Virus record (IMG/VR): IMGVR_UViG_3300027759_000046
Location: 124,001-188,000 of that record
Length of the DNA stretch: 64,000 bases
Direction: 5' to 3' (one strand)
Below the pieces are notes generated by a model, which did no database searches, was not told where the DNA came from, and saw nothing but the letters and a program-made list of their open reading frames with translations. Positions 1-64,000 of the stretch are shown here, one piece after another (the first letter of the stretch is position 1; each line of letters opens with the position of its first letter). The position numbers were made by a program, and so were the translations under genes.

Positions 1-506
1 AATCCGCCAAGCTCGTTAAATATAGCTCTTCGCATTAGCATAAATCCGCCAATTGCGAATGGTCTGGTCTTGGACAGGTACCATGTAACAATTTCATTTA
101 GTAAAAATATTAGCACAGCGCGAATGTCTAGCTCACCTTTATACTTTGGATAAGTACCAAGCATTGCGTAATTGCCAGTATACAAAGAGGCAATTGACTC
201 TCTAATAACATCTCGGTGAGTGAATGTGACATCTGCATCCAAGAATAATAAGTATGGAGTATCTGCTAACTTCGCACCAGCATTTCGACCGACAGCTGGC
301 AAGCCACCTTTAATTACTTCAACGTTAAGGTCCAGCTGTTCTGATAACTCTTTAATTATGTTGAGAGTTGAATCAGTAGATCCAGCGTCTGCGATAATTA
401 CTCTAACTCCGTCTATTCCATTTTGTCGTTTAATATGTCTAAGAGTTCGGCCAATATAGGCTTCCTCATTGAGGCATGGAATTACAATAGTTAAAGATTC
501 TTTCAT
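1..506 (-). CDS. Glycosyltransferase family 2, C-terminus beyond window edge
   Basis: Manual translation from ATG at 506: MKESLTIVIPCLNEEAYIGRTL...VIIADAGSTD...GRNAGA...YLLFLDADV (GT-A motifs); ATG overlaps upstream stop (TAATG). Confidence 0.85.
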   Translation of the reverse strand, partial: MKESLTIVIPCLNEEAYIGRTLRHIKRQNGIDGVRVIIADAGSTDSTLNIIKELSEQLDLNVEVIKGGLPAVGRNAGAKLADTPYLLFLDADVTFTHRDVIRESIASLYTGNYAMLGTYPKYKGELDIRAVLIFLLNEIVTWYLSKTRPFAIGGFMLMRRAIFNELGG

Positions 507-1201
507 TACTTAATTAAAGTTAATTTTTGAGAGCTTAGATCAAAGCCAGTAGTCTCGTACACCACGTACGAAGTATTTTCAATCCAATCGCCAGTATTTA
601 AGTATCGGACACCGTCCACTTCCTTATCAGCTGGCGTATGAATGTGACCGCAGACAACAGTATGACAATTTCTTTTCTTTGCCTGTCGAACCATTTCATT
701 TTCAAAATCAGTTACGAAAGAGATCGCAGCCTTCACATTATCCTTTAGGTATTTCGATAAGCTTGTTTTCTTGTTGAACTTCTTTAGGAATCGGTCAATC
801 ACAATTGCCATATCATAACCAACTGATCCCAGGACTCCAAGCCAATGCATCTTTACAATACCGTCGTACTTATCTCCGTGGCAAAACCAAATACCTGCCT
901 CAGTGAATTCATCGACAACTCTAATTCCGCCAATCTCAACTGGCAAATATTCTCTAAGAAACTCATCATGATTTCCAGCAATCCAGATAACCTCGTGTTT
1001 CTTTGAAACTTTCAATAACTTTCGGATAAGTCGAGTATGTTCAACTGAGAATTTCTTGTATTTCTTAAAGAGCCAGCCGTCAATGATATCGCCGACCAAG
1101 ATCAAGCGATCGAATTCAGTATTCTTAAGTAGTTCAATTACCCCTTCAGTATTGCAGCCCTTTGAGCCAATATGAACGTCTGATATTACTAGAGTTTTCA
1201 T
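506..1201 (-). CDS. LpxH-like (UDP-2,3-diacylglucosamine hydrolase family) metallophosphoesterase
   Basis: SDVHIG, GDIID, GNHD, CHGD and GHIH calcineurin-like motifs; start moved to MKTLVISD (ATG 1201) to avoid overlap with the upstream stop. Confidence 0.8.
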   Translation of the reverse strand: MKTLVISDVHIGSKGCNTEGVIELLKNTEFDRLILVGDIIDGWLFKKYKKFSVEHTRLIRKLLKVSKKHEVIWIAGNHDEFLREYLPVEIGGIRVVDEFTEAGIWFCHGDKYDGIVKMHWLGVLGSVGYDMAIVIDRFLKKFNKKTSLSKYLKDNVKAAISFVTDFENEMVRQAKKRNCHTVVCGHIHTPADKEVDGVRYLNTGDWIENTSYVVYETTGFDLSSQKLTLIK

Positions 1202-1203
1202 AA

Positions 1204-1515
1204 TTAATCTTTTTCCCATCCGTCTACTTCATGATCGTATTCGCAACATGGGAACTGACGGCCCTGTTCGTCGACGTGAGTCCATACTTTGCCATCTTCA
1301 ATCCATACCCAAGGTTCATCCGCTTTTCCTGGAAGTTCAGGTCTTTCTAACGGCGGATGATACGCATTTACATCAGTGTGTCTGTGATTACAGTCGCATC
1401 CTCTTGGAACGCAATCATCGCACGAGTAAGAGTTCTCTTTACTCGAGTATCCGGGCATGTATACCCATGTTGCGATCTTGCCGCAATCACATAATTCTTT
1501 ACCAGCTATCAACAT
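1204..1515 (-). CDS. Cys-rich hypothetical protein
   Basis: ORF with CDC, CDDC and CC clusters, tightly packed with neighbours. Confidence 0.7.
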   Translation of the reverse strand: MLIAGKELCDCGKIATWVYMPGYSSKENSYSCDDCVPRGCDCNHRHTDVNAYHPPLERPELPGKADEPWVWIEDGKVWTHVDEQGRQFPCCEYDHEVDGWEKD

Positions 1516-1702
1516 CAGTTAAATCTATTTCAGTTCGGGTTAAATGACTAAAGACGCGTAATTCACTACCAATTCCGTTTGGTGTACATTTCCAAGTAAG
1601 CAGCCCAACCTCACCGTATATAGCCTTAATATGAGAAAGCCATTTATCAAACTTCTTCTGCTGTTTGTCATCTAGTTCTATTGTTATTTGTTTATTCGCC
1701 AT
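1499..1702 (-). CDS. Hypothetical protein
   Basis: 67-aa ORF in operon context. Confidence 0.65.
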   Translation of the reverse strand: MANKQITIELDDKQQKKFDKWLSHIKAIYGEVGLLTWKCTPNGIGSELRVFSHLTRTEIDLTDVDSW

Positions 1703-1718
1703 TTGATCTAATTAAAAA

Positions 1719-1794
1719 TTGAAGAGGGAGGAATCCAACCCACAGTCACGGCCGTTAAGGCTTGCTCTCATTAATGTCACTGAGCTACTCTTCC
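1719..1794 (-). pseudogene. Degenerate tRNA-like element
   Basis: GGAAGAG-TA-GCTC(14-nt loop)GAGC-A-AGCC TTAAC GGC-...-GTGGG TTGGATT CCTCC-CTCTTCA-A: acceptor, D and T arms present; anticodon arm shrunken; T-loop mutated. Confidence 0.6.
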
Positions 1795-1798
1795 TTTG

Positions 1799-1876
1799 TA
1801 CCCTCTGAGAGACTCGAACTCTCACCCTAAGACTAGATCCTAAGTCTAGCGCGTCTACCAATTCCGCCAAGAGGGC
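1799..1876 (-). tRNA. tRNA-Leu(TAG)
   Basis: Cloverleaf GCCCTCT...AGAGGGT-A, anticodon arm CTAGA CTTAGGA TCTAG, T-loop TTCGAGT; no encoded CCA. Confidence 0.95.
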
Positions 1877-1933
1877 AAATTGTGGATGATTCAGTCTAAC
1901 TGTACCTTGTTGGCTATCCACCTAGCCCATTTC

Positions 1934-2620
1934 TTATCTGATCTTCTTCAGCATCACTTTGATGTTTGAACCTGGCTGATAGTGATCGCCAATTATTTGC
2001 CATTCAGTTTCGCGTTGCTTAACCCAATGATAAACCAGTGCACCTTTACCTACCATCTCATACGTTACATCAATTCTTTCCTGTAAGCCAGTTTTTGCCC
2101 CGTCAACTGTCTGTAACCATTCAATCCAAGTACCTTTCATGTAGTTATCGTCGATAATACAGATTCCGCCAACTGGCATCTTGTCTTTGATTGCCATGAA
2201 CTCTAAGAATCCATGTAACATTGAGGCAACCGGATTAGTCATGTCTAAATCGTACGAGTCAAGATGCACTAAGTTCGGTGAACCTTGATAACCATTTAGA
2301 TAATCTACTGAATCTAATGCAGAGAACTCAATTGTTGATTGACCTAGATTCTCGTTAAAGAACTGCATTGATCTAGCAATACTTTCAACATTAATATCTA
2401 CAGTTGAAAATTTACCGCCCGACAGTTGGCATAGTTTTGCCAAGTACAGGCCGAAATTATCGTAATTGCCGTATGTACAGCCAGTTTCAATGCACTCAAT
2501 CTTATCGAACCTAAATTCGTCTCTGAGTATCCTATCTAGTAATTCAGCTTGTGCAACTCTTTCGGGTGCAGTTACTTTATCTCTGTAGAAATCTAATGCT
2601 TCTGTTATCATATTAGTCAA
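1934..2620 (-). CDS. Putative class I SAM-dependent methyltransferase
   Basis: IETGC...TVDI...LDS.DYL...LVHLDS...GGICIIDD pattern (Methyltransf_24-like). Confidence 0.55.
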   Translation of the reverse strand: MTNMITEALDFYRDKVTAPERVAQAELLDRILRDEFRFDKIECIETGCTYGNYDNFGLYLAKLCQLSGGKFSTVDINVESIARSMQFFNENLGQSTIEFSALDSVDYLNGYQGSPNLVHLDSYDLDMTNPVASMLHGFLEFMAIKDKMPVGGICIIDDNYMKGTWIEWLQTVDGAKTGLQERIDVTYEMVGKGALVYHWVKQRETEWQIIGDHYQPGSNIKVMLKKIR

Positions 2621-3056
2621 TTATTGTTTCCATTTTAAAAGGTACGATCCATCTGGTGCAATCTTGCGGCATGCGATTGATATGCTTGTAGTTGTTTATG
2701 TAACCCATCATGTTGGCAGAGCCAATTGCATTCGCTGAGTGTACCATTACTCTGCAAACTGGTGCACCGTCCATCCACTGTTCAACCAACCATTTGGTGC
2801 AGTCCATTCCAGTTTTCTCGGTAATATTATCGTAGTTCAACTCGTAGTTGTGATACACGTTGCTATGCCATTCGGCCATTGCACTGTCTCCCAAATCGTG
2901 GTCCAACGAAATTAAAGCAATATTTTCCAAACCCAACTCTGTAATCTTAGCAACAAATTCATCATAACTTCTTACCACAGTCCAGTTACGCTCATCGTGA
3001 GTTGACGGATTTGGATTAGGTGTTCTGACATCGTCTAAGTAGATATTGTATTTCAT
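2613..3056 (-). CDS. Cyclic-phosphate-processing receiver-domain protein
   Basis: IYLDDVR, ISLDHDLG, TGMDC and VHSAN motifs typical of this RNA-repair-associated receiver family. Confidence 0.75.
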   Translation of the reverse strand: MKYNIYLDDVRTPNPNPSTHDERNWTVVRSYDEFVAKITELGLENIALISLDHDLGDSAMAEWHSNVYHNYELNYDNITEKTGMDCTKWLVEQWMDGAPVCRVMVHSANAIGSANMMGYINNYKHINRMPQDCTRWIVPFKMETIID

Positions 3057-3063
3057 ATAGGCT

Positions 3064-3092
3064 ATTATACTAAGGTAACTCTAATTGGGTTT
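3064..3092 (-). promoter_or_regulatory. Class II (putative middle) promoter AAACCC-N17-TATAAT
   Basis: Same hexamers and spacing at 5029-5057; related WAACY-N16-18-TA(T/G)A(A/T)T sites upstream of the genes starting at 6123, 22481, 25946, 38740, 40002, 47565 and of the tRNA leader. Confidence 0.6.
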
Positions 3093-3093
3093 A

Positions 3094-3693
3094 TTATTTT
3101 TCTCCGATTAGCAAAAACGCTAGGATTTTTTCTTTAATTCCATTTTGTTTAATACCTTCTCTAGATCTCGGAGTCAAGACAAAGTTCTTAAGTCCCCAAT
3201 CTCGATCCATTTTGCCCCAATCTGGATCAGTGTAAGGTGCTCCCATATTGAGGTCATCTATTGCTACCCAATGCGTAACCTCAGGATGATCGATTAAATA
3301 TTGTCTAATCTCAATAGCTCGAGTTTGTTCTAGATCCCATCGTGGTGCCCACACAAATACCTTCTCGCTATACCATGTGCACTCACTTAAAGCCGGCGTG
3401 TATGCAATAGGCTTCTTACAAATTCCTTTGGATTCATAATATTCTCCCATCTCTTCACATGTTGCCCAGCGTTTCCAATCTGAACTTACGACAATTTCAG
3501 CGCCAGTTTGTTTGATAATATCATTAAGAATATCAACGGCCTTTGGATTGAAATTGTCAAACCGCAAATCAAGTGGCATATCTTTAGCATTAGCATCTTT
3601 CTTACATCCAGCCTTATGTCGCTTCTTGTGTCTGCCTCCCCATTCAGTTGCTAAACATATAACTCCATCATGGTCTAAAAATATTACTTTCAT
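3094..3693 (-). CDS. HAD-family phosphatase (Swiss-Army-Knife RNA repair type)
   Basis: FLDHDGV, IVVSSDWK and WVAIDD motifs. Confidence 0.8.
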   Translation of the reverse strand: MKVIFLDHDGVICLATEWGGRHKKRHKAGCKKDANAKDMPLDLRFDNFNPKAVDILNDIIKQTGAEIVVSSDWKRWATCEEMGEYYESKGICKKPIAYTPALSECTWYSEKVFVWAPRWDLEQTRAIEIRQYLIDHPEVTHWVAIDDLNMGAPYTDPDWGKMDRDWGLKNFVLTPRSREGIKQNGIKEKILAFLLIGEK

Positions 3694-4772
3694 TAGTCTC
3701 CGCCTTTTAGCAAAAATTTATTTGAGATTGCTTTGAATGAAATTGTACGAACCATGTTTCGGATCACAAGACCCTCACGTTCAGCAGTCTCACACAAGAC
3801 AGATTTGCCCTCCGCGAATTCAAGTAACTCTTCGATTGTATCAGGTAGAGAGAAGTGGTCCGCAACAAACGGCACAGTTTCAAGTCCAAGATTTTCGATT
3901 GTATTTAAGAACATGGCTTTAATGTAATACTGATGCTGATCAATATCGAATATATTAAAGAACTTCACAGTTTGACCCTTTAGCTTGTATGGGTTACCTT
4001 GAACACCTTCACCAATAATCTCTCCTTGTAAAGAGACATTCTTACCAAGACTGCGCATCTTTGTTTCAAGATCCAGTTCTCTAGCAACTTTCCACATGGT
4101 GTTGTCTTCAGTTTCAAGTAGTTCAAGATTTCTAGAACAAACTCCAAACTCGCCGTCTTTTATGTAGGCTGTGAATGATGATCCATCTAATTTTTCAGTA
4201 ACGTAGAAAGAGGTAGCTCGATATCCTAAGTACTCATTGGTTAAGTTCTGTACACGCTCTTCATCAGTTTTTGGAATGAATGACGGAAACAAACCCTTGG
4301 CTACACCAGCTAATGAAGCGGGCACAGGAGGTTCATACTTAACGATACCTAAGTGTTTACTAACATCAGCTCCTTCTTCAATCACCAGAGCATCATCGTA
4401 TGGCCCGAGCTGTAGCTGATCTCCCCACGGTTGCTTGCTGGTGCCAATCACCATCTCTTCTGCTCCATTCAAGGTTTCAATCGGTAATACTAAACCTTGC
4501 GATACTTGCCCGCGCAGTTTAATAGTTTTTAATCGAAATCCTTCAGAGCCATCTGCTAACTTCTTGTAAGAACTCTTGCGTAAGAATTCAAACTCGTCTT
4601 TCACAGGTAAGAAAGAATCGATCTCGCAATAGATACACAGGTCACCGGTCTTGTACTCTCCCTTTTTGGAAACGACATTCCAGTTATTGATCTGTACTAC
4701 TTCGATTGCATCAGCTCCCTCAATTGGCCTGACGTCCCTAACTCTCTGAATGCTTGCTAATTTTCTTTCCAT
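3693..4772 (-). CDS. ATP-dependent RNA ligase, DRB0094/Rnl2-like family
   Basis: Start MERKLASIQR (ATG 4772); N-terminal OB-like module; TEKLDGSS, LQGEIIG, EGLV and FKAIS nucleotidyltransferase motifs. Confidence 0.9.
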   Translation of the reverse strand: MERKLASIQRVRDVRPIEGADAIEVVQINNWNVVSKKGEYKTGDLCIYCEIDSFLPVKDEFEFLRKSSYKKLADGSEGFRLKTIKLRGQVSQGLVLPIETLNGAEEMVIGTSKQPWGDQLQLGPYDDALVIEEGADVSKHLGIVKYEPPVPASLAGVAKGLFPSFIPKTDEERVQNLTNEYLGYRATSFYVTEKLDGSSFTAYIKDGEFGVCSRNLELLETEDNTMWKVARELDLETKMRSLGKNVSLQGEIIGEGVQGNPYKLKGQTVKFFNIFDIDQHQYYIKAMFLNTIENLGLETVPFVADHFSLPDTIEELLEFAEGKSVLCETAEREGLVIRNMVRTISFKAISNKFLLKGGD

Positions 4773-4773
4773 T

Positions 4774-5022
4774 TTATCCGTTGTATATTTCAGCAATTTT
4801 TTTCTCGATTTCGCTACGCTTCTCAGCTGGGACGCCGTCTGCGTAAAAACGAAATGAGTTAAACTTGCTTTTGATTTGACTAAATTTAAAGTCTGGCAAT
4901 TTAGATAGTTGTTCAAATTCCTTGTCTAGGAACTCAACGACTTCGGGTTTATCTAGCGCTAGCCCATAGTGGCCTTCTTCCAGAAACTCTGCCCATTTTT
5001 TATTGAATTCTTGTGATGTCAT
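4774..5022 (-). CDS. Hypothetical protein
   Basis: 82-aa ORF directly downstream of a class II promoter. Confidence 0.7.
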   Translation of the reverse strand: MTSQEFNKKWAEFLEEGHYGLALDKPEVVEFLDKEFEQLSKLPDFKFSQIKSKFNSFRFYADGVPAEKRSEIEKKIAEIYNG

Positions 5023-5028
5023 GATCTT

Positions 5029-5057
5029 ATTATACTAAAAAGGTAAAGGTCGGGTTT
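5029..5057 (-). promoter_or_regulatory. Class II promoter AAACCC-N17-TATAAT
   Basis: Identical hexamers and spacing to 3064-3092. Confidence 0.6.
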
Positions 5058-5295
5058 CCCAGTCGGAGTACGAGGTCCATTCAACTAGATCGTCTACTTG
5101 ACCTTCTTCGATTGTGTGAGCTACCATGATCTCATGTTTCTCGTTCTTACCGACAGCGACCATTCGGCAGCCTTCACATAGAACTGGCATGTAAGTGTTA
5201 GGCTCAAGAGATTCAGCTATTTTCTGAACGTCTATTTCTGGTGGGAAATCTTCGCCCCACATTTCGTTTGCGCATCTGTTACAAAAGTCTGCCAT
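5035..5295 (-). CDS. Small Cys-containing hypothetical protein
   Basis: FCNRC...LCEGC possible metal-binding pairs. Confidence 0.7.
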   Translation of the reverse strand: MADFCNRCANEMWGEDFPPEIDVQKIAESLEPNTYMPVLCEGCRMVAVGKNEKHEIMVAHTIEEGQVDDLVEWTSYSDWETRPLPF

Positions 5296-5296
5296 A

Positions 5297-5800
5297 TTAT
5301 TTCTTGTTTAAAATTTTAAGAGCGTATCCATTAATCATTGGTCTGCCTGTATTATAACAGCCAAGTACCAGGCCCCAGTTCTCGTATTTTTTGTAGAGAG
5401 TTGAGAGCAATTTCATTGAGATCTTGACGTTTAATTCCAGGTCATTTAGCAATTGCTTTGAAGTAACCGCCTTGCCCCAAGTATATGAGGCAGTCGGCAC
5501 TTGTATTTGCATTGCACCATAGGCATGAGCGGATGATGTAAGTTTTGGATTGTAGTCCCAATCGAATGGGCCCTTATATCCACTTTCAGTCTCAGCAACG
5601 CCTAGCGCAATTTCAAACGGTACTCCATACTCTGCTGAATAGGTTTGCAGATAATCATAGAGTCTAATGCAGGGTGGGGCTTTTTGGATCGATACTTTGG
5701 AGCGATCAAGACAAAGGTCTTGAGTCAGGGCTGTTTCGTACGACCACACTGCGGCAAATAATAACAGCACTCCAAAGATTAGAGTTGAACGTGCTGACAT
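5297..5800 (-). CDS. Lytic transglycosylase (SLT domain) with signal peptide
   Basis: AETES catalytic Glu, AYGAMQI and GCYNTG motifs; hydrophobic N-terminus. Confidence 0.85.
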   Translation of the reverse strand: MSARSTLIFGVLLLFAAVWSYETALTQDLCLDRSKVSIQKAPPCIRLYDYLQTYSAEYGVPFEIALGVAETESGYKGPFDWDYNPKLTSSAHAYGAMQIQVPTASYTWGKAVTSKQLLNDLELNVKISMKLLSTLYKKYENWGLVLGCYNTGRPMINGYALKILNKK

Positions 5801-6123
5801 TACTTAACAATTTGCTCATACTTCTTAGAAGCATAAAGGTTAAAGATCATTAATCCAACTGAGTCTTGATAAACTGTGTAGGTACCGTTTGCTCGGTCTA
5901 TAACTAGTAACTCGTTGCGCTCATTGATTGCAACAGAGGTCTTAGCGAGCGGATTAATGTTTTTAAGCGGAGATGTTTTAGTTTGATTCATCATTACCCA
6001 GTAGTAATAACCGATGAAGAATCCAGCAATCATTGCGATCGCAACGATCAGCAAGTTACCTAATTTCTTTGCGAAGATATTCAATTTATCTAGCGCTGCC
6101 TTAATCATGAGTTTCTTGTCCAT
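5800..6123 (-). CDS. Single-TM membrane protein
   Basis: One hydrophobic helix; stop overlaps SLT start. Confidence 0.7.
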   Translation of the reverse strand: MDKKLMIKAALDKLNIFAKKLGNLLIVAIAMIAGFFIGYYYWVMMNQTKTSPLKNINPLAKTSVAINERNELLVIDRANGTYTVYQDSVGLMIFNLYASKKYEQIVK

Positions 6124-6208
6124 AAATTTATATTTGTTGGTTTAACTTAATATACCAAAAAATTAGGCCTGTGGTTATTGCTCGTTCTAGAAGCCGTTTG
6201 TTGTTGAA

Positions 6209-7300
6209 TTATAAACCAAATCGTGATTTAGTTGCGTTAAAATTAGTCAACACATTACTGCCAGTTAACGCCGTATTGTAGATTTGCATTCCGCCGAATC
6301 TCATGTTAGCATACGTTCCATCTCCAAGACTTGTACTGTCAATTGAAGCTACTGAGTAATGCAAGCCTACGCCGCTTCCGTTATTATAAGGAGTTTGTCT
6401 ACTTATTGTACCCGAAGTCACTGCCAATGAACCATTAACATATCCTCTTAAATTTGTTCCGTCATAAGTGAATCCAACATAGTACCAGTTATTTAAGGGT
6501 GTTGAAATAGACGATGATAAGTTTTGTACGGAACCAGACCAAACGGAAAATTTAATTGTTCCAGAAACCATCTCTATTTGAGAATCGTGCCATAAGGCAT
6601 TTGTAGTTGCCTGTCCTAATTCTGCTACGATAACACCATTATCCATAGGATATACCCAAACAAATATTGATAATACATTCGATGTATTTGCTGGTGACAA
6701 TTTAGAATTTAGCGAGGTGTTGGTAACAAAGTATTGATTGCTTCCGTTAAATGTTAAGTAGCCACCGCCTGAAGAAGTATAGGTTGGACTATTTGCTGTT
6801 GTAGCACTAGAATTTCCTTGTAAGTCGGTTATGGTAGCTCCGCTTCCTGAGTATGAGGATGAATTACTTATATCATAGTTTAAAATAAGGCCAGAGGTTA
6901 TTATAGTTGGCGCTGCAGTCGTAGTTGTTGTAGTCGGCGCAGAATATGAGGTCCAGTACCCGTTACTGGTTAACCACGCACTAGCAGCAGTCACATCAGC
7001 CAGAACACCGCCACCAAATTTCTTTGATAATTTATTTACAAGTTCCAAGAATGATGCATCAGTCTTTAATTTAGATCTCCAAAATCTAACTGTGCCAGTA
7101 TCGGCCGTTTGGTTTGGTTGACCTGCTCTAGGAGCGGAAATTACATAACCTGATGCGGTATCGGGTGACATCCACCAAGTTACTCCGCCGGGTTTAGTTG
7201 AATAGGCTTGGGCGCTGGTGCCGACCGCTAACTCCCCAACTTGTTGAGTTCCAGAAATCGCGGCAAGTGATGGATTGTATGCAATTGGCGTACTTGGCAT
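6209..7300 (-). CDS. LamG/concanavalin-like virion protein with Thr-rich linker
   Basis: N-terminal AYNP..ISGTQQVG module, TTTTTTAAP linker, C-terminal LILNYD...YLTFNG...W.YVGFTY...QIYNTALT fold; late-type promoter AATAAATAAC at 7321-7330. Confidence 0.8.
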   Translation of the reverse strand: MPSTPIAYNPSLAAISGTQQVGELAVGTSAQAYSTKPGGVTWWMSPDTASGYVISAPRAGQPNQTADTGTVRFWRSKLKTDASFLELVNKLSKKFGGGVLADVTAASAWLTSNGYWTSYSAPTTTTTTAAPTIITSGLILNYDISNSSSYSGSGATITDLQGNSSATTANSPTYTSSGGGYLTFNGSNQYFVTNTSLNSKLSPANTSNVLSIFVWVYPMDNGVIVAELGQATTNALWHDSQIEMVSGTIKFSVWSGSVQNLSSSISTPLNNWYYVGFTYDGTNLRGYVNGSLAVTSGTISRQTPYNNGSGVGLHYSVASIDSTSLGDGTYANMRFGGMQIYNTALTGSNVLTNFNATKSRFGL

Positions 7301-7325
7301 AAAATAATTAACTATTTCTAGTTAT

Positions 7326-8420
7326 TTATTCGTCCTTATTCCAGAAAGGTTTCTGATATTCGGGCTTAATCTGCTTCCAGATCTGTGAGCTTGGGTCTCG
7401 GTCGTTTAGCATTAAGAACATAATACTCCAGTAAGCCTGCGGAACTCTCTCCTGAATCCATAGAGCCTCGCTCTTTCGGCAAGTGAAGCCTTCTTCTGAA
7501 AGTTGATTGAGGTAATTTTGAGCATTCTTCATCCACATTACGTGCGCGACCTTAAGTGCAACTTCCCATTCTCTAACCCACTTATCAAATTCGTCAGGCA
7601 CCATTTCCAAGAACTGATCAAGCTCTTCGCCTCGGCTTAAGTGCTCCCAAATATCAACGTTTGAAAAATTTGTCAAGAGCCTGTGCAATCGAACGTAGTC
7701 TTCAAATTTAATCTTCATTCGGAAAGAGTCTGGTTGGAATCGTAGCACAAAACCTTCCGCGTTTCGGGTGTTCTGAGCCTTTAGGCTTTCGTAAAGTTCT
7801 GGACTAAATTTAAAATGTTGTTCAGTCTTAACAATATCTGATTTACGGATTCCGCTTGCACTAAAAAATGAACACGCAGTAGTCCAGTGTAGTTCTACAC
7901 CACGTGATATGACACTTAAGAAAACGATTCGAGGCTTTGACCCGTAATCAACGACGATTCTGTTCTTGGGATAGATGATCTCACATAGATACGATACACT
8001 ACGTTCAAATGCCAAGAGGTTATTGTACTTCTCCTTTAAGATCTTCAAGCCCTCTACTGCCTGGTCCGAATGAAATGATCCGCGAGTTGCCATGTGCCAT
8101 TCATCTGCATAATAGAATAAGATACCTAATGATCCGTCCATTTTCTCTTGCACATACACGTAGTCTCCTTTGATTGGAATTTTTCCTGAACCAGCCGCTT
8201 CTTCATAGTTAAAGAACTTATTGAAACCTCTAGCAACAATCTCGCCAGCGTCATCCATGATGAGACCTCTGCACTGTAACGTAACTTCATCCCATACTGA
8301 ATCGTATTGGCATGTTCTGGAATAATTGTAAATGGTTAACGGCAAGGACTGATGTCTATTTGCCAACACCAGTCCACGCTCCACGTATGAGTTTAATATT
8401 TCCTTAGTTATAGGTATCAT
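7326..8420 (-). CDS. rnlA: T4 Rnl1-like RNA ligase
   Basis: IYNY...CRGLI...GFNKFFN, QEKMDGS, EII, EGFVL and KIKF motifs; start moved to ATG 8420. Confidence 0.9.
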   Translation of the reverse strand: MIPITKEILNSYVERGLVLANRHQSLPLTIYNYSRTCQYDSVWDEVTLQCRGLIMDDAGEIVARGFNKFFNYEEAAGSGKIPIKGDYVYVQEKMDGSLGILFYYADEWHMATRGSFHSDQAVEGLKILKEKYNNLLAFERSVSYLCEIIYPKNRIVVDYGSKPRIVFLSVISRGVELHWTTACSFFSASGIRKSDIVKTEQHFKFSPELYESLKAQNTRNAEGFVLRFQPDSFRMKIKFEDYVRLHRLLTNFSNVDIWEHLSRGEELDQFLEMVPDEFDKWVREWEVALKVAHVMWMKNAQNYLNQLSEEGFTCRKSEALWIQERVPQAYWSIMFLMLNDRDPSSQIWKQIKPEYQKPFWNKDE

Positions 8421-8421
8421 A

Positions 8422-8835
8422 TTATAATTTGATTTCAAAACGGTCTTTCATTCTGGTTAGAGCTTCATCTGGAACTCCGTGTTGATTTACGCCACCGTGC
8501 CTGTTTTCAACAATTACGGTAAAGACCATGTAGCCATATTGTTTAGCTAAGTCAAAATAAGGTTGCATTTCCCATTCTTGAGTAAATGTGTTTGACACTG
8601 CAATTTCTCGGTAAAATTGATCATTGACTAAAGAATCTTTCATGTAAGTTTCTACGAGACTTCTGCATGATTCATGGGCTTCTTTTAATTTAGACCCATC
8701 AAACTTGTACTCACCGTCTTGCATAAAATACTTGTCAGCTTCACAAACTAAAAAGTCTGATCCAACTAAGTCTAGTGCAAATGTAGATTTCCCAGAGCCC
8801 GGCAGTCCACGCACAATGTATAATTTTTTTGCCAT
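8422..8835 (-). CDS. P-loop polynucleotide-kinase-like protein
   Basis: RGLPGSGKST Walker A, VSNT...E..PY and HGVP motifs; directly upstream of Rnl1. Confidence 0.8.
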   Translation of the reverse strand: MAKKLYIVRGLPGSGKSTFALDLVGSDFLVCEADKYFMQDGEYKFDGSKLKEAHESCRSLVETYMKDSLVNDQFYREIAVSNTFTQEWEMQPYFDLAKQYGYMVFTVIVENRHGGVNQHGVPDEALTRMKDRFEIKL

Positions 8836-8836
8836 A

Positions 8837-9019
8837 TTAGTTTAGTTTACTATTGAATAGTTTTTTTGCAGCTTCTACATCTCGTGGCTGACAACACTCG
8901 TAAATAATAAAGTCAGCCTCTTCAAGAGTACATCGATTTTCAATTACGTCAATATAAGTTTCAACGTCTACGCCTAACTCCCCAGCAATCATCGAATCCA
9001 TCAGACTAAATAGGTCCAT
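8837..9019 (-). CDS. Hypothetical protein
   Basis: 60-aa ORF in operon. Confidence 0.65.
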   Translation of the reverse strand: MDLFSLMDSMIAGELGVDVETYIDVIENRCTLEEADFIIYECCQPRDVEAAKKLFNSKLN

Positions 9020-9020
9020 G

Positions 9021-9692
9021 TTAATGTGATTTTTTAGATTTTACAATCTCATCAATGATTCCGTATTTCACGGCTTCTTCGGCATTAAGCCAAAAATCAC
9101 GAGTCGCATCCTTCTTTACCTGGTCAGGTTTTTTACCACAGTACTTACCAAGCAACACAAAGAGTTCGTGATTGACCTTTTGCCATTCTGCCCAATCAAC
9201 TTCTGCATCCTGGATATTTCCGCTGAAACCGCCTGATGATTGATGTAACATTGTAGTTGAATGTTTCAAGGAACTACGCTTGCCCTTTGCACCTGCTCCC
9301 AATAAGACGGATCCCATTGATGCAGCCATGCCAGTATTAACTGTTCGAATATCAGCGTTGATGTAGTCCATCACATCGACCATAGAAAGACCGGATTTTA
9401 CTGATCCACCTGGAGAATCAATGTGCATTGTAATATCTTGCCCATCAACTGAGTCCAAGAACATTAACTGGGCCTGCACGATAGTTGACATGTAATCGTT
9501 TACTGGACCAGCGACCCACAAGATGCGGTCACGCATTAACCTGGAGAAGATGTCCATTTGAGTAACTCGCATTTCACGCTCTTCTAAAATATAAGGTGTC
9601 ATAGACGCCTCAACTTGCTGATTATAGTAATGCAGCTTCAATGACGACACTCCGTGCTCGCTCATTGCGTACTTTTTAAATTCATTTTGCAT
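9021..9692 (-). CDS. clpP: ATP-dependent Clp protease proteolytic subunit
   Basis: DIFSRL, INSPGG-like IDSPGG, GMAASMG (Ser), MLHQ (His), RDFW (Asp). Confidence 0.95.
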   Translation of the reverse strand: MQNEFKKYAMSEHGVSSLKLHYYNQQVEASMTPYILEEREMRVTQMDIFSRLMRDRILWVAGPVNDYMSTIVQAQLMFLDSVDGQDITMHIDSPGGSVKSGLSMVDVMDYINADIRTVNTGMAASMGSVLLGAGAKGKRSSLKHSTTMLHQSSGGFSGNIQDAEVDWAEWQKVNHELFVLLGKYCGKKPDQVKKDATRDFWLNAEEAVKYGIIDEIVKSKKSH

Positions 9693-9707
9693 AGAGCTAT
9701 TATACTA

Positions 9708-9739
9708 AAAAAGCGGATCAACTAGGTCAATCCGCTTTT
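9708..9739. terminator. Bidirectional intrinsic terminator
   Basis: AAAAGCGGAT-N11-ATCCGCTTTT. Confidence 0.75.
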
Positions 9740-9762
9740 AAAATATTAACTAAGTAGTTCTA

Positions 9763-11100
9763 TTATGAAACTACTTTAGTGTAAGTACAGCCGTTAATCA
9801 CGAATGTGTAAGTACCGCTTCTTAAAACACCTACAGTAATTACTAAGCAACCGTTTTCGTCATACGAGATTGCATAGTCTACTCCTAGAGTCAGCTGACC
9901 GTCTAGATCAGTTACAGTTAACGTCAGTAATTCCGGTTCGGTTATGCAAATAGCGGAGAACGATTTATTTCCGCTATTCAACTCAATGATTATCTCTGGA
10001 CAGCAAGTCCAAACTCCTTCAACTAGGCTACATGCGTCGCCTTTCGTAACCACTAAATTGTTGTTAAGTATTTCAGAGTTTTCAGTGTCATAGCTTCTAG
10101 CACAGATCTGAGCAGAACCGTTTATTCCGTTACGTCTTCCTGGAATCTGTACTTCAACTGGCTCGCCGTTACAATTAGTGTAGCTTAAAGGTAATTGGTC
10201 AGGCGTTATATTCTCAATAGTGTAACAGTCACAATCATTGGCACCAGTCGTTGTAGTCGTCGTTGCGGCGGCAGTAGTTGTCGTAGTAGTTGGAGCGGCA
10301 GTAGTTGTCGTAGTTGCAGCTGCTCTAGTTGTTGTAGTTGTAGTTGGAGCTGCTGTCGTAGTCGTCGTTGCGGCGGCAGTAGTTGTCGTTGTCGTTGGAG
10401 CTGCAGTCGTTGTCGTTGTAGTTCCACCGCCTCCGCAACCAGTAAGATAATCATTTATGATTGCAACTGAGTTATTTGAGCACCAATTGCGAGCATTGGT
10501 TTCAAACTGAGATGCAGTTGACGCGCCGCCTAGTGCTCTGTCAAACGCTGGATAGGCATCGCTTGCAAGTAATAGATTATCAGAAATGTACTGTACCAGC
10601 TCAACCAACAGCATTGATATCTGGTTTCCTGATTTACCTGCAAAGTTTTGAGTCTTAAAGAATCTAGGTTCTCGACCATCATCTCCGTAAACTACGTGAC
10701 CATATCCAGGAGTTGCTCCTTCTTGGTGGAAAGGATTCCAGACATAAGCCGCCGAAAGATCTTCAAGCGACTCATTTGGCCCAGTTCGACCAAGCGCAAC
10801 AATCCAACGCTCATTACCGTCTTCACAAATTGATGGGCTCATCCACATGTGACTTGAACCTTCCGCTCCAACTAGGGCGCCAACTCCATCAATTAGACCG
10901 GCTTCCCATGGGCCTTCAGTTGGCTGTGCAATTAATATTGCTCCACGGCCTTCAGTAAAACCAGGATCTGCACTTACGTGAGGTCCATCTAATGGTCCAA
11001 CTGCGACTGTTCCTGGATGATAAACTCCTGAACCTAGATCGTAATTGTTTGGGCCTAAGTGCCATACTACAGGTACTTTATATCCTAATGCTAATTCCAT
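9763..11100 (-). CDS. Thr-rich putative virion surface protein
   Basis: Globular N-domain, ~60-aa T/A/P repeat linker, Cys-rich C-domain. Confidence 0.75.
   Translation of the reverse strand: MELALGYKVPVVWHLGPNNYDLGSGVYHPGTVAVGPLDGPHVSADPGFTEGRGAILIAQPTEGPWEAGLIDGVGALVGAEGSSHMWMSPSICEDGNERWIVALGRTGPNESLEDLSAAYVWNPFHQEGATPGYGHVVYGDDGREPRFFKTQNFAGKSGNQISMLLVELVQYISDNLLLASDAYPAFDRALGGASTASQFETNARNWCSNNSVAIINDYLTGCGGGGTTTTTTAAPTTTTTTAAATTTTTAAPTTTTTTRAAATTTTTAAPTTTTTTAAATTTTTTGANDCDCYTIENITPDQLPLSYTNCNGEPVEVQIPGRRNGINGSAQICARSYDTENSEILNNNLVVTKGDACSLVEGVWTCCPEIIIELNSGNKSFSAICITEPELLTLTVTDLDGQLTLGVDYAISYDENGCLVITVGVLRSGTYTFVINGCTYTKVVS
10250..10425 (-). repeat. Coding tandem repeat (T5-6-AAP/AAA) x7
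   Basis: Repeated gtagttgtcgt/gcggcggca units; the overlapping alternative-frame ORFs arise from it. Confidence 0.9.
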
Positions 11101-11155
11101 TTATAGTTAATTATTTTTTAGTGTTTGTATAATTTATCATAGCTTATTTATTTAT

Positions 11156-11284
11156 TTAGCAATCGTACCACGGATAATCCGAAGGAAGTAAATCATCGAA
11201 GCCAACTCCACCGCTTGTAATAAATTGCTCTGTGTCTGGAATTGCTGTTCCGGGATTGTATGCAAATGCTTTTGATATAGCTAT
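11156..11284 (-). pseudogene. Remnant of the AYNP-type virion-protein N-module
   Basis: Reads IAISKAFAYNPGTAIPDTEQFITSGG...WYDC* from ATA; resembles the N-terminus of 6209-7300; late promoter GATAAATAAC still present at 11304-11313. Confidence 0.55.
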
Positions 11285-11333
11285 CTAGATAAACTTATTT
11301 AGAGTTATTTATCAGAAGGTATGAAGGAGATAG

Positions 11334-11407
11334 TGGACCATTCAGGGCTCGAACCTGAGACCTTCGCATTATGAGTGCGCTGCTCTAACCAACTGAGCTA
11401 AAGGTCC
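11334..11407 (-). tRNA. tRNA-Ile2(CAT) (or Met)
   Basis: GGACCTT TAGCTCAGTTGGTTAGAGC; loop CTCATAA; body resembles lysidine-type Ile2. Confidence 0.85.
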
Positions 11408-11408
11408 T

Positions 11409-11493
11409 TGGTGGGAGTAGGTGGACTCGAACCACCGAACTCAGAAGAGGAGGGATTTACAGTCCCTTGCAATTGCCGCTATGCGATACTCCC
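11409..11493 (-). tRNA. tRNA-Tyr(GTA)
   Basis: AGGGA CTGTAAA TCCCT; long variable arm; CCA encoded. Confidence 0.95.
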
Positions 11494-11503
11494 AAATTAA
11501 AAT

Positions 11504-11578
11504 TGGCTGGGCGTCCAGGATTCGAACCTGGGACCGCTCGATTAACAGTCGAGAGCTCTACCGCTGAGCTAACACCCA
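11504..11578 (-). tRNA. tRNA-Asn(GTT)
   Basis: CTCGA CTGTTAA TCGAG; CCA encoded. Confidence 0.95.
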
Positions 11579-11585
11579 ATAAAAT

Positions 11586-11685
11586 AAAAGAACCTCGACC
11601 ACCATTTCAGCGCAAGCGCGTGCTTTCAACCTGGCATGAACGTTACGTCCAGATTGGTGGAGTCAGCCTCTACTAAGGTTCTTTT
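11586..11685 (-). ncRNA. Structured inter-tRNA RNA (10-bp closing stem, three-way junction)
   Basis: AAAAGAACCT/AGGTTCTTTT, CCACCA/TGGTGG, ATCTGG/CCAGGT. Confidence 0.5.
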
Positions 11686-11686
11686 G

Positions 11687-11760
11687 TCGGGGTGGCAGGA
11701 TTCGAACCTACGACCTCCACATCCCAAATGTGGCGCGATACCTGGCTACGCTACACCCCG
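11687..11760 (-). tRNA. tRNA-Pro(TGG)
   Basis: CCACA TTTGGGA TGTGG. Confidence 0.95.
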
Positions 11761-11765
11761 AAATT

Positions 11766-11841
11766 TGATACGCTTTCGCCACCTGTATGACGTATCACCG
11801 ATGCTTAAGGTCAGCCTTAACCATTAAGGGAGCCACAGGTT
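11766..11841 (-). ncRNA. Structured inter-tRNA RNA, possible pseudoknot, motif ATACGTCATAC
   Basis: ACCTGT/ACAGGT interleaved with GATACG/CGTATC; shares an 11-mer with 12242-12312. Confidence 0.5.
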
Positions 11842-11842
11842 G

Positions 11843-11915
11843 AGCGGATGGCGAGAATCGAACTCGCATCTCCAGCTTGGAAGGCTGGAGTAATAAGCCA
11901 TTATACGACATCCGC
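11843..11915 (-). tRNA. tRNA-Gly(TCC)
   Basis: CCAGC CTTCCAA GCTGG. Confidence 0.95.
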
Positions 11916-11919
11916 TTAT

Positions 11920-11995
11920 TGGAGCGGGAGACCGGGTTCGAACCGGCGACCTCAACCTTGGCAAGGTTGCGCTCTACCAACTGAGCTACTCCCGC
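11920..11995 (-). tRNA. tRNA-Gly(GCC)
   Basis: CAACC TTGCCAA GGTTG; CCA encoded. Confidence 0.95.
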
Positions 11996-11997
11996 AA

Positions 11998-12162
11998 GTG
12001 GGTGGGATCAGACGCGTTCTGCCCACCGGGACCTCGTCGTTAGCTTTCGCCAGAGCGTACCGAGACACTATCTAAATTTGACTTGAGGTAGTCACGGCCG
12101 CCTCTGATCCTCTCAAGTCTATTTCGTATCGTGGCAAAATGCGGCTCGACCCTGATACGCTG
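11998..12162 (-). ncRNA. Multi-hairpin inter-tRNA RNA
   Basis: CGTATC/GATACG, GACTTGAG/CTCAAGTC, TGGC-GAAA-GCTA, GGTGGG/CCCACC. Confidence 0.45.
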
Positions 12163-12164
12163 TG

Positions 12165-12237
12165 AGCCTCCTGCCGGGATCGAACCAGCGACCTACTGAT
12201 TACAAATCAGTTGCTCTACCATCTGAGCTAAGGAGGC
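12165..12237 (-). tRNA. tRNA-Thr(TGT)
   Basis: ACTGA TTTGTAA TCAGT. Confidence 0.95.
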
Positions 12238-12241
12238 AATT

Positions 12242-12312
12242 AAAATAGAGTATGACGTATGCCGAGTTATGGTGTTAGTGTGTCACCTCACTCAAACGGT
12301 TCTCTCTACTTT
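12242..12312 (-). ncRNA. Hairpin RNA with ATACGTCATAC internal loop
   Basis: AAAGTAGAG/CTCTATTTT, CCG/CGG, GAGT/ACTC, GGTG/CACC. Confidence 0.5.
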
Positions 12313-12313
12313 G

Positions 12314-12387
12314 TGGAGAATAACGGATTCGAACCGTTGACCCCCTGCGTGCAAGGCAGGTGCTCTAGCCAGCTGAGCTAATTCCCC
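12314..12387 (-). tRNA. tRNA-Ala(TGC)
   Basis: CCTGC CTTGCAC GCAGG; G3-U70. Confidence 0.95.
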
Positions 12388-12390
12388 ATT

Positions 12391-12532
12391 TAAGAACAAC
12401 TTTGGAGTACCCGTCTCGCTCCAATCTTAACAGCTTCATCAGAGTTTTCTCTGGGCCCAGGCTGAGGGTGGTGAACTCTTGATCCGACCGTGATTGTCGA
12501 CATCACATTGGCCGGAGAGACAGTTGTTCTTA
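12391..12532 (-). ncRNA. Multibranch structured RNA with 11-bp closing stem
   Basis: TAAGAACAACT/AGTTGTTCTTA; inner GTGAT/ATCAC, AGAGTT/AACTCT, TTGGAG/CTCCAA. Confidence 0.55.
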
Positions 12533-12533
12533 G

Positions 12534-12605
12534 TAGCCCGTACGAGAATCGAACTCGTATTTCACCCGTGAAAGGGGCGTGTCCTAACCGTTAGACGAAC
12601 GGGCC
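12534..12605 (-). tRNA. tRNA-Glu(TTC)
   Basis: CGCCC CTTTCAC GGGTG. Confidence 0.95.
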
Positions 12606-12609
12606 AAAT

Positions 12610-12735
12610 AAAACCATAACAACTACTCTTATCCCTACTGTTATTCACAAGCCCTAATTTGTGTCAGGAGATTCGAACTCCATCCCTAGTTGTCAAGTAC
12701 ATCTTTAGAGCATTTGATGCTTCCTCTATGGCTTT
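12610..12735 (-). ncRNA. T-arm-containing structured RNA
   Basis: Ends pair (AAAGCCATA/TATGGTTTT); GACAACTA/TAGTTGTT encloses GGAG TTCGAAT CTCC and CACAA/TTGTG. Confidence 0.55.
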
Positions 12736-12736
12736 G

Positions 12737-12808
12737 CGGTCCCACCGGGAATCGAACCCGGCACTTCGCCGTGACAGGGCGATATTATAGCCGATTAACT
12801 ACAGGACC
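12737..12808 (-). tRNA. tRNA-Asp(GTC)
   Basis: TCGCC CTGTCAC GGCGA. Confidence 0.95.
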
Positions 12809-12811
12809 GTT

Positions 12812-12915
12812 TCTCTCCAGTTCACTCCTACCCTGTGGGTATACCGTGACGGGTTGTTTATCCATGCAAATCTACCTGAAGAGCAATTTGGTTTGCGCTC
12901 GACGTGCATGGATCC
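12812..12915 (-). ncRNA. Hairpin-rich spacer RNA
   Basis: ATCCATGCA/TGCATGGAT 9-bp stem enclosing GAGC/GCTC; TACCC-ACA-GGGTA. Confidence 0.4.
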
Positions 12916-12917
12916 GG

Positions 12918-13025
12918 GTGATTAGAGCCGGACTCGAACCGGATACCGTGCTGGACGGAATAGACAACCTTACCTCTTTCGAGTTGGGGACTCGGGCACC
13001 ATCCCTCATTACGCCCATCTAATCA
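12918..13025 (-). ncRNA. 108-nt tRNA-shaped RNA with non-canonical anticodon region
   Basis: TGATTAGA/TCTAATCA acceptor, GGGCG/TGCCC D-like arm, CCGG TTCGAGT CCGG T arm, CCGT/ACGG variable hairpin, ~20 extra nt. Confidence 0.6.
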
Positions 13026-13026
13026 T

Positions 13027-13104
13027 TGGTAGCGGGGGCCGGATTCGAACCGGCGATCTCTAGGTTATGAGCCTAGCGGGCTGACCAACTGCCACCACCC
13101 CGCG
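13027..13104 (-). tRNA. tRNA-fMet-like (CAT)
   Basis: CGCGGGG...CCCCGCT-A-CCA with unpaired C1:U72; CTAGG CTCATAA CCTAG. Confidence 0.9.
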
Positions 13105-13117
13105 ATATATTTTTGCG

Positions 13118-13188
13118 TTGTCCCGCAAGGATTCGAACCTCGATTCTCTGGACCAAAACCAGATGTGCTGCCATTACACCACAGGACA
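13118..13188 (-). tRNA. tRNA-Gln(TTG)
   Basis: TCTGG TTTTGGT CCAGA. Confidence 0.95.
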
Positions 13189-13200
13189 ATTTAGTATTTC

Positions 13201-13217
13201 CAACATGTCAAAGAACC
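13201..13217 (-). promoter_or_regulatory. boxA-like antitermination site GGTTCTTTGACATGTTG
   Basis: Resembles rRNA-operon boxA (E. coli TGCTCTTTAACA; GTTCTTTGACA form in other phyla); lies inside the tRNA array in sense orientation. Confidence 0.5.
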
Positions 13218-13259
13218 TAACTCTCTAAGTATAGACTAATATACTATAGTTTAGAGCTT

Positions 13260-13333
13260 TGGCACGAGTGGAGAGATTCGAACTCCCATCAACGGTTTTG
13301 GAGACCGGCATGCTACCATTGCACCACACACGT
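13260..13333 (-). tRNA. tRNA-Trp(CCA)
   Basis: CCGGT CTCCAAA ACCGT; CCA end encoded. Confidence 0.9.
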
Positions 13334-13341
13334 GTATTTTT

Positions 13342-13419
13342 TGGTTGCGGGACCCGGACTCGAACCGGGAACTTCAGCTTATGAGACTGACGAGATGACC
13401 ACTTTCTACGCATCCCGCA
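13342..13419 (-). tRNA. tRNA-Met(CAT)
   Basis: TGCGGGA/TCCCGCA fully paired; TCAGT CTCATAA GCTGA; CCA encoded. Confidence 0.9.
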
Positions 13420-13424
13420 ATGTT

Positions 13425-13501
13425 TGGTTGGAATAATAGGACTCGAACCTATAACCTTTCGCGTATCAGGCGAGCGCTCTAACCAATTGAGCTATATTCC
13501 A
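13425..13501 (-). tRNA. tRNA-Ile(GAT)
   Basis: TCGC CTGATAC GCGA; CCA encoded. Confidence 0.9.
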
Positions 13502-13506
13502 GTATG

Positions 13507-13580
13507 TGTCCCCGACAGGACTCGAACCTGTGACTCCCTCATTAAAAGTGAGGTGCTCTAACCAACTGAGCTACGAAGAC
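13507..13580 (-). tRNA. tRNA-Lys(TTT)
   Basis: CCTCA CTTTTAA TGAGG. Confidence 0.95.
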
Positions 13581-13659
13581 ATATTGTTTTGCCTGTAACC
13601 CATATTGGTTAGCAGGTCTTTATCGTTTTCGTTTCATATCTTTATACATTTTTTTTCTG

Positions 13660-13732
13660 TGGTGAGGGGCGGGATCGAACCGCCGACACCAGGATTTTCA
13701 GTCCTGTGCTCTACCTTCTGAGCTACCTCACC
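13660..13732 (-). tRNA. tRNA-Phe(GAA)
   Basis: CAGGA CTGAAAA TCCTG; first tRNA of the array in transcription order. Confidence 0.95.
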
Positions 13733-13737
13733 CTGCT

Positions 13738-13773
13738 AAAACAAAAAACCTCGAATTTTTTAGGTTCGAGGTT
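13738..13773 (-). terminator. Intrinsic terminator immediately 5' of the tRNA array
   Basis: AACCTCGAA-N9-TTCGAGGTT followed by TTTTGTTTT, ending ~5 nt before tRNA-Phe. Confidence 0.85.
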
Positions 13774-13797
13774 CTGTGTTTCATAGTTAATATTTCC

Positions 13798-13929
13798 TTA
13801 ACTTAATCCGCTTGAACCTCGCAATACCCCAAAATCTTTAATCGTCTCCATTGCATTCACAGTAGCTGTGCCTGCCGGATACTGATTCCAGTTCTGAGAA
13901 ATTTTTGATATGTTCGCGTAGTTTTGCAC
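13798..13929 (-). CDS. Putative 43-aa leader peptide (MQNYANISKISQNWNQYPAGTATVNAMETIKDFGVLRGSSGLS)
   Basis: GTG start after A-rich AAAAAACTTAAAAC; its 3' codons contain CGAGGTTC (13814-13821), complementary to the terminator 5' arm. Confidence 0.6.
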   Translation of the reverse strand: MQNYANISKISQNWNQYPAGTATVNAMETIKDFGVLRGSSGLS

Positions 13930-13948
13930 GTTTTAAGTTTTTTGTTTA

Positions 13949-13991
13949 GTTATTTATAAATCTATTATACCAACTTTTTGAAAAAAGGTTT
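13949..13991 (-). promoter_or_regulatory. Tandem promoters for the tRNA operon: class II (AAACC-N17-TATAAT) and T4-late-like TATAAATA
   Basis: TATAAT at 13964-13969; TATAAATAAC at 13949-13958. Confidence 0.65.
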
Positions 13992-14577
13992 AGCTATTTT
14001 TTTCAATGATGTAAATTACATCAGAATAAATTTGTTCCATGTCTAATTCGCTTGCTCCCAAATGTTCAAGTGAAAATCCGTGATCTGGTACCAATTCATT
14101 GAATTCTCTAGACGGTCCACTACGCTCAAAAAATTCGCCATGGACCATGATTTCGCCAGATCTTAGAATTTCAAGCCTGAGTTGTGCATAAATTTGCTCC
14201 CAGTTGTATTCCATTTGTTGACGGCATGCATCTTCGTATTCGTAATCAGTCATTTGACCGTCTTCATTGTCGATTAGACTCTCTTGACCAAGCATCTCAA
14301 TTGCATCAGCTTGCGAACCTGTACTCAATACTTCTTCGTCAAACGTAGTTGAAAACCAATTCGCTAAATCGTAATCGTAATCAAAACCAGATTGAGCAGA
14401 CGTCAACAAGTCATCTTGTGATATCCAGATTGAAGACTCGCCGCTCTCTTGTGCAAGCTTAGCAGCTCGATGCGTTAGTCTAACTAGATCAGACGTCAAT
14501 CCCAAATCAGCAAGACGCCCTAGTCGATCTTCGTTTTCGGTTATGAATTCGTTAAATCTTTTAAGGGACCTCTTCAT
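13990..14577 (-). CDS. Acidic protein with capsid-targeting-like N-terminus and RLxxLGL tag
   Basis: MKRSLKRFNEFITE-NEDRLGRLADLGL. Confidence 0.75.
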   Translation of the reverse strand: MKRSLKRFNEFITENEDRLGRLADLGLTSDLVRLTHRAAKLAQESGESSIWISQDDLLTSAQSGFDYDYDLANWFSTTFDEEVLSTGSQADAIEMLGQESLIDNEDGQMTDYEYEDACRQQMEYNWEQIYAQLRLEILRSGEIMVHGEFFERSGPSREFNELVPDHGFSLEHLGASELDMEQIYSDVIYIIEKNS

Positions 14578-15237
14578 TTAGTATCGGCGTAATTTGGCCA
14601 ATGCTCTCTTAGCCTCTTCACCGCGCTGACGAATTTGATCTTTCTCTTCTTGTGACATGTTCTTGTATTGAGCATGAGTCGGATCATCTCCCCAACGTTC
14701 TAAGTGCTCCATATCTCTAACCCATTGTGTGTAATTACTAACTAAATCTTCAATGCTATCTCCTTCTTCGTTACGACCGTTTCGGTATGGGTAGTTAGAG
14801 TAACTGCCTCTTTTACGAAAGCCGTACTCATACAATTCGTCGTTTGGCTCGTATTCGTCCTCGTCATAGTATATGTCGGCTGGATCAAATCGCTCTTGTA
14901 CTGCTCTAGTAAAGGCAGTATCCTTTTGTAAGAAATCAATCGCTGCATCAATTTCAGCCTGATCGTTTGTTTCAACGTATTCATCTCCTTCAGCTACCGC
15001 CAATTCAATGTCAACGATTGTAAAATCTGAAATTCCGTAGAAGTCTCCAAGTTCATGGAATCCATGGCCTTCTTCTCTTTGGGATGGTGTGTATTCTGTT
15101 TCGCCTTCTACTTCAGCCGTGCAAATGTAATCACGACCGTCCATTGTGAATTCAAACTCGCTAATTGTAATAGTGTGAGATCTGCCGTGTCTAGATTCGT
15201 TTACGAATTGGCCGAATTTTGCTACAAAGTTCTTCAT
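14578..15237 (-). CDS. Acidic protein with capsid-targeting-like N-terminus
   Basis: MKNFVAKFGQFVNE. Confidence 0.75.
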   Translation of the reverse strand: MKNFVAKFGQFVNESRHGRSHTITISEFEFTMDGRDYICTAEVEGETEYTPSQREEGHGFHELGDFYGISDFTIVDIELAVAEGDEYVETNDQAEIDAAIDFLQKDTAFTRAVQERFDPADIYYDEDEYEPNDELYEYGFRKRGSYSNYPYRNGRNEEGDSIEDLVSNYTQWVRDMEHLERWGDDPTHAQYKNMSQEEKDQIRQRGEEAKRALAKLRRY

Positions 15238-15255
15238 TAAATAGTATCTTTCTTG

Positions 15256-15516
15256 TTATTTATCCAAGACTCGGTTCACTACTTCGATAGAAACATGCCC
15301 GTCTGCTAAATCCTTTTTAATTTTAACAGTCATTTCGGAATGACCTCTAATGAATAGAACATCGTCAACTACATCCTGTAAATCGTCAGAGCATAATTTC
15401 GGATGTACTATTCCAGGTTGGTAAGGATCAGTCTCAATCTTCTCGGTGAATTCTGCCAGCAGTCTTTTTAATTCCGCTTGCTCAGCCTTGCTTCTTAATT
15501 CTGAACCCTTTAACAT
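15256..15516 (-). CDS. Hypothetical protein
   Basis: 86-aa ORF in operon. Confidence 0.7.
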   Translation of the reverse strand: MLKGSELRSKAEQAELKRLLAEFTEKIETDPYQPGIVHPKLCSDDLQDVVDDVLFIRGHSEMTVKIKKDLADGHVSIEVVNRVLDK

Positions 15517-15517
15517 A

Positions 15518-16171
15518 TTATCCTACGTATTTTGCAAAGTTAACGGCTGCTTCTTGAGCCTCTTCGTATGTCTTGATTGTTTTAGAACCGCGAAGCCTAA
15601 ACGGAATGTGACCTACTGCCCATTCATTTAGGGTCTGGCCTTCTGGGATTGTGTCCAAGTGTTTTGTGAAGTACCTTTCGTATTGCAATAGATCTTCGTC
15701 AGCTGGAACCCAGCTTGCATCAAATAATTTATCGCCCTTACCGAAAGCTTGTGCAGCTCGGTGTGAGTAGCCAACCCATTGTTTAGTTGCTTTCTTCCAG
15801 GCAGTATGCGTGTGTGTTCCCTTCTTGGCAATAAGGCCAGCTGTATAGTACCAGTGACCTCTTGCAAGATCACCAACGTATCCTCCGTCTGGGTGCATGC
15901 ATGAGTTAGGCAAAGTATATGAATCTCCTTCTGGTCCAAACACATGATCTTCAACCAAAAGGCCTGTTGTATTACGAATAGTCTCGATCACTTCAGGGTT
16001 TGGAATAAACTCAAAACCTTCTTCAGTTTTAGTTGAATAAACTCGACTTACTAATTTAGTAAAGCCTAGATTTATATGTACTCGATTTAATCTACTTGTA
16101 CCTGAGTACTCTGGATACTTTTCAAATTTTAACTTGATTTTGCCTAGATACGGCGTGTGATTTTTAATCAT
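15518..16171 (-). CDS. Hypothetical protein
   Basis: 217-aa ORF, WVGYSHRA motif. Confidence 0.75.
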   Translation of the reverse strand: MIKNHTPYLGKIKLKFEKYPEYSGTSRLNRVHINLGFTKLVSRVYSTKTEEGFEFIPNPEVIETIRNTTGLLVEDHVFGPEGDSYTLPNSCMHPDGGYVGDLARGHWYYTAGLIAKKGTHTHTAWKKATKQWVGYSHRAAQAFGKGDKLFDASWVPADEDLLQYERYFTKHLDTIPEGQTLNEWAVGHIPFRLRGSKTIKTYEEAQEAAVNFAKYVG

Positions 16172-16191
16172 CTCTTTTATTTGTTTTTAGT

Positions 16192-16279
16192 TGGCGGAAG
16201 ATGTAGGATTCGAACCTACGGTACCTTGCAGTACAACAGTTTTCAAGACTGCCGCGATCGACCACTCTGCCAATCTTCC
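16192..16279 (-). tRNA. tRNA-Ser(TGA)
   Basis: GCAGT CTTGAAA ACTGT; long variable arm; CCA encoded. Confidence 0.95.
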
Positions 16280-16295
16280 GGTAGTTTATTTAGTA

Positions 16296-16580
16296 TTAAT
16301 TAGTTGAGGCGGTTGTTGCTTTAGTATTACGAACCGACGCAATTGATTTGTTTTTAAACTCAGCCATCTCTTTTGAGCTTACCCAAAGAATTGTTGGACA
16401 AGTGCCGTCCCATTGTGGATCGCTCTTCCAAATCGAAAAAGTCAATTTTGAAAGCTGATCGTCTGTTACTAGATACAGAGTATCCTTTGTAGTTGTTGGC
16501 TGAGCAAAATCAGCGTATTCAGTAGTTTGCCCAAAACCTAGCAATGGACTAAACAATAATGCGAATAAGAATGTTTTCAT
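16296..16580 (-). CDS. Secreted hypothetical protein
   Basis: Signal peptide MKTFLFALLFSPLLGFG. Confidence 0.7.
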   Translation of the reverse strand: MKTFLFALLFSPLLGFGQTTEYADFAQPTTTKDTLYLVTDDQLSKLTFSIWKSDPQWDGTCPTILWVSSKEMAEFKNKSIASVRNTKATTASTN

Positions 16581-16612
16581 ATATTTATTATACTATAATA
16601 AGATGATTCGGT

Positions 16613-17596
16613 TTAGATCATGAAACTCATTCTCTTAAAGAGGTCGATCTGTTCCCGTGTTTCCAATTCAAAGATTCTACGAACCTTATCGTTTTCAATA
16701 ACGAGTATTTTCTGTACATCAGCGATGCTGCCAATATCAGTTAATCTCCATGAGCCTGAATGAGTTGTGCCGATGTTAATGATTTGAGAGTCATTAATTA
16801 TTAGTTGATGAGTCTTGCCAGAATTGGTCTCAGTATTCCAAACTACGAAACCTATACGGTCAGTTCGAGTATCATAAAAAGGAACTGCCCATGGAATCAT
16901 GTTCTGTGCCGATTGGCTGTCTATTGTGCCAAATGAATTACCGTGAGTTTTTAATTGAGCTCTGTCCTTTATTAGGACACTACCTTCTTGCAATACCTTT
17001 AATAGCATTGCCTCAGGCGATTTTGATAAGCTCTGGCGAATTGTCTCCTTGATAGCAGGCTCATCAAGATCTTTTAATAGGCTTGGTAGTTTTGATACTC
17101 GATACGATTGGCAACTGCCAAATAAAATATCATCAACGTTTTCCTGCCGACTCATATAGACTACGCTATCAAACTCTTCAAGTTTGTCCGAATTATCAAG
17201 AAATTCGGACACATTTTTAATGCAACAGTCGTATTCAATATGATGGACCTTATTGTATCCAAAGTGTCGAGCCATCACAAAACCATTTATCATTAATCTC
17301 CATACAGCTAAATGAGTATTTCCGTCTGATAAAAAAGCTGACATTATTCTACCGTTATCACCTGGGCTAAACCATGGCTGGTTGACTAGATCAGGATCAG
17401 TTAAGATTTCATTCTTTTTATCAAATAGACTTAGTACAACCATTTTCTGAATGTCCACCGGAATTGGCGTATGACTCGATATCATTATATCAAAGTCATC
17501 TTGAAAATCTTGCAAAGACTCGACTAGTCGCCTAAGAGTGGATTCGCGCCTATCGTCTGGGCAATACGCAGTAATTAAGATTAGGTCTTTCTGCAT
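16613..17596 (-). CDS. Putative glycosyltransferase-like protein
   Basis: LILITAY...ISSH...HHIEYD GT-A-like pattern; lies in a sugar-enzyme cluster. Confidence 0.5.
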   Translation of the reverse strand: MQKDLILITAYCPDDRRESTLRRLVESLQDFQDDFDIMISSHTPIPVDIQKMVVLSLFDKKNEILTDPDLVNQPWFSPGDNGRIMSAFLSDGNTHLAVWRLMINGFVMARHFGYNKVHHIEYDCCIKNVSEFLDNSDKLEEFDSVVYMSRQENVDDILFGSCQSYRVSKLPSLLKDLDEPAIKETIRQSLSKSPEAMLLKVLQEGSVLIKDRAQLKTHGNSFGTIDSQSAQNMIPWAVPFYDTRTDRIGFVVWNTETNSGKTHQLIINDSQIINIGTTHSGSWRLTDIGSIADVQKILVIENDKVRRIFELETREQIDLFKRMSFMI

Positions 17597-18159
17597 TAAT
17601 TGTATTTTAAGATTTGATCAAGGTCTAAGTGTTCCTCAACTCGCTTGCGATCCTTAATATATTTGGCGGGAATTCCGCCATATAATTTATAAGATTCGTA
17701 TTCTCCGTTAACTAGGCTTAGTGCTCCGAAACCACATCCTTCTGGAATAACTGATCCTGGTAAAACAACTGAATTGCAGCCAATGATTGCATATTTTCCA
17801 ATATAGACTGGGCGATGATCAACATCAGTAAATTCAACTGGAACAAGTGGACCAATTAATACTGCCCCTGAGTAATCATCACTTGACGAATACACTGAAC
17901 ATTTTCCTGAAATATTTGCAAAGTCCTCTACTGTAATTTTGCCTTGGCCAATCAGAGAAACTCCACATGAAATATGCACATAGTCGCCAATCTTGATTCC
18001 TTCTGATCCTGCGCTTAAAATACAAAAATCGTCAATTCGAGTGTTTGAACCAATTTCAATATTTTTTGCATTATAGATTGAGGCTTTGTCCGAGATTAAA
18101 ACATTTTTGCCTAACGCCTTAAATCCAATTTTTAATAGGTCTTCTCTTGTGTAAAACAT
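17596..18159 (-). CDS. Hexapeptide-repeat acetyltransferase (copy 1)
   Basis: Left-handed beta-helix repeats; SSSDDYSG; IGCNSVVLPG. Confidence 0.9.
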   Translation of the reverse strand: MFYTREDLLKIGFKALGKNVLISDKASIYNAKNIEIGSNTRIDDFCILSAGSEGIKIGDYVHISCGVSLIGQGKITVEDFANISGKCSVYSSSDDYSGAVLIGPLVPVEFTDVDHRPVYIGKYAIIGCNSVVLPGSVIPEGCGFGALSLVNGEYESYKLYGGIPAKYIKDRKRVEEHLDLDQILKYN

Positions 18160-18236
18160 ATTTTTTTATGTATTTTTTAGTTGTTATAATTACTTGATCG
18201 ATTTCCTTTTTATAATTAAGATTAAATCTTTCTGCA

Positions 18237-18803
18237 TTAATTGTATTTTGAGATTTGATCAATGTCTAGATGATCTTCAACACGTTTTCTATTCTTAATG
18301 AATTTCGCTGGAGTACCTGCGTAAAGAGTGTATGCGTCGTATTCGCCGTTTGCTAAACTTAGTGCTCCAAAACAACATCCTTCTTGGACAATTGTTCCAG
18401 GTAAAACGACTGAACCACTTCCAATTATAACGTATTTGCCTAATTCGACTGGACGATGGTCAGTGTTTGTAAATTCAGAAGGAATCGTTGGACCTAATAA
18501 GTAAGATCCTGAATAATCATCACTCGAAGAATATACGGATACTCTAGAAGAGAGTCCGCTGAAATCCCCCATTGTAATTTTACCTTTGCCGATTAGAGTT
18601 GCAAAGCATGCAATGTGAACATAGTTGCCTAGTTCGATACCTCCTTCTCCGGCGGATAGGATCGCAAAATCGTCAATTCTGCAGTTATCACCAATTGATA
18701 TGTTGGCAGAATTGTAGATTGAACACTTTTCTGATATTAAAACATTTTTTCCCAAATGTTTAAAATTCATTTTACTTAATTGTTCTGTACTGTAAAAGCT
18801 CAT
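18237..18803 (-). CDS. Hexapeptide-repeat acetyltransferase (copy 2)
   Basis: Close paralog of 17596-18159 with the same C-terminus D...KYN. Confidence 0.9.
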   Translation of the reverse strand: MSFYSTEQLSKMNFKHLGKNVLISEKCSIYNSANISIGDNCRIDDFAILSAGEGGIELGNYVHIACFATLIGKGKITMGDFSGLSSRVSVYSSSDDYSGSYLLGPTIPSEFTNTDHRPVELGKYVIIGSGSVVLPGTIVQEGCCFGALSLANGEYDAYTLYAGTPAKFIKNRKRVEDHLDIDQISKYN

Positions 18804-19438
18804 AATATACCTCCGTCTATTTTTATGTTTATTCCAGTTACGTATTCTGTTTCAATTATAAAATCGACAGTTCTGGATAACTCTTCGATTTCGCCGAATC
18901 TTTTTAATCCGATTGTTTCTTTTATTGCATTTAGATTTCCTTCAGGAATTCTGTATGTCATGCCACCGTCAAAATATCCCAATTGCAGAGTATTCGCAGT
19001 AATTCCCAATCCAATATTTTCAACTGAGATATTTTTAACGAATTTATCTAAAAAAGCTTTACAGCTAGAATAGATTGATGTTCCCATTACATTCTTTTCT
19101 GCAAGAACTGAGCTAATCAAGATGATTCGGCCAAATTTATTCTTTCGCATGTTCTTTAGACAGGCTGACACAACATTAATTGAGCCAGTTATGTTAACCC
19201 TAACGAGTGTTTCAACCTGTTCTTCAGTCAATTTATGTATGAAACCGTCTGCATTTGCGCCAGCTAAATTTACAACAACATCAAATTGATTATTTTCAAA
19301 GAAGAGCTCACATGCGCTCTTGTTCCTAATGTCTAGATCTTTCGATCCAATTGCACTAATATCGTATTTGTGAGATAGCGATTTAGCAAGCTGACTTCCA
19401 AGCCCGCCTGTGCCACCAATAATTAGAACTTTTCTCAT
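18800..19438 (-). CDS. SDR family oxidoreductase (FabG-like)
   Basis: IIGGTGGLG, NLAG, YSSCK, TG.NI.IDGG. Confidence 0.9.
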   Translation of the reverse strand: MRKVLIIGGTGGLGSQLAKSLSHKYDISAIGSKDLDIRNKSACELFFENNQFDVVVNLAGANADGFIHKLTEEQVETLVRVNITGSINVVSACLKNMRKNKFGRIILISSVLAEKNVMGTSIYSSCKAFLDKFVKNISVENIGLGITANTLQLGYFDGGMTYRIPEGNLNAIKETIGLKRFGEIEELSRTVDFIIETEYVTGINIKIDGGIL

Positions 19439-20064
19439 TTCTTATAGATATCAAATTTTGAAAGATCTGGATACGGTAGCTCAAGATCAGCATTTTGCTT
19501 TTTGGTTCCATCCGTATTATAGAATTGGCCCATTAGTAATAGTCCACGTGTTGCAAGTTCTGGCATCATGTAGAAATTCCAGCCTAGCATATCAAAGTTG
19601 TCATCGTGATACGAACACTCGCGTCGCCCAGAGTATCTAGCTCTTTTAAACCATAGGTAAGCTTCGTGATTATCAGTTAAGATTGCACCGCCTTTACTTA
19701 ATTTAAAATGCTTGTAAGGACCGGTAAATGAGATACACATGTGAGTTCCAGGTTTGTACATGTCTGCTGTAAAACTTAGAGCTGAATCCCAAACATTGGT
19801 TGGAGCCAATTGATATGCTCCTTTAATTGTTCGACCTTCGACTGGTGTAAATTTTACCTTTCCGCCAGCGTGAATGATTTCACAAGGAACTGATGGATAT
19901 GTACGGGCTGGAATCGTTATTTCCTGACCAGTAATCTTTTCGTAGTAGAGTGCAAGGAATAGAGCATTACTCTGATTATCCACAGTAATACAGTAAGGTG
20001 CACCAGTATAGTCACATAGAGCTTTTTCAAAGTCTTCGGTTATTTTATAAACACCATTTGCCAT
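19435..20064 (-). CDS. Compact DegT/DnrJ/EryC1/StrS aminotransferase-like protein
   Basis: FEKAL...TG...TY.SVP...DSA...SFTGPYK...GGAILT...GWNFYM; only 209 aa. Confidence 0.75.
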   Translation of the reverse strand: MANGVYKITEDFEKALCDYTGAPYCITVDNQSNALFLALYYEKITGQEITIPARTYPSVPCEIIHAGGKVKFTPVEGRTIKGAYQLAPTNVWDSALSFTADMYKPGTHMCISFTGPYKHFKLSKGGAILTDNHEAYLWFKRARYSGRRECSYHDDNFDMLGWNFYMMPELATRGLLLMGQFYNTDGTKKQNADLELPYPDLSKFDIYKK

Positions 20065-20113
20065 TGTTATTGATTATTATTTTATCTATTCTACTCTGAA
20101 TTGATCTTGAGTT

Positions 20114-20344
20114 TTAGAAAGGCTTCCTATTCTGAAGAGCTTCCCGTTGCCATAGTGGCGTTCGATATTGAATCATTTTGCCCGTCATTTCGTCAAGCGG
20201 CATGCCGAACTGTTGACAGCGATCGGATATTGGGCGATCGTCCTCGTCTTCCGGTTGTAACCATTCTTCGTAAAAAAATCCTAGTGCATGATCGTGACCG
20301 TACACTAGAAGTTTATCTGCAGCGCGTTTTGTGTATCTACTCAT
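20114..20344 (-). CDS. Hypothetical protein
   Basis: YGHDHALGFF motif; stop-start overlap with upstream gene. Confidence 0.7.
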   Translation of the reverse strand: MSRYTKRAADKLLVYGHDHALGFFYEEWLQPEDEDDRPISDRCQQFGMPLDEMTGKMIQYRTPLWQREALQNRKPF

Positions 20345-20997
20345 AGTTCTATTTCAATTGGATTTTGATAATATAATCTGTAACCTAAATCAACAGCCGA
20401 CGCATTAATGAATGTCGTACCGTCTTCTTCATGTACTCCTCTAGCTTCGTGAATGTGGCCAAAGACATGTACCTTAGGCTTTATCTCTTTTACCTTCTTT
20501 AATAGAAGAGGGCAACCGACATTCAAACCTTCTCTTACTGTTTCGTCCAAGATTCCATGAGGCGGGCCGTGTGTTATTAGAACATCGACTCCATCAGGTA
20601 TTAAATCCCAGTGCTGGCCTATCTCATTTGCCAATCGGTTAAATGCCCAATTATGGAACCATGGAGTTACTGGACTGCCCCAGAATTTGATTCCTTCTAT
20701 TGTAACTCCACTATCATTTAAGTAGGTAACTCCAGGATACTCGGCTAAAATTTTAGCCGCTGTGTCGGGCATTGTCTCAAAAAGAAAATCGTGGTTACCT
20801 GCAATTAATATCTTGTGCATGTACGGTAACTGGCTAAACCAGTCTAGGAAGTCTCTAATCTCACCAGCAGTTCCTCGACCTGATACATCACCTGCGTGTA
20901 CCAAGATTGGTCCGCCTGGCAACATGCTCGTAAGATCATCACGAGTATTCTTGTCTTTAATTAACCAGTGCGTGTCGCTAATGAATGTAATTTTCAT
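20341..20997 (-). CDS. Calcineurin-like metallophosphoesterase
   Basis: ISDTH, HAGD, AGNHD, ITHGPP, FGHIHE. Confidence 0.9.
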   Translation of the reverse strand: MKITFISDTHWLIKDKNTRDDLTSMLPGGPILVHAGDVSGRGTAGEIRDFLDWFSQLPYMHKILIAGNHDFLFETMPDTAAKILAEYPGVTYLNDSGVTIEGIKFWGSPVTPWFHNWAFNRLANEIGQHWDLIPDGVDVLITHGPPHGILDETVREGLNVGCPLLLKKVKEIKPKVHVFGHIHEARGVHEEDGTTFINASAVDLGYRLYYQNPIEIEL

Positions 20998-21002
20998 GGT
21001 TC

Positions 21003-21275
21003 TTATCTAAATTGATTAATAATTTCTGTGATAGCGGATTGAGGTTTTACGCCGCTTAGAGTCTTTACCACTTCACCATTCTTTTCAAAAATAATTGTTG
21101 GTATTGATCGTATGTTGTATTTTCGACATAGATCTGGGTCTTCGTCTGCGTTTACCTTTATGATCTCAACTTCGCTATCTGGTTTATTATACTCATTAGT
21201 GAGGCTCTCTAGCACAGGCATCATTGCCTTACATGGACCGCACCATGGAGCCCAAAAATCAATTACTTTTAACAT
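21003..21275 (-). CDS. trxA: Thioredoxin
   Basis: DFWAPWCGPCK; IRSIPT. Confidence 0.95.
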   Translation of the reverse strand: MLKVIDFWAPWCGPCKAMMPVLESLTNEYNKPDSEVEIIKVNADEDPDLCRKYNIRSIPTIIFEKNGEVVKTLSGVKPQSAITEIINQFR

Positions 21276-21284
21276 AGTTTCTTA

Positions 21285-21521
21285 TTATTTTATTAATGTG
21301 TCTGGTTTCTTGGGCTCCTTGATTTGAAACTGCTCGTTCACGTGTCCGCATTTTGTGCAAACGAATGTCGGAACTGGTACAATCATGTCCTCAGCTGAAC
21401 CAGTTAGCAGCCTTGATATTTTTCGTAAATAACTTGCTTCAGTAAATGTTGAGTTTCCACATGATTCGCAAACGATTGCAGTTGAATTTTCAAGGCCCAC
21501 TCGTACTTGTTGATTTTCCAT
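21285..21521 (-). CDS. Zn-ribbon hypothetical protein
   Basis: CESC...CTKC. Confidence 0.75.
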   Translation of the reverse strand: MENQQVRVGLENSTAIVCESCGNSTFTEASYLRKISRLLTGSAEDMIVPVPTFVCTKCGHVNEQFQIKEPKKPDTLIK

Positions 21522-21529
21522 ATCAGTTA

Positions 21530-22189
21530 TTATTTTCTATTGTCTATGTATATGTAAATTTCTTTATAATATTGAATAAAATGTTCGTTTTTTAAATCCC
21601 ACGTGATATCAGCCCCGTCCACTGAAAAGACTCTATAGTTATTGAAATTCGGTAATATGGTATCTCTAAAATGTCTAAATTTTTCCTTTAATATTCCACC
21701 ACTCAAATGAAATTCTCCCACAATTTTTGGAATGGTCTTTAAATAAGGAATATTTTCTTCTGAAAATATATCATACTCCCCACCTTCACACTCAAACTTA
21801 AAAAAATCTATATGTTCCAATCGATTTAATTTAATAAACTTGTTAAATGTTAAAGTATTAACTGACTCATCATACCCGTCCCAATTTATTTTACAATATT
21901 TGTCACTAGTGATTGCAGCATTTGTAAAAGACACAGGGTATCCATGTAAATTTTTTTTCAACGTATCAAAAAAAACCGATAAAGGTTCAACCGCATAACA
22001 ATGTTTTGGTTTTTTATCTAAAACTCTATAAGTAAATTCACCGACGGTTGCTCCAATGTCTACAACAATATCACCTTCTTCAACTTCGAAAAACTTTTCA
22101 TAATCATTTACTCCGTTAAATATTTCGTCTGTTACTTGTTTTTTGAAACTTTCTGAGGTTGGCCCCCAATTAAAATTATCTAAGTTCAT
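21530..22189 (-). CDS. FkbM-family methyltransferase
   Basis: VDIGATVG, AVEP, KFECEGGE. Confidence 0.8.
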   Translation of the reverse strand: MNLDNFNWGPTSESFKKQVTDEIFNGVNDYEKFFEVEEGDIVVDIGATVGEFTYRVLDKKPKHCYAVEPLSVFFDTLKKNLHGYPVSFTNAAITSDKYCKINWDGYDESVNTLTFNKFIKLNRLEHIDFFKFECEGGEYDIFSEENIPYLKTIPKIVGEFHLSGGILKEKFRHFRDTILPNFNNYRVFSVDGADITWDLKNEHFIQYYKEIYIYIDNRK

Positions 22190-22249
22190 GATTATCTTTA
22201 TTTAATATTATTTTACTCTAGTTTTATAATTAGTTTAGTCTAGTGAAAC

Positions 22250-22276
22250 AAAAAAGGGAGCTTACGGGCTCCCTTT
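22250..22276 (-). terminator. Intrinsic terminator
   Basis: GGGAGC-CCGTAA-GCTCCC followed by TTTTTT. Confidence 0.8.
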
Positions 22277-22298
22277 GAATTCAGCTGTTGTAATTAGA

Positions 22299-22481
22299 TT
22301 ACTTTACAGTTGAAGTGCTCGCAGCTGTGTCAGCATTAACGGCTGTTGTGTCTACTGCACAAGAATCAACGCAAACAGCGGTTGAGTCAGTTGAAGTAGA
22401 GGCAGCATCGGTTGTTCCTGAGTTACAGCTTGTTGCGATAACCATCATGGCAATTGCCATAGCAAAAATTGCTTTTTTCAT
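22299..22481 (-). CDS. Small lipoprotein
   Basis: MKK-hydrophobic-IATSC lipobox, then Thr/Asp/Ser-rich tail (Bacteroidota-style). Confidence 0.75.
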   Translation of the reverse strand: MKKAIFAMAIAMMVIATSCNSGTTDAASTSTDSTAVCVDSCAVDTTAVNADTAASTSTVK

Positions 22482-22523
22482 AGATATTTGTTTTTTTGTA
22501 GAGTTATTATACCACCTAGTGTA

Positions 22524-22928
22524 TCAAAGTTTCCCACTCTTCTTATTTAATTCGCGAATTTGTTTGAGAACCCAGCGCTGAGCCGCATCAGCGTCTCGAT
22601 CTGATTTATTACACGCAGTAATCTCGTATGGATGGTTCTCATAGTTTCGACCGTACTGGTCAAAGTACTGATCGTATTTCTCGTGAATCGGTTGTCTAAA
22701 GTGAGTGTACTCATGTATCACAGTTTTAACCCAGTCCTTAAGGGTCGCATGTTTTTTAGGATTAAGCGTAATTATATTACTCACTTCATCGTACTCGCCA
22801 AAGTAACAGAAGTTAGAATTAATACGCAGCTTAAGAGTATCTAATTTTGCAAACCTGCTTGGGCCGTACTTTTGAATACACCAGTCCAGTGCAAGCAGAG
22901 CACTCTTTCTGGAGACAAGGTTGACCAT
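22524..22928 (-). CDS. HExxH zincin-like metallopeptidase
   Basis: VIHEYTH and PYE motif. Confidence 0.7.
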   Translation of the reverse strand: MVNLVSRKSALLALDWCIQKYGPSRFAKLDTLKLRINSNFCYFGEYDEVSNIITLNPKKHATLKDWVKTVIHEYTHFRQPIHEKYDQYFDQYGRNYENHPYEITACNKSDRDADAAQRWVLKQIRELNKKSGKL

Positions 22929-22984
22929 GATGATAGTTAAAGATTTCTGTATTATTTATCTTATCATTTTTAGGTAACCTGGTT

Positions 22985-22994
22985 TATAAATAAC
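22985..22994 (+). promoter_or_regulatory. T4-late-like promoter TATAAATAAC for the lysis cassette
   Basis: 20 nt before the ATG at 23015; the same motif precedes many virion-type genes (7321, 11304, 34667, 39407, 42557, 45811, 49477, 49999, 51057). Confidence 0.7.
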
Positions 22995-23014
22995 CTAAAT
23001 TACGTTTTTTAACA

Positions 23015-23626
23015 ATGAGTCTAAAAGTATTACAGGAAAAGATCGGGGTGACTCCGGATGGAGCTTTCGGTCCTGGAACAATGAAAGCTGCAATGGCTTA
23101 CTTTAAATTAACCCCAGTTAGAGCTGCACACTTCTTTGCACAAACAGCCCACGAGACTGGCGATTATCAACTATTCACCGAGAACCTAAACTATTCAGCG
23201 CAAGGTCTTCAAACGACGTTTGGCAAGTATTTTCCAGGTAATCTTGAAGAGTCCTATGCTCGTCAGCCTGAAAAAATAGCCAGTCGAGTTTACGCTGACC
23301 GAATGGGTAACGGTAACGAAGCCTCAAAGGAAGGCTATACGTTTAGAGGTCGTGGTGCTTTGCAAACAACTGGCAAATCGAATTATGCAGCATTCTCTAA
23401 GTACCTAAATAAACCAGAGATCATGGCAAACCCTGATCTTGTTGCAACAACTTATGCATTCGAGTCAGCTATGTACTTCTTTGATAAGAACAAGTTATGG
23501 GATATTTGCGATAAAGGTGTCAATGACGCCGCTATCTTGGAATTAACTAAGAGAATTAATGGCGGAACAAATGGTCTAGCTGATCGATCGGCTAAGACTT
23601 ACAAATATTATGCCTACGTAAAATAA
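23015..23626 (+). CDS. GH19 chitinase-like endolysin
   Basis: AHFFAQTAHETG, FRGRGALQTTG, INGG.NG. Confidence 0.9.
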   Translation: MSLKVLQEKIGVTPDGAFGPGTMKAAMAYFKLTPVRAAHFFAQTAHETGDYQLFTENLNYSAQGLQTTFGKYFPGNLEESYARQPEKIASRVYADRMGNGNEASKEGYTFRGRGALQTTGKSNYAAFSKYLNKPEIMANPDLVATTYAFESAMYFFDKNKLWDICDKGVNDAAILELTKRINGGTNGLADRSAKTYKYYAYVK

Positions 23627-23635
23627 TTAAATTCA

Positions 23636-23914
23636 ATGGAAAATCAATCGCCAGTTAGCGGATTCTTTGAAGTATTTCTTTCAAAATTAAAGGAGCAATC
23701 CTTTGTAATTATCCTGATGCTTGGGGTAATTTACTACCAGCACAGATTAATGGAAGAGCGCGTTGCCTTTTGGCAAGAACAATACGAGAAAAAGGACGCA
23801 TACATTGAACAAACAGTCAAAGACGACAAGGCTGCTGCCCTGGGCCGAATAGAATATCTTCAAACTCAAAGAGATAAGTACGTCGATGAGGCTTTGGAAG
23901 AGTTAAGGAAATAA
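23636..23914 (+). CDS. Putative holin/membrane protein
   Basis: One TM helix plus coiled-coil tail, between two wall-enzyme genes. Confidence 0.5.
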   Translation: MENQSPVSGFFEVFLSKLKEQSFVIILMLGVIYYQHRLMEERVAFWQEQYEKKDAYIEQTVKDDKAAALGRIEYLQTQRDKYVDEALEELRK

Positions 23915-23931
23915 TAAAATAACAGGTAAGT

Positions 23932-24525
23932 ATGTATACTAAAGAACAACTCGAGAAGGCAGTAAAGGCCAAAGGCTATGCTTGGTTTGAAGGAGCCAAA
24001 GACTATGATGTAAATCTAGTAGGTATCAGAAATTCAGCAGTTGGAAAGACTGTAACCAATGTGTTTGACGATTGGATGACTCTAACTTTTAAAGTAGACG
24101 GGCAATGGCAATCTTATTGCTGGGCAATCACAACCGATCCTGGCACAAAAGCCGTTAAGGAATATCATAATCCAAATGGTGTTGCTCGAGTGGTACCAGG
24201 CCAATACAGAGGTATGTGGGCTATTGGTCTACACCAAGGTAAGTACAAAGCAATGACTCAAGTAAAACCAGTTAAGGTGTATCGAGATAAGAATAAGGAC
24301 ATGACCTTTGACGAAGTCATTATTCAAGAAGGTCTATTTGGAATTAACGGACACCGGTCAAATCCTACCACTGAATCAGCATACGTTGAGAATTGGTCTG
24401 AAGGTTGTCAAGTATTTAAGAGAGTAAAAGACTTTAATGTATTCATGGAGCTTTGCGAAAAGGCTAGAGCAATTCATGGAAACTCTTTCACATACACTCT
24501 ACTAGAGTCAAAGGACCTAGTTTAA
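23932..24525 (+). CDS. Putative YkuD-like cell-wall enzyme
   Basis: GINGHRS...NWSEGCQV (H...SxGC arrangement). Confidence 0.55.
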   Translation: MYTKEQLEKAVKAKGYAWFEGAKDYDVNLVGIRNSAVGKTVTNVFDDWMTLTFKVDGQWQSYCWAITTDPGTKAVKEYHNPNGVARVVPGQYRGMWAIGLHQGKYKAMTQVKPVKVYRDKNKDMTFDEVIIQEGLFGINGHRSNPTTESAYVENWSEGCQVFKRVKDFNVFMELCEKARAIHGNSFTYTLLESKDLV

Positions 24526-24528
24526 AAG

Positions 24529-25479
24529 TTAGACCTTTTCAAAATGTGAATCCATTGAGTATGAATTTACAATCGCGCTGATTGCGACAGCAATTGAAGA
24601 AGCGCAGCTTACCACCTGAATCTTGGGATTCTCAGTCTGTTCAATTGAATCGGTTATAACCAATTCGTCCAACCACTCTGAATCCTGAATACGCTGATGA
24701 CCTGCACCAGATAGAACACCATGACAGATTACTGCAGTTACGCGGCTTGCACCGTTCTCTTTTAAGATACGTGCAGCATTAGTTAAGGTTCCGCCAGTAT
24801 CAATCATATCGTCTACTATAATTACGTGACGTCCTTTAACATCGCCGATTAGATCCATACGCTCAATTGAATTGGGCTTGTCTCTAAGCTTTGAAAGCAT
24901 TGTAAAGTGGGTATCAGGAAAGCTCTTTAAGAATCTTTGATAGAATTTAGAAGCTCTCTTAACTCCACCAGCGTCTGGCGAACAGACCACATAATCGTCT
25001 TGAGGTAAAGACTTTGCGAATCGGCTAAATGCTACATGACCAGGAATCATGTTAACTGGAATATTAAAGAATCCTTGAATTTGTTCAGAGTGTAGATCAA
25101 TAGAGATCAGTCTGTTTGCACCGGCTGTTTGTAACATGTCTGCCATTAACTTGGCTCCAATTGCGCCACGGGCTCCTTCTCTTCGGTCTTGTCTAGAGTA
25201 TCCAAAATACGGAATGACTGCAATTACCTCTGACGCTGATGCACGTTTCGCTGCATCGATTGCCAATAGGAGAGTCATAATCTTTTCAGGACTGGTTGTG
25301 CTTGAAACCAAGAAGACCTTTTTGTCTCGGATTGATTCCATGAATTGCGGACTAAGTTCGCCGTCTGAGAATCGGTCTACTTTAAATTCGCCTAGTACTT
25401 TTCCGTAAGCATCTTCAAGATGCATTGCAATTCGTTCAGCTAATTTAGAGCCGTCTACTGAGAAGATTTTATAGTTCAT
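24529..25479 (-). CDS. prs: Ribose-phosphate pyrophosphokinase
   Basis: FSDGE, PYFGYSRQDR, DLHS.QIQGFF, SPDAGG, VDDMIDTGGT. Confidence 0.95.
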   Translation of the reverse strand: MNYKIFSVDGSKLAERIAMHLEDAYGKVLGEFKVDRFSDGELSPQFMESIRDKKVFLVSSTTSPEKIMTLLLAIDAAKRASASEVIAVIPYFGYSRQDRREGARGAIGAKLMADMLQTAGANRLISIDLHSEQIQGFFNIPVNMIPGHVAFSRFAKSLPQDDYVVCSPDAGGVKRASKFYQRFLKSFPDTHFTMLSKLRDKPNSIERMDLIGDVKGRHVIIVDDMIDTGGTLTNAARILKENGASRVTAVICHGVLSGAGHQRIQDSEWLDELVITDSIEQTENPKIQVVSCASSIAVAISAIVNSYSMDSHFEKV

Positions 25480-25946
25480 ATTTGTTTAGGTGATTTCTTT
25501 GAGGTTCGGATGATTGCCATTTCTTCTGGCGTAAGTAGTGCTCGACCGTATTCTTTAACTCTCTCAGAGTATCGAGACTTAACTCTCTCGCTTATCGCTA
25601 GCGAATTACCTTCATCGTCTATTCTGACAAATTTCATGTTCGTATGAGTTACGACGGTCTGAACACCAGTGTAGACGTTATGCTTACGAACTTCTATATA
25701 GAGAGTAACTGATGTTGTGCCGAATGCTTTAACACAGCCGTATAACTTTAGGATATTACCTGATTTGACAGGCAATTTAAAAACAAGCTCGTCAATTTTC
25801 AAGGTAACAACTCGTTGAGTATCGCAGATTTGAGCTGCATATCCAGCCGCAGCATCGTCAATGAGTCCCAAAATAATTCCGCCGAACATATTGTTATGAA
25901 CTCCAATATCTCCTTGCTTGCAAATGTAGGTGCTAATTAATTCCAT
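25476..25946 (-). CDS. Acyl-CoA thioesterase (HotDog fold)
   Basis: HNNMFGG...IDDAA...F..PV..G. Confidence 0.85.
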   Translation of the reverse strand: MELISTYICKQGDIGVHNNMFGGIILGLIDDAAAGYAAQICDTQRVVTLKIDELVFKLPVKSGNILKLYGCVKAFGTTSVTLYIEVRKHNVYTGVQTVVTHTNMKFVRIDDEGNSLAISERVKSRYSERVKEYGRALLTPEEMAIIRTSKKSPKQI

Positions 25947-25957
25947 TCTAGACTATT

Positions 25958-27319
25958 CTACTTAATGGTTGTCTTTAAGTTCTTCTTTAATTCAGATAAA
26001 TCTTCGCGATACATATCGGTTGGATCTTTCTTTTTGATCTCAGCCAATAGAGCTCTCTTCTCAGCAACTTCTTTCAATAACTGCTCGTAAGTTTCTTTAG
26101 TCAATGAATGAATTGGCATTGATAACAAGTAGTTATAAGAGTCATTCACCATATCGAACCCATTCGCAACTAGATCCTTAATGATATCTGCTTTAGGTCG
26201 ATTGTTTACCTTTAACTTGCCTTCAATAATCATCTTAACGAATCTTGCACGATTTGACAAGTACATCAGCTCTTCGCCGTATTTCTTAATCAAGTATGCC
26301 TTACGTTTTGAATAGAATCCTAATCTAAAATTTGTAAAGTACTCTACAACTTGCGGAACATTATCAAAGATGATTAGTTTACCTCTCTCGTCCAAGCAGG
26401 TTAAGTTCTCAGTTTCCGTCTCAACCATCTTAAGTGTTTGGTCAAGGCGACCCTTTGCAATTAGATCAGCTAATGTTGCTCTTGCGAATTTAAGAGTGTA
26501 GTTGATTCCGTTTGAAGAATTATCTTCGTATGAAAAGATTATGCCTCGATCCTGTAGAGAATTAAGATGAGCCTCGTATTTTTGGAAAGTAATTGATGGA
26601 GGTAATTCAGAGATCTCGACAGTTGTTGTGTTTGCAACTCGGTACTGACCTCGCATAACATATTGATTTGTTCCAGTAACTTGCTCAACTGGACCCTTGT
26701 ACTCGTTCCACCAAGGAAGAAGCTTGCCAACTTTCTTGCCGTCTAATACTTTTACACATGCATCAACTAGGTCTAATGGATTACGGTTTAGGATATTGGT
26801 TGCAAAGCCCACCGCAATACCTGAACTTCCATTCAATAAGACAGTCGGAATAATTGGTAAGAAGTATTTTGGCTCAATCACATTACCCTCTTCAACTTGA
26901 TTCTCAAGCAATTCAAAATCTTTATATAAGAGTCTGAAATTCTTGGTCAATTTAGTTGAGATATAACGAGCTGCTCCAGCTTCAGGCGATCTTAATGATC
27001 CGAACTGGCCAATCTCTTCTAAGAGAGGTAGGGAATTCTTGAAGGACTGTGCCATACCAATGATTGCACCATTTAGAGAACCGTCACCATGATGGTAGTG
27101 GGCCTCAGATGCGATCCGACCACCTAACTGGAATATCTTTAATGGTTTCTCAGATCCATTACGCCAAACTCGGTCTGCGATAAAGATAATCTTACGAGCA
27201 GTAGGTTTAAAACCGTCTATCACTGATGGTATTGCTCGATTCTCTAGCGTGTACATTCCGTACATCGCATAGTCTTGATCGAGATATTCTGTTACTGTTT
27301 TATTTTGTAGCTGATTCAT
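25958..27319 (-). CDS. gp52: DNA topoisomerase II medium subunit (T4 gp52-like)
   Basis: DGFKPTAR, YHHGD, AARYI catalytic Tyr, NGSSGIAVG. Confidence 0.95.
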   Translation of the reverse strand: MNQLQNKTVTEYLDQDYAMYGMYTLENRAIPSVIDGFKPTARKIIFIADRVWRNGSEKPLKIFQLGGRIASEAHYHHGDGSLNGAIIGMAQSFKNSLPLLEEIGQFGSLRSPEAGAARYISTKLTKNFRLLYKDFELLENQVEEGNVIEPKYFLPIIPTVLLNGSSGIAVGFATNILNRNPLDLVDACVKVLDGKKVGKLLPWWNEYKGPVEQVTGTNQYVMRGQYRVANTTTVEISELPPSITFQKYEAHLNSLQDRGIIFSYEDNSSNGINYTLKFARATLADLIAKGRLDQTLKMVETETENLTCLDERGKLIIFDNVPQVVEYFTNFRLGFYSKRKAYLIKKYGEELMYLSNRARFVKMIIEGKLKVNNRPKADIIKDLVANGFDMVNDSYNYLLSMPIHSLTKETYEQLLKEVAEKRALLAEIKKKDPTDMYREDLSELKKNLKTTIK

Positions 27320-27334
27320 TCGGTATTATTATAC

Positions 27335-27715
27335 TTAAATTAAGTCTAAACAGACGGTAGTTAGAAACCTATGGTCTTCGGGTAAAGTTAAGAGCTCTTT
27401 AATGTGTTCGTCACATGCTGTCTGAAATTTCTCAGGCTCACTGTTACCCCAAAGAGTTGCTTGATCGAAATGATTTAACTTAGCCAATCTAATCAGCTCT
27501 GCATAATCCTTATCTCGTAAGTGTCCTTTTAGTGGCATCAATCCGCCGACGCAAGTATTCCACTTAAGTTTGCGACCATTATAGGTTATCCAATAATAAT
27601 CCATATCGTCTTCGCCAACGGCAATGAGTCTCTCAATATCCCAGCTTGCATTGATTACGAATTGGCCTTTAAGCTTTTCAAACTCGGCAAGGATTAGTGT
27701 TTTATTGTCTGTCAT
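27335..27715 (-). CDS. Hypothetical protein between the topoisomerase subunits
   Basis: 126-aa ORF. Confidence 0.7.
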   Translation of the reverse strand: MTDNKTLILAEFEKLKGQFVINASWDIERLIAVGEDDMDYYWITYNGRKLKWNTCVGGLMPLKGHLRDKDYAELIRLAKLNHFDQATLWGNSEPEKFQTACDEHIKELLTLPEDHRFLTTVCLDLI

Positions 27716-29550
27716 TATACTGAAAGTTTAAGAAGTTTCTCTTTACGCATTGCTGAATCTGTGCCGAACCAGTCGTTAAGACTGTCCTTGTACCTTTTGT
27801 CATTCTGCATTTTAACTAGAACTGGATTGTGAATAATATCTCGGTACTCAACGTCTTCCAAAGCGGCAAGACCTTTTTTGTATTCGACATCCCAACCTTT
27901 TGCACCAGTCTTCTTTTCCCAAGCCGAATACTCTTCGTTAGAATAGAACGGTTTGACCTCCTTGCCTTTCTTTGCAACGACTAACGGTGTCATTACTTTA
28001 AAGATTCGACCTTGTTCAAATAGTTCCGGCCAGTACTTATTAAAGAAGTTCATTAGGAGTCCAGCAATAGAGTCTCCGTCTGGATCTGCATCAGTATAGA
28101 TGTACACGCTGCCATATCTCAGATCACCAGGTTCCTCTCCTAATTTGATTCCTAATGATGCCATAAGCTGGACAGCTTCGTCATTCTGAATGACTCCAGA
28201 GTTTGCCATCTCACTAACATTCAGGAACTTACCCTTTAACGGAAAGGCTCCGAACGTCTGTGGATCTCTGAATTTTCGAACGGCTGAGAGAGCTGACATT
28301 CCTTCAAATATTCCAAGCACGCATTTCTTACGATCCTTACCTTTTGCATCAATTAACTTAAGTACTTTAGTTGTCGCCAAAGACTTGTTTAATTTTCTAA
28401 GTTCAGCTCTTTCTTCTGCTGCTTTCTTCTGCTCAATCCAATCAAGTAGAGACGAGACAACCTCAGATGCAAAGACTGATTTAATAAACTTCTCTGATAC
28501 TTGGTGAGAGGTACCAAAGTCTTTAGGTTCAGTAATTAACTTCTCTTTGGTTTGAGAAGAGAATGCTGGATTGATTACAGTTGAGTTAATGAAAAGAAAA
28601 ACGTGATTACGAATCTCAGAAGGCTTAACCTCAACCTTATGTTTCTTTTTAATTAGACCACGTAAGCCTTCGATTACCTGATTTAGGATATAGTTCTCAT
28701 GAGTACCTCCGTCCTTTGTGCCAATTGAATTGACAAATGATACTGATTGGAATCCGTCTTTGGAAACTCCGAACGCAATCTCCCAATCGTTTGATCTTTC
28801 CCATATTGAATTTTGAGTATAGAGATCAACGTACTCTTTAAATGTTTTGAATCGGTATTTCTCGCCGCAGAATTCTAATTTAAGACCAGGATTTGCTGCT
28901 GCAATATCAATGACACGCTTACGCATCATCTTCCAATGAGAGTCATCGATCTCGGTCATTTCGAATTTTGCAAGATCCGGTACATAACTGATTTCAGTAA
29001 AGCCTTGACCTGTCTTGCTAATCTTTGGAGTGCTACGACTTGACATGTTATTGCTGAAAACTTGCAAGAATCGGTTCTTGCCGTCCGCTGTATCAATCGT
29101 AAATTTCTTAGAGAAGATATTAACGAGCGAAGCTCCAACTCCATTTGTTCCTGCAACAGTTCGGCCTTCATCATCGTTAAAGTTTGAACCTGCTCGCAAG
29201 TTAGAGAAGATTAATTCTGGAATCCAGACTTTATGGTCGGGGTGTTGTAACACCGGAATCCCGCCGTTATCCCATACCGTAATTGTATCGTGAGTTACGC
29301 CAACTTTAATTGTATTGATTTTGCCTGATCGTTTATGCTCATCGACTGAGTTTGAGATGATCTCATCAAACAGTTTAAGAAAACCTGGATTATAGGTTAA
29401 CTCTTCTTTCTCATAGACTCCATCTTGTAGAATCCATTCGTTTGACGTGTGAGGTTTTGTAGAACCAATATACATACCTGGACGTTTAAGCACGTGCTCA
29501 ATCTCGTCTAACAACTGGTACTTCTTGCTTATTTCTTTATTAGATGCCAT
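27715..29550 (-). CDS. gp39: DNA topoisomerase II large subunit (fused gp39+gp60-like)
   Basis: Start MASNKEISKKY (ATG 29550); LKRPGMYIG, EIISNS.DE, GTNGVG, EGMSA, PLKGKFLN, DAD.DG, YKKGL; uninterrupted frame. Confidence 0.95.
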   Translation of the reverse strand: MASNKEISKKYQLLDEIEHVLKRPGMYIGSTKPHTSNEWILQDGVYEKEELTYNPGFLKLFDEIISNSVDEHKRSGKINTIKVGVTHDTITVWDNGGIPVLQHPDHKVWIPELIFSNLRAGSNFNDDEGRTVAGTNGVGASLVNIFSKKFTIDTADGKNRFLQVFSNNMSSRSTPKISKTGQGFTEISYVPDLAKFEMTEIDDSHWKMMRKRVIDIAAANPGLKLEFCGEKYRFKTFKEYVDLYTQNSIWERSNDWEIAFGVSKDGFQSVSFVNSIGTKDGGTHENYILNQVIEGLRGLIKKKHKVEVKPSEIRNHVFLFINSTVINPAFSSQTKEKLITEPKDFGTSHQVSEKFIKSVFASEVVSSLLDWIEQKKAAEERAELRKLNKSLATTKVLKLIDAKGKDRKKCVLGIFEGMSALSAVRKFRDPQTFGAFPLKGKFLNVSEMANSGVIQNDEAVQLMASLGIKLGEEPGDLRYGSVYIYTDADPDGDSIAGLLMNFFNKYWPELFEQGRIFKVMTPLVVAKKGKEVKPFYSNEEYSAWEKKTGAKGWDVEYKKGLAALEDVEYRDIIHNPVLVKMQNDKRYKDSLNDWFGTDSAMRKEKLLKLSV

Positions 29551-29651
29551 ATCGTTTATTGTATTTGCTATAATCACAAAGGTTTTAGCGTAGCCCAGCT
29601 GAGGTACGCCGATTAAGAATATTATACTAAAGGTATGGAGTAATGGTCGAC

Positions 29652-31340
29652 TTAGTAACCGTAGTCGTCTTCGTCGTCTTCTGAATAGTTCTTGTTGTCC
29701 CAAGTGTATTCAAGATCGTCAGTATCGTGGTTGCGAGTAATACCGTATTCTCTTTCATATTCACGAGCGTTCTCTGAATAGAAATCCCATAGACCCATTG
29801 CATCGTCTTCATGATGAATCGAATCCATGTAATCTTTGTATTCTGCTCTAAGCATCCTCATGAATTCGGAGAGAGTTGTTGCCTTTGGATCGTCAACCAA
29901 TCCCAATTGCTTAAGGCGTCCAATATTGTTTTGACGATTCTCTTTTAACATCTGTGAAAGTCTTTCAACCTCTTTAAAGTCTCTAGCATCGAGTGCTTGA
30001 TCAATTAGATCTTGGATCTCAGTCTGACTAAGTTCTCTATCTTCCGGCTCTTCAGCTTGGAAGCTTGGGAAATCCTGATCTTCAGGTTCTTCAGCATACT
30101 GATCTTCAGCATACGGATCTTCGTAATTAGCAGAGTCAACTGAGTCTTGCCAATCCTGAAGTTCTTGTTTAATTATTTGAATCAGCTTACGAACTTTGAC
30201 TTGAGCCTTTGGCATAGCCTCTTCAGCCGCAGTGATTTCAGCCTCAGTGTATTGAGGCTCTCTTTCGCCTGGCGTTCTGTATAATGGAGCCGCTGTAAAT
30301 ATTAAATTCATTAGCTCAAGGAATTCTTTGTCAGGTATTAGATTTGCATCAATCATTTTACCCCAAACGTATTCACGACCATTTTCAATATCATCAACTT
30401 CCGAAAAAGACTGGATAAAATCTCTAAGATCTGCTGCGGTTAATTTAGCACGCTTTAGGTCTTGAACCTCGTCTTGTGCAGTATCAGTATTCATAAATAC
30501 TTTAGCAATAACTTCATCACTAAGATGTGCAAGACCTCGCTGATTAATTATTCCGTAAATTGCCTTGATTGCCTCGTGGAATAGCATTGCCTGGTCTAGA
30601 CCCAAAATGGTTAAAGTTGGAGAAGTTTGAACCTCCTCAGCGGAGTCTTCAGTCTCTTCAGACTCTTGCTCTTCTTCTTGCTCTTCCTTTGCTTTAATTG
30701 GTTTCCATTCAATCTTAGATATTCCGCTTAATCCATCGCCCATTTCAATCATGCGAGCGCCTACCTCTTCTGGGATTCTCCAGTCGCGAGCATTACAAAT
30801 ATCAGTAATCATAACCAATAGCTCAACCATCTTGTTGGCATTGGCTTCGCCGAATAGTTGAGTTAATCCATTTACGTTAGTATCGCCCATTAACATCTTC
30901 TTGGAATTAATGGCCTCGCCTTGCGCAATCATGTTCATGATCTTACGCTTGTAAATTGCATTCTTTGTATCTTCGTCTTCAATATCTTTAAACGATGGCA
31001 TCTCCGGTTTTTCATCAGATTTTTCCTGATCCATCTTTTGTTTCATTTCACGTTGGTCGGTCGGGATTCTGATGTCTAATTCGGTGCCTTCTAAAATTAG
31101 TCCGTATTTTTCCATGATAACTTCTCGAGTTAGATCCTCAATCTGTTTCTCTTTACCGCGTTGCATCATCTGTACTTGACCAACGGCTCTCATTAAAGAG
31201 CCCATGTCGCGACCGTATTTGGCCTCAACCTCTCTTGCGCTCTGTTCAGCACGTTGATTTAAGGAATTTAAGTATTCTGGCGAAATCGCGGGATTACCCT
31301 TGATATCCGCTTCGTTTAAGAATTGTTTAAAGCTCTTCAT
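29652..31340 (-). CDS. Large acidic protein with capsid-targeting-like N-terminus
   Basis: MKSFKQFLNE; internal LKE-NRQNNIGRLKQLGLVDD. Confidence 0.8.
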   Translation of the reverse strand: MKSFKQFLNEADIKGNPAISPEYLNSLNQRAEQSAREVEAKYGRDMGSLMRAVGQVQMMQRGKEKQIEDLTREVIMEKYGLILEGTELDIRIPTDQREMKQKMDQEKSDEKPEMPSFKDIEDEDTKNAIYKRKIMNMIAQGEAINSKKMLMGDTNVNGLTQLFGEANANKMVELLVMITDICNARDWRIPEEVGARMIEMGDGLSGISKIEWKPIKAKEEQEEEQESEETEDSAEEVQTSPTLTILGLDQAMLFHEAIKAIYGIINQRGLAHLSDEVIAKVFMNTDTAQDEVQDLKRAKLTAADLRDFIQSFSEVDDIENGREYVWGKMIDANLIPDKEFLELMNLIFTAAPLYRTPGEREPQYTEAEITAAEEAMPKAQVKVRKLIQIIKQELQDWQDSVDSANYEDPYAEDQYAEEPEDQDFPSFQAEEPEDRELSQTEIQDLIDQALDARDFKEVERLSQMLKENRQNNIGRLKQLGLVDDPKATTLSEFMRMLRAEYKDYMDSIHHEDDAMGLWDFYSENAREYEREYGITRNHDTDDLEYTWDNKNYSEDDEDDYGY

Positions 31341-33012
31341 TTGTTAGCATTTTAAGTCTTTTTATTACGTCGTCTGCTTCAGCCTTTGCTGGTTCAGGTT
31401 GTTTGAATGGTTGTTTGGTTGGGATTGGACTCGGTCTGCTTGGTGTAGAAGGACGAGTCGCTGGTTTGGTTGGAGCAGGTTTAGTAGTTGGCTTAACTGC
31501 AGGCTCTGCTGCCCAATACTCAACGATCTGATCAAAATCTTCTGGTTCAATTGACTCCATTACGGCATCAACGTCTCCTCGGTTTAGACCAAGTTCTCTG
31601 AGTACATCGTTTTCCTGCGCCAAGATATTTCTAACTTGCGGGAATACTAGACTTGGATCCTCCTTTGCAATCAAGTTTACCTCAGCGAAAATTGAAAGAG
31701 TTGAGTCGATAATTGCCTGAATATCTTGATCACTAGCCTCAGCTAAGAGCATCTTAACTAATTGAGCAGAGAATTTAGAGAGAACTCCTTGATCCTTGTA
31801 CATTTTCAAGACCTGATCTTGAGTTAAGTTTTCTTTAATACGAGTATCAACAATATGTAAAACAATATTTAAGGAATCTTGGTTTGCAGCTGGATCAACT
31901 AGATAACTCTGTTTAATAATATTAAATAGGAGCTCAACTGGTTTTGTTTTATCTAATTTAAGATCGTAAACTACTTTCTTAACCATCATTTCAGTTGCAA
32001 GCTCTTGCACAACATTTGACACCAAAGCTTGTGGATATCCCAATTGAGTAAGGTGCTCAGTTGGATCGCTTGATTTCATAATGTGTCTGTCGTTAATGTC
32101 ATGAGAGGTTCTAACTTTACCATTATAGTAAACAGTTGTTCCTGTCAAGAAGAGAGGATCGCTTGGATCTGTACCGAAATTAAAAATATTTAATTGAACT
32201 GCATCACTTGCATAACTTGAGAAAGAACCACGGTTAATACACCAGTTTGCAACTGCGCATAATTTCTTTTGTGCATTCTCTGTACGCATGCTCATTACCA
32301 AGTACTGTTCGTCTGAATAGATTACTCCAGCCTCAGGTTCAAGCTCTTCAAGCTCTTTAACCTTTTTGCTTAGGCCAAGGTTTGCGAATCCTTTAACGTA
32401 GTTTGCAGTGTATTCTAAAACTTGTTCAATTGTCCAAGATGACATTGCCTTGATCTTTGCAAAGAGTCGACCGATTGCGCTTTCACCAAGCTCTTTTAAT
32501 TGAATAGCTAGAGTAATTGCCTCCTTCTTTCTCTCTCCGTCTAGTGCACGATATTGATCTCTTAAAGTTCTTGGCAGAGATTCCATAAACCATTTCGCGT
32601 CTTTTGCTCGCTCCATTGTTCGAAGTTCGTCCATTAACTGTTCAAAACCTTGGATACCATTAACTGGTTCAAGGTTTGCCCATTGATCAATTGGAATCGT
32701 TAACTGCTGTATCAAGTGTTTTTTAGTCTTTACGATCTCCAATAATGAGGTTAGGTCTTGGATCGTTGCTCCATGATCGAAATGGAATTTGATAAATGGC
32801 ATTGCATATCCTGGATAAGCCTTAACTAGATTAAGTATTTGTAGATAAGCTGGCTCAGTTAAAGCCTTGTCTCTCTCCTCTGGAGTTAACGCATTTGGGT
32901 CTTTACGCAATCTTTTCGCGTATCTCTTTTGCATATAGATCTTGGCTGCAGAGATGTTCTCATTAAGAGAGTGTCCAGCCAACCAGTTACTAAATGATTC
33001 TACTATTCTCAT
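31327..33012 (-). CDS. Large protein with CTS-like N-terminus and Pro/Thr-rich tail
   Basis: MRIVESFSNWL...LNE; KPAPTKPATRPSTPSRP. Confidence 0.8.
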   Translation of the reverse strand: MRIVESFSNWLAGHSLNENISAAKIYMQKRYAKRLRKDPNALTPEERDKALTEPAYLQILNLVKAYPGYAMPFIKFHFDHGATIQDLTSLLEIVKTKKHLIQQLTIPIDQWANLEPVNGIQGFEQLMDELRTMERAKDAKWFMESLPRTLRDQYRALDGERKKEAITLAIQLKELGESAIGRLFAKIKAMSSWTIEQVLEYTANYVKGFANLGLSKKVKELEELEPEAGVIYSDEQYLVMSMRTENAQKKLCAVANWCINRGSFSSYASDAVQLNIFNFGTDPSDPLFLTGTTVYYNGKVRTSHDINDRHIMKSSDPTEHLTQLGYPQALVSNVVQELATEMMVKKVVYDLKLDKTKPVELLFNIIKQSYLVDPAANQDSLNIVLHIVDTRIKENLTQDQVLKMYKDQGVLSKFSAQLVKMLLAEASDQDIQAIIDSTLSIFAEVNLIAKEDPSLVFPQVRNILAQENDVLRELGLNRGDVDAVMESIEPEDFDQIVEYWAAEPAVKPTTKPAPTKPATRPSTPSRPSPIPTKQPFKQPEPAKAEADDVIKRLKMLTNEEL

Positions 33013-33014
33013 CT

Positions 33015-33893
33015 TTATTGTTGTAGCTTTTTTATGTGGTCATTAATTTGGTCAATGGCAGATTGAGTATCAAATTTTAATCGAGTGTCCATCTTTAAAT
33101 CAGCTGCTCTTAATTTTAAAGTATACGATTTAAGCATTAAATTAAGATACTCAAGCCTATTCATTCTATAAAGCGGCTGTGCTTGATTTGATAATTCCTT
33201 TGCCTGTATAAGTAGGTTGTCCGCTTCAGTACGAGTAGGTGCAGTCTTCTTCTTTACATTGTACTTCCATTCAGTCGGTTCAGGATAGAGAGTAGCATGT
33301 TCAAAGTCTATTTTTTCTGAAGCCCATAGCATTGCAGTATTAAAGAAATCTGCAGTTGAGGTCACTTCTCTAAACTTTTTGATCTCAATATTCATTGATC
33401 CTAATCCGCCTCTTCTACTCCATATACCGACATTAATTCCTTTAGGCGTCATACGTCTAATTACTTTAGGGCCAGGAAAGAATCCAATACCCCAACCGTC
33501 TTTGACACGATAGTTTGGGTCTAACGAAAATACTACAGTTCCATTCATCAACTGTCTTGGACTTGAAACCATGTGTAGACCTTTGGCGAAAAGAGCCTTT
33601 GCTCCATCAGAGCCAAGGCCAGCTAAAGTATTAATACCTGATAATTCACCAAGGTTTTTTAAGATTTCCAAATCTTCCTGTTCTTTATAATTAAGCTTGA
33701 GCCCTTTAACTAATCGCTGATATGCGCTAACGATCTTTTTAAATTCGTCTTTATAACCTGAATCGTCAATTAAGCCCAAGTCAACAAGTCGTTTAAGATT
33801 AATAGCTGTCTTGCCAAGACCGGTCGCTTGAGACTCAGCGTCTGTGATATCTCTATTCTCGGAAATGTATTGAGCAAATTTAAGTAGTTTCAT
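33015..33893 (-). CDS. Protein with CTS-like N-terminus and RLxxLGL tag
   Basis: MKLLKFAQYISE...KRLVDLGLIDD. Confidence 0.8.
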   Translation of the reverse strand: MKLLKFAQYISENRDITDAESQATGLGKTAINLKRLVDLGLIDDSGYKDEFKKIVSAYQRLVKGLKLNYKEQEDLEILKNLGELSGINTLAGLGSDGAKALFAKGLHMVSSPRQLMNGTVVFSLDPNYRVKDGWGIGFFPGPKVIRRMTPKGINVGIWSRRGGLGSMNIEIKKFREVTSTADFFNTAMLWASEKIDFEHATLYPEPTEWKYNVKKKTAPTRTEADNLLIQAKELSNQAQPLYRMNRLEYLNLMLKSYTLKLRAADLKMDTRLKFDTQSAIDQINDHIKKLQQ

Positions 33894-33895
33894 AA

Positions 33896-34663
33896 TTAAA
33901 AATCTTCGCTTCCCATTTTTGTTTGCGGGTCAGAATAGATTGCGGAATAGGCATTTGAACCTGCGTCTATCAATCTTTCTAACCAACCTGTATTTCTGAG
34001 TCTCTTGAAAACAAGATTCTCTATTGAGAACTCGCCGTCTTTTGCAAGACCGTCTTTACGAGCTTTCATAATTTTTTCTTTTAAGACTTTGACACGATCG
34101 GCTAAGCCTCTAGCATCTTCAGAATCAGATCGCTTGATCATCTTCTCAATCTCTTCGATCTCAGTCATAAATGCTTCAGCTTTTCTAGATACATCTTGCG
34201 GATCAACGGTTGGCGGATTCCATTTAGGTTTTACAATCCATTCAGCTTTGAGTAGAGAATAGAGACCTGATGCAATGTGGGGTTCATTCACGTCCTGCGC
34301 ATAGAGCTCAACGTCATGTCTGCGAATCACGACTGGGTGTCGCAAGTTCCAAACGAAACGCTGACCGTCCAGCCCTTTCTTTACTAGCTCTGTGTCCTCG
34401 CTAATCTGCGAGAAGTCTAGTAGCACGTGAACGTCTAAGTCCGAGTTCTCGGTCCAAGTGTAGTTCGCAATTGAGCCAGTTAATTGAATATCGGAGATTG
34501 GAACTTCAATCTTAAGATCTGTGTAGAAATCGTCTGCAATCTGCAGAAGTTTCGTTCTAACCTCCGGATTAAACTCTTCACCGTTCCAAAATGCTGGATG
34601 CAAGCCCTTTTGATAGAACTCGCTCTCATTTATAAAATCTGTAAATTTGTTTAAATATCTCAT
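33896..34663 (-). CDS. Pol-beta-superfamily nucleotidyltransferase with CTS-like N-terminus
   Basis: MRYLNKFTDFINE; LTGSIAN...SDLDVH (GS-DxD); VELY. Confidence 0.8.
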   Translation of the reverse strand: MRYLNKFTDFINESEFYQKGLHPAFWNGEEFNPEVRTKLLQIADDFYTDLKIEVPISDIQLTGSIANYTWTENSDLDVHVLLDFSQISEDTELVKKGLDGQRFVWNLRHPVVIRRHDVELYAQDVNEPHIASGLYSLLKAEWIVKPKWNPPTVDPQDVSRKAEAFMTEIEEIEKMIKRSDSEDARGLADRVKVLKEKIMKARKDGLAKDGEFSIENLVFKRLRNTGWLERLIDAGSNAYSAIYSDPQTKMGSEDF

Positions 34664-34687
34664 CAGGTTTATTTATTCCAGAAAATC

Positions 34688-35383
34688 TTAAATATTAAGA
34701 TACTTATTTTTGTACACAGTTCCTTCCAAGATTCCGTAATTGACTCTAAATTTTTGAAGCAAGTACGGAAGACTAAGTTGATCCTGTACAGACCAGATGC
34801 AATTATGATAAAACCAGTCCTTAAATAAGTTTAGATCAGGATTCTGCACGGCTCTATTTGAATAGACAAAGGCTCCACATTCAAATAGGGAATCGTCTAT
34901 AAATTTTGGGTCAGCTAGATATGAGGAGACTTGGCCTGCCATATCTTCTCCAGCATATCTGTCAATAATGTATTGTGAATCATTGTTTAGGCGATCGATC
35001 ACGTATTCAAGCTCTAGTTGGATTGACTCTCGAGCAGAGTGCCTAAAGAAACAGGCATCTTTATCTGAACAGGCTTCAACTAGAGACTCTGCTGCTTTTG
35101 GATTGTCAATTCTTAATTTTGAGTCTACCCAAATGTAATAGTCGTAACCTGGAAATTCGGCCCATTGTAGCATCTTTGGCATCTTTGCTCTAAGTCGTGG
35201 ATGCATTGCATTAAGCCGATCCGCTTGATTAACTGTCTTAACTTGATCAGTTGAGGTTAGTGTTGCCAAGTTATCCGAAATCCGGTTAACCGTTATGTCA
35301 AGAGCATTAGACTCCTGTTGAACAATGTTATCGGGCAATGAACTACCAAATGAAGCGCTAGTTATTAATACTCGAGGTCTCAT
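34688..35383 (-). CDS. Putative glycosyltransferase (DUF616-like)
   Basis: AKMPK...YIWVDS...FRHSARESI...QDQLSLPY. Confidence 0.7.
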   Translation of the reverse strand: MRPRVLITSASFGSSLPDNIVQQESNALDITVNRISDNLATLTSTDQVKTVNQADRLNAMHPRLRAKMPKMLQWAEFPGYDYYIWVDSKLRIDNPKAAESLVEACSDKDACFFRHSARESIQLELEYVIDRLNNDSQYIIDRYAGEDMAGQVSSYLADPKFIDDSLFECGAFVYSNRAVQNPDLNLFKDWFYHNCIWSVQDQLSLPYLLQKFRVNYGILEGTVYKNKYLNI

Positions 35384-35937
35384 CTTAGTGCCATGTGCCA
35401 GCCGTATGGCCCGATATTTCTGATTGTAAAGCCGTTGCTGTTTATCAAATGGAACGATGCTTCAGTTAAAGACTTCCAGGCAGGATTCAGCCAATCATGG
35501 AAGCTTACAATTAGCTGATCAATCTTTGCAAAATCTTCAGTATCCATTGAGTGTAGTAACGGAAACTCGGCACCTTCAATATTCATTTTTAAGATTGAGA
35601 TCCTGTCTATTTCAAATTGCTTACAAAAACTCTTCCAGCTTAAAGAAGGAGTCCATTCTCCAGAGCTATCGCCGGTTGCAATGCTAGATGCGTCATTATC
35701 GAAATTCATTTTAACTTGGCCGTCAAAACTGCCAACTATTCCTTTAAATAGTTCAGCTCCTTCCGGCATAGTTTTTTCGAATGGATCTGCTCCGATTACT
35801 CTCTTTTTACCAATAAATGGTGCTGACCAATTCCAGTGAACGCAACCTAAATCAATGATGCAGCCATCGTGTTCAAAGGCCCTAGGGTCTATTCTTGAGT
35901 AATTTTCGCCAGGAATAGTTTGAATTAAATTGTCCAA
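35380..35937 (-). CDS. FkbM-like methyltransferase
   Basis: IDLG...GADP...LKMNIEGAE...Q...SFH. Confidence 0.65.
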   Translation of the reverse strand: MDNLIQTIPGENYSRIDPRAFEHDGCIIDLGCVHWNWSAPFIGKKRVIGADPFEKTMPEGAELFKGIVGSFDGQVKMNFDNDASSIATGDSSGEWTPSLSWKSFCKQFEIDRISILKMNIEGAEFPLLHSMDTEDFAKIDQLIVSFHDWLNPAWKSLTEASFHLINSNGFTIRNIGPYGWHMALR

Positions 35938-35941
35938 TTAG

Positions 35942-36694
35942 TTAGCTATTATTTTTAATAAACTCTCGCAATAGGAGAGAATAGTCTTTTTTCCAATTAG
36001 GTCTAAGTGTAACTTGACCGGTTGGAATTTGGCCAGCGGCTCTCAATGATTCAACATGGTCCGAGTGTCTTGTTATAACATTAGGTCTCTCGTCATTGTC
36101 TGTTCCCAGTCCGCTCATGTGATATCCTCGACCACCCCACATGTAGAACCAGCTAACTTCATTGTCGGCTGGGCTGGCTAATACAATATTACGGCTTGCG
36201 TTCTTGATTGCAATAACAAATGTCATATCATAACCTGCATTTTCAAGAGGATGGCCACCTAATTGTTCCCAAATTCTTTTGCTGTACACAATACCTGAGT
36301 TTCCAAGACCGGTGATTGCGCTAATATTTGGTTCGTTGAATAGGACTCCACGTTCCCAGTGTAATAGGTCAGAGCCTTCAGTAAAGAACTTGGCAATGTT
36401 TGTGAGATGGTTAGGCATAGCAACATCATCATCATCCCAAACAGCAATGATATCAGCTGAACACTTAGAGACTGCAAAGTTCTCCTTTTCGCCAATCGTT
36501 TCAAACGTTTGATCTAAATTGTAGATCTTCACATCGGGATGATCGTACTCTAATTTTTGTAGAGGATAGTCATTTACAATAATGAGTTCCTTTTTACCAG
36601 GATACTCTTGTTTAATAAATGATTCTATGCTCTCTTCTAATAAATTAACACGACCGTAAGTAATACACTTACACGAAATAAAAGGATACTCCAT
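35942..36694 (-). CDS. Glycosyltransferase family 2
   Basis: ITYGR...F..Q.Y...ELIIVND...WDDDD. Confidence 0.85.
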   Translation of the reverse strand: MEYPFISCKCITYGRVNLLEESIESFIKQEYPGKKELIIVNDYPLQKLEYDHPDVKIYNLDQTFETIGEKENFAVSKCSADIIAVWDDDDVAMPNHLTNIAKFFTEGSDLLHWERGVLFNEPNISAITGLGNSGIVYSKRIWEQLGGHPLENAGYDMTFVIAIKNASRNIVLASPADNEVSWFYMWGGRGYHMSGLGTDNDERPNVITRHSDHVESLRAAGQIPTGQVTLRPNWKKDYSLLLREFIKNNS

Positions 36695-36716
36695 TAAGTT
36701 GATTTGTTTATTTTAT

Positions 36717-36944
36717 TTATAGGGGCTCAACTACCTCACCATTAACTAGAAATCCCTTAACATCTGGAGTTGTCTCAAGAACTCGGTTAATGTAGGCTTG
36801 TGGATTCTTGATGTTTGTGTACACAATGTTTGAGCCATTCGCGGTGATCACCGTTACCTCCGATCCGCCTGGTGTCAGACTTAGTTGATTGACTCTGAAT
36901 TCTGGTTTTACTCGTATTTCGTTTAAGTTATTATGCTGTTCCAT
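36717..36944 (-). CDS. Hypothetical protein
   Basis: 75-aa ORF. Confidence 0.7.
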   Translation of the reverse strand: MEQHNNLNEIRVKPEFRVNQLSLTPGGSEVTVITANGSNIVYTNIKNPQAYINRVLETTPDVKGFLVNGEVVEPL

Positions 36945-37125
36945 TTGGTGGTCGGTTATTTAGTAGGTATGAAATAATAAAGACGGTTAGCATAATTGGC
37001 CATAGCACAACCAAGATTACTCGAGCCAATACATCGGTATCTGCAAGAGATTTAACTGGGGCTTGGTTATCAAGCCATTCAAAAAGGGCTCCCCATAGGA
37101 GCCCTATTATAAAGTATATAAGCAT
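36931..37125 (-). CDS. Two-TM membrane protein
   Basis: Two hydrophobic helices. Confidence 0.65.
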   Translation of the reverse strand: MLIYFIIGLLWGALFEWLDNQAPVKSLADTDVLARVILVVLWPIMLTVFIISYLLNNRPPNGTA

Positions 37126-37133
37126 GTAATTTA

Positions 37134-37724
37134 TTATGGTGCGTAAAGAATTGTTGGATTGTCCTTATGAACATCAACGTACGCGCATTCTGATTTGAAT
37201 TTCTGTAAGTTGAATGGAGACGTTATAAGATGCTTACCGTTTGGTGTTGGGATCTCCGCATATATCATTCCACCCATATCGTTTTGTTCCCATAAGTCTA
37301 GGATAATTGACTTAATGAACTGTTCGTCATTGTCAGTAGTTCCATCTAAATCGATTAACCATTTCTTTTCTGGATCAGAATGAAATTCTCCGCAAACTGA
37401 TGGGTAGATATTACGAGCAGCTTTAGTATCGCCGCTAATCAGCAAGTCAGTTAATCGCTTCATCATCATTAACGCGATCTTATCAGTATGCCTAACGTTC
37501 AGACGAATGTAGGCTCTAGCATTATAGGCTTCGCAATCCTTGATGATACATTCTTCAAGTCGAGCCAAATCGTTTTGAGAGTACAGATAATAATCACGAA
37601 TGACTTTCATATCCACTTCCATATCAGGATTGTCTTTACGACGCTGATATATCTGAATAAAATAGAAGTTGCCAGGTTCATTGAACCTTAAAAACTCCTG
37701 TATTTGTTGAAAGTTATTTGTCAT
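37134..37724 (-). CDS. Putative AEP (primase-polymerase superfamily)-like protein
   Basis: WLIDLD (DxD) and IPTPNGKHL (TxxGxH) motifs. Confidence 0.5.
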   Translation of the reverse strand: MTNNFQQIQEFLRFNEPGNFYFIQIYQRRKDNPDMEVDMKVIRDYYLYSQNDLARLEECIIKDCEAYNARAYIRLNVRHTDKIALMMMKRLTDLLISGDTKAARNIYPSVCGEFHSDPEKKWLIDLDGTTDNDEQFIKSIILDLWEQNDMGGMIYAEIPTPNGKHLITSPFNLQKFKSECAYVDVHKDNPTILYAP

Positions 37725-37767
37725 GATCTATTTTTATTATATTATACTCTCTTCTGCTTGAATTTGG

Positions 37768-37971
37768 TTATCCAAATTTTGCAATGCTTTTGTACTTCTT
37801 CTTGATATCTTCAATCTCTCGCATTGCCTCGTTAAACTTGCCCTTGATCTCATCGTTCACTGTGAAGTCTAATATGGTTTGACAGCTTGGGCAAACTGAA
37901 ACCGGGTGTTTCATTATGAATTGCAGGTCTATGCCTAATGGGGTTCTACATGCTGGACAAGGTAATGGCAT
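37768..37971 (-). CDS. Double CxxC Zn-finger protein
   Basis: CPAC...CPSC. Confidence 0.7.
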   Translation of the reverse strand: MPLPCPACRTPLGIDLQFIMKHPVSVCPSCQTILDFTVNDEIKGKFNEAMREIEDIKKKYKSIAKFG

Positions 37972-37972
37972 G

Positions 37973-38740
37973 CTATATTGTTTTGTCAGTATGACTCACG
38001 TCATCTAATTTTTGAATTAGCATCTCAACTAGTCTGGAAACTGCTTCAGGTTTTTCGTCCTTTTTGAATTTAACTTTAACGGTTGCCATGCCAGCTTTGT
38101 TATCCGAGTTTGGCGAATTACTGTCAACCGAAATATTTGTTACAGTATGAGTGTAGTCAGATGCAGTTGCAACTCCTAGTAGTTTACACGTTGCATCGTC
38201 AGCTTCGCCAGTCTGTGGAATCTTGTGCTTCAATTGATATAACATTAGAGCCTCTCTAGCCTTGGGCCCAATAACTCCATCGACTCCATTCTTTTTGGCG
38301 CCAGTTTTTCCAAGCATAGTCTTATATGGATCGCCTAACTTAACTAAGGCTTCTTGAACTCCACGAATTGTCTGATCTTCAATCTTCTTAAAGATCGGCA
38401 AAACATTTTCCTTAAGACTAGACGGAGTTCTATCATCGGATGCGAGCAATCGGATATCGAAATTAATATCTAATTCTTCTAGCCCCATTGAAGAATGGTC
38501 TGCTAAAATATAGAGCGGAATTTCCAAGGTCTTGTCGCCAAGCAGGAATGTTTTAGTAAGAGGTTCGCCATCTGGGGTAAAGTACTTTGCAATAGTATTG
38601 ATGTGCTGTCTTTCCTGAATACCTAGAACTATCAGTGCTGCTTCTTGTAGACCGCCCAATAATTCTTCTAGATTGATTTTAGCCATAATTATGTGATTTG
38701 TATTAATAATTATACTACTTAAGCTGAATCGGTTTAACAA
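37973..38740 (-). CDS. DUF2589-like protein with inserted peptidoglycan-binding domain
   Basis: L.ELL.GLQEA...P...LADHSS..L.EL; insert VQEALVKLG...DGVIGPKAREAL..YQ...PQTG.AD..T. Confidence 0.65.
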   Translation of the reverse strand: MLNRFSLSSIIINTNHIIMAKINLEELLGGLQEAALIVLGIQERQHINTIAKYFTPDGEPLTKTFLLGDKTLEIPLYILADHSSMGLEELDINFDIRLLASDDRTPSSLKENVLPIFKKIEDQTIRGVQEALVKLGDPYKTMLGKTGAKKNGVDGVIGPKAREALMLYQLKHKIPQTGEADDATCKLLGVATASDYTHTVTNISVDSNSPNSDNKAGMATVKVKFKKDEKPEAVSRLVEMLIQKLDDVSHTDKTI

Positions 38741-38742
38741 AA

Positions 38743-38768
38743 AAAGAGACCAGTTAACTGGTCTCTTT
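38743..38768. terminator. Bidirectional intrinsic terminator
   Basis: AAAGAGACCAG-TTAA-CTGGTCTCTTT. Confidence 0.8.
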
Positions 38769-38791
38769 AAGGTCTATTGTCCGAGTACTGA

Positions 38792-39388
38792 TTACTTGTT
38801 TGGATCAGCAGTAAGAGGAATCAAAGAAGGCTCTAACATTTGAGTCAAATAGTCAGAAAGCTTTAACATACCTTCAGTTGCAGGCAATTGCTCAGCGTGT
38901 ACTTTTACATTGTACTTTGCAGAGTTATCTGTGCTACGAGTGTTCTCTTTATGAGTCGCAACTTTACCAGCCATGCTCACCGAGTACTTCATTCCCCAGA
39001 ATCCGCCAGAAGCAGAAGCTTGAATTGAAGATTCAGTATCAGTACTTGATTTGTCTACTTCAGAAGTTTTTACTTCCATTGTGAATTCAATATCAGCTGA
39101 TGTAATAGCCAATGAAGGAAGTGGAACTAAAGGTAACATAGGAACCTTTGAGTATAGGGTTTGAACTTTTTGTTCGCCAGTAGTACCGTCAGTAACAACT
39201 CTGTTCATTTCAACATCTAAAGAGCGAGCTTGAGTTTTGCCGTCTTTGTCTGTTACGAATGCAACTTCAGAAATATATTTCCAAGTTACATCGTTTAATT
39301 TTGCTTGTCCTTTTGCCATACCAATAATAGGAGACACAATAAGGTCTTCAATTGGTAATCCAGCAAATTGTTGTGCGATGTCTGCCAT
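38792..39388 (-). CDS. DUF2589-like protein
   Basis: FAGLP.EDLI..P...AK.Q..L; VP.LPLVPLP.L.I...I.F.MEV; AKYNVKVHA.Q.P..EG...L.D. Confidence 0.7.
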   Translation of the reverse strand: MADIAQQFAGLPIEDLIVSPIIGMAKGQAKLNDVTWKYISEVAFVTDKDGKTQARSLDVEMNRVVTDGTTGEQKVQTLYSKVPMLPLVPLPSLAITSADIEFTMEVKTSEVDKSSTDTESSIQASASGGFWGMKYSVSMAGKVATHKENTRSTDNSAKYNVKVHAEQLPATEGMLKLSDYLTQMLEPSLIPLTADPNK

Positions 39389-39430
39389 TTTTAATCTGGT
39401 TTTCTAGTTATTTATCTGGCTGGAGTGTCA

Positions 39431-39769
39431 CTATTTCCACACCAATTGAATAACTAGAATCGCTAGACCGAGCAGTAGGCAAACCCAAGTCTTGGTGTTT
39501 AGACCTTCAGCGAATAGAAATTGAGCCATCACAGTGAAGACAAAGATACCAATTGTGAACCCAATTAATCGACTGGGCCAAATTGTACCATCGAATGCAA
39601 TAACGAAATGCTTAACCGAATTCATGAAGAGCCACGAAATCGGAATACCCATTAGGATAAGCCAATTGCGATTCTCTTTAAATGATTCCCATTTTAGCGG
39701 GCCCTGTAGTTGAATGAATGTTAGCGACTGAGCGATCAATCCATAAAGAAACCCCAAAAATAGATTCAT
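39431..39769 (-). CDS. Four-TM membrane protein
   Basis: Four hydrophobic helices (small multidrug/DMT-like size). Confidence 0.7.
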   Translation of the reverse strand: MNLFLGFLYGLIAQSLTFIQLQGPLKWESFKENRNWLILMGIPISWLFMNSVKHFVIAFDGTIWPSRLIGFTIGIFVFTVMAQFLFAEGLNTKTWVCLLLGLAILVIQLVWK

Positions 39770-39770
39770 G

Positions 39771-39908
39771 TTAAAATAACTTAGAGATTAGGTAGACAAC
39801 ACCGAAACCAATTCCGAATGCTATCATAATGAATGTTGCGGCATGTGCGTAATCGACCTGGTCTTTACGCTTTCCTTGCCAATCGTTTGGATCAAACTGC
39901 TTATCCAT
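39771..39908 (-). CDS. Small membrane protein (45 aa, not in ORF track)
   Basis: MDKQFDPNDWQGKRKDQVDYAHAATFIMIAFGIGFGVVYLISKLF. Confidence 0.65.
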   Translation of the reverse strand: MDKQFDPNDWQGKRKDQVDYAHAATFIMIAFGIGFGVVYLISKLF

Positions 39909-40002
39909 AAATTACAGCGATCATAGTTATGCCACTAAACCATATTAATGCAGCGACTGCTGCGATCCAATCTTGCTTGGACCAATGTCTTATACTTTTC
40001 AT
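39901..40002 (-). CDS. Small membrane peptide (33 aa, not in ORF track)
   Basis: MKSIRHWSKQDWIAAVAALIWFSGITMIAVIYG; follows a class II promoter. Confidence 0.55.
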   Translation of the reverse strand: MKSIRHWSKQDWIAAVAALIWFSGITMIAVIYG

Positions 40003-40030
40003 ATTAAATCTTGTTTATAGACTTAATATA

Positions 40031-41380
40031 CTAAAGGTCAGATAGATTGGTCTCGGCCCATTCGGCCCAATTGCTGAATACGGTAGTTGGTTGCTGTTCT
40101 CTATTTTTGTAGATCAGCTCTACTTTTATGTCGATCTCGTCGTTCTGGTTGAGCTCAGAAAGTTTTGCGTTAATTTCAGGCTCAAGAATATCAAGGCTCT
40201 CAACTGGCCCACGGCAGCTGAATTTAACGTGATTTACTGGATCCGTATATCGTAGGCTGTACGGCATAAACACGGTTAAATAGACACCAAGTTCTTTGGC
40301 TCTCTCCTTGATTTCGGTGTACATTCCCTTGAGCACTGTCAAGTATTTTAAACGGCCCTTACGTAGTTGGGAGATAGGGCCATCTACTACAACAGACAAT
40401 GCATTAATCTCAAACCCAGTTGGGTCCATTAGCCCTAGTCTAAATAGTCTAAGCTTTTGGTTAATTGAAGTAGATTCGTTTATCGGCTCTTCATCAATTA
40501 CCTCTCTAAGCCATGGATACCAAATTGAATCTGCTTGATACGGATATGCTTTGATTGGTGAAATGCCTGACATTGCAAGCTCAGGTAAATTACTGAATAC
40601 TTGAGCTGACCACTCAGGCATGTGCCATAGCCGGGAGCTAACTGTTTGATCGTCAGTTGACTTGCCGGCATAGGGCTTGGATTGTATTGACCTGCCAGCA
40701 TAGGAATTGGATTGTATTACTCCAAACCTCTTAACGAATTTTTTAAACTCTTTAAATTTAGCAGTATTGGTATGAGCCGGGAATCCCAGATCAGGATCAG
40801 TGGGCTCGCTCTGAGTTTCAATCTGAACCAGGTTAATTCGGCCAGTTAGACCCAATCTGTCAAGTCTTTTCCACCTATTGAATTTTTCAATTGCGTCTTC
40901 TATTGAAGTTGCCTGCGTAGCGTGCTCAACTGACTCGTTAAGCTTGGGCTTCTGCATTGAGCCTGTACCGACCAGTTCACGAGTATATGGATCGTAGAAC
41001 TGACCCTCTTCTCGTAAGTGTAATAGATCCCATCTGCCAGCACGGGCCTCGCGAATTAGGTGATCAAATATTTCGTCAGAGTCTCCTTCTTGACCAAACC
41101 ACTCTTTCCAATCTGACCAAATATCGTCAATACTCTCCTGCCAACCATCATGGTTGTCGCTAACTGGCCAGTTATCGTAATCGTACAGAGTAAATAGTGG
41201 ACCCTGTGCTACGTAATGATCTTTGTGCTTGGTGTCTGCGAAATCATCTAATGATTCCCAGTGTACAGTAACGCTCAGCACTTTTAAACCTGAGTCAGAG
41301 AGACCTAACTGTACCAGTCTAAACTTCTTCTTTGCAGTAGACGGCTGATGTAGATCTTCGTATAGTTTAAGGTACTTCAA
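40031..41380 (-). CDS. Three-module protein with CTS-like start and three RLxxLGL tags
   Basis: TTG start; LYE...RLVQLGL; LNE...RLDRLGL; INE...RLFRLGL. Confidence 0.75.
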   Translation of the reverse strand: MKYLKLYEDLHQPSTAKKKFRLVQLGLSDSGLKVLSVTVHWESLDDFADTKHKDHYVAQGPLFTLYDYDNWPVSDNHDGWQESIDDIWSDWKEWFGQEGDSDEIFDHLIREARAGRWDLLHLREEGQFYDPYTRELVGTGSMQKPKLNESVEHATQATSIEDAIEKFNRWKRLDRLGLTGRINLVQIETQSEPTDPDLGFPAHTNTAKFKEFKKFVKRFGVIQSNSYAGRSIQSKPYAGKSTDDQTVSSRLWHMPEWSAQVFSNLPELAMSGISPIKAYPYQADSIWYPWLREVIDEEPINESTSINQKLRLFRLGLMDPTGFEINALSVVVDGPISQLRKGRLKYLTVLKGMYTEIKERAKELGVYLTVFMPYSLRYTDPVNHVKFSCRGPVESLDILEPEINAKLSELNQNDEIDIKVELIYKNREQQPTTVFSNWAEWAETNLSDL

Positions 41381-41390
41381 GTTAACCAGA

Positions 41391-41768
41391 TTATATTTTA
41401 TAGAAATGAATGCCTGTTACTGGATTAATGTCCGCAACTCCTTTTGCTGCTTTTTGTAAAATATCGCTAACTTGCGAGAACGTGATTTTTTGTGGATCAA
41501 CACCGCCTTCAACATATCGGTTGAAGATTAGATCGCCATTTGGCTTCTTCACAAGATCTCTAAAATTTAGATCGTATGTCTGAACTAGCGCTGACCCAAC
41601 TACTCTGTATTTTCGAGTAGTATTGTTTGCAGTGATCGCAACAACGTTCTGCTTACCGCCCGATGTGTCCTTCTTCATGGTTGCATCAAGCGGATTTGAA
41701 TAGGTTATTGCGGTCGCCGTTGAAACTGATTCAGAGTCTTCGTATAGTTTAAGGTACTTCATAGTCAT
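41391..41768 (-). CDS. Protein with CTS-like N-terminus
   Basis: MKYLKLYE; shares the 23-nt DNA TGAAGTACCTTAAACTATACGAA with the 41380 gene. Confidence 0.75.
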   Translation of the reverse strand: MTMKYLKLYEDSESVSTATAITYSNPLDATMKKDTSGGKQNVVAITANNTTRKYRVVGSALVQTYDLNFRDLVKKPNGDLIFNRYVEGGVDPQKITFSQVSDILQKAAKGVADINPVTGIHFYKI

Positions 41769-41773
41769 TTTAA

Positions 41774-42529
41774 TTAGTTTGCAGGCTCAGCGATTCCGTC
41801 GATATGATATTGATTTCCGTTAGCGACTGTGAATGTCGGTAGAGTTATAGCTCCAGTTCCAGCAACAGTATCTAATGGATCAGTGCCGGTAGCGCCGCCA
41901 CTAAGATCAATCGTCTTAAGAATCGTGGTTGTTCCGGTTATTAGAGCGTAAACTGTATCGCCAGCTGAGACCGTAATTGTGCCGCTTGCTGATACTCCAG
42001 TATTTGCAACGATTGAACTGTTTTTATAAACCCTAAAGCTTGCTGCAACTGAGCTAGATTTAGAGTAAGACCAGTGCAGAGTCGCTGGAAATAGAGTGGT
42101 TGTCGTCGTTAAGCCGCTATCTGTCGTAGTAGTGGTTGTACCGGACGAGGTCGTTGAAGTAGTTGTGGTCGCAGGAGCCTCAGTCGTTGTTGATGTCGTT
42201 GTTGCTGAGGTCTGGATGTTAGAGCTCAATATGAATACTCCGTCGGTTCCTTCGGCTGGCGTAATTAGTCCGCCTGATCCAAAATCGTATTCGTAATAGA
42301 TTCCAGTAATTCCCATGGTTAGCAGATCTCTAAAGATTTTCTTGTCTGCACTTGATGGAAACTGAATTATGAGCGGGCTCTTTGGCCAGTCTCTAATCCA
42401 TAATTCAATTTCATCTGATCCGCTAACATAATCGTACAAGAGTATGTTATTCGCTGGGTCTGGAATAAAGTAAACGGTAGGTTGACCGTTTACGTAGTTA
42501 ATAATTTGTATTACTTTAGCTGCCGCCAT
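41774..42529 (-). CDS. Thr-rich putative virion surface protein
   Basis: TTTSTTTEAPATTTT linker between globular domains; late promoter at 42557-42566. Confidence 0.75.
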   Translation of the reverse strand: MAAAKVIQIINYVNGQPTVYFIPDPANNILLYDYVSGSDEIELWIRDWPKSPLIIQFPSSADKKIFRDLLTMGITGIYYEYDFGSGGLITPAEGTDGVFILSSNIQTSATTTSTTTEAPATTTTSTTSSGTTTTTTDSGLTTTTTLFPATLHWSYSKSSSVAASFRVYKNSSIVANTGVSASGTITVSAGDTVYALITGTTTILKTIDLSGGATGTDPLDTVAGTGAITLPTFTVANGNQYHIDGIAEPAN

Positions 42530-42571
42530 TATCTGTATTATTTAAAATCGTATAGAGTTATTTATCTAACC

Positions 42572-42814
42572 TTATACTTGTTGAACTGTCCAGTCTGATC
42601 CGCTTAGGATGCCTAGCATCTCAGCATGGGTGTAAGGGCCTTGTGCCGTAGTCAAGTCTGCAATACACGCCGGCGTGTCGCCTTCCCACTTAACGAAAGT
42701 ATTGGTTCCATTTGCGGATTTGCGTAAAGTCTCAGCCGAGGATTCGAGTACTTCAGCGAAATTAATTAGCTGGAGCTCGCTCACGTTAAAGATTAAGTAA
42801 TTTCGGTTTTCCAT
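42572..42814 (-). CDS. Small putative structural protein
   Basis: 80-aa ORF in LamG locus. Confidence 0.7.
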   Translation of the reverse strand: MENRNYLIFNVSELQLINFAEVLESSAETLRKSANGTNTFVKWEGDTPACIADLTTAQGPYTHAEMLGILSGSDWTVQQV

Positions 42815-42832
42815 ATTAAAAAGGTTTTGTTG

Positions 42833-43846
42833 TTATCTAGCAGATTGTGCATTATAATTTTGAAGTATTTCGGCAGCAGTTAGAACTCGATTGTATGCTA
42901 GCACATTACCAATATTCCCATTAAGATAACCCAACGGACTTGCACTTCCAATTCGACCAGCACCAATTGCTAGAGCCTGAGTACTCGAAGAGTTTTCGCT
43001 AATACCTGCATTTGATGAGCTTGAGTTAAGCGATCCGTTTATGTAGAACGCAGCAGTCTTTGTTGAATAGTTATAGGTTACTGCAATATGAGTCCATACA
43101 TTGGTACCAATCGTAGCTGAGCCAGTATCTCTAATATCTTGGTTCGACGTATTCCACCACCAAAGTTTACGATCAGATCCAACCCAAAAGGCCCAACCTC
43201 CGTAGCTTCCGCCTGGATTATCAAATTCCTTGTCAATGATTGCGGTTGGACTAGCAAGAGTTGCACCAAGTTTAACCCATGCACAAAATGTTTTACTTGA
43301 GCCGTCTAGCCCCAAATTCTGATTACCAAAGGTCACGTAATCGTTTGAACCATCAAATACAAGTGATCCTCCTTTTTCAGTACGGTAGGTTGGACCGTTT
43401 GTTAGGGTTCCGGTAGCTGCTGTGTTGCTTACATCGTACCACGAGTTACCTGAGTTGGGATAAGATGCTGTAAACCCTGCATCAACATTTAATACTAGAC
43501 CGTTTGTTACGATCGCTTCGTAATCTCTATTGACGCAGATCTTATCGTTTAGACCGGCATAGTATGCCAAACAGGCAGCGGCCGTTGCATAACCGGCAGG
43601 AGAGGCAACTGAGCCAGCAACATCTCTATTTGTCATGGAGATCAATTGAGAGTCTGACGTTGGACAGTAAATACTTGGACCACCACTTATTTTATTCTGA
43701 TAGATTGTGTAACCTCCGTTTGGTGGAGTTATGCCAGAATAGAATGATGTTCCAAAATCCGCTGATCCTACTCCAATTAGCATGTTTCCCTTTCGAATGC
43801 AGGTGGTTGGCGTAGAACCAGTTGAATATTTTATTAAGTTAGGCAT
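42833..43846 (-). CDS. LamG/concanavalin-like virion protein
   Basis: IKYST...GGYTIY N-module; LVFDGSNDY, WTHIAVT, YNRVLT. Confidence 0.85.
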   Translation of the reverse strand: MPNLIKYSTGSTPTTCIRKGNMLIGVGSADFGTSFYSGITPPNGGYTIYQNKISGGPSIYCPTSDSQLISMTNRDVAGSVASPAGYATAAACLAYYAGLNDKICVNRDYEAIVTNGLVLNVDAGFTASYPNSGNSWYDVSNTAATGTLTNGPTYRTEKGGSLVFDGSNDYVTFGNQNLGLDGSSKTFCAWVKLGATLASPTAIIDKEFDNPGGSYGGWAFWVGSDRKLWWWNTSNQDIRDTGSATIGTNVWTHIAVTYNYSTKTAAFYINGSLNSSSSNAGISENSSSTQALAIGAGRIGSASPLGYLNGNIGNVLAYNRVLTAAEILQNYNAQSAR

Positions 43847-43861
43847 TCATGCTTAATTATT

Positions 43862-44848
43862 TTATAGTCCGTATCTCGCCTTTTGCGCATCAAAATTCTG
43901 CTTGATCTCGTTTGCTGTCAGTTCTCGATTATAGACCTGAAATGTTCCAATGTCTAGGCGATTCGTGTAGTTAGTCGAGTTCATCCAACCGCTGATCCTC
44001 ATTGTGCTGCCAAATCCTGGAGCTGAACCAGTTGAACTGTACTGTTGACTTAGGTTTTGTTGATTGGCGTTAATATAGATTTTGTTACTACTTGGAATAT
44101 TGGCATTAGCAGTCATTACGAATGCATAGTGAGCATAGCTACCGCTTAAACCTAGAGCTGAGACCTGTCCAGCTGAGATACCGTAAACGTCTCCATTACC
44201 AGTATTAAAGCCCAATGAATTGCCTTGCGTCCAAACATCGTAAGTCGTAAAGCCAAAGAACATGCCGCTCGTGAAAGAGGCCCATCTTATAAAGCCGGTT
44301 ACTGTTATTGTAGAAGCAGTGATGTGGCTTACGTTGACGTCTGCATAATCGTCAACTCCGTCAAAGTTAAGAAAACTTGCAGAAACCGATTGTGTGAATG
44401 TTGGACCGTTAATCATGCCTGCAGTCTTTGCGGCTGGGCTAACGTCGTACCATGTGCTACCGTTTCGTGGATAAGACGGGGCAAACGATGCATCAAAATT
44501 TAAGATTAGGTCGGTGGTAACAATCGCCTCATAATCTCTGTCGAGAGCCATCTTATCGGATTGAGTGTTAAACCAGTTAAGGCAGTCGGTTACAGTTGAG
44601 TAGTTTGTGCCTGCAATCTTATTGGTTATACGATAGAGACCGGCATCGTTGGCCGCAACATTAATACTTGGACCGCTGCTCGCCTTGTTTTGATAGACTG
44701 TGTAACCGTTTGTAGGTGGGGCAATTGCCGACCAGTAATCAGTTGTAACCGTTGGGCCCTTTGCAACATCGCCAACTCCAATCCAATAATTAGATTTTCT
44801 TAAAGCTTGAGTCTGTGCACTAGTACTGTATTTAATTGAATTAGCCAT
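43862..44848 (-). CDS. LamG-like virion protein, tandem paralog
   Basis: Same N-module and RDYEAIVT..L.LN.DA.F..SYP..G..WYD junction; FDGVDDY; YNRELT. Confidence 0.85.
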   Translation of the reverse strand: MANSIKYSTSAQTQALRKSNYWIGVGDVAKGPTVTTDYWSAIAPPTNGYTVYQNKASSGPSINVAANDAGLYRITNKIAGTNYSTVTDCLNWFNTQSDKMALDRDYEAIVTTDLILNFDASFAPSYPRNGSTWYDVSPAAKTAGMINGPTFTQSVSASFLNFDGVDDYADVNVSHITASTITVTGFIRWASFTSGMFFGFTTYDVWTQGNSLGFNTGNGDVYGISAGQVSALGLSGSYAHYAFVMTANANIPSSNKIYINANQQNLSQQYSSTGSAPGFGSTMRISGWMNSTNYTNRLDIGTFQVYNRELTANEIKQNFDAQKARYGL

Positions 44849-44860
44849 TCATGATTGGCG

Positions 44861-45319
44861 TTATTTTGTCTTCTTCACATTGGCCCAAGACTTGCTTGGA
44901 CTTGCCGCATTTACTCTGGCCATTGCCCATTGGTGAGCCGTCATACCAGGTCTTGAACCTGAAGAATAGAACGCGCCCAGTCCCTTGGCATATTCCCGTT
45001 TAAGATCTGCAAACGAGTAACCTTTCTTGGTTGCAACCTTTCTGATCTTAGCAAGAGTCTCTTTGCTTAGCTTGGCCTCATTAACTTGACTGTCCTTGCG
45101 TGGAGTGTTCTTCCAACCCGATTTACTACGCTCCTGTTTTTCCATCTCATCTCTAAGACGGTACGCCGCCTGAGCATCTCCCTTCTTAAGTAGATCCTTG
45201 GCCTTGTCCAGCTTCTTGTCTCGTGAGCTGCCTTCCGGTGCTTTGTAGATTGCAGGATTCTCTGACTTCTTTTCGGTAATCGGTAACTGCCAGTTTTCAA
45301 ATAGTTTAATGTGCTTCAC
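44861..45319 (-). CDS. Basic protein with CTS-like N-terminus (DUF5824-like C-domain)
   Basis: MKHIKLFENW; KGLGAFYSSGSRPG...QWAMARVN. Confidence 0.65.
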   Translation of the reverse strand: MKHIKLFENWQLPITEKKSENPAIYKAPEGSSRDKKLDKAKDLLKKGDAQAAYRLRDEMEKQERSKSGWKNTPRKDSQVNEAKLSKETLAKIRKVATKKGYSFADLKREYAKGLGAFYSSGSRPGMTAHQWAMARVNAASPSKSWANVKKTK

Positions 45320-45334
45320 TTAGCGTAGATAATT

Positions 45335-45787
45335 TTATTGGCGGCTTGGCCATACTCCTTCTACACAGATAATGTAGTTAATTCCTGCATAAGGTTGGCG
45401 GTTATTAACTGGTGTCCATTGCTCAGACACTCCAACGTTAGTCACAACGCTAGGAACGCCGTCTCTACCAGTTTCTTTGGTATCAAGCTTCTTCATCTCA
45501 ACATTAAGGTTAACATGATGGCCTGTGATAACGTTTGCTTCAGTACCGCCAGTCTCGCCGATATTAACTGGAGTTAAACCGCGACCTGAACCTGCTCCAA
45601 CTGGAACACGACCTCTAAGATCAGGCAGACAGAAAGTAGAGACACCGTCTCCTCCGTATAGGGTTCCGATTATCGCGTAAAGCGGGGTGTAATTTTTAAT
45701 TGATAGGGTTCGGCCGTCGCAATACATCCAACCGATTGGTTCGTAAGATCCAGCAAAAAGCTTGATCATTCCCATGAATTCTTCCAT
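45335..45787 (-). CDS. Tail-collar domain protein
   Basis: GMIKLFAG...GW..CDG..L.I.....LYAIIGT.YGGDG...F.LPDLRGR. Confidence 0.9.
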   Translation of the reverse strand: MEEFMGMIKLFAGSYEPIGWMYCDGRTLSIKNYTPLYAIIGTLYGGDGVSTFCLPDLRGRVPVGAGSGRGLTPVNIGETGGTEANVITGHHVNLNVEMKKLDTKETGRDGVPSVVTNVGVSEQWTPVNNRQPYAGINYIICVEGVWPSRQ

Positions 45788-45811
45788 TGTATTTAAAGTT
45801 TTTTTATAGGG

Positions 45812-46060
45812 TTATTTATCGTCGAGCCACGCAGATAATAGGCACACGGCAAACCAGATTCCATTGACCGCTAGAATAATCCAGAGTAGGGGCCATGCGA
45901 AACTCCAGCCTGCATAGGCTTCTGAATTTGATCGCCAATCATCGTCGTCTTGCTGCCCGTCATAGACATCAATACCTAGCGGGCTCTTGAACCTGTGTAG
46001 TAGAAATAGGGTTATTAGGTAGCCGACTGAATAGACAGCTAAGATATTGAATGCTGTCAT
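45812..46060 (-). CDS. Two-TM membrane protein
   Basis: Hydrophobic helices; WPL motif. Confidence 0.65.
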   Translation of the reverse strand: MTAFNILAVYSVGYLITLFLLHRFKSPLGIDVYDGQQDDDDWRSNSEAYAGWSFAWPLLWIILAVNGIWFAVCLLSAWLDDK

Positions 46061-46063
46061 GGT

Positions 46064-46471
46064 CTACTTGTGTTTTGTGCTCGTGAAACCCCTAATTACT
46101 TGACCGACTCTGTACCTGTTATCTGAATAGAACATGATGCCGCATTCAGTTACGTAGGCATACGGTGGCATCTCTCTGGTACCAATCACTTCGGCTATTG
46201 TACAGTCAAAGTGTTTCTCAGTCGTATCGATGGGCGGCGCGATGGTCTCCTCATAGGTTGACTTGCCGTTTGGTTGGCTCGTGATCGTTGTGCCTTGACT
46301 CGTGAAGTAATGGGAATTGCCGTCATTGAACCTGTACATGCGAATGCCATCGTATTCAAACAGGAACTCGATCTTGATATCGTTGCCGACCGTTGTTGTG
46401 GATTGCGGATCATGGTAGCACGAACTCAAGAGGCTCAGTGCGAGTAGAGAAAAGATTAGAGTATTTTTCAT
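46064..46471 (-). CDS. Lipoprotein (DUF4884-like)
   Basis: Start MKNTLIF (ATG 46471), LLSSC lipobox, EFLFEYDG.RMYRF.DG. Confidence 0.7.
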   Translation of the reverse strand: MKNTLIFSLLALSLLSSCYHDPQSTTTVGNDIKIEFLFEYDGIRMYRFNDGNSHYFTSQGTTITSQPNGKSTYEETIAPPIDTTEKHFDCTIAEVIGTREMPPYAYVTECGIMFYSDNRYRVGQVIRGFTSTKHK

Positions 46472-46481
46472 TGTGCTTGGA

Positions 46482-46748
46482 TTACGAATTAAGTTGTACT
46501 GAGACCCAAATACCAAGATAGGAACCAATCACGGAGCCGGTAACGTAACCGATCCATTGGTGTAGAGCCTCCTCGCTGCGGGCGATCTTGCGGATAATAA
46601 AGAAAGACAGCGTGGCCAACATGAAATCAGTTAGTGCAGCTGAATGGTATTGAGTTGTTGCAACTGCTCGGTAATTAATACACAAGAGCGAGTAACTAAC
46701 GATCTGTATTGCGGCCAGTAACAAGGCCTCTTTGATTTTTTGTTTCAT
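46482..46748 (-). CDS. Three-TM membrane protein
   Basis: Hydrophobic profile. Confidence 0.7.
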   Translation of the reverse strand: MKQKIKEALLLAAIQIVSYSLLCINYRAVATTQYHSAALTDFMLATLSFFIIRKIARSEEALHQWIGYVTGSVIGSYLGIWVSVQLNS

Positions 46749-46749
46749 C

Positions 46750-46944
46750 TTATTTTGATTTAAGTTTAATTAATCCGTCTTTCTGAATGACTACTTTGCT
46801 CTTGTCTATGATTTTAACTTCACTTAATAAGATCTTACTCGGCTCATCTAAATAATAAATGTAGTCCTTATCATTTTCCATAATCATTCCCACTTCACAA
46901 TATAGTGGACTTATGCCGGGTGGCTGAAAATATATTGCGGTCAT
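46750..46944 (-). CDS. Hypothetical protein
   Basis: 64-aa ORF. Confidence 0.6.
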   Translation of the reverse strand: MTAIYFQPPGISPLYCEVGMIMENDKDYIYYLDEPSKILLSEVKIIDKSKVVIQKDGLIKLKSK

Positions 46945-47120
46945 TCTAGTCTTGTTTGTTTACGTTTATTAAAAATGTTGTGTTGATAGCTCAGGTCCCA
47001 GATAAATCGGGTTCGACACGTCCATACCCACCGCTTGACTCTCCACCAACGTTTGAGCTTGACCGGCCACGGATCGTTCTCCATTTCCTTAAGCAGTCTC
47101 TCTACTACTTTACTTCTCAT
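46941..47120 (-). CDS. Small Trp/Arg-rich protein (59 aa, not in ORF track)
   Basis: MRSKVVERLLKEMENDPWPVKLKRWWRVKRWVW...; overlaps both neighbours as in an operon. Confidence 0.6.
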   Translation of the reverse strand: MRSKVVERLLKEMENDPWPVKLKRWWRVKRWVWTCRTRFIWDLSYQHNIFNKRKQTRLE

Positions 47121-47565
47121 CTGACTTAGGTTTAGTAGTTATGTCAAAGGTTGCATAGATCTTTCGGGCCGCAATCTCGTGCCAGTCAGGAATGTTGCGT
47201 TCGTGTTTCTTCTGTTCCTCCTTGAGCCGTTGAGTAATTGCCTTTATGATCTGTTCTTTATCAGCAGACTCTGCCGATCCCGGCCAGTCCGTGTACCTAA
47301 GACCCCACTGCACATTGGTCCACAGCATCTGCCGTTCGGCCATGGCCTTGCGCATTTTCAGGTGCTTACGTAGGTAGGCAACGCCCCATGCCTTCCATTC
47401 CTCTGCCTGTTCAACCGTCATGGTCCAGTCCCGATACCACGCGTCCTTGCGATCCTTGATGTCTTCATAGGTTACGGGGTGGCCTGCAATCTCAAACATC
47501 TTGTTAAGGATATCGACGACTGACTGGTCTTGCTTCTGTTCTCGGGTTAGTCTGACAGTTTTCAT
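47110..47565 (-). CDS. Hypothetical protein
   Basis: 151-aa ORF; class II promoter upstream. Confidence 0.75.
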   Translation of the reverse strand: MKTVRLTREQKQDQSVVDILNKMFEIAGHPVTYEDIKDRKDAWYRDWTMTVEQAEEWKAWGVAYLRKHLKMRKAMAERQMLWTNVQWGLRYTDWPGSAESADKEQIIKAITQRLKEEQKKHERNIPDWHEIAARKIYATFDITTKPKSDEK

Positions 47566-47609
47566 GGTAAGTCTATTATACCAAATATTGGGGAAAAGGT
47601 TATTGCAGA

Positions 47610-48434
47610 CTAGGCAGTCTTAACGATATCAGCTAGGGTCTTGGCTCTAGCGCCGACCTGTTTCGCCCAGTCCGAGTTTAGCATCTCCGATGAGGCAGCA
47701 CTGAAATTTTGTTGTTTGATTTGGGCTAGAAAGTTCGTGAAGGCCGAGAGACCCTTTTTACCAAGATTGAAAACCATTTCGGTTATAACTCCCTGCACGG
47801 CAGGCGGTAGAGAAGGTAGAGTTGGCACAAGCTCCTGTGCATCAGCCTTGGCCTGACCAAGATCGGTCAGTAGCAGCGAGTCTATTTGGGCCTGAGTTAA
47901 TGATGAGGTTCCGGCCTTGATCTTTTCGGGATTGGCTCCAACCTTTTTTAGTTGGGCAACAGCGTCTTCACGGTTAAGATTGAAACCTACACCAACTGTT
48001 GGAATCTGCCTGGAGTCTAGATACTTAACGGGCTTGGAACCCTCATGACGGATAACTCGGTCCTTGATTGAGGCAATGATTGGGTCGGTCGTTGGCGGCG
48101 GTGCAGTAAACGAATTCAGGTACCGTTCGGCCCCAATGGTCTTGACGTGGGTCATGATCTGATTACGGAAGCCAGAGTCCAGGATTCCAAGCTCGCCGTT
48201 GACCGCGTCGCCCACACTTGGATAGGCCCATGCTCTCTGCTGATCGTCATGCCCTGCCTTTAGGGCCTGATTGACCTTGACAAAAGAGGCAGCATCCGGA
48301 ATCTGGCGGATTGCCGAGACCAGACTCTCCTCGTCCGTGCCGAGTCCTGAGACTGCGGTCTGAATCTGTGCTGCCAGCTGGTCAGCAGTCGCGGCCTCGT
48401 TTAGCCAGCTCTCAAATAGGTTAATGTGTTTCAT
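47610..48434 (-). CDS. CTS-like peptide + annexin-like repeat + T4-type (GH24) lysozyme
   Basis: MKHINLFESWLNE; AVSGLGTDEESLV...SVGDAVNGELG; RHEG...YLD...PTVGVGFN...EMVFNLG...SDWAKQVGARA. Confidence 0.85.
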   Translation of the reverse strand: MKHINLFESWLNEAATADQLAAQIQTAVSGLGTDEESLVSAIRQIPDAASFVKVNQALKAGHDDQQRAWAYPSVGDAVNGELGILDSGFRNQIMTHVKTIGAERYLNSFTAPPPTTDPIIASIKDRVIRHEGSKPVKYLDSRQIPTVGVGFNLNREDAVAQLKKVGANPEKIKAGTSSLTQAQIDSLLLTDLGQAKADAQELVPTLPSLPPAVQGVITEMVFNLGKKGLSAFTNFLAQIKQQNFSAASSEMLNSDWAKQVGARAKTLADIVKTA

Positions 48435-48453
48435 TGTTAATAGTTGTCTGTGA

Positions 48454-48918
48454 TTAGCGAGCGTATCGCTTCAAGGTCTGTGCTGCCGCAGCTGGCGTCA
48501 CGTTGCGCCAAGTAACTCGGTTTGAAATCTCCTGTGCCAAGTCGTCGATCGTCATGCTCTGATCTTGCATGAATCTGTCAACAAGCTCTGCAACCTCTTC
48601 GCTGCCACGGTTGAAGTACTCGTCTGCTAGCACCATCTCCAAATTATCTGGACGGTTGCGGTACTTTGCTGCGGTCTGAGCATTACGACCTCCGTTAACA
48701 TCAGCCTCGCGCCAGTCTCTAGTACGAGCCGAGACCCTGTCAAAACGATCGCGATCAGCGGGTTTCATGGCCTCGTAATCGTCCACTATATCTAGCAGGT
48801 CCTGGTACGAGCCATCGTCCGCGCCACTACTATGGCTGTGGGCTCTACGCAGTAGGTCATGGGCTGGGTTGCTGCCCTCGGCTAGGAATTCGGTAAAGCG
48901 TTTAACTTGTGTCTTCAT
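48454..48918 (-). CDS. Protein with CTS-like N-terminus
   Basis: MKTQVKRFTEFLAE (compare T4 IPIII MKTYQEFIAE). Confidence 0.8.
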   Translation of the reverse strand: MKTQVKRFTEFLAEGSNPAHDLLRRAHSHSSGADDGSYQDLLDIVDDYEAMKPADRDRFDRVSARTRDWREADVNGGRNAQTAAKYRNRPDNLEMVLADEYFNRGSEEVAELVDRFMQDQSMTIDDLAQEISNRVTWRNVTPAAAAQTLKRYAR

Positions 48919-48942
48919 CTGTTAATATTTGTTTTTATCTGA

Positions 48943-49473
48943 TTATTTATCTAAATCTGAGTCCAGCATATAGGCTGCATCGTGGTCTTCGCCTCTCCAC
49001 CAGACTGCACGGGCTCCGCTGCGTTGGTCAAGCCAAACCTCAAGGTCAATCGAGCCAAAGTTCTCTTGCGCAATGATCTCAGCGGACTCGGCCTGCACAA
49101 GATCTTGCTGGTCATCGAGCGCAAAGAGACCGGGTAACGAGCGCACGAGCGCCTTGAATCTGGGCATGTCGTGCCAGGTCGTTGCAGTTGTATTGAAGAC
49201 CTCGACCACCTGTTCCAGAGGTAGAACCTGCAGTACGGCGGCCTGATCCGCCAAGCCAAGCGCCTGCAGTCGAGCCGCAGCCGGGCCAAGCTCAAGGCCC
49301 AGCACCTTGCACGCCCACAGAGCGGAGTCAACCGTGTCCAGATAGTAGTTGACATCGTTGTCCAGCTGGACGGCCATCAGCTCTTCCGAAAAGTTATCCG
49401 GATTGACGACATCTCGGAGCGTTGCAATATCGTGCTCACGCGCGTAGTTCTCAAATAGTTTAAGGTGCTTCAT
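48943..49473 (-). CDS. Protein with CTS-like N-terminus and RLxxLGL tag
   Basis: MKHLKLFENY; ARLQALGLAD; late promoter at 49477-49486. Confidence 0.75.
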   Translation of the reverse strand: MKHLKLFENYAREHDIATLRDVVNPDNFSEELMAVQLDNDVNYYLDTVDSALWACKVLGLELGPAAARLQALGLADQAAVLQVLPLEQVVEVFNTTATTWHDMPRFKALVRSLPGLFALDDQQDLVQAESAEIIAQENFGSIDLEVWLDQRSGARAVWWRGEDHDAAYMLDSDLDK

Positions 49474-49573
49474 GCTTTTATTTATTCGATAGGTAGACCC
49501 GGTTCCAGGCCTTTTCGAGCCTCAAGACTCCGGTGCGCGCCCTACAACAATTAGGTAAAGATACCCAGTCTAC

Positions 49574-49666
49574 TTATACTAGAAAAAAGATAAAGATACA
49601 AGACAACACTACAGCCAGACCTATAGGCCAGACCCAACTCCATTCTATCTTACAAGTTCTTTTCAT
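49574..49666 (-). CDS. 30-aa membrane peptide (not in ORF track)
   Basis: MKRTCKIEWSWVWPIGLAVVLSCIFIFFLV after GAGTATATTAG. Confidence 0.45.
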   Translation of the reverse strand: MKRTCKIEWSWVWPIGLAVVLSCIFIFFLV

Positions 49667-49698
49667 AAGCCTAATATACTCTATACCCGGTAACCGGG

Positions 49699-49879
49699 AC
49701 TAGGGAGTACCTGGCAACCTGACCAGCCTCCAGACCCTATAGACCCAGACACGGGACTAGGGAGTAACCCCGAACCCTGAGCCAGACCCCAGACTCGCCT
49801 GACCCCGATGGGACTAGGGAGTGCCGGGCAGCCAGCCGCCCTTGGGGTACCTGCTCGGCCTGCTTAAACACTAGGGAGT
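49699..49879 (+). repeat. Array of four ACTAGGGAGT sites at exact 57-bp period
   Basis: Starts at 49699, 49756, 49813, 49870; 47-bp intervening sequences diverged. Confidence 0.95.
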
Positions 49880-50013
49880 ACGGTGACCCCCTCGGCCTCG
49901 CCGGAAACTCTGGACTCCAGGGTCTCGCGGGGCCGGGGATGCCGAGACTATAGGGACTGGACGGGACATGGGGATCCGCGGAGTCTCGGCAGACCGGGTA
50001 TAAATAAGTCTAT

Positions 50014-50682
50014 ATGGAAACACGCGATACACAAGACGGAGCCGAGGATAACAGAGATTACCTTGCGCCCGGCCACGGACCTACTGGCAATCTGGTCTAT
50101 AAGAAAGATGCAGCTCGGTACCTAGGTATAAGCCTTAAGACTCTAGAGCGCTATGTGAAACAGGGTCTGGTCAAGCCCTTTAAGAACGAGGTAAACGGCC
50201 GAACCTACTTTGACCAGCTGGATCTACTAGCCTTACTAGGGAGTAGACTACCCCAAGAACGAGAGGTTGTGCTGTACTGCCGGGCTGCGGGGATTCCGGA
50301 TCAGGGTAAAGCCGGCGTATCCAGCCAGGCCAGACTGCGAGACCAGGTAGACCGCTGTACCGAGTACTGTACCAAGGCTGGGGTCCGGGTCGATCGTATA
50401 ATCCAAGAGATTGGAAAGGGGCACACCCTGAATGGTCGCAGCGGGATTGACCAATTGCTGGATTTAGTGTTCCGAAAGAAGGTATCAATGATCGTGATCG
50501 AGTGCCCGGATCGTCTGGCTCGTTGGGGCATGGGCGAGGTCTTGGAGAGATTCCTGACCTGGCACGGTGTAGAGCTGCATGTTATAAACAAGGGCTGGTC
50601 ACGTGCCGAATTCCGCGAAGAGGTAAAAGAAGATCTTGCGGGAATCCTATTCGAGGCGAAACGCCTGCTAGGAGAAGCTTAA
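50014..50682 (+). CDS. IS607 TnpA-like serine recombinase (HTH + resolvase fold), catalytic Ser apparently lost
   Basis: AARYLGIS.KTL.RY...G HTH; YCRAA in place of YxRVS; EIGKG...GR; DRLARWG; no adjacent tnpB; promoter TATAAATA at 49999-50006. Confidence 0.85.
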   Translation: METRDTQDGAEDNRDYLAPGHGPTGNLVYKKDAARYLGISLKTLERYVKQGLVKPFKNEVNGRTYFDQLDLLALLGSRLPQEREVVLYCRAAGIPDQGKAGVSSQARLRDQVDRCTEYCTKAGVRVDRIIQEIGKGHTLNGRSGIDQLLDLVFRKKVSMIVIECPDRLARWGMGEVLERFLTWHGVELHVINKGWSRAEFREEVKEDLAGILFEAKRLLGEA

Positions 50683-51053
50683 CTAAATATTGTTGGATTA
50701 CGGCGGCCCCATTCTCTGAGCAAGACGCCAGCCTGGGAGTTTGCCTCGTTCTCTATGTCAGATCCGTCGGCACCGTCCAAGACCTTGCCGCTGTCGCGCT
50801 GATGATGGTGTACCAATTCATGGGCCAAGGTTCTGTACCAGTCTGCACGGACTCTGGTTCCGCGAAGAACCCAGATCTCATTGGACTGTGGATTAAAGTA
50901 TCCCATTGACTTATTTAACATAGCCTCCCTATGGTCATCAGAAATGTGGATCGTTGGGGTGCTGGTCCAGCCTAACTGCTGACGACAGAAGTGTACGAAC
51001 TCCTCTAATTCGGAGTCTTCCTGCCATTCACGGGATTCTTTAATGTATTTCAT
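50679..51053 (-). CDS. HExxH metallopeptidase-like protein with CTS-like start
   Basis: MKYIKE; TLAHELVHH...E.EAN..AG; late promoter at 51057-51066. Confidence 0.75.
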   Translation of the reverse strand: MKYIKESREWQEDSELEEFVHFCRQQLGWTSTPTIHISDDHREAMLNKSMGYFNPQSNEIWVLRGTRVRADWYRTLAHELVHHHQRDSGKVLDGADGSDIENEANSQAGVLLREWGRRNPTIFS

Positions 51054-51249
51054 ATAGTTATTTATTCATGGAGTTCTCAGCGAACCCCAGAAATGTGACC
51101 TTTGTACCTGTCTCGGGGTTTCCCCCAGCACGGGGCGAGCTCCAGAGCCCATGCCAGGTCGGCACGGCCCCGGGGCTTTGGGCGCCTTATTCTAATATAC
51201 CATTTTGCCCATCATTCGGCAATTAAATAATAAAAAAATAAGATACGTT

Positions 51250-51384
51250 ATGGCTAAACAGATTATTGCAAGACTCCACCTTGCTAAACCCAAAGTAAAG
51301 AAACCCGGCGTACACGCCAAGTCCGGTTCCTCTCGCAACAAGAGATCCAAGAACTACAAGAAGCCCAACGTTGGACAGGGCTAA
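51250..51384 (+). CDS. Small highly basic protein (44 aa, not in ORF track)
   Basis: MAKQIIARLHLAKPKVKKPGVHAKSGSSRNKRSKNYKKPNVGQG. Confidence 0.65.
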   Translation: MAKQIIARLHLAKPKVKKPGVHAKSGSSRNKRSKNYKKPNVGQG

Positions 51385-51389
51385 ACCCA

Positions 51390-51421
51390 AAAAAGGGACT
51401 CCACTAGGGAGTCCCTCTCTT
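51390..51421. terminator. Bidirectional terminator containing an ACTAGGGAGT copy
   Basis: AAAAAAGGGACTCC-ACTAG-GGAGTCCCT. Confidence 0.75.
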
Positions 51422-51441
51422 CATTAACCAATTAACCTTTC

Positions 51442-52560
51442 CTAGATAGCAGCTAGGTCTGCGTGTTGTAGATCCCAAGTCTTAGCGAATAGATTTCCAC
51501 CGTCGACCTTGAAACGTTTTGAGTTCTCGAAGTTGAAGATCGACTGGTGACTTCCAATCCATGTCAACTCGTTAACTACATCCCATACAGTAGCATCAGT
51601 CTTGATAAACTTCTTCTGTGCGTCTGTTAGGGTCAATGGGTTGTGGCCCTTACGGAAGATACGTTTTGTTGCCGCATCGTATTCTGGAAAGAACTGTTGT
51701 TCTGCTGCCTTGATTAGGTGAGCCTTCATGTCAGGATTTTCTTCCTTGATCTGGCCAGTTACTGAGTACATCGCTCGCTCTAATTCTCCGTAGCTTGCAC
51801 GTGTTGTCATCGCTGTTTCCAATCTGTCTTGGAAAGTTCTTGGTACAAATCCTACCTTTGCCCAACCGTTCATGCTCGTTAAGAGTTCGCGGAAAGCGTC
51901 TTGGCCTTTACCAAACTCGAATGCTGTATTCAAGTTTCTGGCTACTGCACCGTTTGCGCAGCTTAGGCGTAAGAAGAAGTCGTCTACTCTTGAGTTGATA
52001 TTGGAGTTTACTAGGGAGATCCCGAAGCGGAACACCTCGTCCTTACCGATCTTCTCAAAGCCTACTTGACTGCCGTGGATGAGGTTGATACTTAAGCCGT
52101 TCTTGCCGCCATGGTCGATTGACTCTACATGCATGTCGGGGATCTCGTTAAGGATCGTCTCCGCCGTGTTGAATAGGGTCTCATTGCTTAGACGATGGTA
52201 ACGATCTGCCTTTACGATATCGCCAACTTCGCGTTTGTCCGCATCGCCGATAAGTAAGAACTCTTTTGAACCGTCACGCGTTTCTGAATAGGCTTTAACT
52301 GCCTGTAATAGTTTGGTCGCGACAGCTCTGTCCTCGTTCTTGTCCATGCGGCTAAGCAACGTGGATTGGATATTGACTGCCTGTCCCAAGCGGTTGAAGA
52401 ACCTGTTAGAGACTGGGATACGTGCGCCATCGATAAAGATGCATCCGTTCTTGATTGAACTATCGTCGATCTGAATATCAGATAACTTAACTCGCTTTGT
52501 TAGCGGATCCTGTCCTGCGAGATTTGCTTTGCTTTCGCTAAATTGACTTTGATTAATCAT
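51442..52560 (-). CDS. DUF932/DUF945-like protein
   Basis: Y.RLSN, FGISLVNS and LRLSCANG motifs. Confidence 0.6.
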   Translation of the reverse strand: MINQSQFSESKANLAGQDPLTKRVKLSDIQIDDSSIKNGCIFIDGARIPVSNRFFNRLGQAVNIQSTLLSRMDKNEDRAVATKLLQAVKAYSETRDGSKEFLLIGDADKREVGDIVKADRYHRLSNETLFNTAETILNEIPDMHVESIDHGGKNGLSINLIHGSQVGFEKIGKDEVFRFGISLVNSNINSRVDDFFLRLSCANGAVARNLNTAFEFGKGQDAFRELLTSMNGWAKVGFVPRTFQDRLETAMTTRASYGELERAMYSVTGQIKEENPDMKAHLIKAAEQQFFPEYDAATKRIFRKGHNPLTLTDAQKKFIKTDATVWDVVNELTWIGSHQSIFNFENSKRFKVDGGNLFAKTWDLQHADLAAI

Positions 52561-52588
52561 GTGGTATATGGTTTTTTGGTTTATATTA

Positions 52589-53689
52589 TTATACTAAATT
52601 GTCTGTAGCTTCGTCCGTTTGCGGAGCAATAGTTTCCTCTTCAGTTGGGGTCTTAACTGATAAGAAGAGATCGTTGAACTTGTGTTCCAACTCCTGACGA
52701 CGAGCTGACTCCTCATCCGCAAGTTTAGCAACCTCGGTCTCCTGTCTCCATGAGGTCTCGTCCCACTTGACTTCACCGTTTACTAGGGAGTAGTATAGAC
52801 GCTTACCGACTAGGCTTCCTCCACGTCTGTTCTTTGAGAACTCTACGAAACGTCTGCCTGACTCGTCGAACTTGATCTCCATCATGGATGTGGTCGCATG
52901 TTTAAGATAGGTAGATCCTACATACTGTCCGCCTTTCGTCATGTGCTGAATTGCAAAGATTGTTTTGCCGTGTTTGTCAGCAGCTTCGATGATGAGGTTG
53001 GTCAGCCATGTCTGGGCTCTCGTAGATTTCCAGCCTAGGATATCCGCAAGCTTTACAATAATATCCTGATGAGAGTCAATCAAGATTACGTCGTGATCCC
53101 CTTTGATTGTGTCTTCCAACACCTTGTCGAAACGACCCATCACGTAGTCCATAACCAATAAGGTCGGAACGTTCGCAATGATTGGGGTTTTTTGGAAGTA
53201 GAAGTAGAGATCGTTACGAGTCATCTCACTTGAGATGTAGAGGATCTTGGCCTCGGGCTGTACTCGCTTGATCTTAGAGATAAGATCCAATGTCACGGTT
53301 GATTTACCTACGCCCGACTCGCCGATTACAATATTAGCAGTTCCCGAAAAGATACCACCGTCTTCCGTATGGTCCGAGAAAAGCTTGTCAATAATACCGC
53401 CCGTCTTGTAGGCTTTAAACTCTGGGAAATCCATCTCACCGATCTCGATAATCTCGGCCACCATGTCTTGGGGTACCTCGATGGTAGGGGTTACTAGGGA
53501 GTCCGTCGTGATACCGGCTCTGAGCTTCTTTATTACTCCATTGAAGAGACCGTAACTCACATTGGCATCTGCACCTGTGGTCATGAACTCTGTGTAGAGC
53601 TGCTGTACTGTCTTGTCCGTTGGGACCTCGCCGTTATGGCTTTGTTCGAAGAAGGTTCGAACCGTAAGTTCTTTTTTTCCGATCTGCAT
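52589..53689 (-). CDS. RecA/RadA(Sms)-like ATPase
   Basis: GGIFSG...GESGVGKST, YISSEM, ILIDS, H.TK.G...G...LKH, KNRRG; lacks Zn finger and Lon-like domain. Confidence 0.8.
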   Translation of the reverse strand: MQIGKKELTVRTFFEQSHNGEVPTDKTVQQLYTEFMTTGADANVSYGLFNGVIKKLRAGITTDSLVTPTIEVPQDMVAEIIEIGEMDFPEFKAYKTGGIIDKLFSDHTEDGGIFSGTANIVIGESGVGKSTVTLDLISKIKRVQPEAKILYISSEMTRNDLYFYFQKTPIIANVPTLLVMDYVMGRFDKVLEDTIKGDHDVILIDSHQDIIVKLADILGWKSTRAQTWLTNLIIEAADKHGKTIFAIQHMTKGGQYVGSTYLKHATTSMMEIKFDESGRRFVEFSKNRRGGSLVGKRLYYSLVNGEVKWDETSWRQETEVAKLADEESARRQELEHKFNDLFLSVKTPTEEETIAPQTDEATDNLV

Positions 53690-53805
53690 ATTTTATTTGG
53701 GGTTAATTGGTTTATAATATTATACTACAGTTCTGCAGTTTTGGCTTCAGTTCTTCAGTTTTTTATTATTTATTTAGACTGAAGAACCGGCCGGACTAGG
53801 GAGTA

Positions 53806-53979
53806 CTACTCATCAAAGTACAGGAACTCAACCGCTTCCGCGCATTCAAACATTCCAAGGTCTTCGAACATGGTGTAGGCTCCGTCAGCATCGCTCATCG
53901 CGACCACCTCCATTGCCTGGTACACGGCGTCCTCGCCGAACTGGGCTATTGCTGCATCTATTTTTTCTTGTGTTACCAT
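53806..53979 (-). CDS. Small acidic protein (57 aa, not in ORF track)
   Basis: MVTQEKIDAAIAQFGEDAVYQAMEVVAMSDADGAYTMFEDLG...FDE. Confidence 0.7.
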   Translation of the reverse strand: MVTQEKIDAAIAQFGEDAVYQAMEVVAMSDADGAYTMFEDLGMFECAEAVEFLYFDE

Positions 53980-53984
53980 AGTTT

Positions 53985-54122
53985 CTATTTTATAATGATT
54001 GTAAATTCTGAACCGAAAGCCATTTGATATTCGCGCTCCAACTCTCTGGCCTCTTTAAGAGTTTTGGCGGTGTCAACTACCTCGCGACCGTAGCGCGATA
54101 CTGCTATGATTTTATATGTCAT
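53985..54122 (-). CDS. Small protein (45 aa, not in ORF track)
   Basis: MTYKIIAVSRYGREVVDTAKTLKEARELEREYQMAFGSEFTIIIK. Confidence 0.7.
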   Translation of the reverse strand: MTYKIIAVSRYGREVVDTAKTLKEARELEREYQMAFGSEFTIIIK

Positions 54123-54124
54123 GA

Positions 54125-54538
54125 TTAGATTGATTTTAAAAGTTGAGTAAATGTTTGAGCTTCAGCAAGTGGCTTATCAAAACCAGTTGCTCGTGAAAAT
54201 GCTTCGGCCTTGCCGTTGTGGCCAGATTTACCGGTTACCCAGAAGAGTACCTCACCGGATTCGCGATCGCAGATTGAGAAGGAATCGTATAGAGGTCCGC
54301 TCATTGGGCAATTGTTCTTGAAGAACACATAGGTCTTTGTACAATCGATAGCACGACCTGATTCGCGAAGCGCATTGACGAACTTGATTACTTGACCCTG
54401 TAGTTTCTTTGCTCTCATGGGTAGAGATGAGTCCTTACAGAACCAATCATAGAAGTCATGGCAATGTGGATAAAGAGCTGATTGGCCTTGGGCCCATGCG
54501 TACATTTGGTCTGCGATTGATACTTGATTTTCTGTCAT
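54125..54538 (-). CDS. Early hypothetical protein
   Basis: DWFCKD...FKNNCP...LYD.F.ICD. Confidence 0.75.
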   Translation of the reverse strand: MTENQVSIADQMYAWAQGQSALYPHCHDFYDWFCKDSSLPMRAKKLQGQVIKFVNALRESGRAIDCTKTYVFFKNNCPMSGPLYDSFSICDRESGEVLFWVTGKSGHNGKAEAFSRATGFDKPLAEAQTFTQLLKSI

Positions 54539-54575
54539 ACGTTAAAGGTTTAATGGTTTAAGAATTAATTGATAT

Positions 54576-54660
54576 GTAAATATAATACATTAGTTTGACA
54601 CTAAAAAACTTTTTATGACTTATTTTCAAAAAAGTTATTAACATTGGATTGTTAATAACT
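54576..54660 (-). promoter_or_regulatory. Early promoter cassette with phased GTTATTAACA box (inverted pair here)
   Basis: TGTTAATAAC-TTTTTTGAAAATAAGTCATAAAAAGTTTT...TATATTTAC. Confidence 0.8.
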
Positions 54661-54736
54661 CGCAGAGTCTGAGGCAGGTCGGAGTATACCTCCCGCTTCC
54701 TTGTTCCGAACCGTCCCGTCTAGATTGATTGACATA

Positions 54737-54804
54737 GTAAATATAATAAAAAACCCTGAATCTAAAAAATCCAGGGTCATTTATTTTCAGGAAAGTTATT
54801 AACA
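54737..54804 (-). promoter_or_regulatory. Early promoter cassette
   Basis: Box 58 bp from the TATATTTAC element; drives a ~75-nt non-coding stretch. Confidence 0.75.
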
Positions 54805-54808
54805 ATTT

Positions 54809-55033
54809 CTAGTGTTCAGGAATCTCTAATTCTAGGTCTCCGATCTTTACTGTCTTGCCGATGAGGTCTCGACTGCTTGCCGCTTTGGCATGGCCGCGGT
54901 GGTCATGGTAATCAAGGTCTATTTCTTCAGTCGCGTTCGCAAGTAGGTTAAACATCTGTTCCGGTTCTTTTACACAAACCTCCCTGCCGTTTTCATAAAG
55001 GTATAGTCGTACTATCTCGTTCATGGTGGTCAT
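54809..55033 (-). CDS. Early hypothetical protein
   Basis: 74-aa ORF. Confidence 0.7.
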   Translation of the reverse strand: MTTMNEIVRLYLYENGREVCVKEPEQMFNLLANATEEIDLDYHDHRGHAKAASSRDLIGKTVKIGDLELEIPEH

Positions 55034-55065
55034 GGGTTTTTTGTTATTTAATAAAAAGAAAGGGG

Positions 55066-55446
55066 TTATAAACCCCTTTGCAATATTTCCTTTTCTCTTT
55101 GAGTTAGGGACTCAACTCCCGATCTCGAAATTTTATCAAGGATTTCGTCCACCGTTAAATCCGGTGTTGCAGTTTGCGCTGCCGTTTTGAGTACCGCATT
55201 GATCGCTTGCATCAACGCCTCAGGAAGATTTAGGTTCACCTTAGTTTCTTCCATTAAGAAGAATGTGGCTCCTGTTTCCTTCACATCCTGGGTGATCTCT
55301 TCCTCTGATGATTGAGTATTAAAGACCGACAGGATTGCGCCCGGAATTGGTGCGGCGAATGCGGGTCCTACAATGTGGGGTTTCAACGCTTGTGAAACCG
55401 CTGGGTTCGGAGCTGAGCCGAATCGAACTAAGAATAATTTTTTCAT
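55066..55446 (-). CDS. Protein with C-terminal DUF6576-like domain
   Basis: VDEILDKISRSGVESLTQREKEIL. Confidence 0.7.
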   Translation of the reverse strand: MKKLFLVRFGSAPNPAVSQALKPHIVGPAFAAPIPGAILSVFNTQSSEEEITQDVKETGATFFLMEETKVNLNLPEALMQAINAVLKTAAQTATPDLTVDEILDKISRSGVESLTQREKEILQRGL

Positions 55447-55469
55447 ATTTGGTTAGATTGATTTATAAA

Positions 55470-55537
55470 GCTAATATACAACAAAACTTTTAAATAAAAA
55501 AACTTTTGATGAATTATTTTCAGAAAAGTTATTAACA
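55470..55537 (-). promoter_or_regulatory. Early promoter cassette
   Basis: TGTATATTAGC element with box at 58 bp. Confidence 0.8.
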
Positions 55538-55589
55538 AAAAAGGGAGCCACATGGACTCCCGATCTTGTCAATAAACCAATTTTACCAA

Positions 55590-55886
55590 TTATACCAAAT
55601 GTAGTATCTCAGCTAGAGCGCGATCAGTTACTCGTCGGCTCATACCTCCAATATGCCATTCAATAGTTTCTTCTTTCGAGATGCGACGGTATTCTTTCCA
55701 GTCGTAGATGGTAAATACATCTCCTTCTTCCGTTTCGCAAATCCATTCGAAATTTACTTTATCTTCTCCAGTATTATCTTCAATCGTGGGTTCTCCAAGG
55801 ATTGCGATAAGGTCATTCACTGAACACTTTAATACTGTATCGTGGAACGAGGTTCCGCCTGCACGCTTTTCGGTTTTTCTAGCCAT
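55590..55886 (-). CDS. Early hypothetical protein
   Basis: DKVNFEW...FTIYDWK...WHIGG; promoter TGTATATTAGC at 55913-55923. Confidence 0.75.
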   Translation of the reverse strand: MARKTEKRAGGTSFHDTVLKCSVNDLIAILGEPTIEDNTGEDKVNFEWICETEEGDVFTIYDWKEYRRISKEETIEWHIGGMSRRVTDRALAEILHLV

Positions 55887-55950
55887 GGTTATTTTTTTAG
55901 TTGGTTGATAAAGCTAATATACAACAAAAACCTGATACTGGAAAATCTTT

Positions 55951-56274
55951 TTAAATATTTTTTACAGGTATTTTCTCGATCAAGGCTAGGCTGCCAAGCG
56001 GAGACCACATAGCCTCTTCATAGCTTTCAAACCGGGACCGGTCCCATAGCCAGACCAGACCGTGCTTCTTCCATTCCTCTCGCGCTGCACGCTCTGTCCT
56101 GCTTGCTTCGGCGATCTGCATCTGAAACAAGGCAATTGCATACACGGCTTTAAATGTTCCGCAGACACAGACAGGTTTTTCTTCTTCCCCTACACGAGAG
56201 GTTAGCAACCAGACTTCTTTATTTTTCCGGGTTGGACTAGGCATGTTAATCTCTTTTTTCTGGTACGAATACAC
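55951..56274 (-). CDS. Hypothetical protein
   Basis: 107-aa ORF. Confidence 0.6.
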   Translation of the reverse strand: MYSYQKKEINMPSPTRKNKEVWLLTSRVGEEEKPVCVCGTFKAVYAIALFQMQIAEASRTERAAREEWKKHGLVWLWDRSRFESYEEAMWSPLGSLALIEKIPVKNI

Positions 56275-56353
56275 AGTAGATACAGAATGCTACACTTACT
56301 AGGATTGCTATTGCGCACATGGTTGAATGGATTAAGGGGTTAATAATATTATC

Positions 56354-56602
56354 TTACCCAAGTTCTTCACTTAACTTCTTGAGGTCAGCACATTTCTCGT
56401 ACTGCTCTTTCTTTTCAAAATGCAAGATCATGGTCCAGATAGCCTGTTTCTTTTCTTCCATTGGGGTTCCATCGTGCACGACATCTCTGAATTCGCCGGC
56501 CAGTGCTTCATAGAGTCTGTCCATGAATCCATCGTAATCTGATTCGCGCAGCCGGATAAGTTCCAGCAGGATATCGTTGTATGTTCTGGTTTTCTTTGCC
56601 AT
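56354..56602 (-). CDS. Hypothetical protein with UVR-like C-terminus
   Basis: FEKKEQYEKCADLKKL. Confidence 0.65.
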   Translation of the reverse strand: MAKKTRTYNDILLELIRLRESDYDGFMDRLYEALAGEFRDVVHDGTPMEEKKQAIWTMILHFEKKEQYEKCADLKKLSEELG

Positions 56603-56721
56603 ATCTTTATTATTTATTCTTGTTTATTTAGAGTCACTCAGCGTGAATCTTAGCTTGTCTATAATATAGTACTAAAAAAGGGTCTTCGGAACACCGAGAC
56701 CCTTAATAATAATTTGGATTA

Positions 56722-57048
56722 CTAGATAAATTGGGTTAGGTAGCCGGTCGGCCAGCCCTCATCGTCCTGTTCAAAGTCCATGTCTGTCTGAATCAGGTCC
56801 GAGTAAATGCTTAGCTTCTCGCGTGGTTCCAGCCCGGCAAAGCAGTTAGAGATTAGGGTATCTACTGATTCGTCTGGTACAAACTCATCGTCCAACCTGA
56901 CTGAACCATCTTCTAACATGAAGATGTCTACTGCTAAGTTCTCTCGCATTATGTCTATTGCATCTGCTGCATTTAACTCTGCAAGGTAAGCGTCTACTTG
57001 TTCGAACGCTTCTTCAATTGGAACTCTTAATAGGTCTGGATTTCTCAT
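56722..57048 (-). CDS. Acidic hypothetical protein
   Basis: 108-aa ORF. Confidence 0.7.
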   Translation of the reverse strand: MRNPDLLRVPIEEAFEQVDAYLAELNAADAIDIMRENLAVDIFMLEDGSVRLDDEFVPDESVDTLISNCFAGLEPREKLSIYSDLIQTDMDFEQDDEGWPTGYLTQFI

Positions 57049-57061
57049 TGTTAAATCTTGG

Positions 57062-57187
57062 TTAGGGTTGATAAAAGAATAGAATACACGTTGCTACTAC
57101 TGCGAGAGCAATGATAATCAATGCTCCATTAATTAGAGAATCTCTTCTCATCATTTTAACTTCTTTTTCTGAAAATTTCTTTGCCAT
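57062..57187 (-). CDS. Small membrane protein (41 aa, not in ORF track)
   Basis: MAKKFSEKEVKMMRRDSLINGALIIIALAVVATCILFFYQP. Confidence 0.6.
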   Translation of the reverse strand: MAKKFSEKEVKMMRRDSLINGALIIIALAVVATCILFFYQP

Positions 57188-57223
57188 CTTTTTTATATTT
57201 TAATTGATTAATAATTTAGGTAA

Positions 57224-57679
57224 TTAGGCGGCGTTCTTTACGAACGCCTTGTCTGCCCATGTCTTAGCTCCAGCCATCCTATAATTATTCTGACTGTATA
57301 GATTAGTATTAGACCAGTCTTGATTGATGTCGCCCACTTCCATTGCCAGGAACATGTCCGAATCCATTAACTTGATCTTGTTACCTGACCTTGCGAATAC
57401 AGTGATGAAGGTTTCTGATCCTTCTGCTCTGAACTCGATTGTCTGCAACGCGCCTTTTTTAAATCCTCTGAATACATCCATTGCAGAGTTCCAAGACTGT
57501 CTTCCCCAATTTGCTCTAATGCCATGGTCTTCAACGACTGTCATGAAGCCTGCCTGTACTCGAACGATTGCGCGGTATTCGCCTTTACGGCCTTGGATAA
57601 AATCCACTTGGCTGATTCTCTCCGCATTGAAGATTTCAACTGATGGTTTGTAGTCTGGATTAAATTGTTTCTTTTTCAT
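57224..57679 (-). CDS. Early hypothetical protein
   Basis: 151-aa ORF; partial promoter cassette at 57704-57755. Confidence 0.75.
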   Translation of the reverse strand: MKKKQFNPDYKPSVEIFNAERISQVDFIQGRKGEYRAIVRVQAGFMTVVEDHGIRANWGRQSWNSAMDVFRGFKKGALQTIEFRAEGSETFITVFARSGNKIKLMDSDMFLAMEVGDINQDWSNTNLYSQNNYRMAGAKTWADKAFVKNAA

Positions 57680-57754
57680 GGTTGATTGATTTGGTTTATA
57701 ATAGTAAATATAATACTTATTCTTGACAGTAAAAAACTTTTTATGAATTATTTT

Positions 57755-58063
57755 TTAAAATCTTTCTGAACCTAAATGAGAGCAGGCAGAAGAGTATCTC
57801 TCGAGAAGGTTGCTGCCGGCTAGCAGAAGAAAGCTTGAACCTGCAATTCCACGGATCTTATAATCTTCAGGTACTATAACACTGCCAAGTCTGCTGCCGC
57901 CTGAATCCAGTGTCATAATGAATCTACCTTCTCGAACCACTATGAATTCGGAAGAGAAGCCTTCCATCGTAGAGCCCGACGCAATTTGAGTCCAGCCAAT
58001 TTCTTGACCAGACTCGTTTAAGATTTGGAGGCTTGAACCTCGTTGTATAACATTACCTATCAT
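57755..58063 (-). CDS. Hypothetical beta-rich protein
   Basis: 102-aa ORF with a two-fold internal repeat-like pattern. Confidence 0.65.
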   Translation of the reverse strand: MIGNVIQRGSSLQILNESGQEIGWTQIASGSTMEGFSSEFIVVREGRFIMTLDSGGSRLGSVIVPEDYKIRGIAGSSFLLLAGSNLLERYSSACSHLGSERF

Positions 58064-58278
58064 GCTGTTGTCTTTGAATTTTTAATACACTCTTGAAATT
58101 CTTCTTCCGTCAGGTCAGGTATATCCTGAGTTACAAGCTTTAGCAGGGTTGCTGCTTCTATCTCTGTTACTAGGGAGTCCTTATTGACTTTGCCCTTAAA
58201 AGGATCTCCTTCAGAGAATAGAATCTCGACTGCGGTCTCTGCCCAGAAGCGGGCTTCTAATTGAGTTGTCATTATCAT
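58060..58278 (-). CDS. Hypothetical protein
   Basis: 72-aa ORF. Confidence 0.65.
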   Translation of the reverse strand: MIMTTQLEARFWAETAVEILFSEGDPFKGKVNKDSLVTEIEAATLLKLVTQDIPDLTEEEFQECIKNSKTTA

Positions 58279-58994
58279 ACGCCTACCTCCTTTCTCATTT
58301 TAGCACGAGCAACCTTAAGGGCACGGTTAACTTCGACTGGGGTTTTACCTACTGCATCCGCAACTTCCTTGGTAGAGAGACCGTCTCCAACGAGACCGTA
58401 GAACAACTCGACGATTTGACGTTCAGTTGGTTTAAGAACGTTAAGTACTCTACGGAGTATTCGGGTTTGGTCCTCACTATCGAATGGGTCTTGGAAATCT
58501 TCTCTTAACAAGAGATCGCCTACTGTATCGTCGCCATCCTCGCCGATTGGACGATCCAATTGGATGTTACGCATGTTAATGCTTTCGCCTGCCATCTTAC
58601 GTTTGTAAAGATCGTATTCCTGATTTACTGGAATTCGGACAGTACGACCGACTTCGCAAAGAGCAAGGTTTAATCTCTTACGAATCCAGAACTGAGCGTA
58701 AGTAATAAACTTTACGTCTTTATCTGGGGTAAAACGACGAGCAGCTTCGATAAGACCCGCATTACCTTCTTGGATTAAGTCATCGATGGAAAGACCCATA
58801 CCGATAAACTTGTTTGCAAGAGTAACAACGAACTTAAGATTCGCTTGTACTAATTGATGCATTGCTCGCTCATCTCCTTTCTGGATGCGGACTGCTAATT
58901 GAAGTTCTTCAGCCTTGCTGAGCGGAACTGCTACGGGCGCGATATCTTTGAAATATTGCGGTAGACTTTCTGATGTTTCGAATCTTTTCGACAT
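58275..58994 (-). CDS. RNA polymerase sigma-70 family factor (regions 1.2-4)
   Basis: PLSKAEE..LA..I..GD..A...LV.ANL.FV, DLIQEGN.GL..AA..F, KFITYA.FWIR, C-terminal HTH. Confidence 0.95.
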   Translation of the reverse strand: MSKRFETSESLPQYFKDIAPVAVPLSKAEELQLAVRIQKGDERAMHQLVQANLKFVVTLANKFIGMGLSIDDLIQEGNAGLIEAARRFTPDKDVKFITYAQFWIRKRLNLALCEVGRTVRIPVNQEYDLYKRKMAGESINMRNIQLDRPIGEDGDDTVGDLLLREDFQDPFDSEDQTRILRRVLNVLKPTERQIVELFYGLVGDGLSTKEVADAVGKTPVEVNRALKVARAKMRKEVGV

Positions 58995-59024
58995 AGTTGG
59001 TTTGGTTTAATTGATTATTATAAT

Positions 59025-59092
59025 GTAAATATAAACAAAATTTCTGACAAGTAAAAACTTTTTATGACTTATTTTCAAAAAAGTTATTAACA
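59025..59092 (-). promoter_or_regulatory. Early promoter cassette driving the sigma factor
   Basis: TATATTTAC element with GTTATTAACA box at 58 bp. Confidence 0.8.
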
Positions 59093-59096
59093 ATTG

Positions 59097-59207
59097 TTAG
59101 TTAACAACTTGACCGCAATCGCAGCATTTTACAAGTTTGATTCCTGAAACGTGGCGAACTGCTACGTAAGTTCTGATGTGTTGGCATTTGGCTGATTGGT
59201 TATTCAT
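59097..59207 (-). CDS. 36-aa Cys/His peptide (not in ORF track)
   Basis: MNNQSAKCQHIRTYVAVRHVSGIKLVKCCDCGQVVN; own partial promoter cassette at 59211-59265. Confidence 0.6.
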   Translation of the reverse strand: MNNQSAKCQHIRTYVAVRHVSGIKLVKCCDCGQVVN

Positions 59208-59329
59208 AATGTAAATATAACTATAATACTTGACAGTAAAAAACTTTTTGTGAATTATTTTCAAATTATTTTATACGCGAAAAGGGGTCCAACCACGGAC
59301 CCCAATTCTATCAATCAACCAATAGTATT

Positions 59330-59611
59330 TTAATTTAAGCAGATTCCTGTTTCTCGTAACAGGTTCTCTAATTGTATATCTTCTTCAGACATGCCTGATT
59401 CTCTCTTAACCTGTTTAATACAGAACTGCATAAGCAATCGTTGAAGCTCTTGCGTACTGCGCTCGTCCTGTGTTGCGGCCAATAGGGTTATTAATCCATT
59501 ACCGATTAAGATAAGTTCTGAATCAGATGTCTTGATTCCGCCCGCGATTAGGCTATTCGCCAAGGTCTCTAGCTCGGCTCTTGTTTTTTCTCTAATTTCT
59601 TTCTTATTCAT
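59330..59611 (-). CDS. Hypothetical protein
   Basis: 93-aa ORF. Confidence 0.7.
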   Translation of the reverse strand: MNKKEIREKTRAELETLANSLIAGGIKTSDSELILIGNGLITLLAATQDERSTQELQRLLMQFCIKQVKRESGMSEEDIQLENLLRETGICLN

Positions 59612-59639
59612 GGTAGTTGATTATTGATTTAATCTTATA

Positions 59640-59834
59640 TTACTCTTTTCCAAGCGCGATGGCCTTGTTCACTTCATAGATTCTTGACCAGAATTCGTTG
59701 TATTCAAGTTGATTGTCTGGCTTTACAGTTGACTGTACTCTCGCACCGCCGCCATAGGTTAAGTCAATGGGTTCTCCGATCGTTGGATCAATTCCCTGTA
59801 ATTTATAGATTAAGGCCTTAAGTATTTTCTTCAT
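59640..59834 (-). CDS. Hypothetical protein
   Basis: 64-aa ORF. Confidence 0.65.
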   Translation of the reverse strand: MKKILKALIYKLQGIDPTIGEPIDLTYGGGARVQSTVKPDNQLEYNEFWSRIYEVNKAIALGKE

Positions 59835-59949
59835 AGTTATTAGGTTTTACAGATTAAGTTTGTTTTTTAAGGGTCACGCGATTCCCCCAGTACTACTGCG
59901 TGGTCCAGGACCCATGCCTGGGAGGCACGGAAATCCAGGACTAGGTCTA

Positions 59950-60144
59950 TTAACAGATTCGATTGGCCACAAAGCCTTGTGCATCGCTTGCGCCATAGTA
60001 TTTCTTGATCGCGGCCGGTGCGGTAGGATTATCCATCAGCCAGCCATCCGCAATATCGAACGCCATTGAATCGTCTATGTCTCCGGCATCGATTGCGCCC
60101 AGTGCAAGCTCTCGTAATTCAGTATCTAATTTTTCTTTTGTCAT
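59950..60144 (-). CDS. Hypothetical protein
   Basis: 64-aa ORF. Confidence 0.65.
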   Translation of the reverse strand: MTKEKLDTELRELALGAIDAGDIDDSMAFDIADGWLMDNPTAPAAIKKYYGASDAQGFVANRIC

Positions 60145-60203
60145 AGGTATTAGTTTTAGGGTTTAGGGTTAGATTTATAATCAACTGTTACTAGGGAGTC
60201 CGG

Positions 60204-60671
60204 CTAGGCCAGACCCTTGTCTCGTAAAAACAGGCAGCGCTGAATCCTGGTATACAGGTCCGGCAAGGAGTCTGTCATCGCTAAGATCTTCTTTAGGTCA
60301 GGCTTGGGTAGGGTTGACGCAACCATCGCAACCGCAACATCGATTGGATTACCGAGCTTCAGCTGCTCCATGATCTGGCTCGAGCCGGTTGGGCTGATTG
60401 AGCCGGGAATCTTGCACTGTGCTCCGAACTCAAATTGATAGAAGGATTGACGTTCCGTCTGATCAACTAAACTTGCATCAAGCATCTGTCTCACGCGCTG
60501 GATATGCTTGCTTGTCGTGCGGCTGTACTTGCCCTTTGTCATGAGAACTGGTCTACGGCTCAGCTCCTTTGGATAGAACTGTAGGGTCGCGACATGGGTT
60601 TCGTAGCTTATTACCTTGTTCCCAACGAGGAATAGGTTCTGTGCAATCTGTAGAGATGGTTGGAATTTCAT
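60204..60671 (-). CDS. Early hypothetical protein
   Basis: VISY.THVA...KYSRTTSKH motif; shortened promoter cassette at 60675-60721. Confidence 0.7.
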   Translation of the reverse strand: MKFQPSLQIAQNLFLVGNKVISYETHVATLQFYPKELSRRPVLMTKGKYSRTTSKHIQRVRQMLDASLVDQTERQSFYQFEFGAQCKIPGSISPTGSSQIMEQLKLGNPIDVAVAMVASTLPKPDLKKILAMTDSLPDLYTRIQRCLFLRDKGLA

Positions 60672-60755
60672 AGGTTAAATATAAGCATTTTAATTGAGAT
60701 AAAACAATAAAGTTATTAACATAGCTACTAGGGAGTCCGACATAGCCGGTGAGTC

Positions 60756-61274
60756 CTATGACTCTACCGGCGAGAATACTTCGGCAAGGTTGAAGTTGCC
60801 AGCCTGACTGCTGTGAAGCATACGCTCTAAGCATACGGGACCGAGCGCTGTGTGAATCGATTCCGGATGGGTAAGCGGTAATCCGCAAGCGCAGCATCTG
60901 CCTTCGTGGAATAGACCTACACGACCGCGTAAGATCTCTGGATTCTTGATCGCTGATACGACCCAGCCTAGGGCGCGAGCTAAGCGGGAATCCGGTCTAA
61001 CGTTGCGGCCGAGCTTTACGTGCATGGTATCAGAGAATAGAGTTCCTGCGAACTGCGAGCTTTGACGGCCGTCGTTAAGCAAGGAGATGTCAATGTAATA
61101 GATCGGCAACTTGATCTTGCGATCCTGCTTATCGCGCAGCTGCTTGATCTTAACTGTCATGTGGGTTCCTTCCGCAAGGTTACGGAACGTAAGCACTGCA
61201 CGGCCTGCTAACGCGAGCTTTGGAAGAGCAAGCGGGTTGAGGTTTGGACGGGGGATGTTTCTGTGGTTTCTCAT
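60756..61274 (-). CDS. Protein with C-terminal DUF6011-like Zn-binding motif
   Basis: HEGRCCACG.PLT.PESI...LGPVC. Confidence 0.75.
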   Translation of the reverse strand: MRNHRNIPRPNLNPLALPKLALAGRAVLTFRNLAEGTHMTVKIKQLRDKQDRKIKLPIYYIDISLLNDGRQSSQFAGTLFSDTMHVKLGRNVRPDSRLARALGWVVSAIKNPEILRGRVGLFHEGRCCACGLPLTHPESIHTALGPVCLERMLHSSQAGNFNLAEVFSPVES

Positions 61275-61297
61275 GGTTGATTGGTTTAATTGATTAA

Positions 61298-61376
61298 GTA
61301 AATATAACCAATTACTTTCAAATAAAAAAACTTTTTATGATTTATTTTTCAGAAGTTATTAACAAAGTTATTAACA
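61298..61376 (-). promoter_or_regulatory. Early promoter cassette with tandem direct GTTATTAACA boxes
   Basis: Boxes at 61355-61364 and 61367-61376. Confidence 0.8.
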
Positions 61377-61437
61377 CTGGCGGACTGACGTGCAGGTCGG
61401 AGTCTACCCTCTGCGATCCGGTTAAAGATCGAACCTT

Positions 61438-61461
61438 AAAAAACCGGGCGAACCCGGTTCT
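61438..61461 (-). terminator. Intrinsic terminator
   Basis: AACCGGG-TTCG-CCCGGTT followed by TTTT. Confidence 0.85.
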
Positions 61462-61478
61462 CTGTGGTGGGTTGAGGT

Positions 61479-61622
61479 TTAGAACTCGAACGCGGTCGTT
61501 GAGGAGATATTACCGATTACGACATTTACGATTACGACAACGATTCCGATAATCGCGATTCCCGCTAGACACACGGTCCAAGTTTGCATTGCACGTAGTG
61601 CGATCATTTCTGTTTTGCTCAT
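61479..61622 (-). CDS. Small membrane protein (47 aa, not in ORF track)
   Basis: MSKTEMIALRAMQTWTVCLAGIAIIGIVVVIVNVVIGNISSTTAFEF; promoter cassette at 61652-61718. Confidence 0.65.
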   Translation of the reverse strand: MSKTEMIALRAMQTWTVCLAGIAIIGIVVVIVNVVIGNISSTTAFEF

Positions 61623-61695
61623 GGTTGATTTGGTTAATTGGTTAAACATAAGTAAATATAATAATTATCTTTGATATAAAAAAATTTCTGATGAA

Positions 61696-61932
61696 TTATT
61701 TTTCAGAAGTTATTAACAATTCCGGGTTAACGCTTTCGGATTCCGCATAGATCTTTAGACATTGCGGACAGCCTACCGTCTCGAGACCGGATATCCTGGC
61801 CCAGTTGTTGCTAAGCGCTGGCGTTCCGCACAGGTTTCCTGTTCCGCTTTTGTAGATGTGGGCCGTGTTGTTCCATACGTTGCCCTTGTTTCCGAAGATG
61901 GAGAAGTTTGGTTTGAGGTCTTTTGTTTGCAT
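61696..61932 (-). CDS. Small Cys/His protein
   Basis: AHI...LCG...GC..C; promoter TATATTTAC at 61955-61963. Confidence 0.7.
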   Translation of the reverse strand: MQTKDLKPNFSIFGNKGNVWNNTAHIYKSGTGNLCGTPALSNNWARISGLETVGCPQCLKIYAESESVNPELLITSEK

Positions 61933-62131
61933 TGCTTTCTTTTTTATTGGTTAAGTAAATATAACAAAAAAACCCCAAACAAAAAAATCTGGGGTCTTTT
62001 ATTTTCTTCTTTTTTTCTAGAGGCAATGGATAAGGATTCCGTAAAATCCTATTCCTGCCAAAAAGTAAATCAGGTTGTTCAACCACTTAGGGTATTTTTC
62101 CATGCTTCTCGTTTAGGGTTAATAATAGATT

Positions 62132-62293
62132 CTATTCTTCGGGTCCAATGAGGTCCCATGCGGTTTCGCCGGTTGGCTTGCCGTTGAAGGTGATGGAGTA
62201 GTTGGGGTCCATGCCGCTCTCGAGGACATCTGCTAAGAGAGCAGGAAGGGTTGGGAATTCCTTTTGGTAGTAGGCGCAGTCTAATGAATACAT
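62132..62293 (-). CDS. Small hypothetical protein
   Basis: Start moved to MYSLDCAYY because the track start overlaps the promoter TTATATTTG (62321-62329), an exact Bacteroidota -7 consensus. Confidence 0.65.
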   Translation of the reverse strand: MYSLDCAYYQKEFPTLPALLADVLESGMDPNYSITFNGKPTGETAWDLIGPEE

Positions 62294-62371
62294 ATCTTTT
62301 CTTTTTAATTGGTTAAGATACAAATATAACCAAAATACTTGATATTAAAAAATCCTGGTCAACTTATTTTC

Positions 62372-62899
62372 CTAGCTGAATACAAGTATTCCTTCATCCG
62401 CTGCGAGTTTAAACGCCTTAAGGAAATCTTCATACACTTCCAAGAACCAGCCATTATCCTCGTTTAGCGGATCGCCCACATATCCTTCCGCCTTGTGCCG
62501 GTACCGTACAAAATCCTGATATAGACTCTTCGCAACGGGACCGCCGATTGCACCATCACAATCCGAATGGTTGATAAGACCCACAAAGGGTTTATCCTTC
62601 CACTCGTCGGGATTGGTCCATACCCGTTCAGGACTTACCTCCAACATGGTCAGACACAGAACTTTGCGCCAGGCATTATATCCTGAATAGGAGCCAGCAC
62701 GGAAGTCATAGCTCTCGCTGCGGTCAGTTGCATAGTAGGTTCCCGGACTCAGACCCTTGTAGGAGTTGGCATCGAACGTTTCTATTCGGTATACTTCTTC
62801 GCCGCGCTCGGCAAGGCCAAGTTCTTCAAGACGTTTTTGACCTGCCGAGAACTCGGTCTCTTCTTGAATCTTTGAGTAGGCATAGATATCTAATCCCAT
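62372..62899 (-). CDS. Hypothetical protein with RLxxLGL segment
   Basis: MGLDIYAY...KRLEELGLAE...FRAGSYSGYN.WR...LI.HSDCDG. Confidence 0.75.
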   Translation of the reverse strand: MGLDIYAYSKIQEETEFSAGQKRLEELGLAERGEEVYRIETFDANSYKGLSPGTYYATDRSESYDFRAGSYSGYNAWRKVLCLTMLEVSPERVWTNPDEWKDKPFVGLINHSDCDGAIGGPVAKSLYQDFVRYRHKAEGYVGDPLNEDNGWFLEVYEDFLKAFKLAADEGILVFS

Positions 62900-63002
62900 A
62901 TAATAATCTTTTATCTGTTATATCTTATATTACCAAAAGGAGAAAGGGTCTACTCTCGCGGACCCTTTCTTTTGTTTAGATGGTTAGCTTAATTGTTTTG
63001 GA

Positions 63003-63242
63003 TTATCCAATCAGGCTTAGATTCGTCTTACGACCACGTGTCATGTCGAAAGCCTTGTTTACAATACGCTCGTTGCGATACAATCCGTTAAGGACTTCGC
63101 TTACGAAGTTAGGGGAGAAGCCTGTTCTGCTTGCAACTTCTGTTACATCGCCCATACGTTTGCGAGAATTGATTACTGCGATCTTAGCTGTGATCGGTAA
63201 TTTGCGGTACTTCATACCGACTTTACTTTGATTCTTTGTCAT
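63003..63242 (-). CDS. Small basic HTH-like DNA-binding protein
   Basis: GDVTEVASRTGFSPNFVSEVLNG. Confidence 0.7.
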   Translation of the reverse strand: MTKNQSKVGMKYRKLPITAKIAVINSRKRMGDVTEVASRTGFSPNFVSEVLNGLYRNERIVNKAFDMTRGRKTNLSLIG

Positions 63243-63313
63243 GTTACTTAAGTTAAGTTTGATTTGTTATAAGGATAACTTACCCATTACTCTAAGCTAT
63301 TGGCCTGTTATCT

Positions 63314-63547
63314 CTAATCTTTTTTCTCGGTCTTTGCAGAGTAGGGTTTAAGCAGCAGGCTCGAGAGCATGGTTAGACCCCATGCTTGTAGCACTGAGAT
63401 TACAGGTAGTCCGAATATTTCTGGACAGAGCCAGTTCCAGAGCCATTTGACCGGGAAGGCCATTACAATTGAAAGAACTCCTGCTACTAGGATTGCTGCG
63501 AGAGCAACACCTATCTTGGTTGCTATATCTAAATTGGGTTTTGTCAT
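63314..63547 (-). CDS. Membrane protein
   Basis: Hydrophobic helices; WLWNWL.P.IFGLP.I...QAWGL. Confidence 0.7.
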   Translation of the reverse strand: MTKPNLDIATKIGVALAAILVAGVLSIVMAFPVKWLWNWLCPEIFGLPVISVLQAWGLTMLSSLLLKPYSAKTEKKD

Positions 63548-63595
63548 GTTGTTTAAGTGTTTGTTTTGTATGTAATATAATATACTCTATTTCTT

Positions 63596-63871
63596 CTATA
63601 GGCTCCAATCCAATAGGAGTTCTTTCTGTCTCTTTAGACTCTCTGCCCATTCAAACTCTTCTCGAGCCACCGCTTCTTCTATGGCAGGATCCAACACAGA
63701 ATAGAAGTTCTGCATAAGGTACTCCTTGTATTCCGCGTTCCATTCTTCCTGTCCAGCCTGTCTAACAAGATGTTGTTTAAATTCCCAGATTACCCGGTCT
63801 ATCTTCTGCCAATCTCTACCTGCCCGCTCGAGAGCAGAGAGAACCTTGCCTAACATTAAGTCTGCTTGCAT
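63596..63871 (-). CDS. Hypothetical protein with UVR-like C-terminus
   Basis: IEEAVAREEFEWAESLK. Confidence 0.65.
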   Translation of the reverse strand: MQADLMLGKVLSALERAGRDWQKIDRVIWEFKQHLVRQAGQEEWNAEYKEYLMQNFYSVLDPAIEEAVAREEFEWAESLKRQKELLLDWSL

Positions 63872-64000
63872 CTTTCTAATTTATGGATTACAGAATACTA
63901 TACTCTACCGGACAGATAGGTTTCAAAACACAGGTCAGTATAGAGACATCTAAAACAACTCTCCGCTCTCGAGTCAGGCTAGCCAGGTCTATCGGCGGCA

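Follow-up and report, generated by a model that had tools for sequence, protein, structure and literature searches.

An IS607-type transposase homologue lacking the canonical catalytic serine is retained by a group of large freshwater phages

Identity and genomic context of the gene

A gene for an IS607-type serine transposase homologue without the catalytic serine raises the question of whether it is a decaying insertion sequence or a protein kept by the phage for another purpose. We examined this question in a 64,000-nt window (positions 124,001 to 188,000 of the IMG/VR record IMGVR_UViG_3300027759_000046), in which an earlier note had described a domesticated, catalytically dead IS607-type recombinase under a late promoter, repurposed as a non-cutting DNA-bridging or architectural protein for a neighbouring motif array and more distal sites. 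The observation itself was confirmed, as each statement made on the sequence checked out, namely the helix-turn-helix (HTH) and resolvase architecture, YCRAA in place of YxRVS, the retained DRLAR, the intact frame, the lack of tnpB, the preceding TATAAATA box, and the single in-gene copy of ACTAGGGAGT (Table 1). The interpretation was only partly supported, as detailed below.

Pfam identified HTH_17/MerR (residues 31–75) and Resolvase (residues 105–214) domains in the 222-aa product, while the NCBIfam IS607 transposase model (NF033518) scored 102.4 bits, below its curated cut-off of 110. Consistent with this architecture, a Foldseek search with an AF2 model returned IS607-type TnpA catalytic domains as best hits (3lhk, 6dgc, 3ilx, 3lhf, and 6dgb; target-normalised TM-score of 0.69–0.77). 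No near-identical DNA was found among 50,697 GenBank phages, in which protein matches were limited to canonical IS607 transposases at 35% identity or less, so no cultured relative exists.

The gene is not a decayed insertion sequence. About 90 homologues, on phage contigs of up to 293 kb, sit in one syntenic position, and in more than 15 loci from many samples an identical order was seen, comprising the gene on the + strand, followed by a small gene, a DUF932-like gene, and an AAA_25 ATPase gene (a weak match below the Pfam cut-off) on the − strand, and further on a sigma-factor gene. The window carries a single copy, and no tnpB-like gene was present in its flanks or in any of six orthologous loci examined with 10-kb flanks. 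The protein occurs at 100% identity on a 253-kb contig, with relatives at different offsets on contigs of 270–271 kb. Against the closest relative (locus L005, a 97%-identical orthologue; related loci are numbered with the prefix L throughout), we counted 35.5 synonymous and 7.5 non-synonymous differences (dN/dS of 0.058), indicating strong purifying selection.

Table 1. Features of the locus, in window coordinates.
Position	Strand	Feature	Observations
49696–49882	+	Array of four GGGACTAGGGAGT(A/G)C copies at an exact 57-bp period	Motif starts 49699, 49756, 49813, 49870; non-coding and G+C-rich; array at a 57/58-bp period conserved in L005, L001, L007, L020, L021, and L030; spacers 1-2 diverge between the window and L005 while motif and phase are kept
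49933–49998	+	Imperfect inverted repeat directly before the A/T box	17-nt arms, 82% complementary; lies in a leader more conserved than synonymous sites (about 9% divergence from the third repeat to the ATG, against pS 0.22 in the gene)
49999–50006	+	TATAAATA box, 7 nt before the ATG	Candidate -10 element (short-leader or leaderless mRNA) or A/U-rich initiation region; GATAAATA in L001, L006, L007, L031, and L009; TATAGATA in L005
50014–50682	+	CDS, 222 aa	Serine-less IS607-type TnpA homologue
50092–50238	+	Winged helix-turn-helix (residues 27–75)	MerR/HTH_17/Xis/BldC/RacA-like, from Pfam, AF2 secondary structure, and Foldseek hits to RacA-DNA, BldC-DNA, and Xis
50235–50244	+	In-gene ACTAGGGAGT	Encodes the conserved LGS of the interdomain linker; S77 is AGT in 7 of 7 loci and G76 is GGG in 6 of 7, whereas other invariant Ser columns use 5 codons
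50275–50289	+	Y88-C-R-A-A92 (TAC TGC CGG GCT GCG)	End of strand beta1; Ala in place of the catalytic Ser
50290–50325	+	Family-specific loop GIPDQGKAGVSS (residues 93–104)	Between beta1 (84–91) and helix A (104–122) in the AF2 model; S103/S104 at the helix N-terminus, not conserved
50509–50523	+	D166-R-L-A-R170	D166, R167, and R170 invariant; corresponds to the D67/R68/R71 region of resolvases
51394–51416	−	Hairpin GGGACTCC-ACTAG-GGAGTCCC, embedding motif copy 51403–51412	Followed by a T-run on the − strand; intrinsic terminator of the rightward-encoded − strand genes; exact-match metatranscriptome contigs from three runs end at 51425–51427, and nothing is detected over 50476–51263
52010–52019	+	Variant copy ACTAGGGAGA inside the DUF932-like gene	Encodes ISLVN on the − strand; orthologous position kept in L005, L001, L006, and L003
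52782–52791	+	Copy inside the AAA_25 ATPase gene	YYSLVN on the − strand; identical 18 nt, TACTACTCCCTAGTAAAC, in 5 loci although the proteins are only 61–70% identical apart from the near-identical window/L005 pair (96%); none of the 14 codon columns identical across all 7 loci is a Ser, Leu, or Val column
53493–53502	+	Copy inside the 5′ part of the ATPase gene	
53795–53804	+	Intergenic copy	About 85 nt upstream of the likely start of the ATPase transcript
58169–58178	+	Distal copy	Just after the sigma-factor gene
60190–60199	+	Distal intergenic copy	
60727–60736	+	Distal intergenic copy, the last in the window	Next to an AGTTATTAACA element

Loss of the catalytic serine across the family

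In an alignment of 31 orthologues (44–97% identity), Y88, R90, R107, Q111, D166, R167, and R170 were invariant, while the position two residues after R90 (R+2), where active enzymes carry the nucleophile, was Ala almost everywhere. A census of about 90 family members gave YCRAA in 47, YCRSA in 14, YSRAA in 6, and YCRAS in only 4. In our tree, the sequences split at an SH-aLRT of 100 into an 85-row canonical clade with 81 Ser and a 56-row, largely virus-annotated clade in which 44 lack the Ser, with the family and its sister group together lacking it in 25 of 26. The earlier note had named retention of the serine in mobile orthologues, and a catalytic role of the later GVSS serine, as observations that would count against it; orthologues were found neither to retain the Ser, with few exceptions, nor to move, and S103/S104 of GVSS were both absent in 10 of 31 orthologues. 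That this particular protein is catalytically dead nonetheless remains an inference, given S103/S104 lie at the N-terminus of helix A, where the nucleophile sits in active enzymes, and phmmer aligned GVSS with RVSS of a solved transposase (3lhf), such that residual chemistry in this orthologue is not excluded.

The repeated motif and the upstream box

The motif ACTAGGGAGT is far more frequent in the window than expected by chance, with 15 matches at up to one mismatch against 2.84 expected, a number reached in 0 of 100 shuffles. The 12 exact copies are all on the + strand and lie within 49699–60736. Across 16 loci, 124 copies were on the strand of the gene and 2 on the opposite strand, and all 28 neighbour spacings of 150 bp or less were 56–58 bp. 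The copies begin at the array just upstream of the gene, with 2 copies in the 86 kb upstream of -650 against 124 in the 142 kb from -650 onward; given that these loci are related, such counts are not independent events. Copies inside coding regions hold their codons fixed, indicating selection at the DNA level.

The motif or its one-base variant accompanies even relatives of only 27–33% identity, beside whose genes we noted clusters of ACTACGGAGT. Locus L031 has 8 copies, all on the + strand, the short contig L034 has 2 copies upstream, and the short contig L035 has 7 copies, all on the + strand, flanking the gene on both sides. Locus L033, which lies outside the conserved synteny and has different neighbouring genes, carries three inverted pairs (ACTCCGTAGT-N10-ACTACGGAGT), two followed 4 nt later by ATATAAT and the third by ATAT. 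In deeper-branching relatives (L003, L008, L026–L029, and L035), pairs lie on both sides of the gene. A profile search for outgroup loci gave an alignment that was too divergent, and P0099, P0122, and P0103 gave nothing usable in IMG/VR.

We also considered other identities for the motif and array. No -10 or -35 partner lies at a fixed distance from the window copies on either strand, arguing against a sigma-70-type promoter, and the operator geometry seen in L033 thus does not transfer directly to the window. Two gene callers extended orthologues through the array, giving GLGS every 19 aa; however, in the window the array is in another frame, a stop intervenes, and no ORF spans it. A divergent promoter bounding the motif domain on the right was likewise rejected, as − strand genes and their promoter-like repeats continue to 64 kb. 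An Rfam search of 47–62 kb found nothing relevant, and folding of the array and leader gave unconvincing z-scores of -2.2 and -1.8.

The late promoter proposed in the earlier note is not established. The T4-type late promoter carries an invariant TATAAATA at -10, used with a gp55-type late sigma. The box is present here, and one other copy precedes an endolysin gene, but it occurs only 4 times in the 64 kb, which equals chance, and reads (T/G)ATA(A/G)ATA in relatives. All four copies are intergenic and point towards a downstream gene or tRNA cluster. Exact-match metatranscriptome contigs cover part of the gene at low depth, although these are unstranded and give presence and ends but no direction, and one run (X21) holds a 90–95% relative at even depth and may be DNA carry-over.

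Proposed function

We consider it more likely than not that the gene encodes a domesticated descendant of an IS607-type serine transposase that no longer cuts DNA, being a fixed, single-copy core gene of a lineage of roughly 250–270-kb freshwater phages. In this view, the MerR/Xis/BldC-like winged helix would read the asymmetric 10-bp motif, while the resolvase fold, having lost its nucleophile but kept the Arg/Asp residues that normally grip DNA, would serve as the dimerisation or oligomerisation module. The protein would nucleate on the phased array, in the divergent control region between its own gene and the leftward operon, and occupy about eight further same-orientation sites across the roughly 11 kb of mostly small genes to the right, where it would regulate or organise a directional process, most probably transcription. 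Precedent exists in IS607-family TnpA dimers, which bind short subterminal direct repeats cooperatively and pair DNA ends without chemistry (PMC6188088).

Our analysis demonstrates the fold (from domain searches and a predicted model), the loss of the serine across the family, immobility, purifying selection, DNA-level selection on the motif copies, and the co-occurrence of gene and motif across deep divergence. That this protein is what binds the motif, that it does not cleave, and what binding would achieve are inferred from sequence alone, and co-occurrence would also follow if both were read by a third factor. The bridging suggested in the earlier note is likewise without binding or looping evidence, and the strict same-strand orientation of sites over about 11 kb points to a directional process rather than passive looping. 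Furthermore, a Ser-bearing relative (P0094, at L035) carries the same kind of site set, so the sites do not by themselves indicate a non-catalytic role.

A more far-reaching possibility, speculative and unlikely on present evidence although not excluded, is that a whole clade of phage proteins descended from IS607 transposases has swapped DNA cutting for site-directed genome organisation. The dead enzyme would assemble transposase-style paired or filamentous complexes on the phased array and, through the co-oriented sites, mark off and control one roughly 11-kb expression or replication domain at the boundary between the regulatory (sigma-factor) and lysis/structural regions of a jumbo phage, a polar, transposase-derived domain-control system with no described counterpart in phages.

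Alternative explanations

The best surviving alternative, though an unlikely one, is that the motif belongs to another phage factor or acts in RNA (e.g., as a sigma-factor recognition element, a processing or termination signal in − strand transcripts, or a packaging or recombination signal), with the protein having an unrelated job. One copy forms the loop and arm of a working terminator hairpin, the copies share one orientation as signals in a one-directional transcription unit would, and adjacency is weak evidence within a family where synteny is conserved for everything. However, the motif also sits beside the homologue in L033, with its different neighbours, and on the short contigs L034 and L035, copies lie inside the + strand gene as well as in − strand genes, only one copy forms a hairpin, and a different recurrent motif (AGTTATTAACA) marks the intergenic promoter regions.

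It is similarly doubtful that the protein is an origin or iteron-binding protein or a polar barrier to forks or RNA polymerase, with the phased array and the variable tandem repeats beside it forming a replication origin or a one-way block, co-oriented sites acting like Ter sites, and the ATPase (RecA/DnaB-like) and DUF932 protein belonging to the same replication module. The repeats are iteron-like and next to an A+T-rich stretch, other tandem repeats lie upstream in L003, L008, L031, and L035, the neighbour is an AAA_25 ATPase, the polarity of sites fits a directional barrier, and many metagenome contigs break within 0.3–1.3 kb upstream of the gene. Yet no change of gene orientation or skew was seen at the locus beyond the local effect of the + strand gene, the ATPase match is weak, and contig breaks can be explained by repeats.

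Continued activity as a recombinase or transposase, using S103 (or, in a few orthologues, Ser at R+2 or R+1) to delete, resolve, or circularise DNA at the co-oriented sites, appears improbable. While the alignment of GVSS with RVSS, the modelled position of S103, the invariant R90, D166, R167, and R170, and the direct-repeat sites would suit such a role, S103/S104 are not conserved and are preceded by Gly rather than Arg, a 12-residue loop separates R90 from S103, further active-site positions are degenerate (GSG to GKG, and the R45-equivalent), the protein scores below the NCBIfam cut-off, and no deletion variants were seen among contigs from many samples. Least likely is RNA pairing between five ACUAGGGAGU seeds in a + strand transcript and the complementary ACUCCCUAGU in − strand mRNAs, which would explain the single-strand bias, as the array and gene form the only + strand transcription unit in the region, all other copies lie in − strand transcribed DNA, and 10–11 nt is a typical antisense seed length, but which finds no coverage of the array in the exact-match metatranscriptomes, only the weak folding z-scores above, and protein operator-like inverted pairs next to -10 boxes in L033, and leaves the conserved protein without a role.

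Comparison with known systems

The closest known systems are the IS607-family TnpA transposases (IS607, IS1535, and ISC1926/ISC1904; PDB 6DGB, 6DGC, 3ILX, 3LHF, and 3LHK), which share the domain order of a MerR-like winged helix, resolvase catalytic fold, and C-terminal helix. The short directly repeated motifs next to the gene resemble the subterminal TnpA-binding repeats of these elements, and TnpA dimers coat and pair DNA in a chemically inactive state (PMC6188088). The phage protein differs in lacking the Ser at R+2, in the 12-residue loop after beta1, in its fixed, single-copy, tnpB-free context, and in its sites, which are spaced 57–58 bp rather than about 10 bp and extend about 11 kb beyond the gene.

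Domestication of transposases into regulators is well documented in eukaryotes and for TnpB in bacteria. For serine transposases, the only inactive, conserved viral homologue we found in the searchable literature was poxvirus F16 (as cited in PMC11980589), a protein of eukaryotic viruses, of unknown function, that, like the present protein, has lost active-site residues yet is conserved as a fixed viral gene; no cognate DNA motif set is known to have been reported for it. Literature searches for serine-less recombinases or COG2452 in phages found no description of the present family. The present case differs in that the putatively dead enzyme comes with its presumptive DNA sites, whose number, phase, polarity, and domain limits are conserved across phages saturated at synonymous sites, making the function directly testable. 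Serine loss is also common rather than an oddity, given its frequency in the 56-representative clade, whose serine-less members are currently annotated as 'integrase-resolvase' or 'transposase', which would mislead lifestyle and mobility predictions for large phages.

The N-terminal domain superposes on the small MerR-like winged-helix proteins BldC, Xis, and RacA, although the matches cover only about 50 residues at an E of about 0.01 and those proteins lack a resolvase domain. BldC and Xis bind direct repeats head-to-tail, and RacA binds some 25 clustered sites to organise a chromosome region, offering close analogies to asymmetric, clustered sites. MerR-family regulators combine the HTH with a C-terminal coiled-coil or effector domain and a palindromic operator in a 19–20-bp promoter spacer; here, the HTH matches, but the C-terminal part is a resolvase fold and the sites are asymmetric single copies or 57-bp direct pairs. 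Finally, Tn3/gamma-delta resolvase binds a multi-site array (res) just upstream of its own gene in a divergent control region and represses transcription from there independently of catalysis, but has the opposite domain order, an intact active site, palindromic sites, and no distal site set.

Sequence features and predicted architecture

The gene is an intact ORF encoding a 222-aa protein (see the table below), and the observation in the earlier note held, with every sequence detail that it described proving to be correct. Domain and fold searches agreed on an IS607-type architecture. Pfam identified an HTH_17/MerR helix-turn-helix (residues 31-75) followed by a Resolvase domain (residues 105-214), while the IS607 transposase model of NCBIfam scored 102.4 bits, just under its cut-off of 110. 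An AlphaFold2 model built on 31 orthologues (mean pLDDT of 78) returned, as its best PDB matches, the catalytic domains of IS607-type transposases (3lhk, 6dgc, 3ilx, 3lhf, and 6dgb; target-normalised TM-score of 0.69-0.77), and its N-terminal domain matched RacA-DNA, BldC-DNA, and Xis structures.

Features of the locus and of related loci (window coordinates unless a locus is named)
Feature	Position	Strand	Remarks
ORF of the recombinase-like protein	50014-50682	+	222 aa, frame intact
TATAAATA box	49999-50006		Before the ATG
In-gene ACTAGGGAGT	50235-50244	+	Encodes LGS
Y88-C-R-A-A92	50275-50289	+	TAC TGC CGG GCT GCG
R90 codon	50281-50283	+	CGG in all seven loci compared
DRLAR	Residues 166-170	+	
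TGCCGGGC(A/T)GC	49822-49832 / 50278-50288		Third array unit / surrounding the R90 codon
Last array unit	49871-49900		Own conserved context
All exact ACTAGGGAGT copies	Within 49699-60736	+	12 copies
Start of the leftward operon	49473		
Stop-to-stop overlap	50679-50682		4 nt, tail to tail
Next gene	50679-51053	-	124 aa
Hairpin with T-run	51394-51416	-	Perfect, 8 bp; embeds one ACTAGGGAGT copy
DUF932-like protein and AAA_25/RecA-DnaB-like ATPase	51442-52560 and 52589-53689		Each with an embedded motif copy
AGTTATTAACA copies	54633, 54794, 55527, 59082, 60711, 61354, 61366, 61708		Within 54633-61718; one inverted at 54650
Cluster of 17 tRNA genes	11333-13732	-	Two further tRNA genes, at 1798 and 16192
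TATAAATA	13951-13958	-	Just upstream of the tRNA cluster
Tandem repeats upstream of the gene	L003:9672-9837; L008:60-300; L031:5800-5870; L035:520-570		Differ between lineages

Genomic context

Almost every gene in the 64-kb window lies on the - strand, and this gene is one of the few on the + strand. The window also carries 19 tRNA genes, topoisomerase II subunits, two RNA ligases, lysozyme-domain proteins, and a sigma-70-type factor. The same protein is encoded at 100% identity on a 253,137-bp IMG/VR contig, and relatives lie at different offsets on contigs of 270-271 kb. The sequencing runs that hold the locus are freshwater, river, and estuary metagenomes, and no related DNA was found among 50,697 GenBank phages, so this is an uncultured freshwater jumbo phage.

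The gene is not mobile. In every locus with flanks, it sits on the + strand amid - strand genes, followed to its right by a small gene, a 372-aa DUF932-like protein, a 366-388-aa AAA_25 ATPase and, further on, a sigma-factor gene, and there is never a tnpB. The small - strand gene, whose stop overlaps that of the recombinase-like gene, weakly resembles metallopeptidases (DUF6782, below cut-off; phrog_87). Against the 97%-identical orthologue (locus L005), we counted 35.5 synonymous and 7.5 non-synonymous differences, giving a dN/dS of 0.058, whereas more distant pairs are saturated at synonymous sites. Many independent metagenome contigs (those of loci L004, L008, L023, L025, L028, L029, and L030) end inside the gene or 0.3-1.3 kb upstream of it, which could reflect assembly breaks at repeats, strain heterogeneity in the array region, or a physical genome end.

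Loss of the catalytic serine

A word-indexed search found 85 homologues at 44-97% identity, and an exhaustive profile search showed the family as about eight 50%-identity clusters scoring 215 bits or more, after which scores drop sharply to 125 bits and below. Among the distant hits of the profile search, five proteins of 289-1015 aa (P0095, P0104, P0148, P0157, and P0181) match the N-terminal helix-turn-helix of the family 4-12 times in tandem, an unusual multi-HTH architecture.

In 31 aligned orthologues, Y88, R90, R107, Q111, R125, D127, E163, D166, R167, and R170 are invariant, while the residue two places after the Arg, the catalytic Ser in active enzymes, is Ala almost everywhere. Across the roughly 90 family members, the motif reads YCRAA in 47, YCRSA in 14, and YSRAA in 6, with only four reading YCRAS. 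Other active-site positions have also drifted, with GSG having become GKG or GPG and the R45-equivalent being variable. The constant R90 codon and its surrounding sequence, which recurs in the third array unit, may point to a second DNA-level constraint within the gene.

The model places beta1 at residues 84-91, a family-specific loop at 92-103, and helix A from residue 104. S103 therefore sits where a nucleophile would, and phmmer aligns the later 'GVSS' with RVSS of 3lhf, which is the one real reservation about calling this particular protein dead. However, this stretch is variable (GVSA, GVAS, GINV, GVAA, GTGA, GDGA, NNDV, and others) and lacks Ser at both positions in 10 of the 31 orthologues, which argues that S103 is a helix cap rather than a nucleophile.

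A tree of 141 representatives splits with an SH-aLRT of 100 into a canonical clade of 85 rows, 81 of which have the Ser, and a clade of 56 rows, 44 of which lack it and carry A, N, K, G, D, P, or E instead. This family and a sister group form a starred clade in which 25 of 26 lack the Ser. The nearest Atlas clusters are annotated as viral 'COG2452 integrase-resolvase'. Loss of the nucleophile is thus old and common in this largely virus-annotated branch.

A co-oriented motif at the locus

None of the 12 exact copies of ACTAGGGAGT lies in the 49.6 kb to the left, and four of them form an array with an exact 57-bp period just upstream of the gene. Across 16 loci, the 8-mer core occurs 124 times on the strand of the gene and twice on the other, and all 28 neighbour spacings of 150 bp or less are 56-58 bp. 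Only 2 copies were found in the 86 kb lying more than 650 bp upstream of the ATG, against 124 in the 142 kb from there on.

Copies inside coding regions sit at orthologous positions. For the in-gene copy, S77 is AGT in 7 of 7 loci and G76 is GGG in 6 of 7, while other invariant serines use five different codons. In the ATPase gene, 18 identical nucleotides encode YYSLVN in five loci, although those proteins are only 61-70% identical apart from the near-identical window/L005 pair (96%), and a second SLVN with the same codons occurs in the DUF932-like gene. Between the window and its 97% relative, the first two array spacers have diverged and carry an indel, while motif and phase are kept. The motif is therefore under selection as DNA, or as its transcript.

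The last array unit, in the window and its orthologues, differs from the other units in that GCCC(A/T)A(A/T)GGGTAC(A/C)nnCTGTGC lies about 25 nt before the last motif copy and TACGG follows it, and this may be a site for another factor. In addition to the shared motif, different lineages carry different tandem repeats upstream of the gene, including a 16-17-bp unit CCCAGTCTAAACTTGGCC, a unit of about 34 bp in L008, CCAACCTCAATACGAGA-like units, and TGTGTCCTAGACTG three times.

Association of the motif with the protein

Given that everything within the family is syntenic, adjacency of gene and motif proves little, and the informative cases are the loci of distant relatives. L031, from a relative of P0096 (a protein about 30% identical to the window protein that reads YCRVAG), has eight ACTACGGAGT copies, all on the strand of the gene, from -369 into the downstream genes, and no ACTAGGGAGT. 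L034 (protein P0106) has two copies, at -123 and -27. L035 (protein P0094, which still has the Ser) has seven copies, all on the + strand, arranged as a pair upstream, a pair inside the gene, and a triplet just downstream, 50-53 bp apart, a layout that looks like the two ends of an insertion sequence. L033 (protein P0122, of the sister clade) has different neighbouring genes and eight copies, all within 850 bp after the gene. Three of these are inverted pairs, ACTCCGTAGT-N10-ACTACGGAGT, two followed 4 nt later by ATATAAT and the third by ATAT, which is operator-on-promoter geometry.

A 10-mer recurring next to four independent, 27-33% identical homologues cannot be chance, and L033 removes synteny as the explanation. 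IS607-family TnpA binds short subterminal direct repeats cooperatively as dimers and pairs DNA in a chemically inactive assembly (PMC6188088). The most economical reading is that the motif is the ancestral TnpA binding site, that the protein still reads it, and that extra copies have spread into the neighbouring roughly 11 kb.

The interpretation in the earlier note, a domesticated and catalytically dead transposase acting as a DNA-bridging or architectural protein under a late promoter, was supported only in part. That the protein is domesticated and almost certainly non-catalytic is well supported, and the link to the motif is strongly supported by co-occurrence, whereas bridging stays a hypothesis. 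The architecture, the loss of the serine across the family, the fixed genomic position, and the co-occurrence of gene and motif come directly from our sequence comparisons and structural model; absence of cleavage, binding of the motif by this protein, and any consequence of such binding are inferred.

The protein descends from, and by inference works like, IS607 TnpA, yet it lacks three defining features of that family: the catalytic Ser, a score above the curated cut-off, and mobility. The closest described analogue is poxvirus F16, a predicted inactive serine recombinase of unknown function (cited in PMC11980589). We found no description of a phage family of this kind, or of its site set, in the searchable literature.

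Putative role and expression of the locus

The array lies in a 540-bp divergent intergenic region between this gene and the leftward operon. A conserved A+T-rich box about 120 bp left of the array reads TATAAGTAGAC on the - strand and looks like the -10 element of that operon, although this is our inference. In exact-match metatranscriptomes, the DUF932 and ATPase genes, which always follow the recombinase-like gene, are well covered (depth of 11-18), and contigs from three runs end at 51425-51427, beside the hairpin terminator that embeds one motif copy, with nothing detected over the next gene. The recombinase-like gene is weakly covered (depth of about 2.7 over 50165-50395), and the leftward operon is not detected. 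This fits a boundary between expression classes; however, the contigs are unstranded and shallow.

The strict polarity of sites over kilobases argues for an interaction with a directional process, such as transcription, replication, or packaging, whereas simple looping would not need it. We therefore retain, as rivals, a model in which the locus is an origin or barrier and, behind it, one that acts through RNA pairing.

Promoter-like elements

TATAAATA occurs four times in the 64 kb, as chance predicts. All four copies are intergenic and correctly oriented, with one preceding an endolysin gene. An A/T box of this kind is conserved 5-18 nt before the ATG across the family and its outgroups, but it reads GATAAATA in most and TATAGATA in the closest orthologue. 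It is a conserved expression signal, possibly producing a leaderless or very short-leader mRNA, and calling it a T4-type late promoter is unsupported.

A second recurrent, one-strand motif, AGTTATTAACA (TGTTAATAACT on the - strand), lies in intergenic regions upstream of - strand genes and is often followed by A/T-rich -35/-10-like boxes. It is also frequent in the related loci L001, L005, L006, and L007 but absent from L003 and L008, and is probably the promoter or operator element of the small-gene region.

What the first reader, a model, noticed from the sequence alone, without database searches (positions are those of the whole stretch)
54576..62345. Repeated early-promoter cassette with a helically phased GTTATTAACA box resembling a DnaA box
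Seen: about 12 related cassettes. The box starts 58, 58, 58, 58, 57 and 57 bp from the TATATTTAC/TATATTAGC element (54634, 54795, 55528, 59083, 61355, 61709), and 37 bp (two turns less) at 60712. It is doubled at 54650 (inverted) and 61367 (direct), with phased A/T tracts between. TTATTAACA matches the DnaA box TTATCCACA at 7 of 9 positions. Inference: a host factor (possibly DnaA) or an injected factor co-activates all early promoters, or the boxes titrate it.
Basis: partly seen in the sequence, partly recalled or inferred. Interest (0 to 1): 0.65.

Follow-up and report, generated by a model that had tools for sequence, protein, structure and literature searches.

The report
Phased palindromic box upstream of phage promoters
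A 250-kb T4-like lake phage, probably of Bacteroidota, drives its small early genes from about 13 near-identical promoter cassettes, and seven carry an invariant palindromic 10-bp box one, two or three helical turns upstream of the promoter core, which looks like the docking site of an unknown regulator rather than of DnaA.

Summary
The exact 10-mer occurs 9 times in the 253-kb genome, and all 9 lie in window 54634-61718. The stated distances to the -10-like element are correct.

The genes run on the minus strand, so the box reads TGTTAATAAC. It sits upstream of a promoter whose -10 region matches the Bacteroidota sigma-A -7 box (TAnnTTTG).

In seven related uncultured phage lineages the box is invariant and, apart from inverted hairpin partners, points the same way. 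It lies 38, 48 or 58-60 bp from the -10 and never in between. Orthologous promoters switch between these classes by 10-11-bp indels of A/T-tract modules, and they gain or lose the box. One sister lineage has the same cassettes with no box.

The core, GTTA-A-TAAC, is a palindrome with conserved flanks, and it never drifts toward TTATCCACA. DnaA is therefore unlikely.

The best reading is a PeSL-like early promoter/terminator cassette of a T4-like jumbo phage. It carries an optional upstream operator, locked to one helical face, for an unidentified dimeric factor. In about one box in six, the box also forms the 3' arm of a terminator hairpin. No binder could be identified, and the function is inferred, not shown.

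The parts
54576..54659 (-). Cassette P54584 in front of the 137-aa gene 54125-54538. It has the -10/-7 element at 54576-54584, the TGTCAA and T6 elements, A/T-tract modules, the box at 54634-54643 and an inverted box copy at 54650-54659.
   Evidence: The inverted copy plus the box fold into a 12-bp hairpin followed by a U-run.
54737..54804 (-). Cassette P54745, with -10 at 54737-54745 and box at 54795-54804. A G+C-rich hairpin replaces the TGTCAA region. It drives a non-coding RNA candidate, not an ORF.
54628..54730 (-). Conserved non-coding RNA candidate of about 90 nt. Its terminator-like hairpin is built from the inverted box pair at 54634-54659.
   Evidence: Its core is conserved in L005, L007, L010, L012 and L013. 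The consensus fold keeps the terminal hairpin, with G-U pairs in 3 lineages. MFE is -28.1 kcal/mol, z = -2.4. There is no Rfam or tRNA hit.
55470..55537 (-). Cassette P55478 in front of the DUF6576 gene 55066-55446, with -10 at 55470-55478 and box at 55528-55537. A G+C-rich terminator hairpin lies directly upstream, at 55543-55561.
   Evidence: The RNA contig of run X1 ends at 55452, 18 nt below the -10.
55913..55975 (-). Cassette P55921 without a box.
56660..56700 (-). Divergent promoter (TATATTATA) directly after a G+C-rich terminator hairpin. It has no box and belongs to the TTTTTTAGTA-type class seen at the orthologous gene in relatives.
57704..57770 (-). Cassette P57712 without a box, in front of the 151-aa gene.
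59025..59092 (-). Cassette P59033 in front of the sigma-70-family gene 58275-58994, with -10 at 59025-59033 and box at 59083-59092. An upstream partial inverted copy pairs with the box as a hairpin.
   Evidence: The RNA contig of X1 ends at 59007, 18 nt below the -10.
59211..59275 (-). Cassette P59219 without a box, in front of a 36-aa ORF.
60675..60721 (-). Short cassette P60683, with -10 at 60675-60683 and box at 60712-60721. The box is two helical turns closer to the core than in the long cassettes. CTCCCTAGT lies directly upstream.
61298..61376 (-). Cassette P61306 in front of the DUF6011 gene 60756-61274, with -10 at 61298-61306 and two direct boxes at 61355-61364 and 61367-61376, 12 bp apart.
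61652..61718 (-). Cassette P61660, with -10 at 61652-61660 and box at 61709-61718. The box overlaps the 3' end of the upstream ORF 61696-61932.
61955..62010 (-). Cassette P61963 without a box. A terminator hairpin is fused to the -35 region.
62320..62375 (-). Cassette P62328 without a box. Its -10 is TATATTTGT, a full match to TAnnTTTG.
58275..58994 (-). Phage sigma-70-family factor (regions 1.2, 2, 3, 4), itself expressed from a box cassette.
   Evidence: It is one of three sigma-like ORFs in the genome.

Best explanation
Window 54.5-62.4 kb is the hyperplastic early-gene region of a T4-like jumbo phage whose host is most likely a member of the Bacteroidota. Each small gene or operon on the minus strand is preceded by a composite promoter(-terminator) cassette, the counterpart of the PeSL cassettes of T4-type coliphages.

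Anatomy, with TA of the -7 box set at -12:
- a host sigma-A-type -7 box (TATATTT followed by A or G) at -12 to -5;
- a conserved TGTCAA at about -28 to -23;
- a T6 run at about -36 to -31;
- upstream of these, zero, one or two A/T-tract modules of about 10 bp each.

The box (TGTTAATAAC in the sense orientation, core palindrome GTTA-A-TAAC, flanked by aAT and TTt) is an optional extra module at the upstream edge. Its centre falls at about -45, -55 or -65 to -67, which is always the same face of the helix.

The most likely function is an operator for a dimeric, sequence-specific DNA-binding protein, host-encoded or phage-delivered and not identified here. That protein would touch RNA polymerase from upstream and tune a subset of the early promoters. 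This could be class-I-type activation, or phi29 p4-like holding and repression.

Secondarily, about one box in six pairs with an upstream inverted copy. It then forms the 3' arm of a weak terminator hairpin followed by a U-run.

What is shown: the anatomy, the confinement to this region, the invariance, the phasing, the gain and loss, and the hairpins. What is inferred: host assignment, early timing, protein binding, and the direction of the effect.
For: Confinement. All 9 exact copies in the 253-kb genome lie in 7.1 kb. The cassette words are confined to genome 178.5-186.4 kb.

Orientation and context. All genes are on the minus strand, with an ATG 25-45 nt after the -10.

Host-type promoter. 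Relatives read TATATTTGC or TATATTTGT, the Bacteroidota sigma-A -7 consensus TAnnTTTG placed at -12 to -5 in PMC9723704. Shine-Dalgarno cores are depleted (4% against 10.6% at random positions) and leaders are A-rich. The nearest phages are uncultured huge phages and Chryseobacterium phages. A 254-kb relative is binned in a Bacteroidetes MAG.

T4-like identity. The genome has a gp23-type capsid protein, both topoisomerase II subunits and RNA ligases.

Phasing. Across 63 box cassettes in 8 lineages (61 distinct sequences) the spacings are 38 (13), 48 (14), 58 (11), 59 (17) and 60 (8), with none in between. Circular concentration peaks at a period of 10.5-10.75 bp (R = 0.94). Even counting only three independent classes, P is about 0.01.

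Evolutionary behaviour. Orthologous promoters switch class: the DUF6011 gene has 58, 48 or 59-60; the DUF6576 gene has 48 in L011 and 59 in its close relative L012, through an 11-bp indel.

Selection on the box. The spacers vary (information content 0.2-1.2 bits) while the conserved flanks reach 0.5-2.0 bits. Outside the decayed upstream copies of doubled boxes, variant boxes are very rare: GGTTAATAAC in L013, and CGTTAATAAC at the L004 sigma promoter, both keeping the palindromic core.

Tie to the promoter. The distance to the upstream stop codon varies from 0 to about 100 nt, whereas the distance to the -10 is quantised. 62 of 63 boxes have a cassette promoter downstream.

RNA. Metatranscriptome contigs of the same strain cover the coding blocks. 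Two of them end 18 nt downstream of the -10 (55452 and 59007).

PeSL-like behaviour. Synteny blocks between this genome and L004 break at cassette edges, and gene content between cassettes is mosaic, as described for PeSLs (PMC2839356, PMC4122927).
Against: - No binding protein was identified.
- The phage encodes no recognisable DnaA domain IV, HU/IHF, HTH_3, MotA or AsiA.
- The three families present in every box-bearing locus but missing from the box-less L010 locus gave no DNA-binding fold. Two were modelled: DUF6011 (172 aa) and the 93-aa protein. The third (64 aa) was not.
- The box is dispensable for the cassette: 6 of 13 here lack it, as do all cassettes in L010.
- The cassettes are paralogues, so shared orientation, and part of the spacing pattern, could come from descent and from the roughly 10-bp size of the A/T modules rather than from selection on phase.
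- The box is not enriched in the non-phage contigs of the one candidate host MAG: 3 hits in 2.25 Mb, which is background level.
- The RNA data are assembled contigs, which cannot prove transcript starts, and one low-depth contig covers box 59083.
Confidence: 0.55

Rival explanations
1. The box is a DnaA box. Host DnaA binds it and co-activates the promoters, or the boxes titrate DnaA.
For: TTATTAACA matches TTATCCACA at 7 of 9 positions and the relaxed consensus TTWTNCACA at 8 of 9. DnaA is known to act as a transcription factor in bacteria (PMC4447404).
Against: - The mismatch to the relaxed consensus is at position 6, inside the conserved core (PMC5043019).
- The conserved unit is a palindrome with conserved flanks that extend beyond the 9-mer.
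- 61 of 61 copies in 8 lineages are identical, and none approaches the higher-affinity consensus.
- A 7-of-9 match occurs at 762 places in this genome.
- The two perfect DnaA boxes in the genome are isolated, and the one in this window lies inside a gene.
- A sister lineage lacks the box altogether.
- The host oriC could not be examined, because the dnaA contig of the candidate MAG is only 2.2 kb.
Confidence: 0.04
2. The box has no binding factor. It is simply the best-conserved patch of a PeSL-like recombination cassette, kept uniform by gene conversion, and serves as a homology patch for modular gene shuffling.
For: Synteny breaks between close relatives fall at box and -10 edges. Gene content between cassettes is mosaic. 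Contigs of related strains join different cassettes (table 5). PeSLs work this way (PMC2839356).
Against: - Ten to 16 bp is too short a homology patch, and the rest of the cassette (about 60 bp) is less conserved than the box.
- Identity is maintained between lineages whose sigma factors are only 72-76% identical.
- Indels preserve the helical phase.
- Gene conversion does not explain why the box is palindromic.
Confidence: 0.12
3. The box acts in RNA, at the 3' end of the upstream transcript. It would be the descending arm of an intrinsic terminator, or a site for an RNase or an RNA-binding protein.
For: The box is always followed by TT and usually by a T-run. About 12 of 66 boxes pair with an upstream inverted copy in a 10-12-bp hairpin, and G-U pairs are tolerated, which points to RNA. 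This hairpin ends the conserved small RNA.
Against: - Most boxes (about 50 of 66) have no partner, and the upstream flank is unconserved.
- Several boxes follow an independent G+C-rich terminator.
- The distance to the upstream stop codon is variable, while the distance to the downstream -10 is quantised in helical turns. An RNA signal would not require that.
Confidence: 0.12
4. The box is an UP-element-like sequence contacted directly by the alpha C-terminal domains of host RNA polymerase, without a separate factor.
For: It is A/T-rich, lies between -41 and -72, sits next to phased A/T tracts, and can be displaced by whole turns, as UP elements can (established knowledge for E. coli rrnB P1).
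Against: The G and C are invariant, all 10-12 positions are invariant, and the symmetry is dyadic. UP elements are degenerate A/T tracts and show none of these. Box-less cassettes keep the A/T modules, which already look like the UP-type element.
Confidence: 0.12
5. The cassette holds a divergent sigma-70-type promoter on the + strand (TTGACA, 17 bp, AATTAT), with the box at its transcription start as an operator for antisense transcripts.
For: In the long cassettes the + strand reads TTGACA-N17-AATTAT.
Against: The putative -10 disappears in the 38- and 48-bp classes while the minus-strand core is invariant. There are no + strand ORFs downstream. Bacteroidota sigma-A does not use TTGACA/TATAAT.
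Confidence: 0.03

Closest known systems
PeSL (promoter-early stem-loop) cassettes of T4-type phages (Arbiol et al. 2010, PMC2839356; Comeau et al. 2014, PMC4122927)
   Same: - Repeated cassettes of about 60-100 bp upstream of ORFans in a hyperplastic region of a T4-like genome.
- An early promoter matching the host primary-sigma consensus.
- An A/T-rich stretch upstream of the -35 region.
- Stem-loop terminators placed variably: upstream of, or fused with, the -35 region.
- Indel and replacement breakpoints between relatives that fall at the cassettes.
   Different: - The promoter is of the Bacteroidota type (-7 TAnnTTTG) rather than sigma-70 TTGACA/TATAAT.
- There is a conserved TGTCAA at about -25.
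- Above all, there is an invariant palindromic box at whole-turn distances, which has not been described for PeSLs.
- Mini-circles and promoter or terminator activity were not tested here.
Class I activator sites such as CRP at -61.5, -71.5 and -82.5 (established knowledge for E. coli)
   Same: A dyad-symmetric site upstream of the core promoter that occurs only at positions differing by whole helical turns.
   Different: The site is much shorter (9-bp core, about 16 bp with flanks). The centres lie at about -45, -55 and -66. The protein is unknown, the host phylum is different, and no activity data exist.
Phage phi29 protein p4 sites upstream of the A2c and A3 promoters (established knowledge)
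   Same: A phage-specific factor binds inverted repeats upstream of early promoters and acts through the polymerase alpha subunit, repressing early and activating late transcription. This shows that an upstream, phased site can mean shut-off as well as activation.
   Different: There is no p4 homologue, the sequence is unrelated, and the box occurs at many promoters rather than at one control region.
DnaA box (TTATCCACA; TTWTNCACA)
   Same: A 9-mer similar at 7 of 9 positions, A/T-rich on its 5' side.
   Different: The box is palindromic, has conserved flanks, carries A instead of the core C at position 6, and is invariant rather than a family of graded-affinity sites.
T4 early promoters with UP-type A/T elements, and T4 middle promoters with a MotA box at -30 (established knowledge)
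   Same: Phage promoters that combine a host -10 with phage-specific conserved upstream elements. The conserved TGTCAA at about -25 occupies a position like that of the MotA box.
   Different: No MotA or AsiA homologue was found. The box lies much further upstream.

Membership tests
DnaA box | Fits the consensus TTWTNCACA, including the conserved core at positions 4-8 | tested here: not met
   TTATTAACA has A where the core C stands at position 6. The consensus is as quoted in PMC5043019.
DnaA box | An asymmetric 9-mer whose natural copies vary around the consensus with graded affinities | tested here: not met
   The core is a palindrome with conserved flanks, and the 61 cassettes are identical.
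DnaA box | The same sequence is used in the host oriC, and DnaA binds it | tested here: inconclusive
   The candidate host MAG has dnaA on a 2.2-kb contig with one 8-of-9 DnaA box and no box copy. Binding is not testable with these tools.
PeSL cassette | Repeated early promoter matching the host primary-sigma consensus, with an A/T-rich upstream stretch | tested here: met
   TATATTT(A/G) fits TAnnTTTG. A/T modules lie upstream. The host phylum is inferred.
PeSL cassette | An associated stem-loop terminator at a variable position | tested here: met
   G+C-rich hairpins lie inside P54745 and P61963 and directly upstream of P55478, P56668 and P59219. There are box hairpins at P54584 and P59033.
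PeSL cassette | Sits upstream of ORFans in a hyperplastic region of a T4-like genome, with indel breakpoints between relatives at the cassettes | tested here: met
   gp23, topoisomerase II and RNA ligases are present. The ORFs have no family assignments. Breakpoints are and the mosaic gene content.
PeSL cassette | Demonstrated promoter and terminator activity, and mini-circle formation | not testable with these tools
   Only contig-level RNA coverage is available, and it is merely consistent with transcription units bounded by cassettes.
Class I-type activator site | A dyad-symmetric site upstream of the core promoter, at positions differing by whole helical turns | tested here: met
   The core is GTTA-A-TAAC. 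Spacings are 38, 48 and 58-60 only, with the best-fitting period at 10.5-10.75 bp.
Class I-type activator site | A cognate DNA-binding activator exists and raises transcription | tested here: inconclusive
   No candidate was found among phage proteins. Host proteins could not be screened.
UP element | A degenerate A/T tract without specific G or C, at -40 to -60 | tested here: not met
   The box has an invariant G and C and full positional invariance. The A/T modules between the box and the core do fit.
Intrinsic terminator | A stable hairpin directly followed by a U-run | tested here: met
   This holds only for a subset. flags 16 of 66 boxes as paired, of which about 12 form a full 10-12-bp stem with an upstream inverted copy followed by T-runs. 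The hairpin is conserved after the small RNA in 5 lineages, with G-U pairs.

The most novel reading that the evidence does not exclude
The box is the operator of a so-far-unknown regulator, either a Bacteroidota host protein hijacked at the moment of infection or a protein delivered with the phage DNA. That regulator would act on sigma-A RNA polymerase from -45, -55 or -65 and give a subset of early genes, including the phage's own sigma factor, a distinct strength or timing. This would be the first upstream-activator architecture defined for Bacteroidota-type (-33/-7) promoters, and a new, portable regulatory module riding on PeSL-like shuffling cassettes.
Probability: 0.35. Interest if true: 0.6.

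Novelty: new variant of a known kind. Interest (0 to 1): 0.45.

Why it matters
Transcription control in the Bacteroidota, and in their phages, is poorly understood. Their sigma-A uses -33/-7 promoters, and to my knowledge (no literature search was made on this point) almost nothing is known about upstream activation.

This region offers more than 60 natural variants of a single promoter design in eight phage lineages: with and without the box, and with the box one, two or three turns away. It is close to a ready-made mutational series.

If a factor binds the box, it could be fished out with one short oligonucleotide. It would also give a compact, phase-dependent control element for genetic tools in Bacteroidota.

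The data also extend the PeSL idea, in which promoter/terminator cassettes act as shuffling points for orphan genes, from coliphage-type T4 relatives to distant jumbo phages of another phylum.

If no factor binds, the finding reduces to an ordinary repeated early promoter.

Tried and rejected
- Cultured relatives. Megablast of the region against cultured phage records found nothing. Protein-level hits are all below 60% identity.
- Rfam and tRNA scans of the region gave nothing relevant.
- Literature. A full-text search for the box sequence returned only unrelated hits, mostly genome-editing papers.
- Phage-encoded binder, by family search. Pfam and PHROGs scans of 20 ORFs of the cluster found only the sigma factor, DUF6011 and DUF6576. 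Genome-wide searches for DnaA domain IV, HU/IHF, HTH_3, MotA-C and AsiA were all negative.
- Phage-encoded binder, by phyletic contrast. Comparing box-bearing loci with the box-less L010 locus singled out three families. ESM-Atlas look-alikes were uninformative. AlphaFold models of the DUF6011 protein (pLDDT 87) and the 93-aa protein (pLDDT 81) gave no significant PDB match: Foldseek E > 0.1, best VIA Z 4.9. No candidate can be named. This is not evidence that none exists.
- Host regulon. In the Bacteroidetes MAG that carries a related 254-kb phage contig, the box occurs 12 times in the phage contig and 3 times in the other 2.25 Mb, all in coding-like context. That MAG therefore shows no host regulon, but whether it is the host is uncertain.
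- Host oriC comparison was not possible, because the dnaA contig is too short.
- Plus-strand sigma-70-like promoter reading: rejected, because it is not conserved in the short and medium cassettes.
- RNA reads. Only assembled contigs were available, so transcript starts could not be mapped.

Full report
**What is there**

The window is bases 124,001-188,000 of a single 253,137-bp virus contig with 39% G+C. The exact 10-mer GTTATTAACA occurs nine times in that genome, and all nine lie between window 54634 and 61718: eight on the + strand and one on the - strand.

The frame needs correcting. Every gene between 54 and 64 kb is on the minus strand. Read in the sense direction, the order is: the upstream gene or its terminator, the box as TGTTAATAAC, A/T-tract modules, a T6 run, TGTCAA, 9-10 bp, TATATTTAC, 25-45 nt of A-rich leader, then ATG. 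There are 13 such cassettes. Seven carry the box and six do not.

**What organism**

The genome encodes a gp23-type major capsid protein, both subunits of a T4-type topoisomerase II and two RNA ligases. It also has 19 tRNA genes in the window and three sigma-70-like ORFs, one of them inside the cassette region. It is a T4-like jumbo phage.

No cultured phage is close. The best protein hits are uncultured huge phages of 460-640 kb, followed by Chryseobacterium phages.

Several lines point to a Bacteroidota host:
- Shine-Dalgarno cores occur upstream of only 4% of genes, against 10.6% at random positions, and leaders are A-rich and G-poor.
- The -10 element reads TATATTTGC or TATATTTGT in relatives. 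That is the sigma-A -7 box TAnnTTTG of Bacteroidota, which spans -12 to -5 in Flavobacterium psychrophilum (PMC9723704).
- A 254-kb relative sits in a MAG labelled Bacteroidetes.
- RNA and DNA runs that hold the sequence come from lake and freshwater samples.

The host assignment is an inference, not a demonstration.

**Relatives and the key result**

The sigma factor retrieved 22 IMG/VR loci: three identical to the window, one at 96% amino-acid identity, thirteen at 72-76%, and more distant ones.

In eight non-redundant lineages (this genome, L004, L005, L007, L009, L011, L012, L013) I found 66 boxes. All but the inverted hairpin partners point the same way, and 62 of 63 promoter-proximal boxes are followed by a cassette promoter.

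The distance from the first base of the box to the first base of the -10 element takes only these values: 38 (13 cassettes), 48 (14), 58 (11), 59 (17) and 60 (8). Nothing falls in between. The circular concentration of these distances peaks at a period of 10.5-10.75 bp, with R = 0.94 over 61 distinct sequences. Even if only three independent classes are counted, a uniform model gives P of about 0.01.

The classes differ by the presence of none, one or two A/T-tract modules of about 10 bp between the box and the T6 run.

Orthologous promoters change class. The DUF6011 gene has the box at 58 here and in L004, at 48 in L007, at 59-60 in L011-L013, and no box in L005 and L009. The DUF6576 gene has 48 in L011 and 59 in its close relative L012, through an 11-bp indel. 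The sigma gene has the box only here and, as CGTTAATAAC, in L004.

The L010 lineage (sigma 72% identical) carries about 15 cassettes with the same core and the same A/T modules, but not a single box.

The box is therefore an accessory module. It is gained and lost, and whenever it is present it is letter-perfect and on the same face of the helix.

**The motif**

Outside the positions I selected on, the flanks are also conserved: A, A, T before the box and T, T, T/C after it, with 0.5-2.0 bits each. The core GTTA-A-TAAC is a 9-bp palindrome, and the outer AA..TT are symmetric too. This gives an imperfect dyad of about 17 bp, the usual signature of a dimeric DNA-binding protein.

With TA of the -7 box at -12, the dyad centre lies at -45, -55 or -65 to -67.

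**Why not DnaA**

- The match to TTATCCACA is 7 of 9, a level reached by 762 sites in this genome.
- Against the relaxed consensus TTWTNCACA, the one mismatch falls at position 6. That lies in the core that is conserved across bacteria, and deviations from the consensus lower affinity (PMC5043019).
- DnaA boxes are asymmetric and vary around a consensus. This element is symmetric, longer, and invariant.
- The phage encodes no DnaA DNA-binding domain.
- The two perfect DnaA boxes in the genome are isolated. One, at window 54465-54473, lies inside a gene.
- I could not compare with a host oriC. In the candidate MAG, dnaA lies on a 2.2-kb contig.

**A second, local role**

In about 12 of 66 cases an upstream inverted copy (GTTGTTAACA or GTTATTAACA) lies 6-8 nt before the box. 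The pair forms a 10-12-bp hairpin followed by a U-run.

In three lineages the arm differs from the box complement by a change that gives a G-U pair. This suggests selection on RNA pairing rather than on a second protein site.

This hairpin ends a conserved non-coding RNA candidate of about 90 nt, which has its own cassette promoter (window 54628-54730, minus strand).

Most boxes have no partner, and several follow a separate G+C-rich terminator. I therefore regard the hairpin role as secondary.

**Expression**

A metatranscriptome from lake water holds 60% of the region's sampled words. Its contigs match the window exactly and cover the coding blocks 55077-55452, 55570-56590, 57188-57737 and 58320-59007.

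Two contigs end 18 nt downstream of the -10 elements of P55478 and P59033 and do not continue into the cassette. This fits transcript starts just below the -10.

Contigs cannot prove starts, and repeats also break assemblies. One low-depth contig spans box 59083. I treat this as consistent evidence, not proof.

**Family resemblance**

The cassettes fit the description of PeSLs in T4-type phages:
- host-consensus early promoters;
- an A/T-rich upstream stretch;
- a stem-loop at a variable position;
- a location in front of ORFans in hyperplastic regions;
- involvement in indels between relatives (PMC2839356, PMC4122927).

Here, synteny blocks between this genome and L004 break at 61721-61742 (the box of P61660), at 59100 and 59211 (the box of P59033 and the -10 of P59219), and at 60180. 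Gene content between cassettes is mosaic across lineages. Contigs of related strains join different cassettes (table 5).

The invariant, phase-locked palindromic box is not part of the PeSL description.

**Wider transcription scheme (inferred)**

Two other upstream motifs are strongly enriched genome-wide. ATAAATAA occurs in 57 upstream regions, mostly 10-14 or 25-30 nt before the ATG. (T)AGTATAATA occurs in about 20.

With three phage sigma-like ORFs, one of which is expressed from a box cassette, a cascade is plausible. In it the cassettes are the host-polymerase early class. That order is an inference.

**Mechanism I commit to**

The box is an optional upstream operator for a dimeric sequence-specific protein that contacts RNA polymerase from the same helical face and tunes a subset of early promoters. 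I put this at about 0.55.

Whether it activates (class-I-like) or holds and represses (as phi29 p4 does at A2c) cannot be decided. Nor can whether the protein is host-encoded, early phage-encoded or virion-borne.

Searches for a phage-encoded binder were negative or uninformative. The one candidate host MAG shows no enrichment of the box outside the phage contig.

The rivals are each less likely, for the reasons given under their entries:
- pure recombination homology;
- an RNA-level signal;
- direct alpha-CTD contact;
- DnaA;
- a divergent plus-strand promoter.

**Verdict**

The feature is real, non-random and evolutionarily conserved. The general idea of a phased factor site is supported, while the DnaA idea and 'all early promoters' are not.

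In kind it is a new variant of a known class: PeSL-like early promoter cassettes with an added phased operator. Interest is moderate. It would rise if a binder is found, because upstream activation at Bacteroidota-type promoters, as far as I know, is essentially uncharted.

Noticed in passing
window 54628-54730 (-) and about 61377-61445 (-); L005:14350-14470, L007:15626-15745, L012:13138-13260, L013:12875-12985, L010:4666-4775 and 9317-9425: A conserved non-coding RNA candidate of about 90 nt with its own cassette promoter. Its invariant core, GGTA(T/G)ACTCCGACCT, occurs at only these two places in the genome. It ends in the box hairpin plus a U-run. The second copy follows a terminator and has no obvious promoter. 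There is no Rfam or tRNA/tmRNA hit.
   Followed up: partly
window 49707-60735, minus strand; four copies at 49707, 49764, 49821 and 49878: CTCCCTAGT occurs 13 times in the 253-kb genome. All copies are on the minus strand and all lie in this 11-kb stretch. Four sit exactly 57 bp apart in a G+C-rich non-coding stretch between divergent genes. The motif also lies 5-8 nt upstream of the box in the short (38-bp) cassettes of five lineages. Possible readings are iterons of an origin or a promoter element for a phage sigma factor. This remains unexplained.
   Followed up: partly
whole genome (G000); examples upstream of window genes 48454-48918, 50014-50682, 51442-52560 and 52589-53689: Two further promoter-like motif classes are enriched upstream of genes. 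ATAAATAA is in 57 upstream regions, mostly 10-14 or 25-30 nt before the ATG. (T)AGTATAATA is in about 20, often directly after a G+C-rich hairpin and a T-run.
   Followed up: partly
G000:C1:182674-182853 (window 58275-58994), G000:C1:241507-241680 and G000:C1:25531-25689: Three sigma-70-region-2-containing ORFs in one phage genome suggest a sigma cascade. No MotA or AsiA homologue was found.
   Followed up: partly
window 1798-16279: There are 19 tRNA genes, all on the minus strand, most of them clustered at 11333-13732.
   Followed up: no
L082/L085 = CAIWBA010000291.1 (254,203 bp) in G001: A near-full-length relative of this phage is filed as a contig of a MAG labelled 'uncultured Bacteroidetes bacterium'. 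It carries 12 boxes in about 10 kb. This is either a hint to the host or a binning artefact.
   Followed up: partly
window 54627/59209, 54789/59213, 59243/57723 and 59263/59948 (joints in runs X2 and X4): Metatranscriptome contigs of related strains (90-95% identical) jump between different cassettes. This indicates other gene orders between cassettes in co-occurring strains, or repeat-induced assembly joins.
   Followed up: no
window 60756-61274 (-) and 59330-59611 (-): The DUF6011 protein (172 aa, with a C-terminal Cys-rich motif) and a 93-aa four-helix protein are present in every box-bearing locus and absent from the box-less L010 locus. Both fold confidently (pLDDT 87 and 81) but match no solved structure.
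   Followed up: yes
window 54465-54473 (-): One of the only two perfect TTATCCACA sites of the genome lies inside the 137-aa gene next to the first cassette. It is isolated and consistent with chance.
   Followed up: yes
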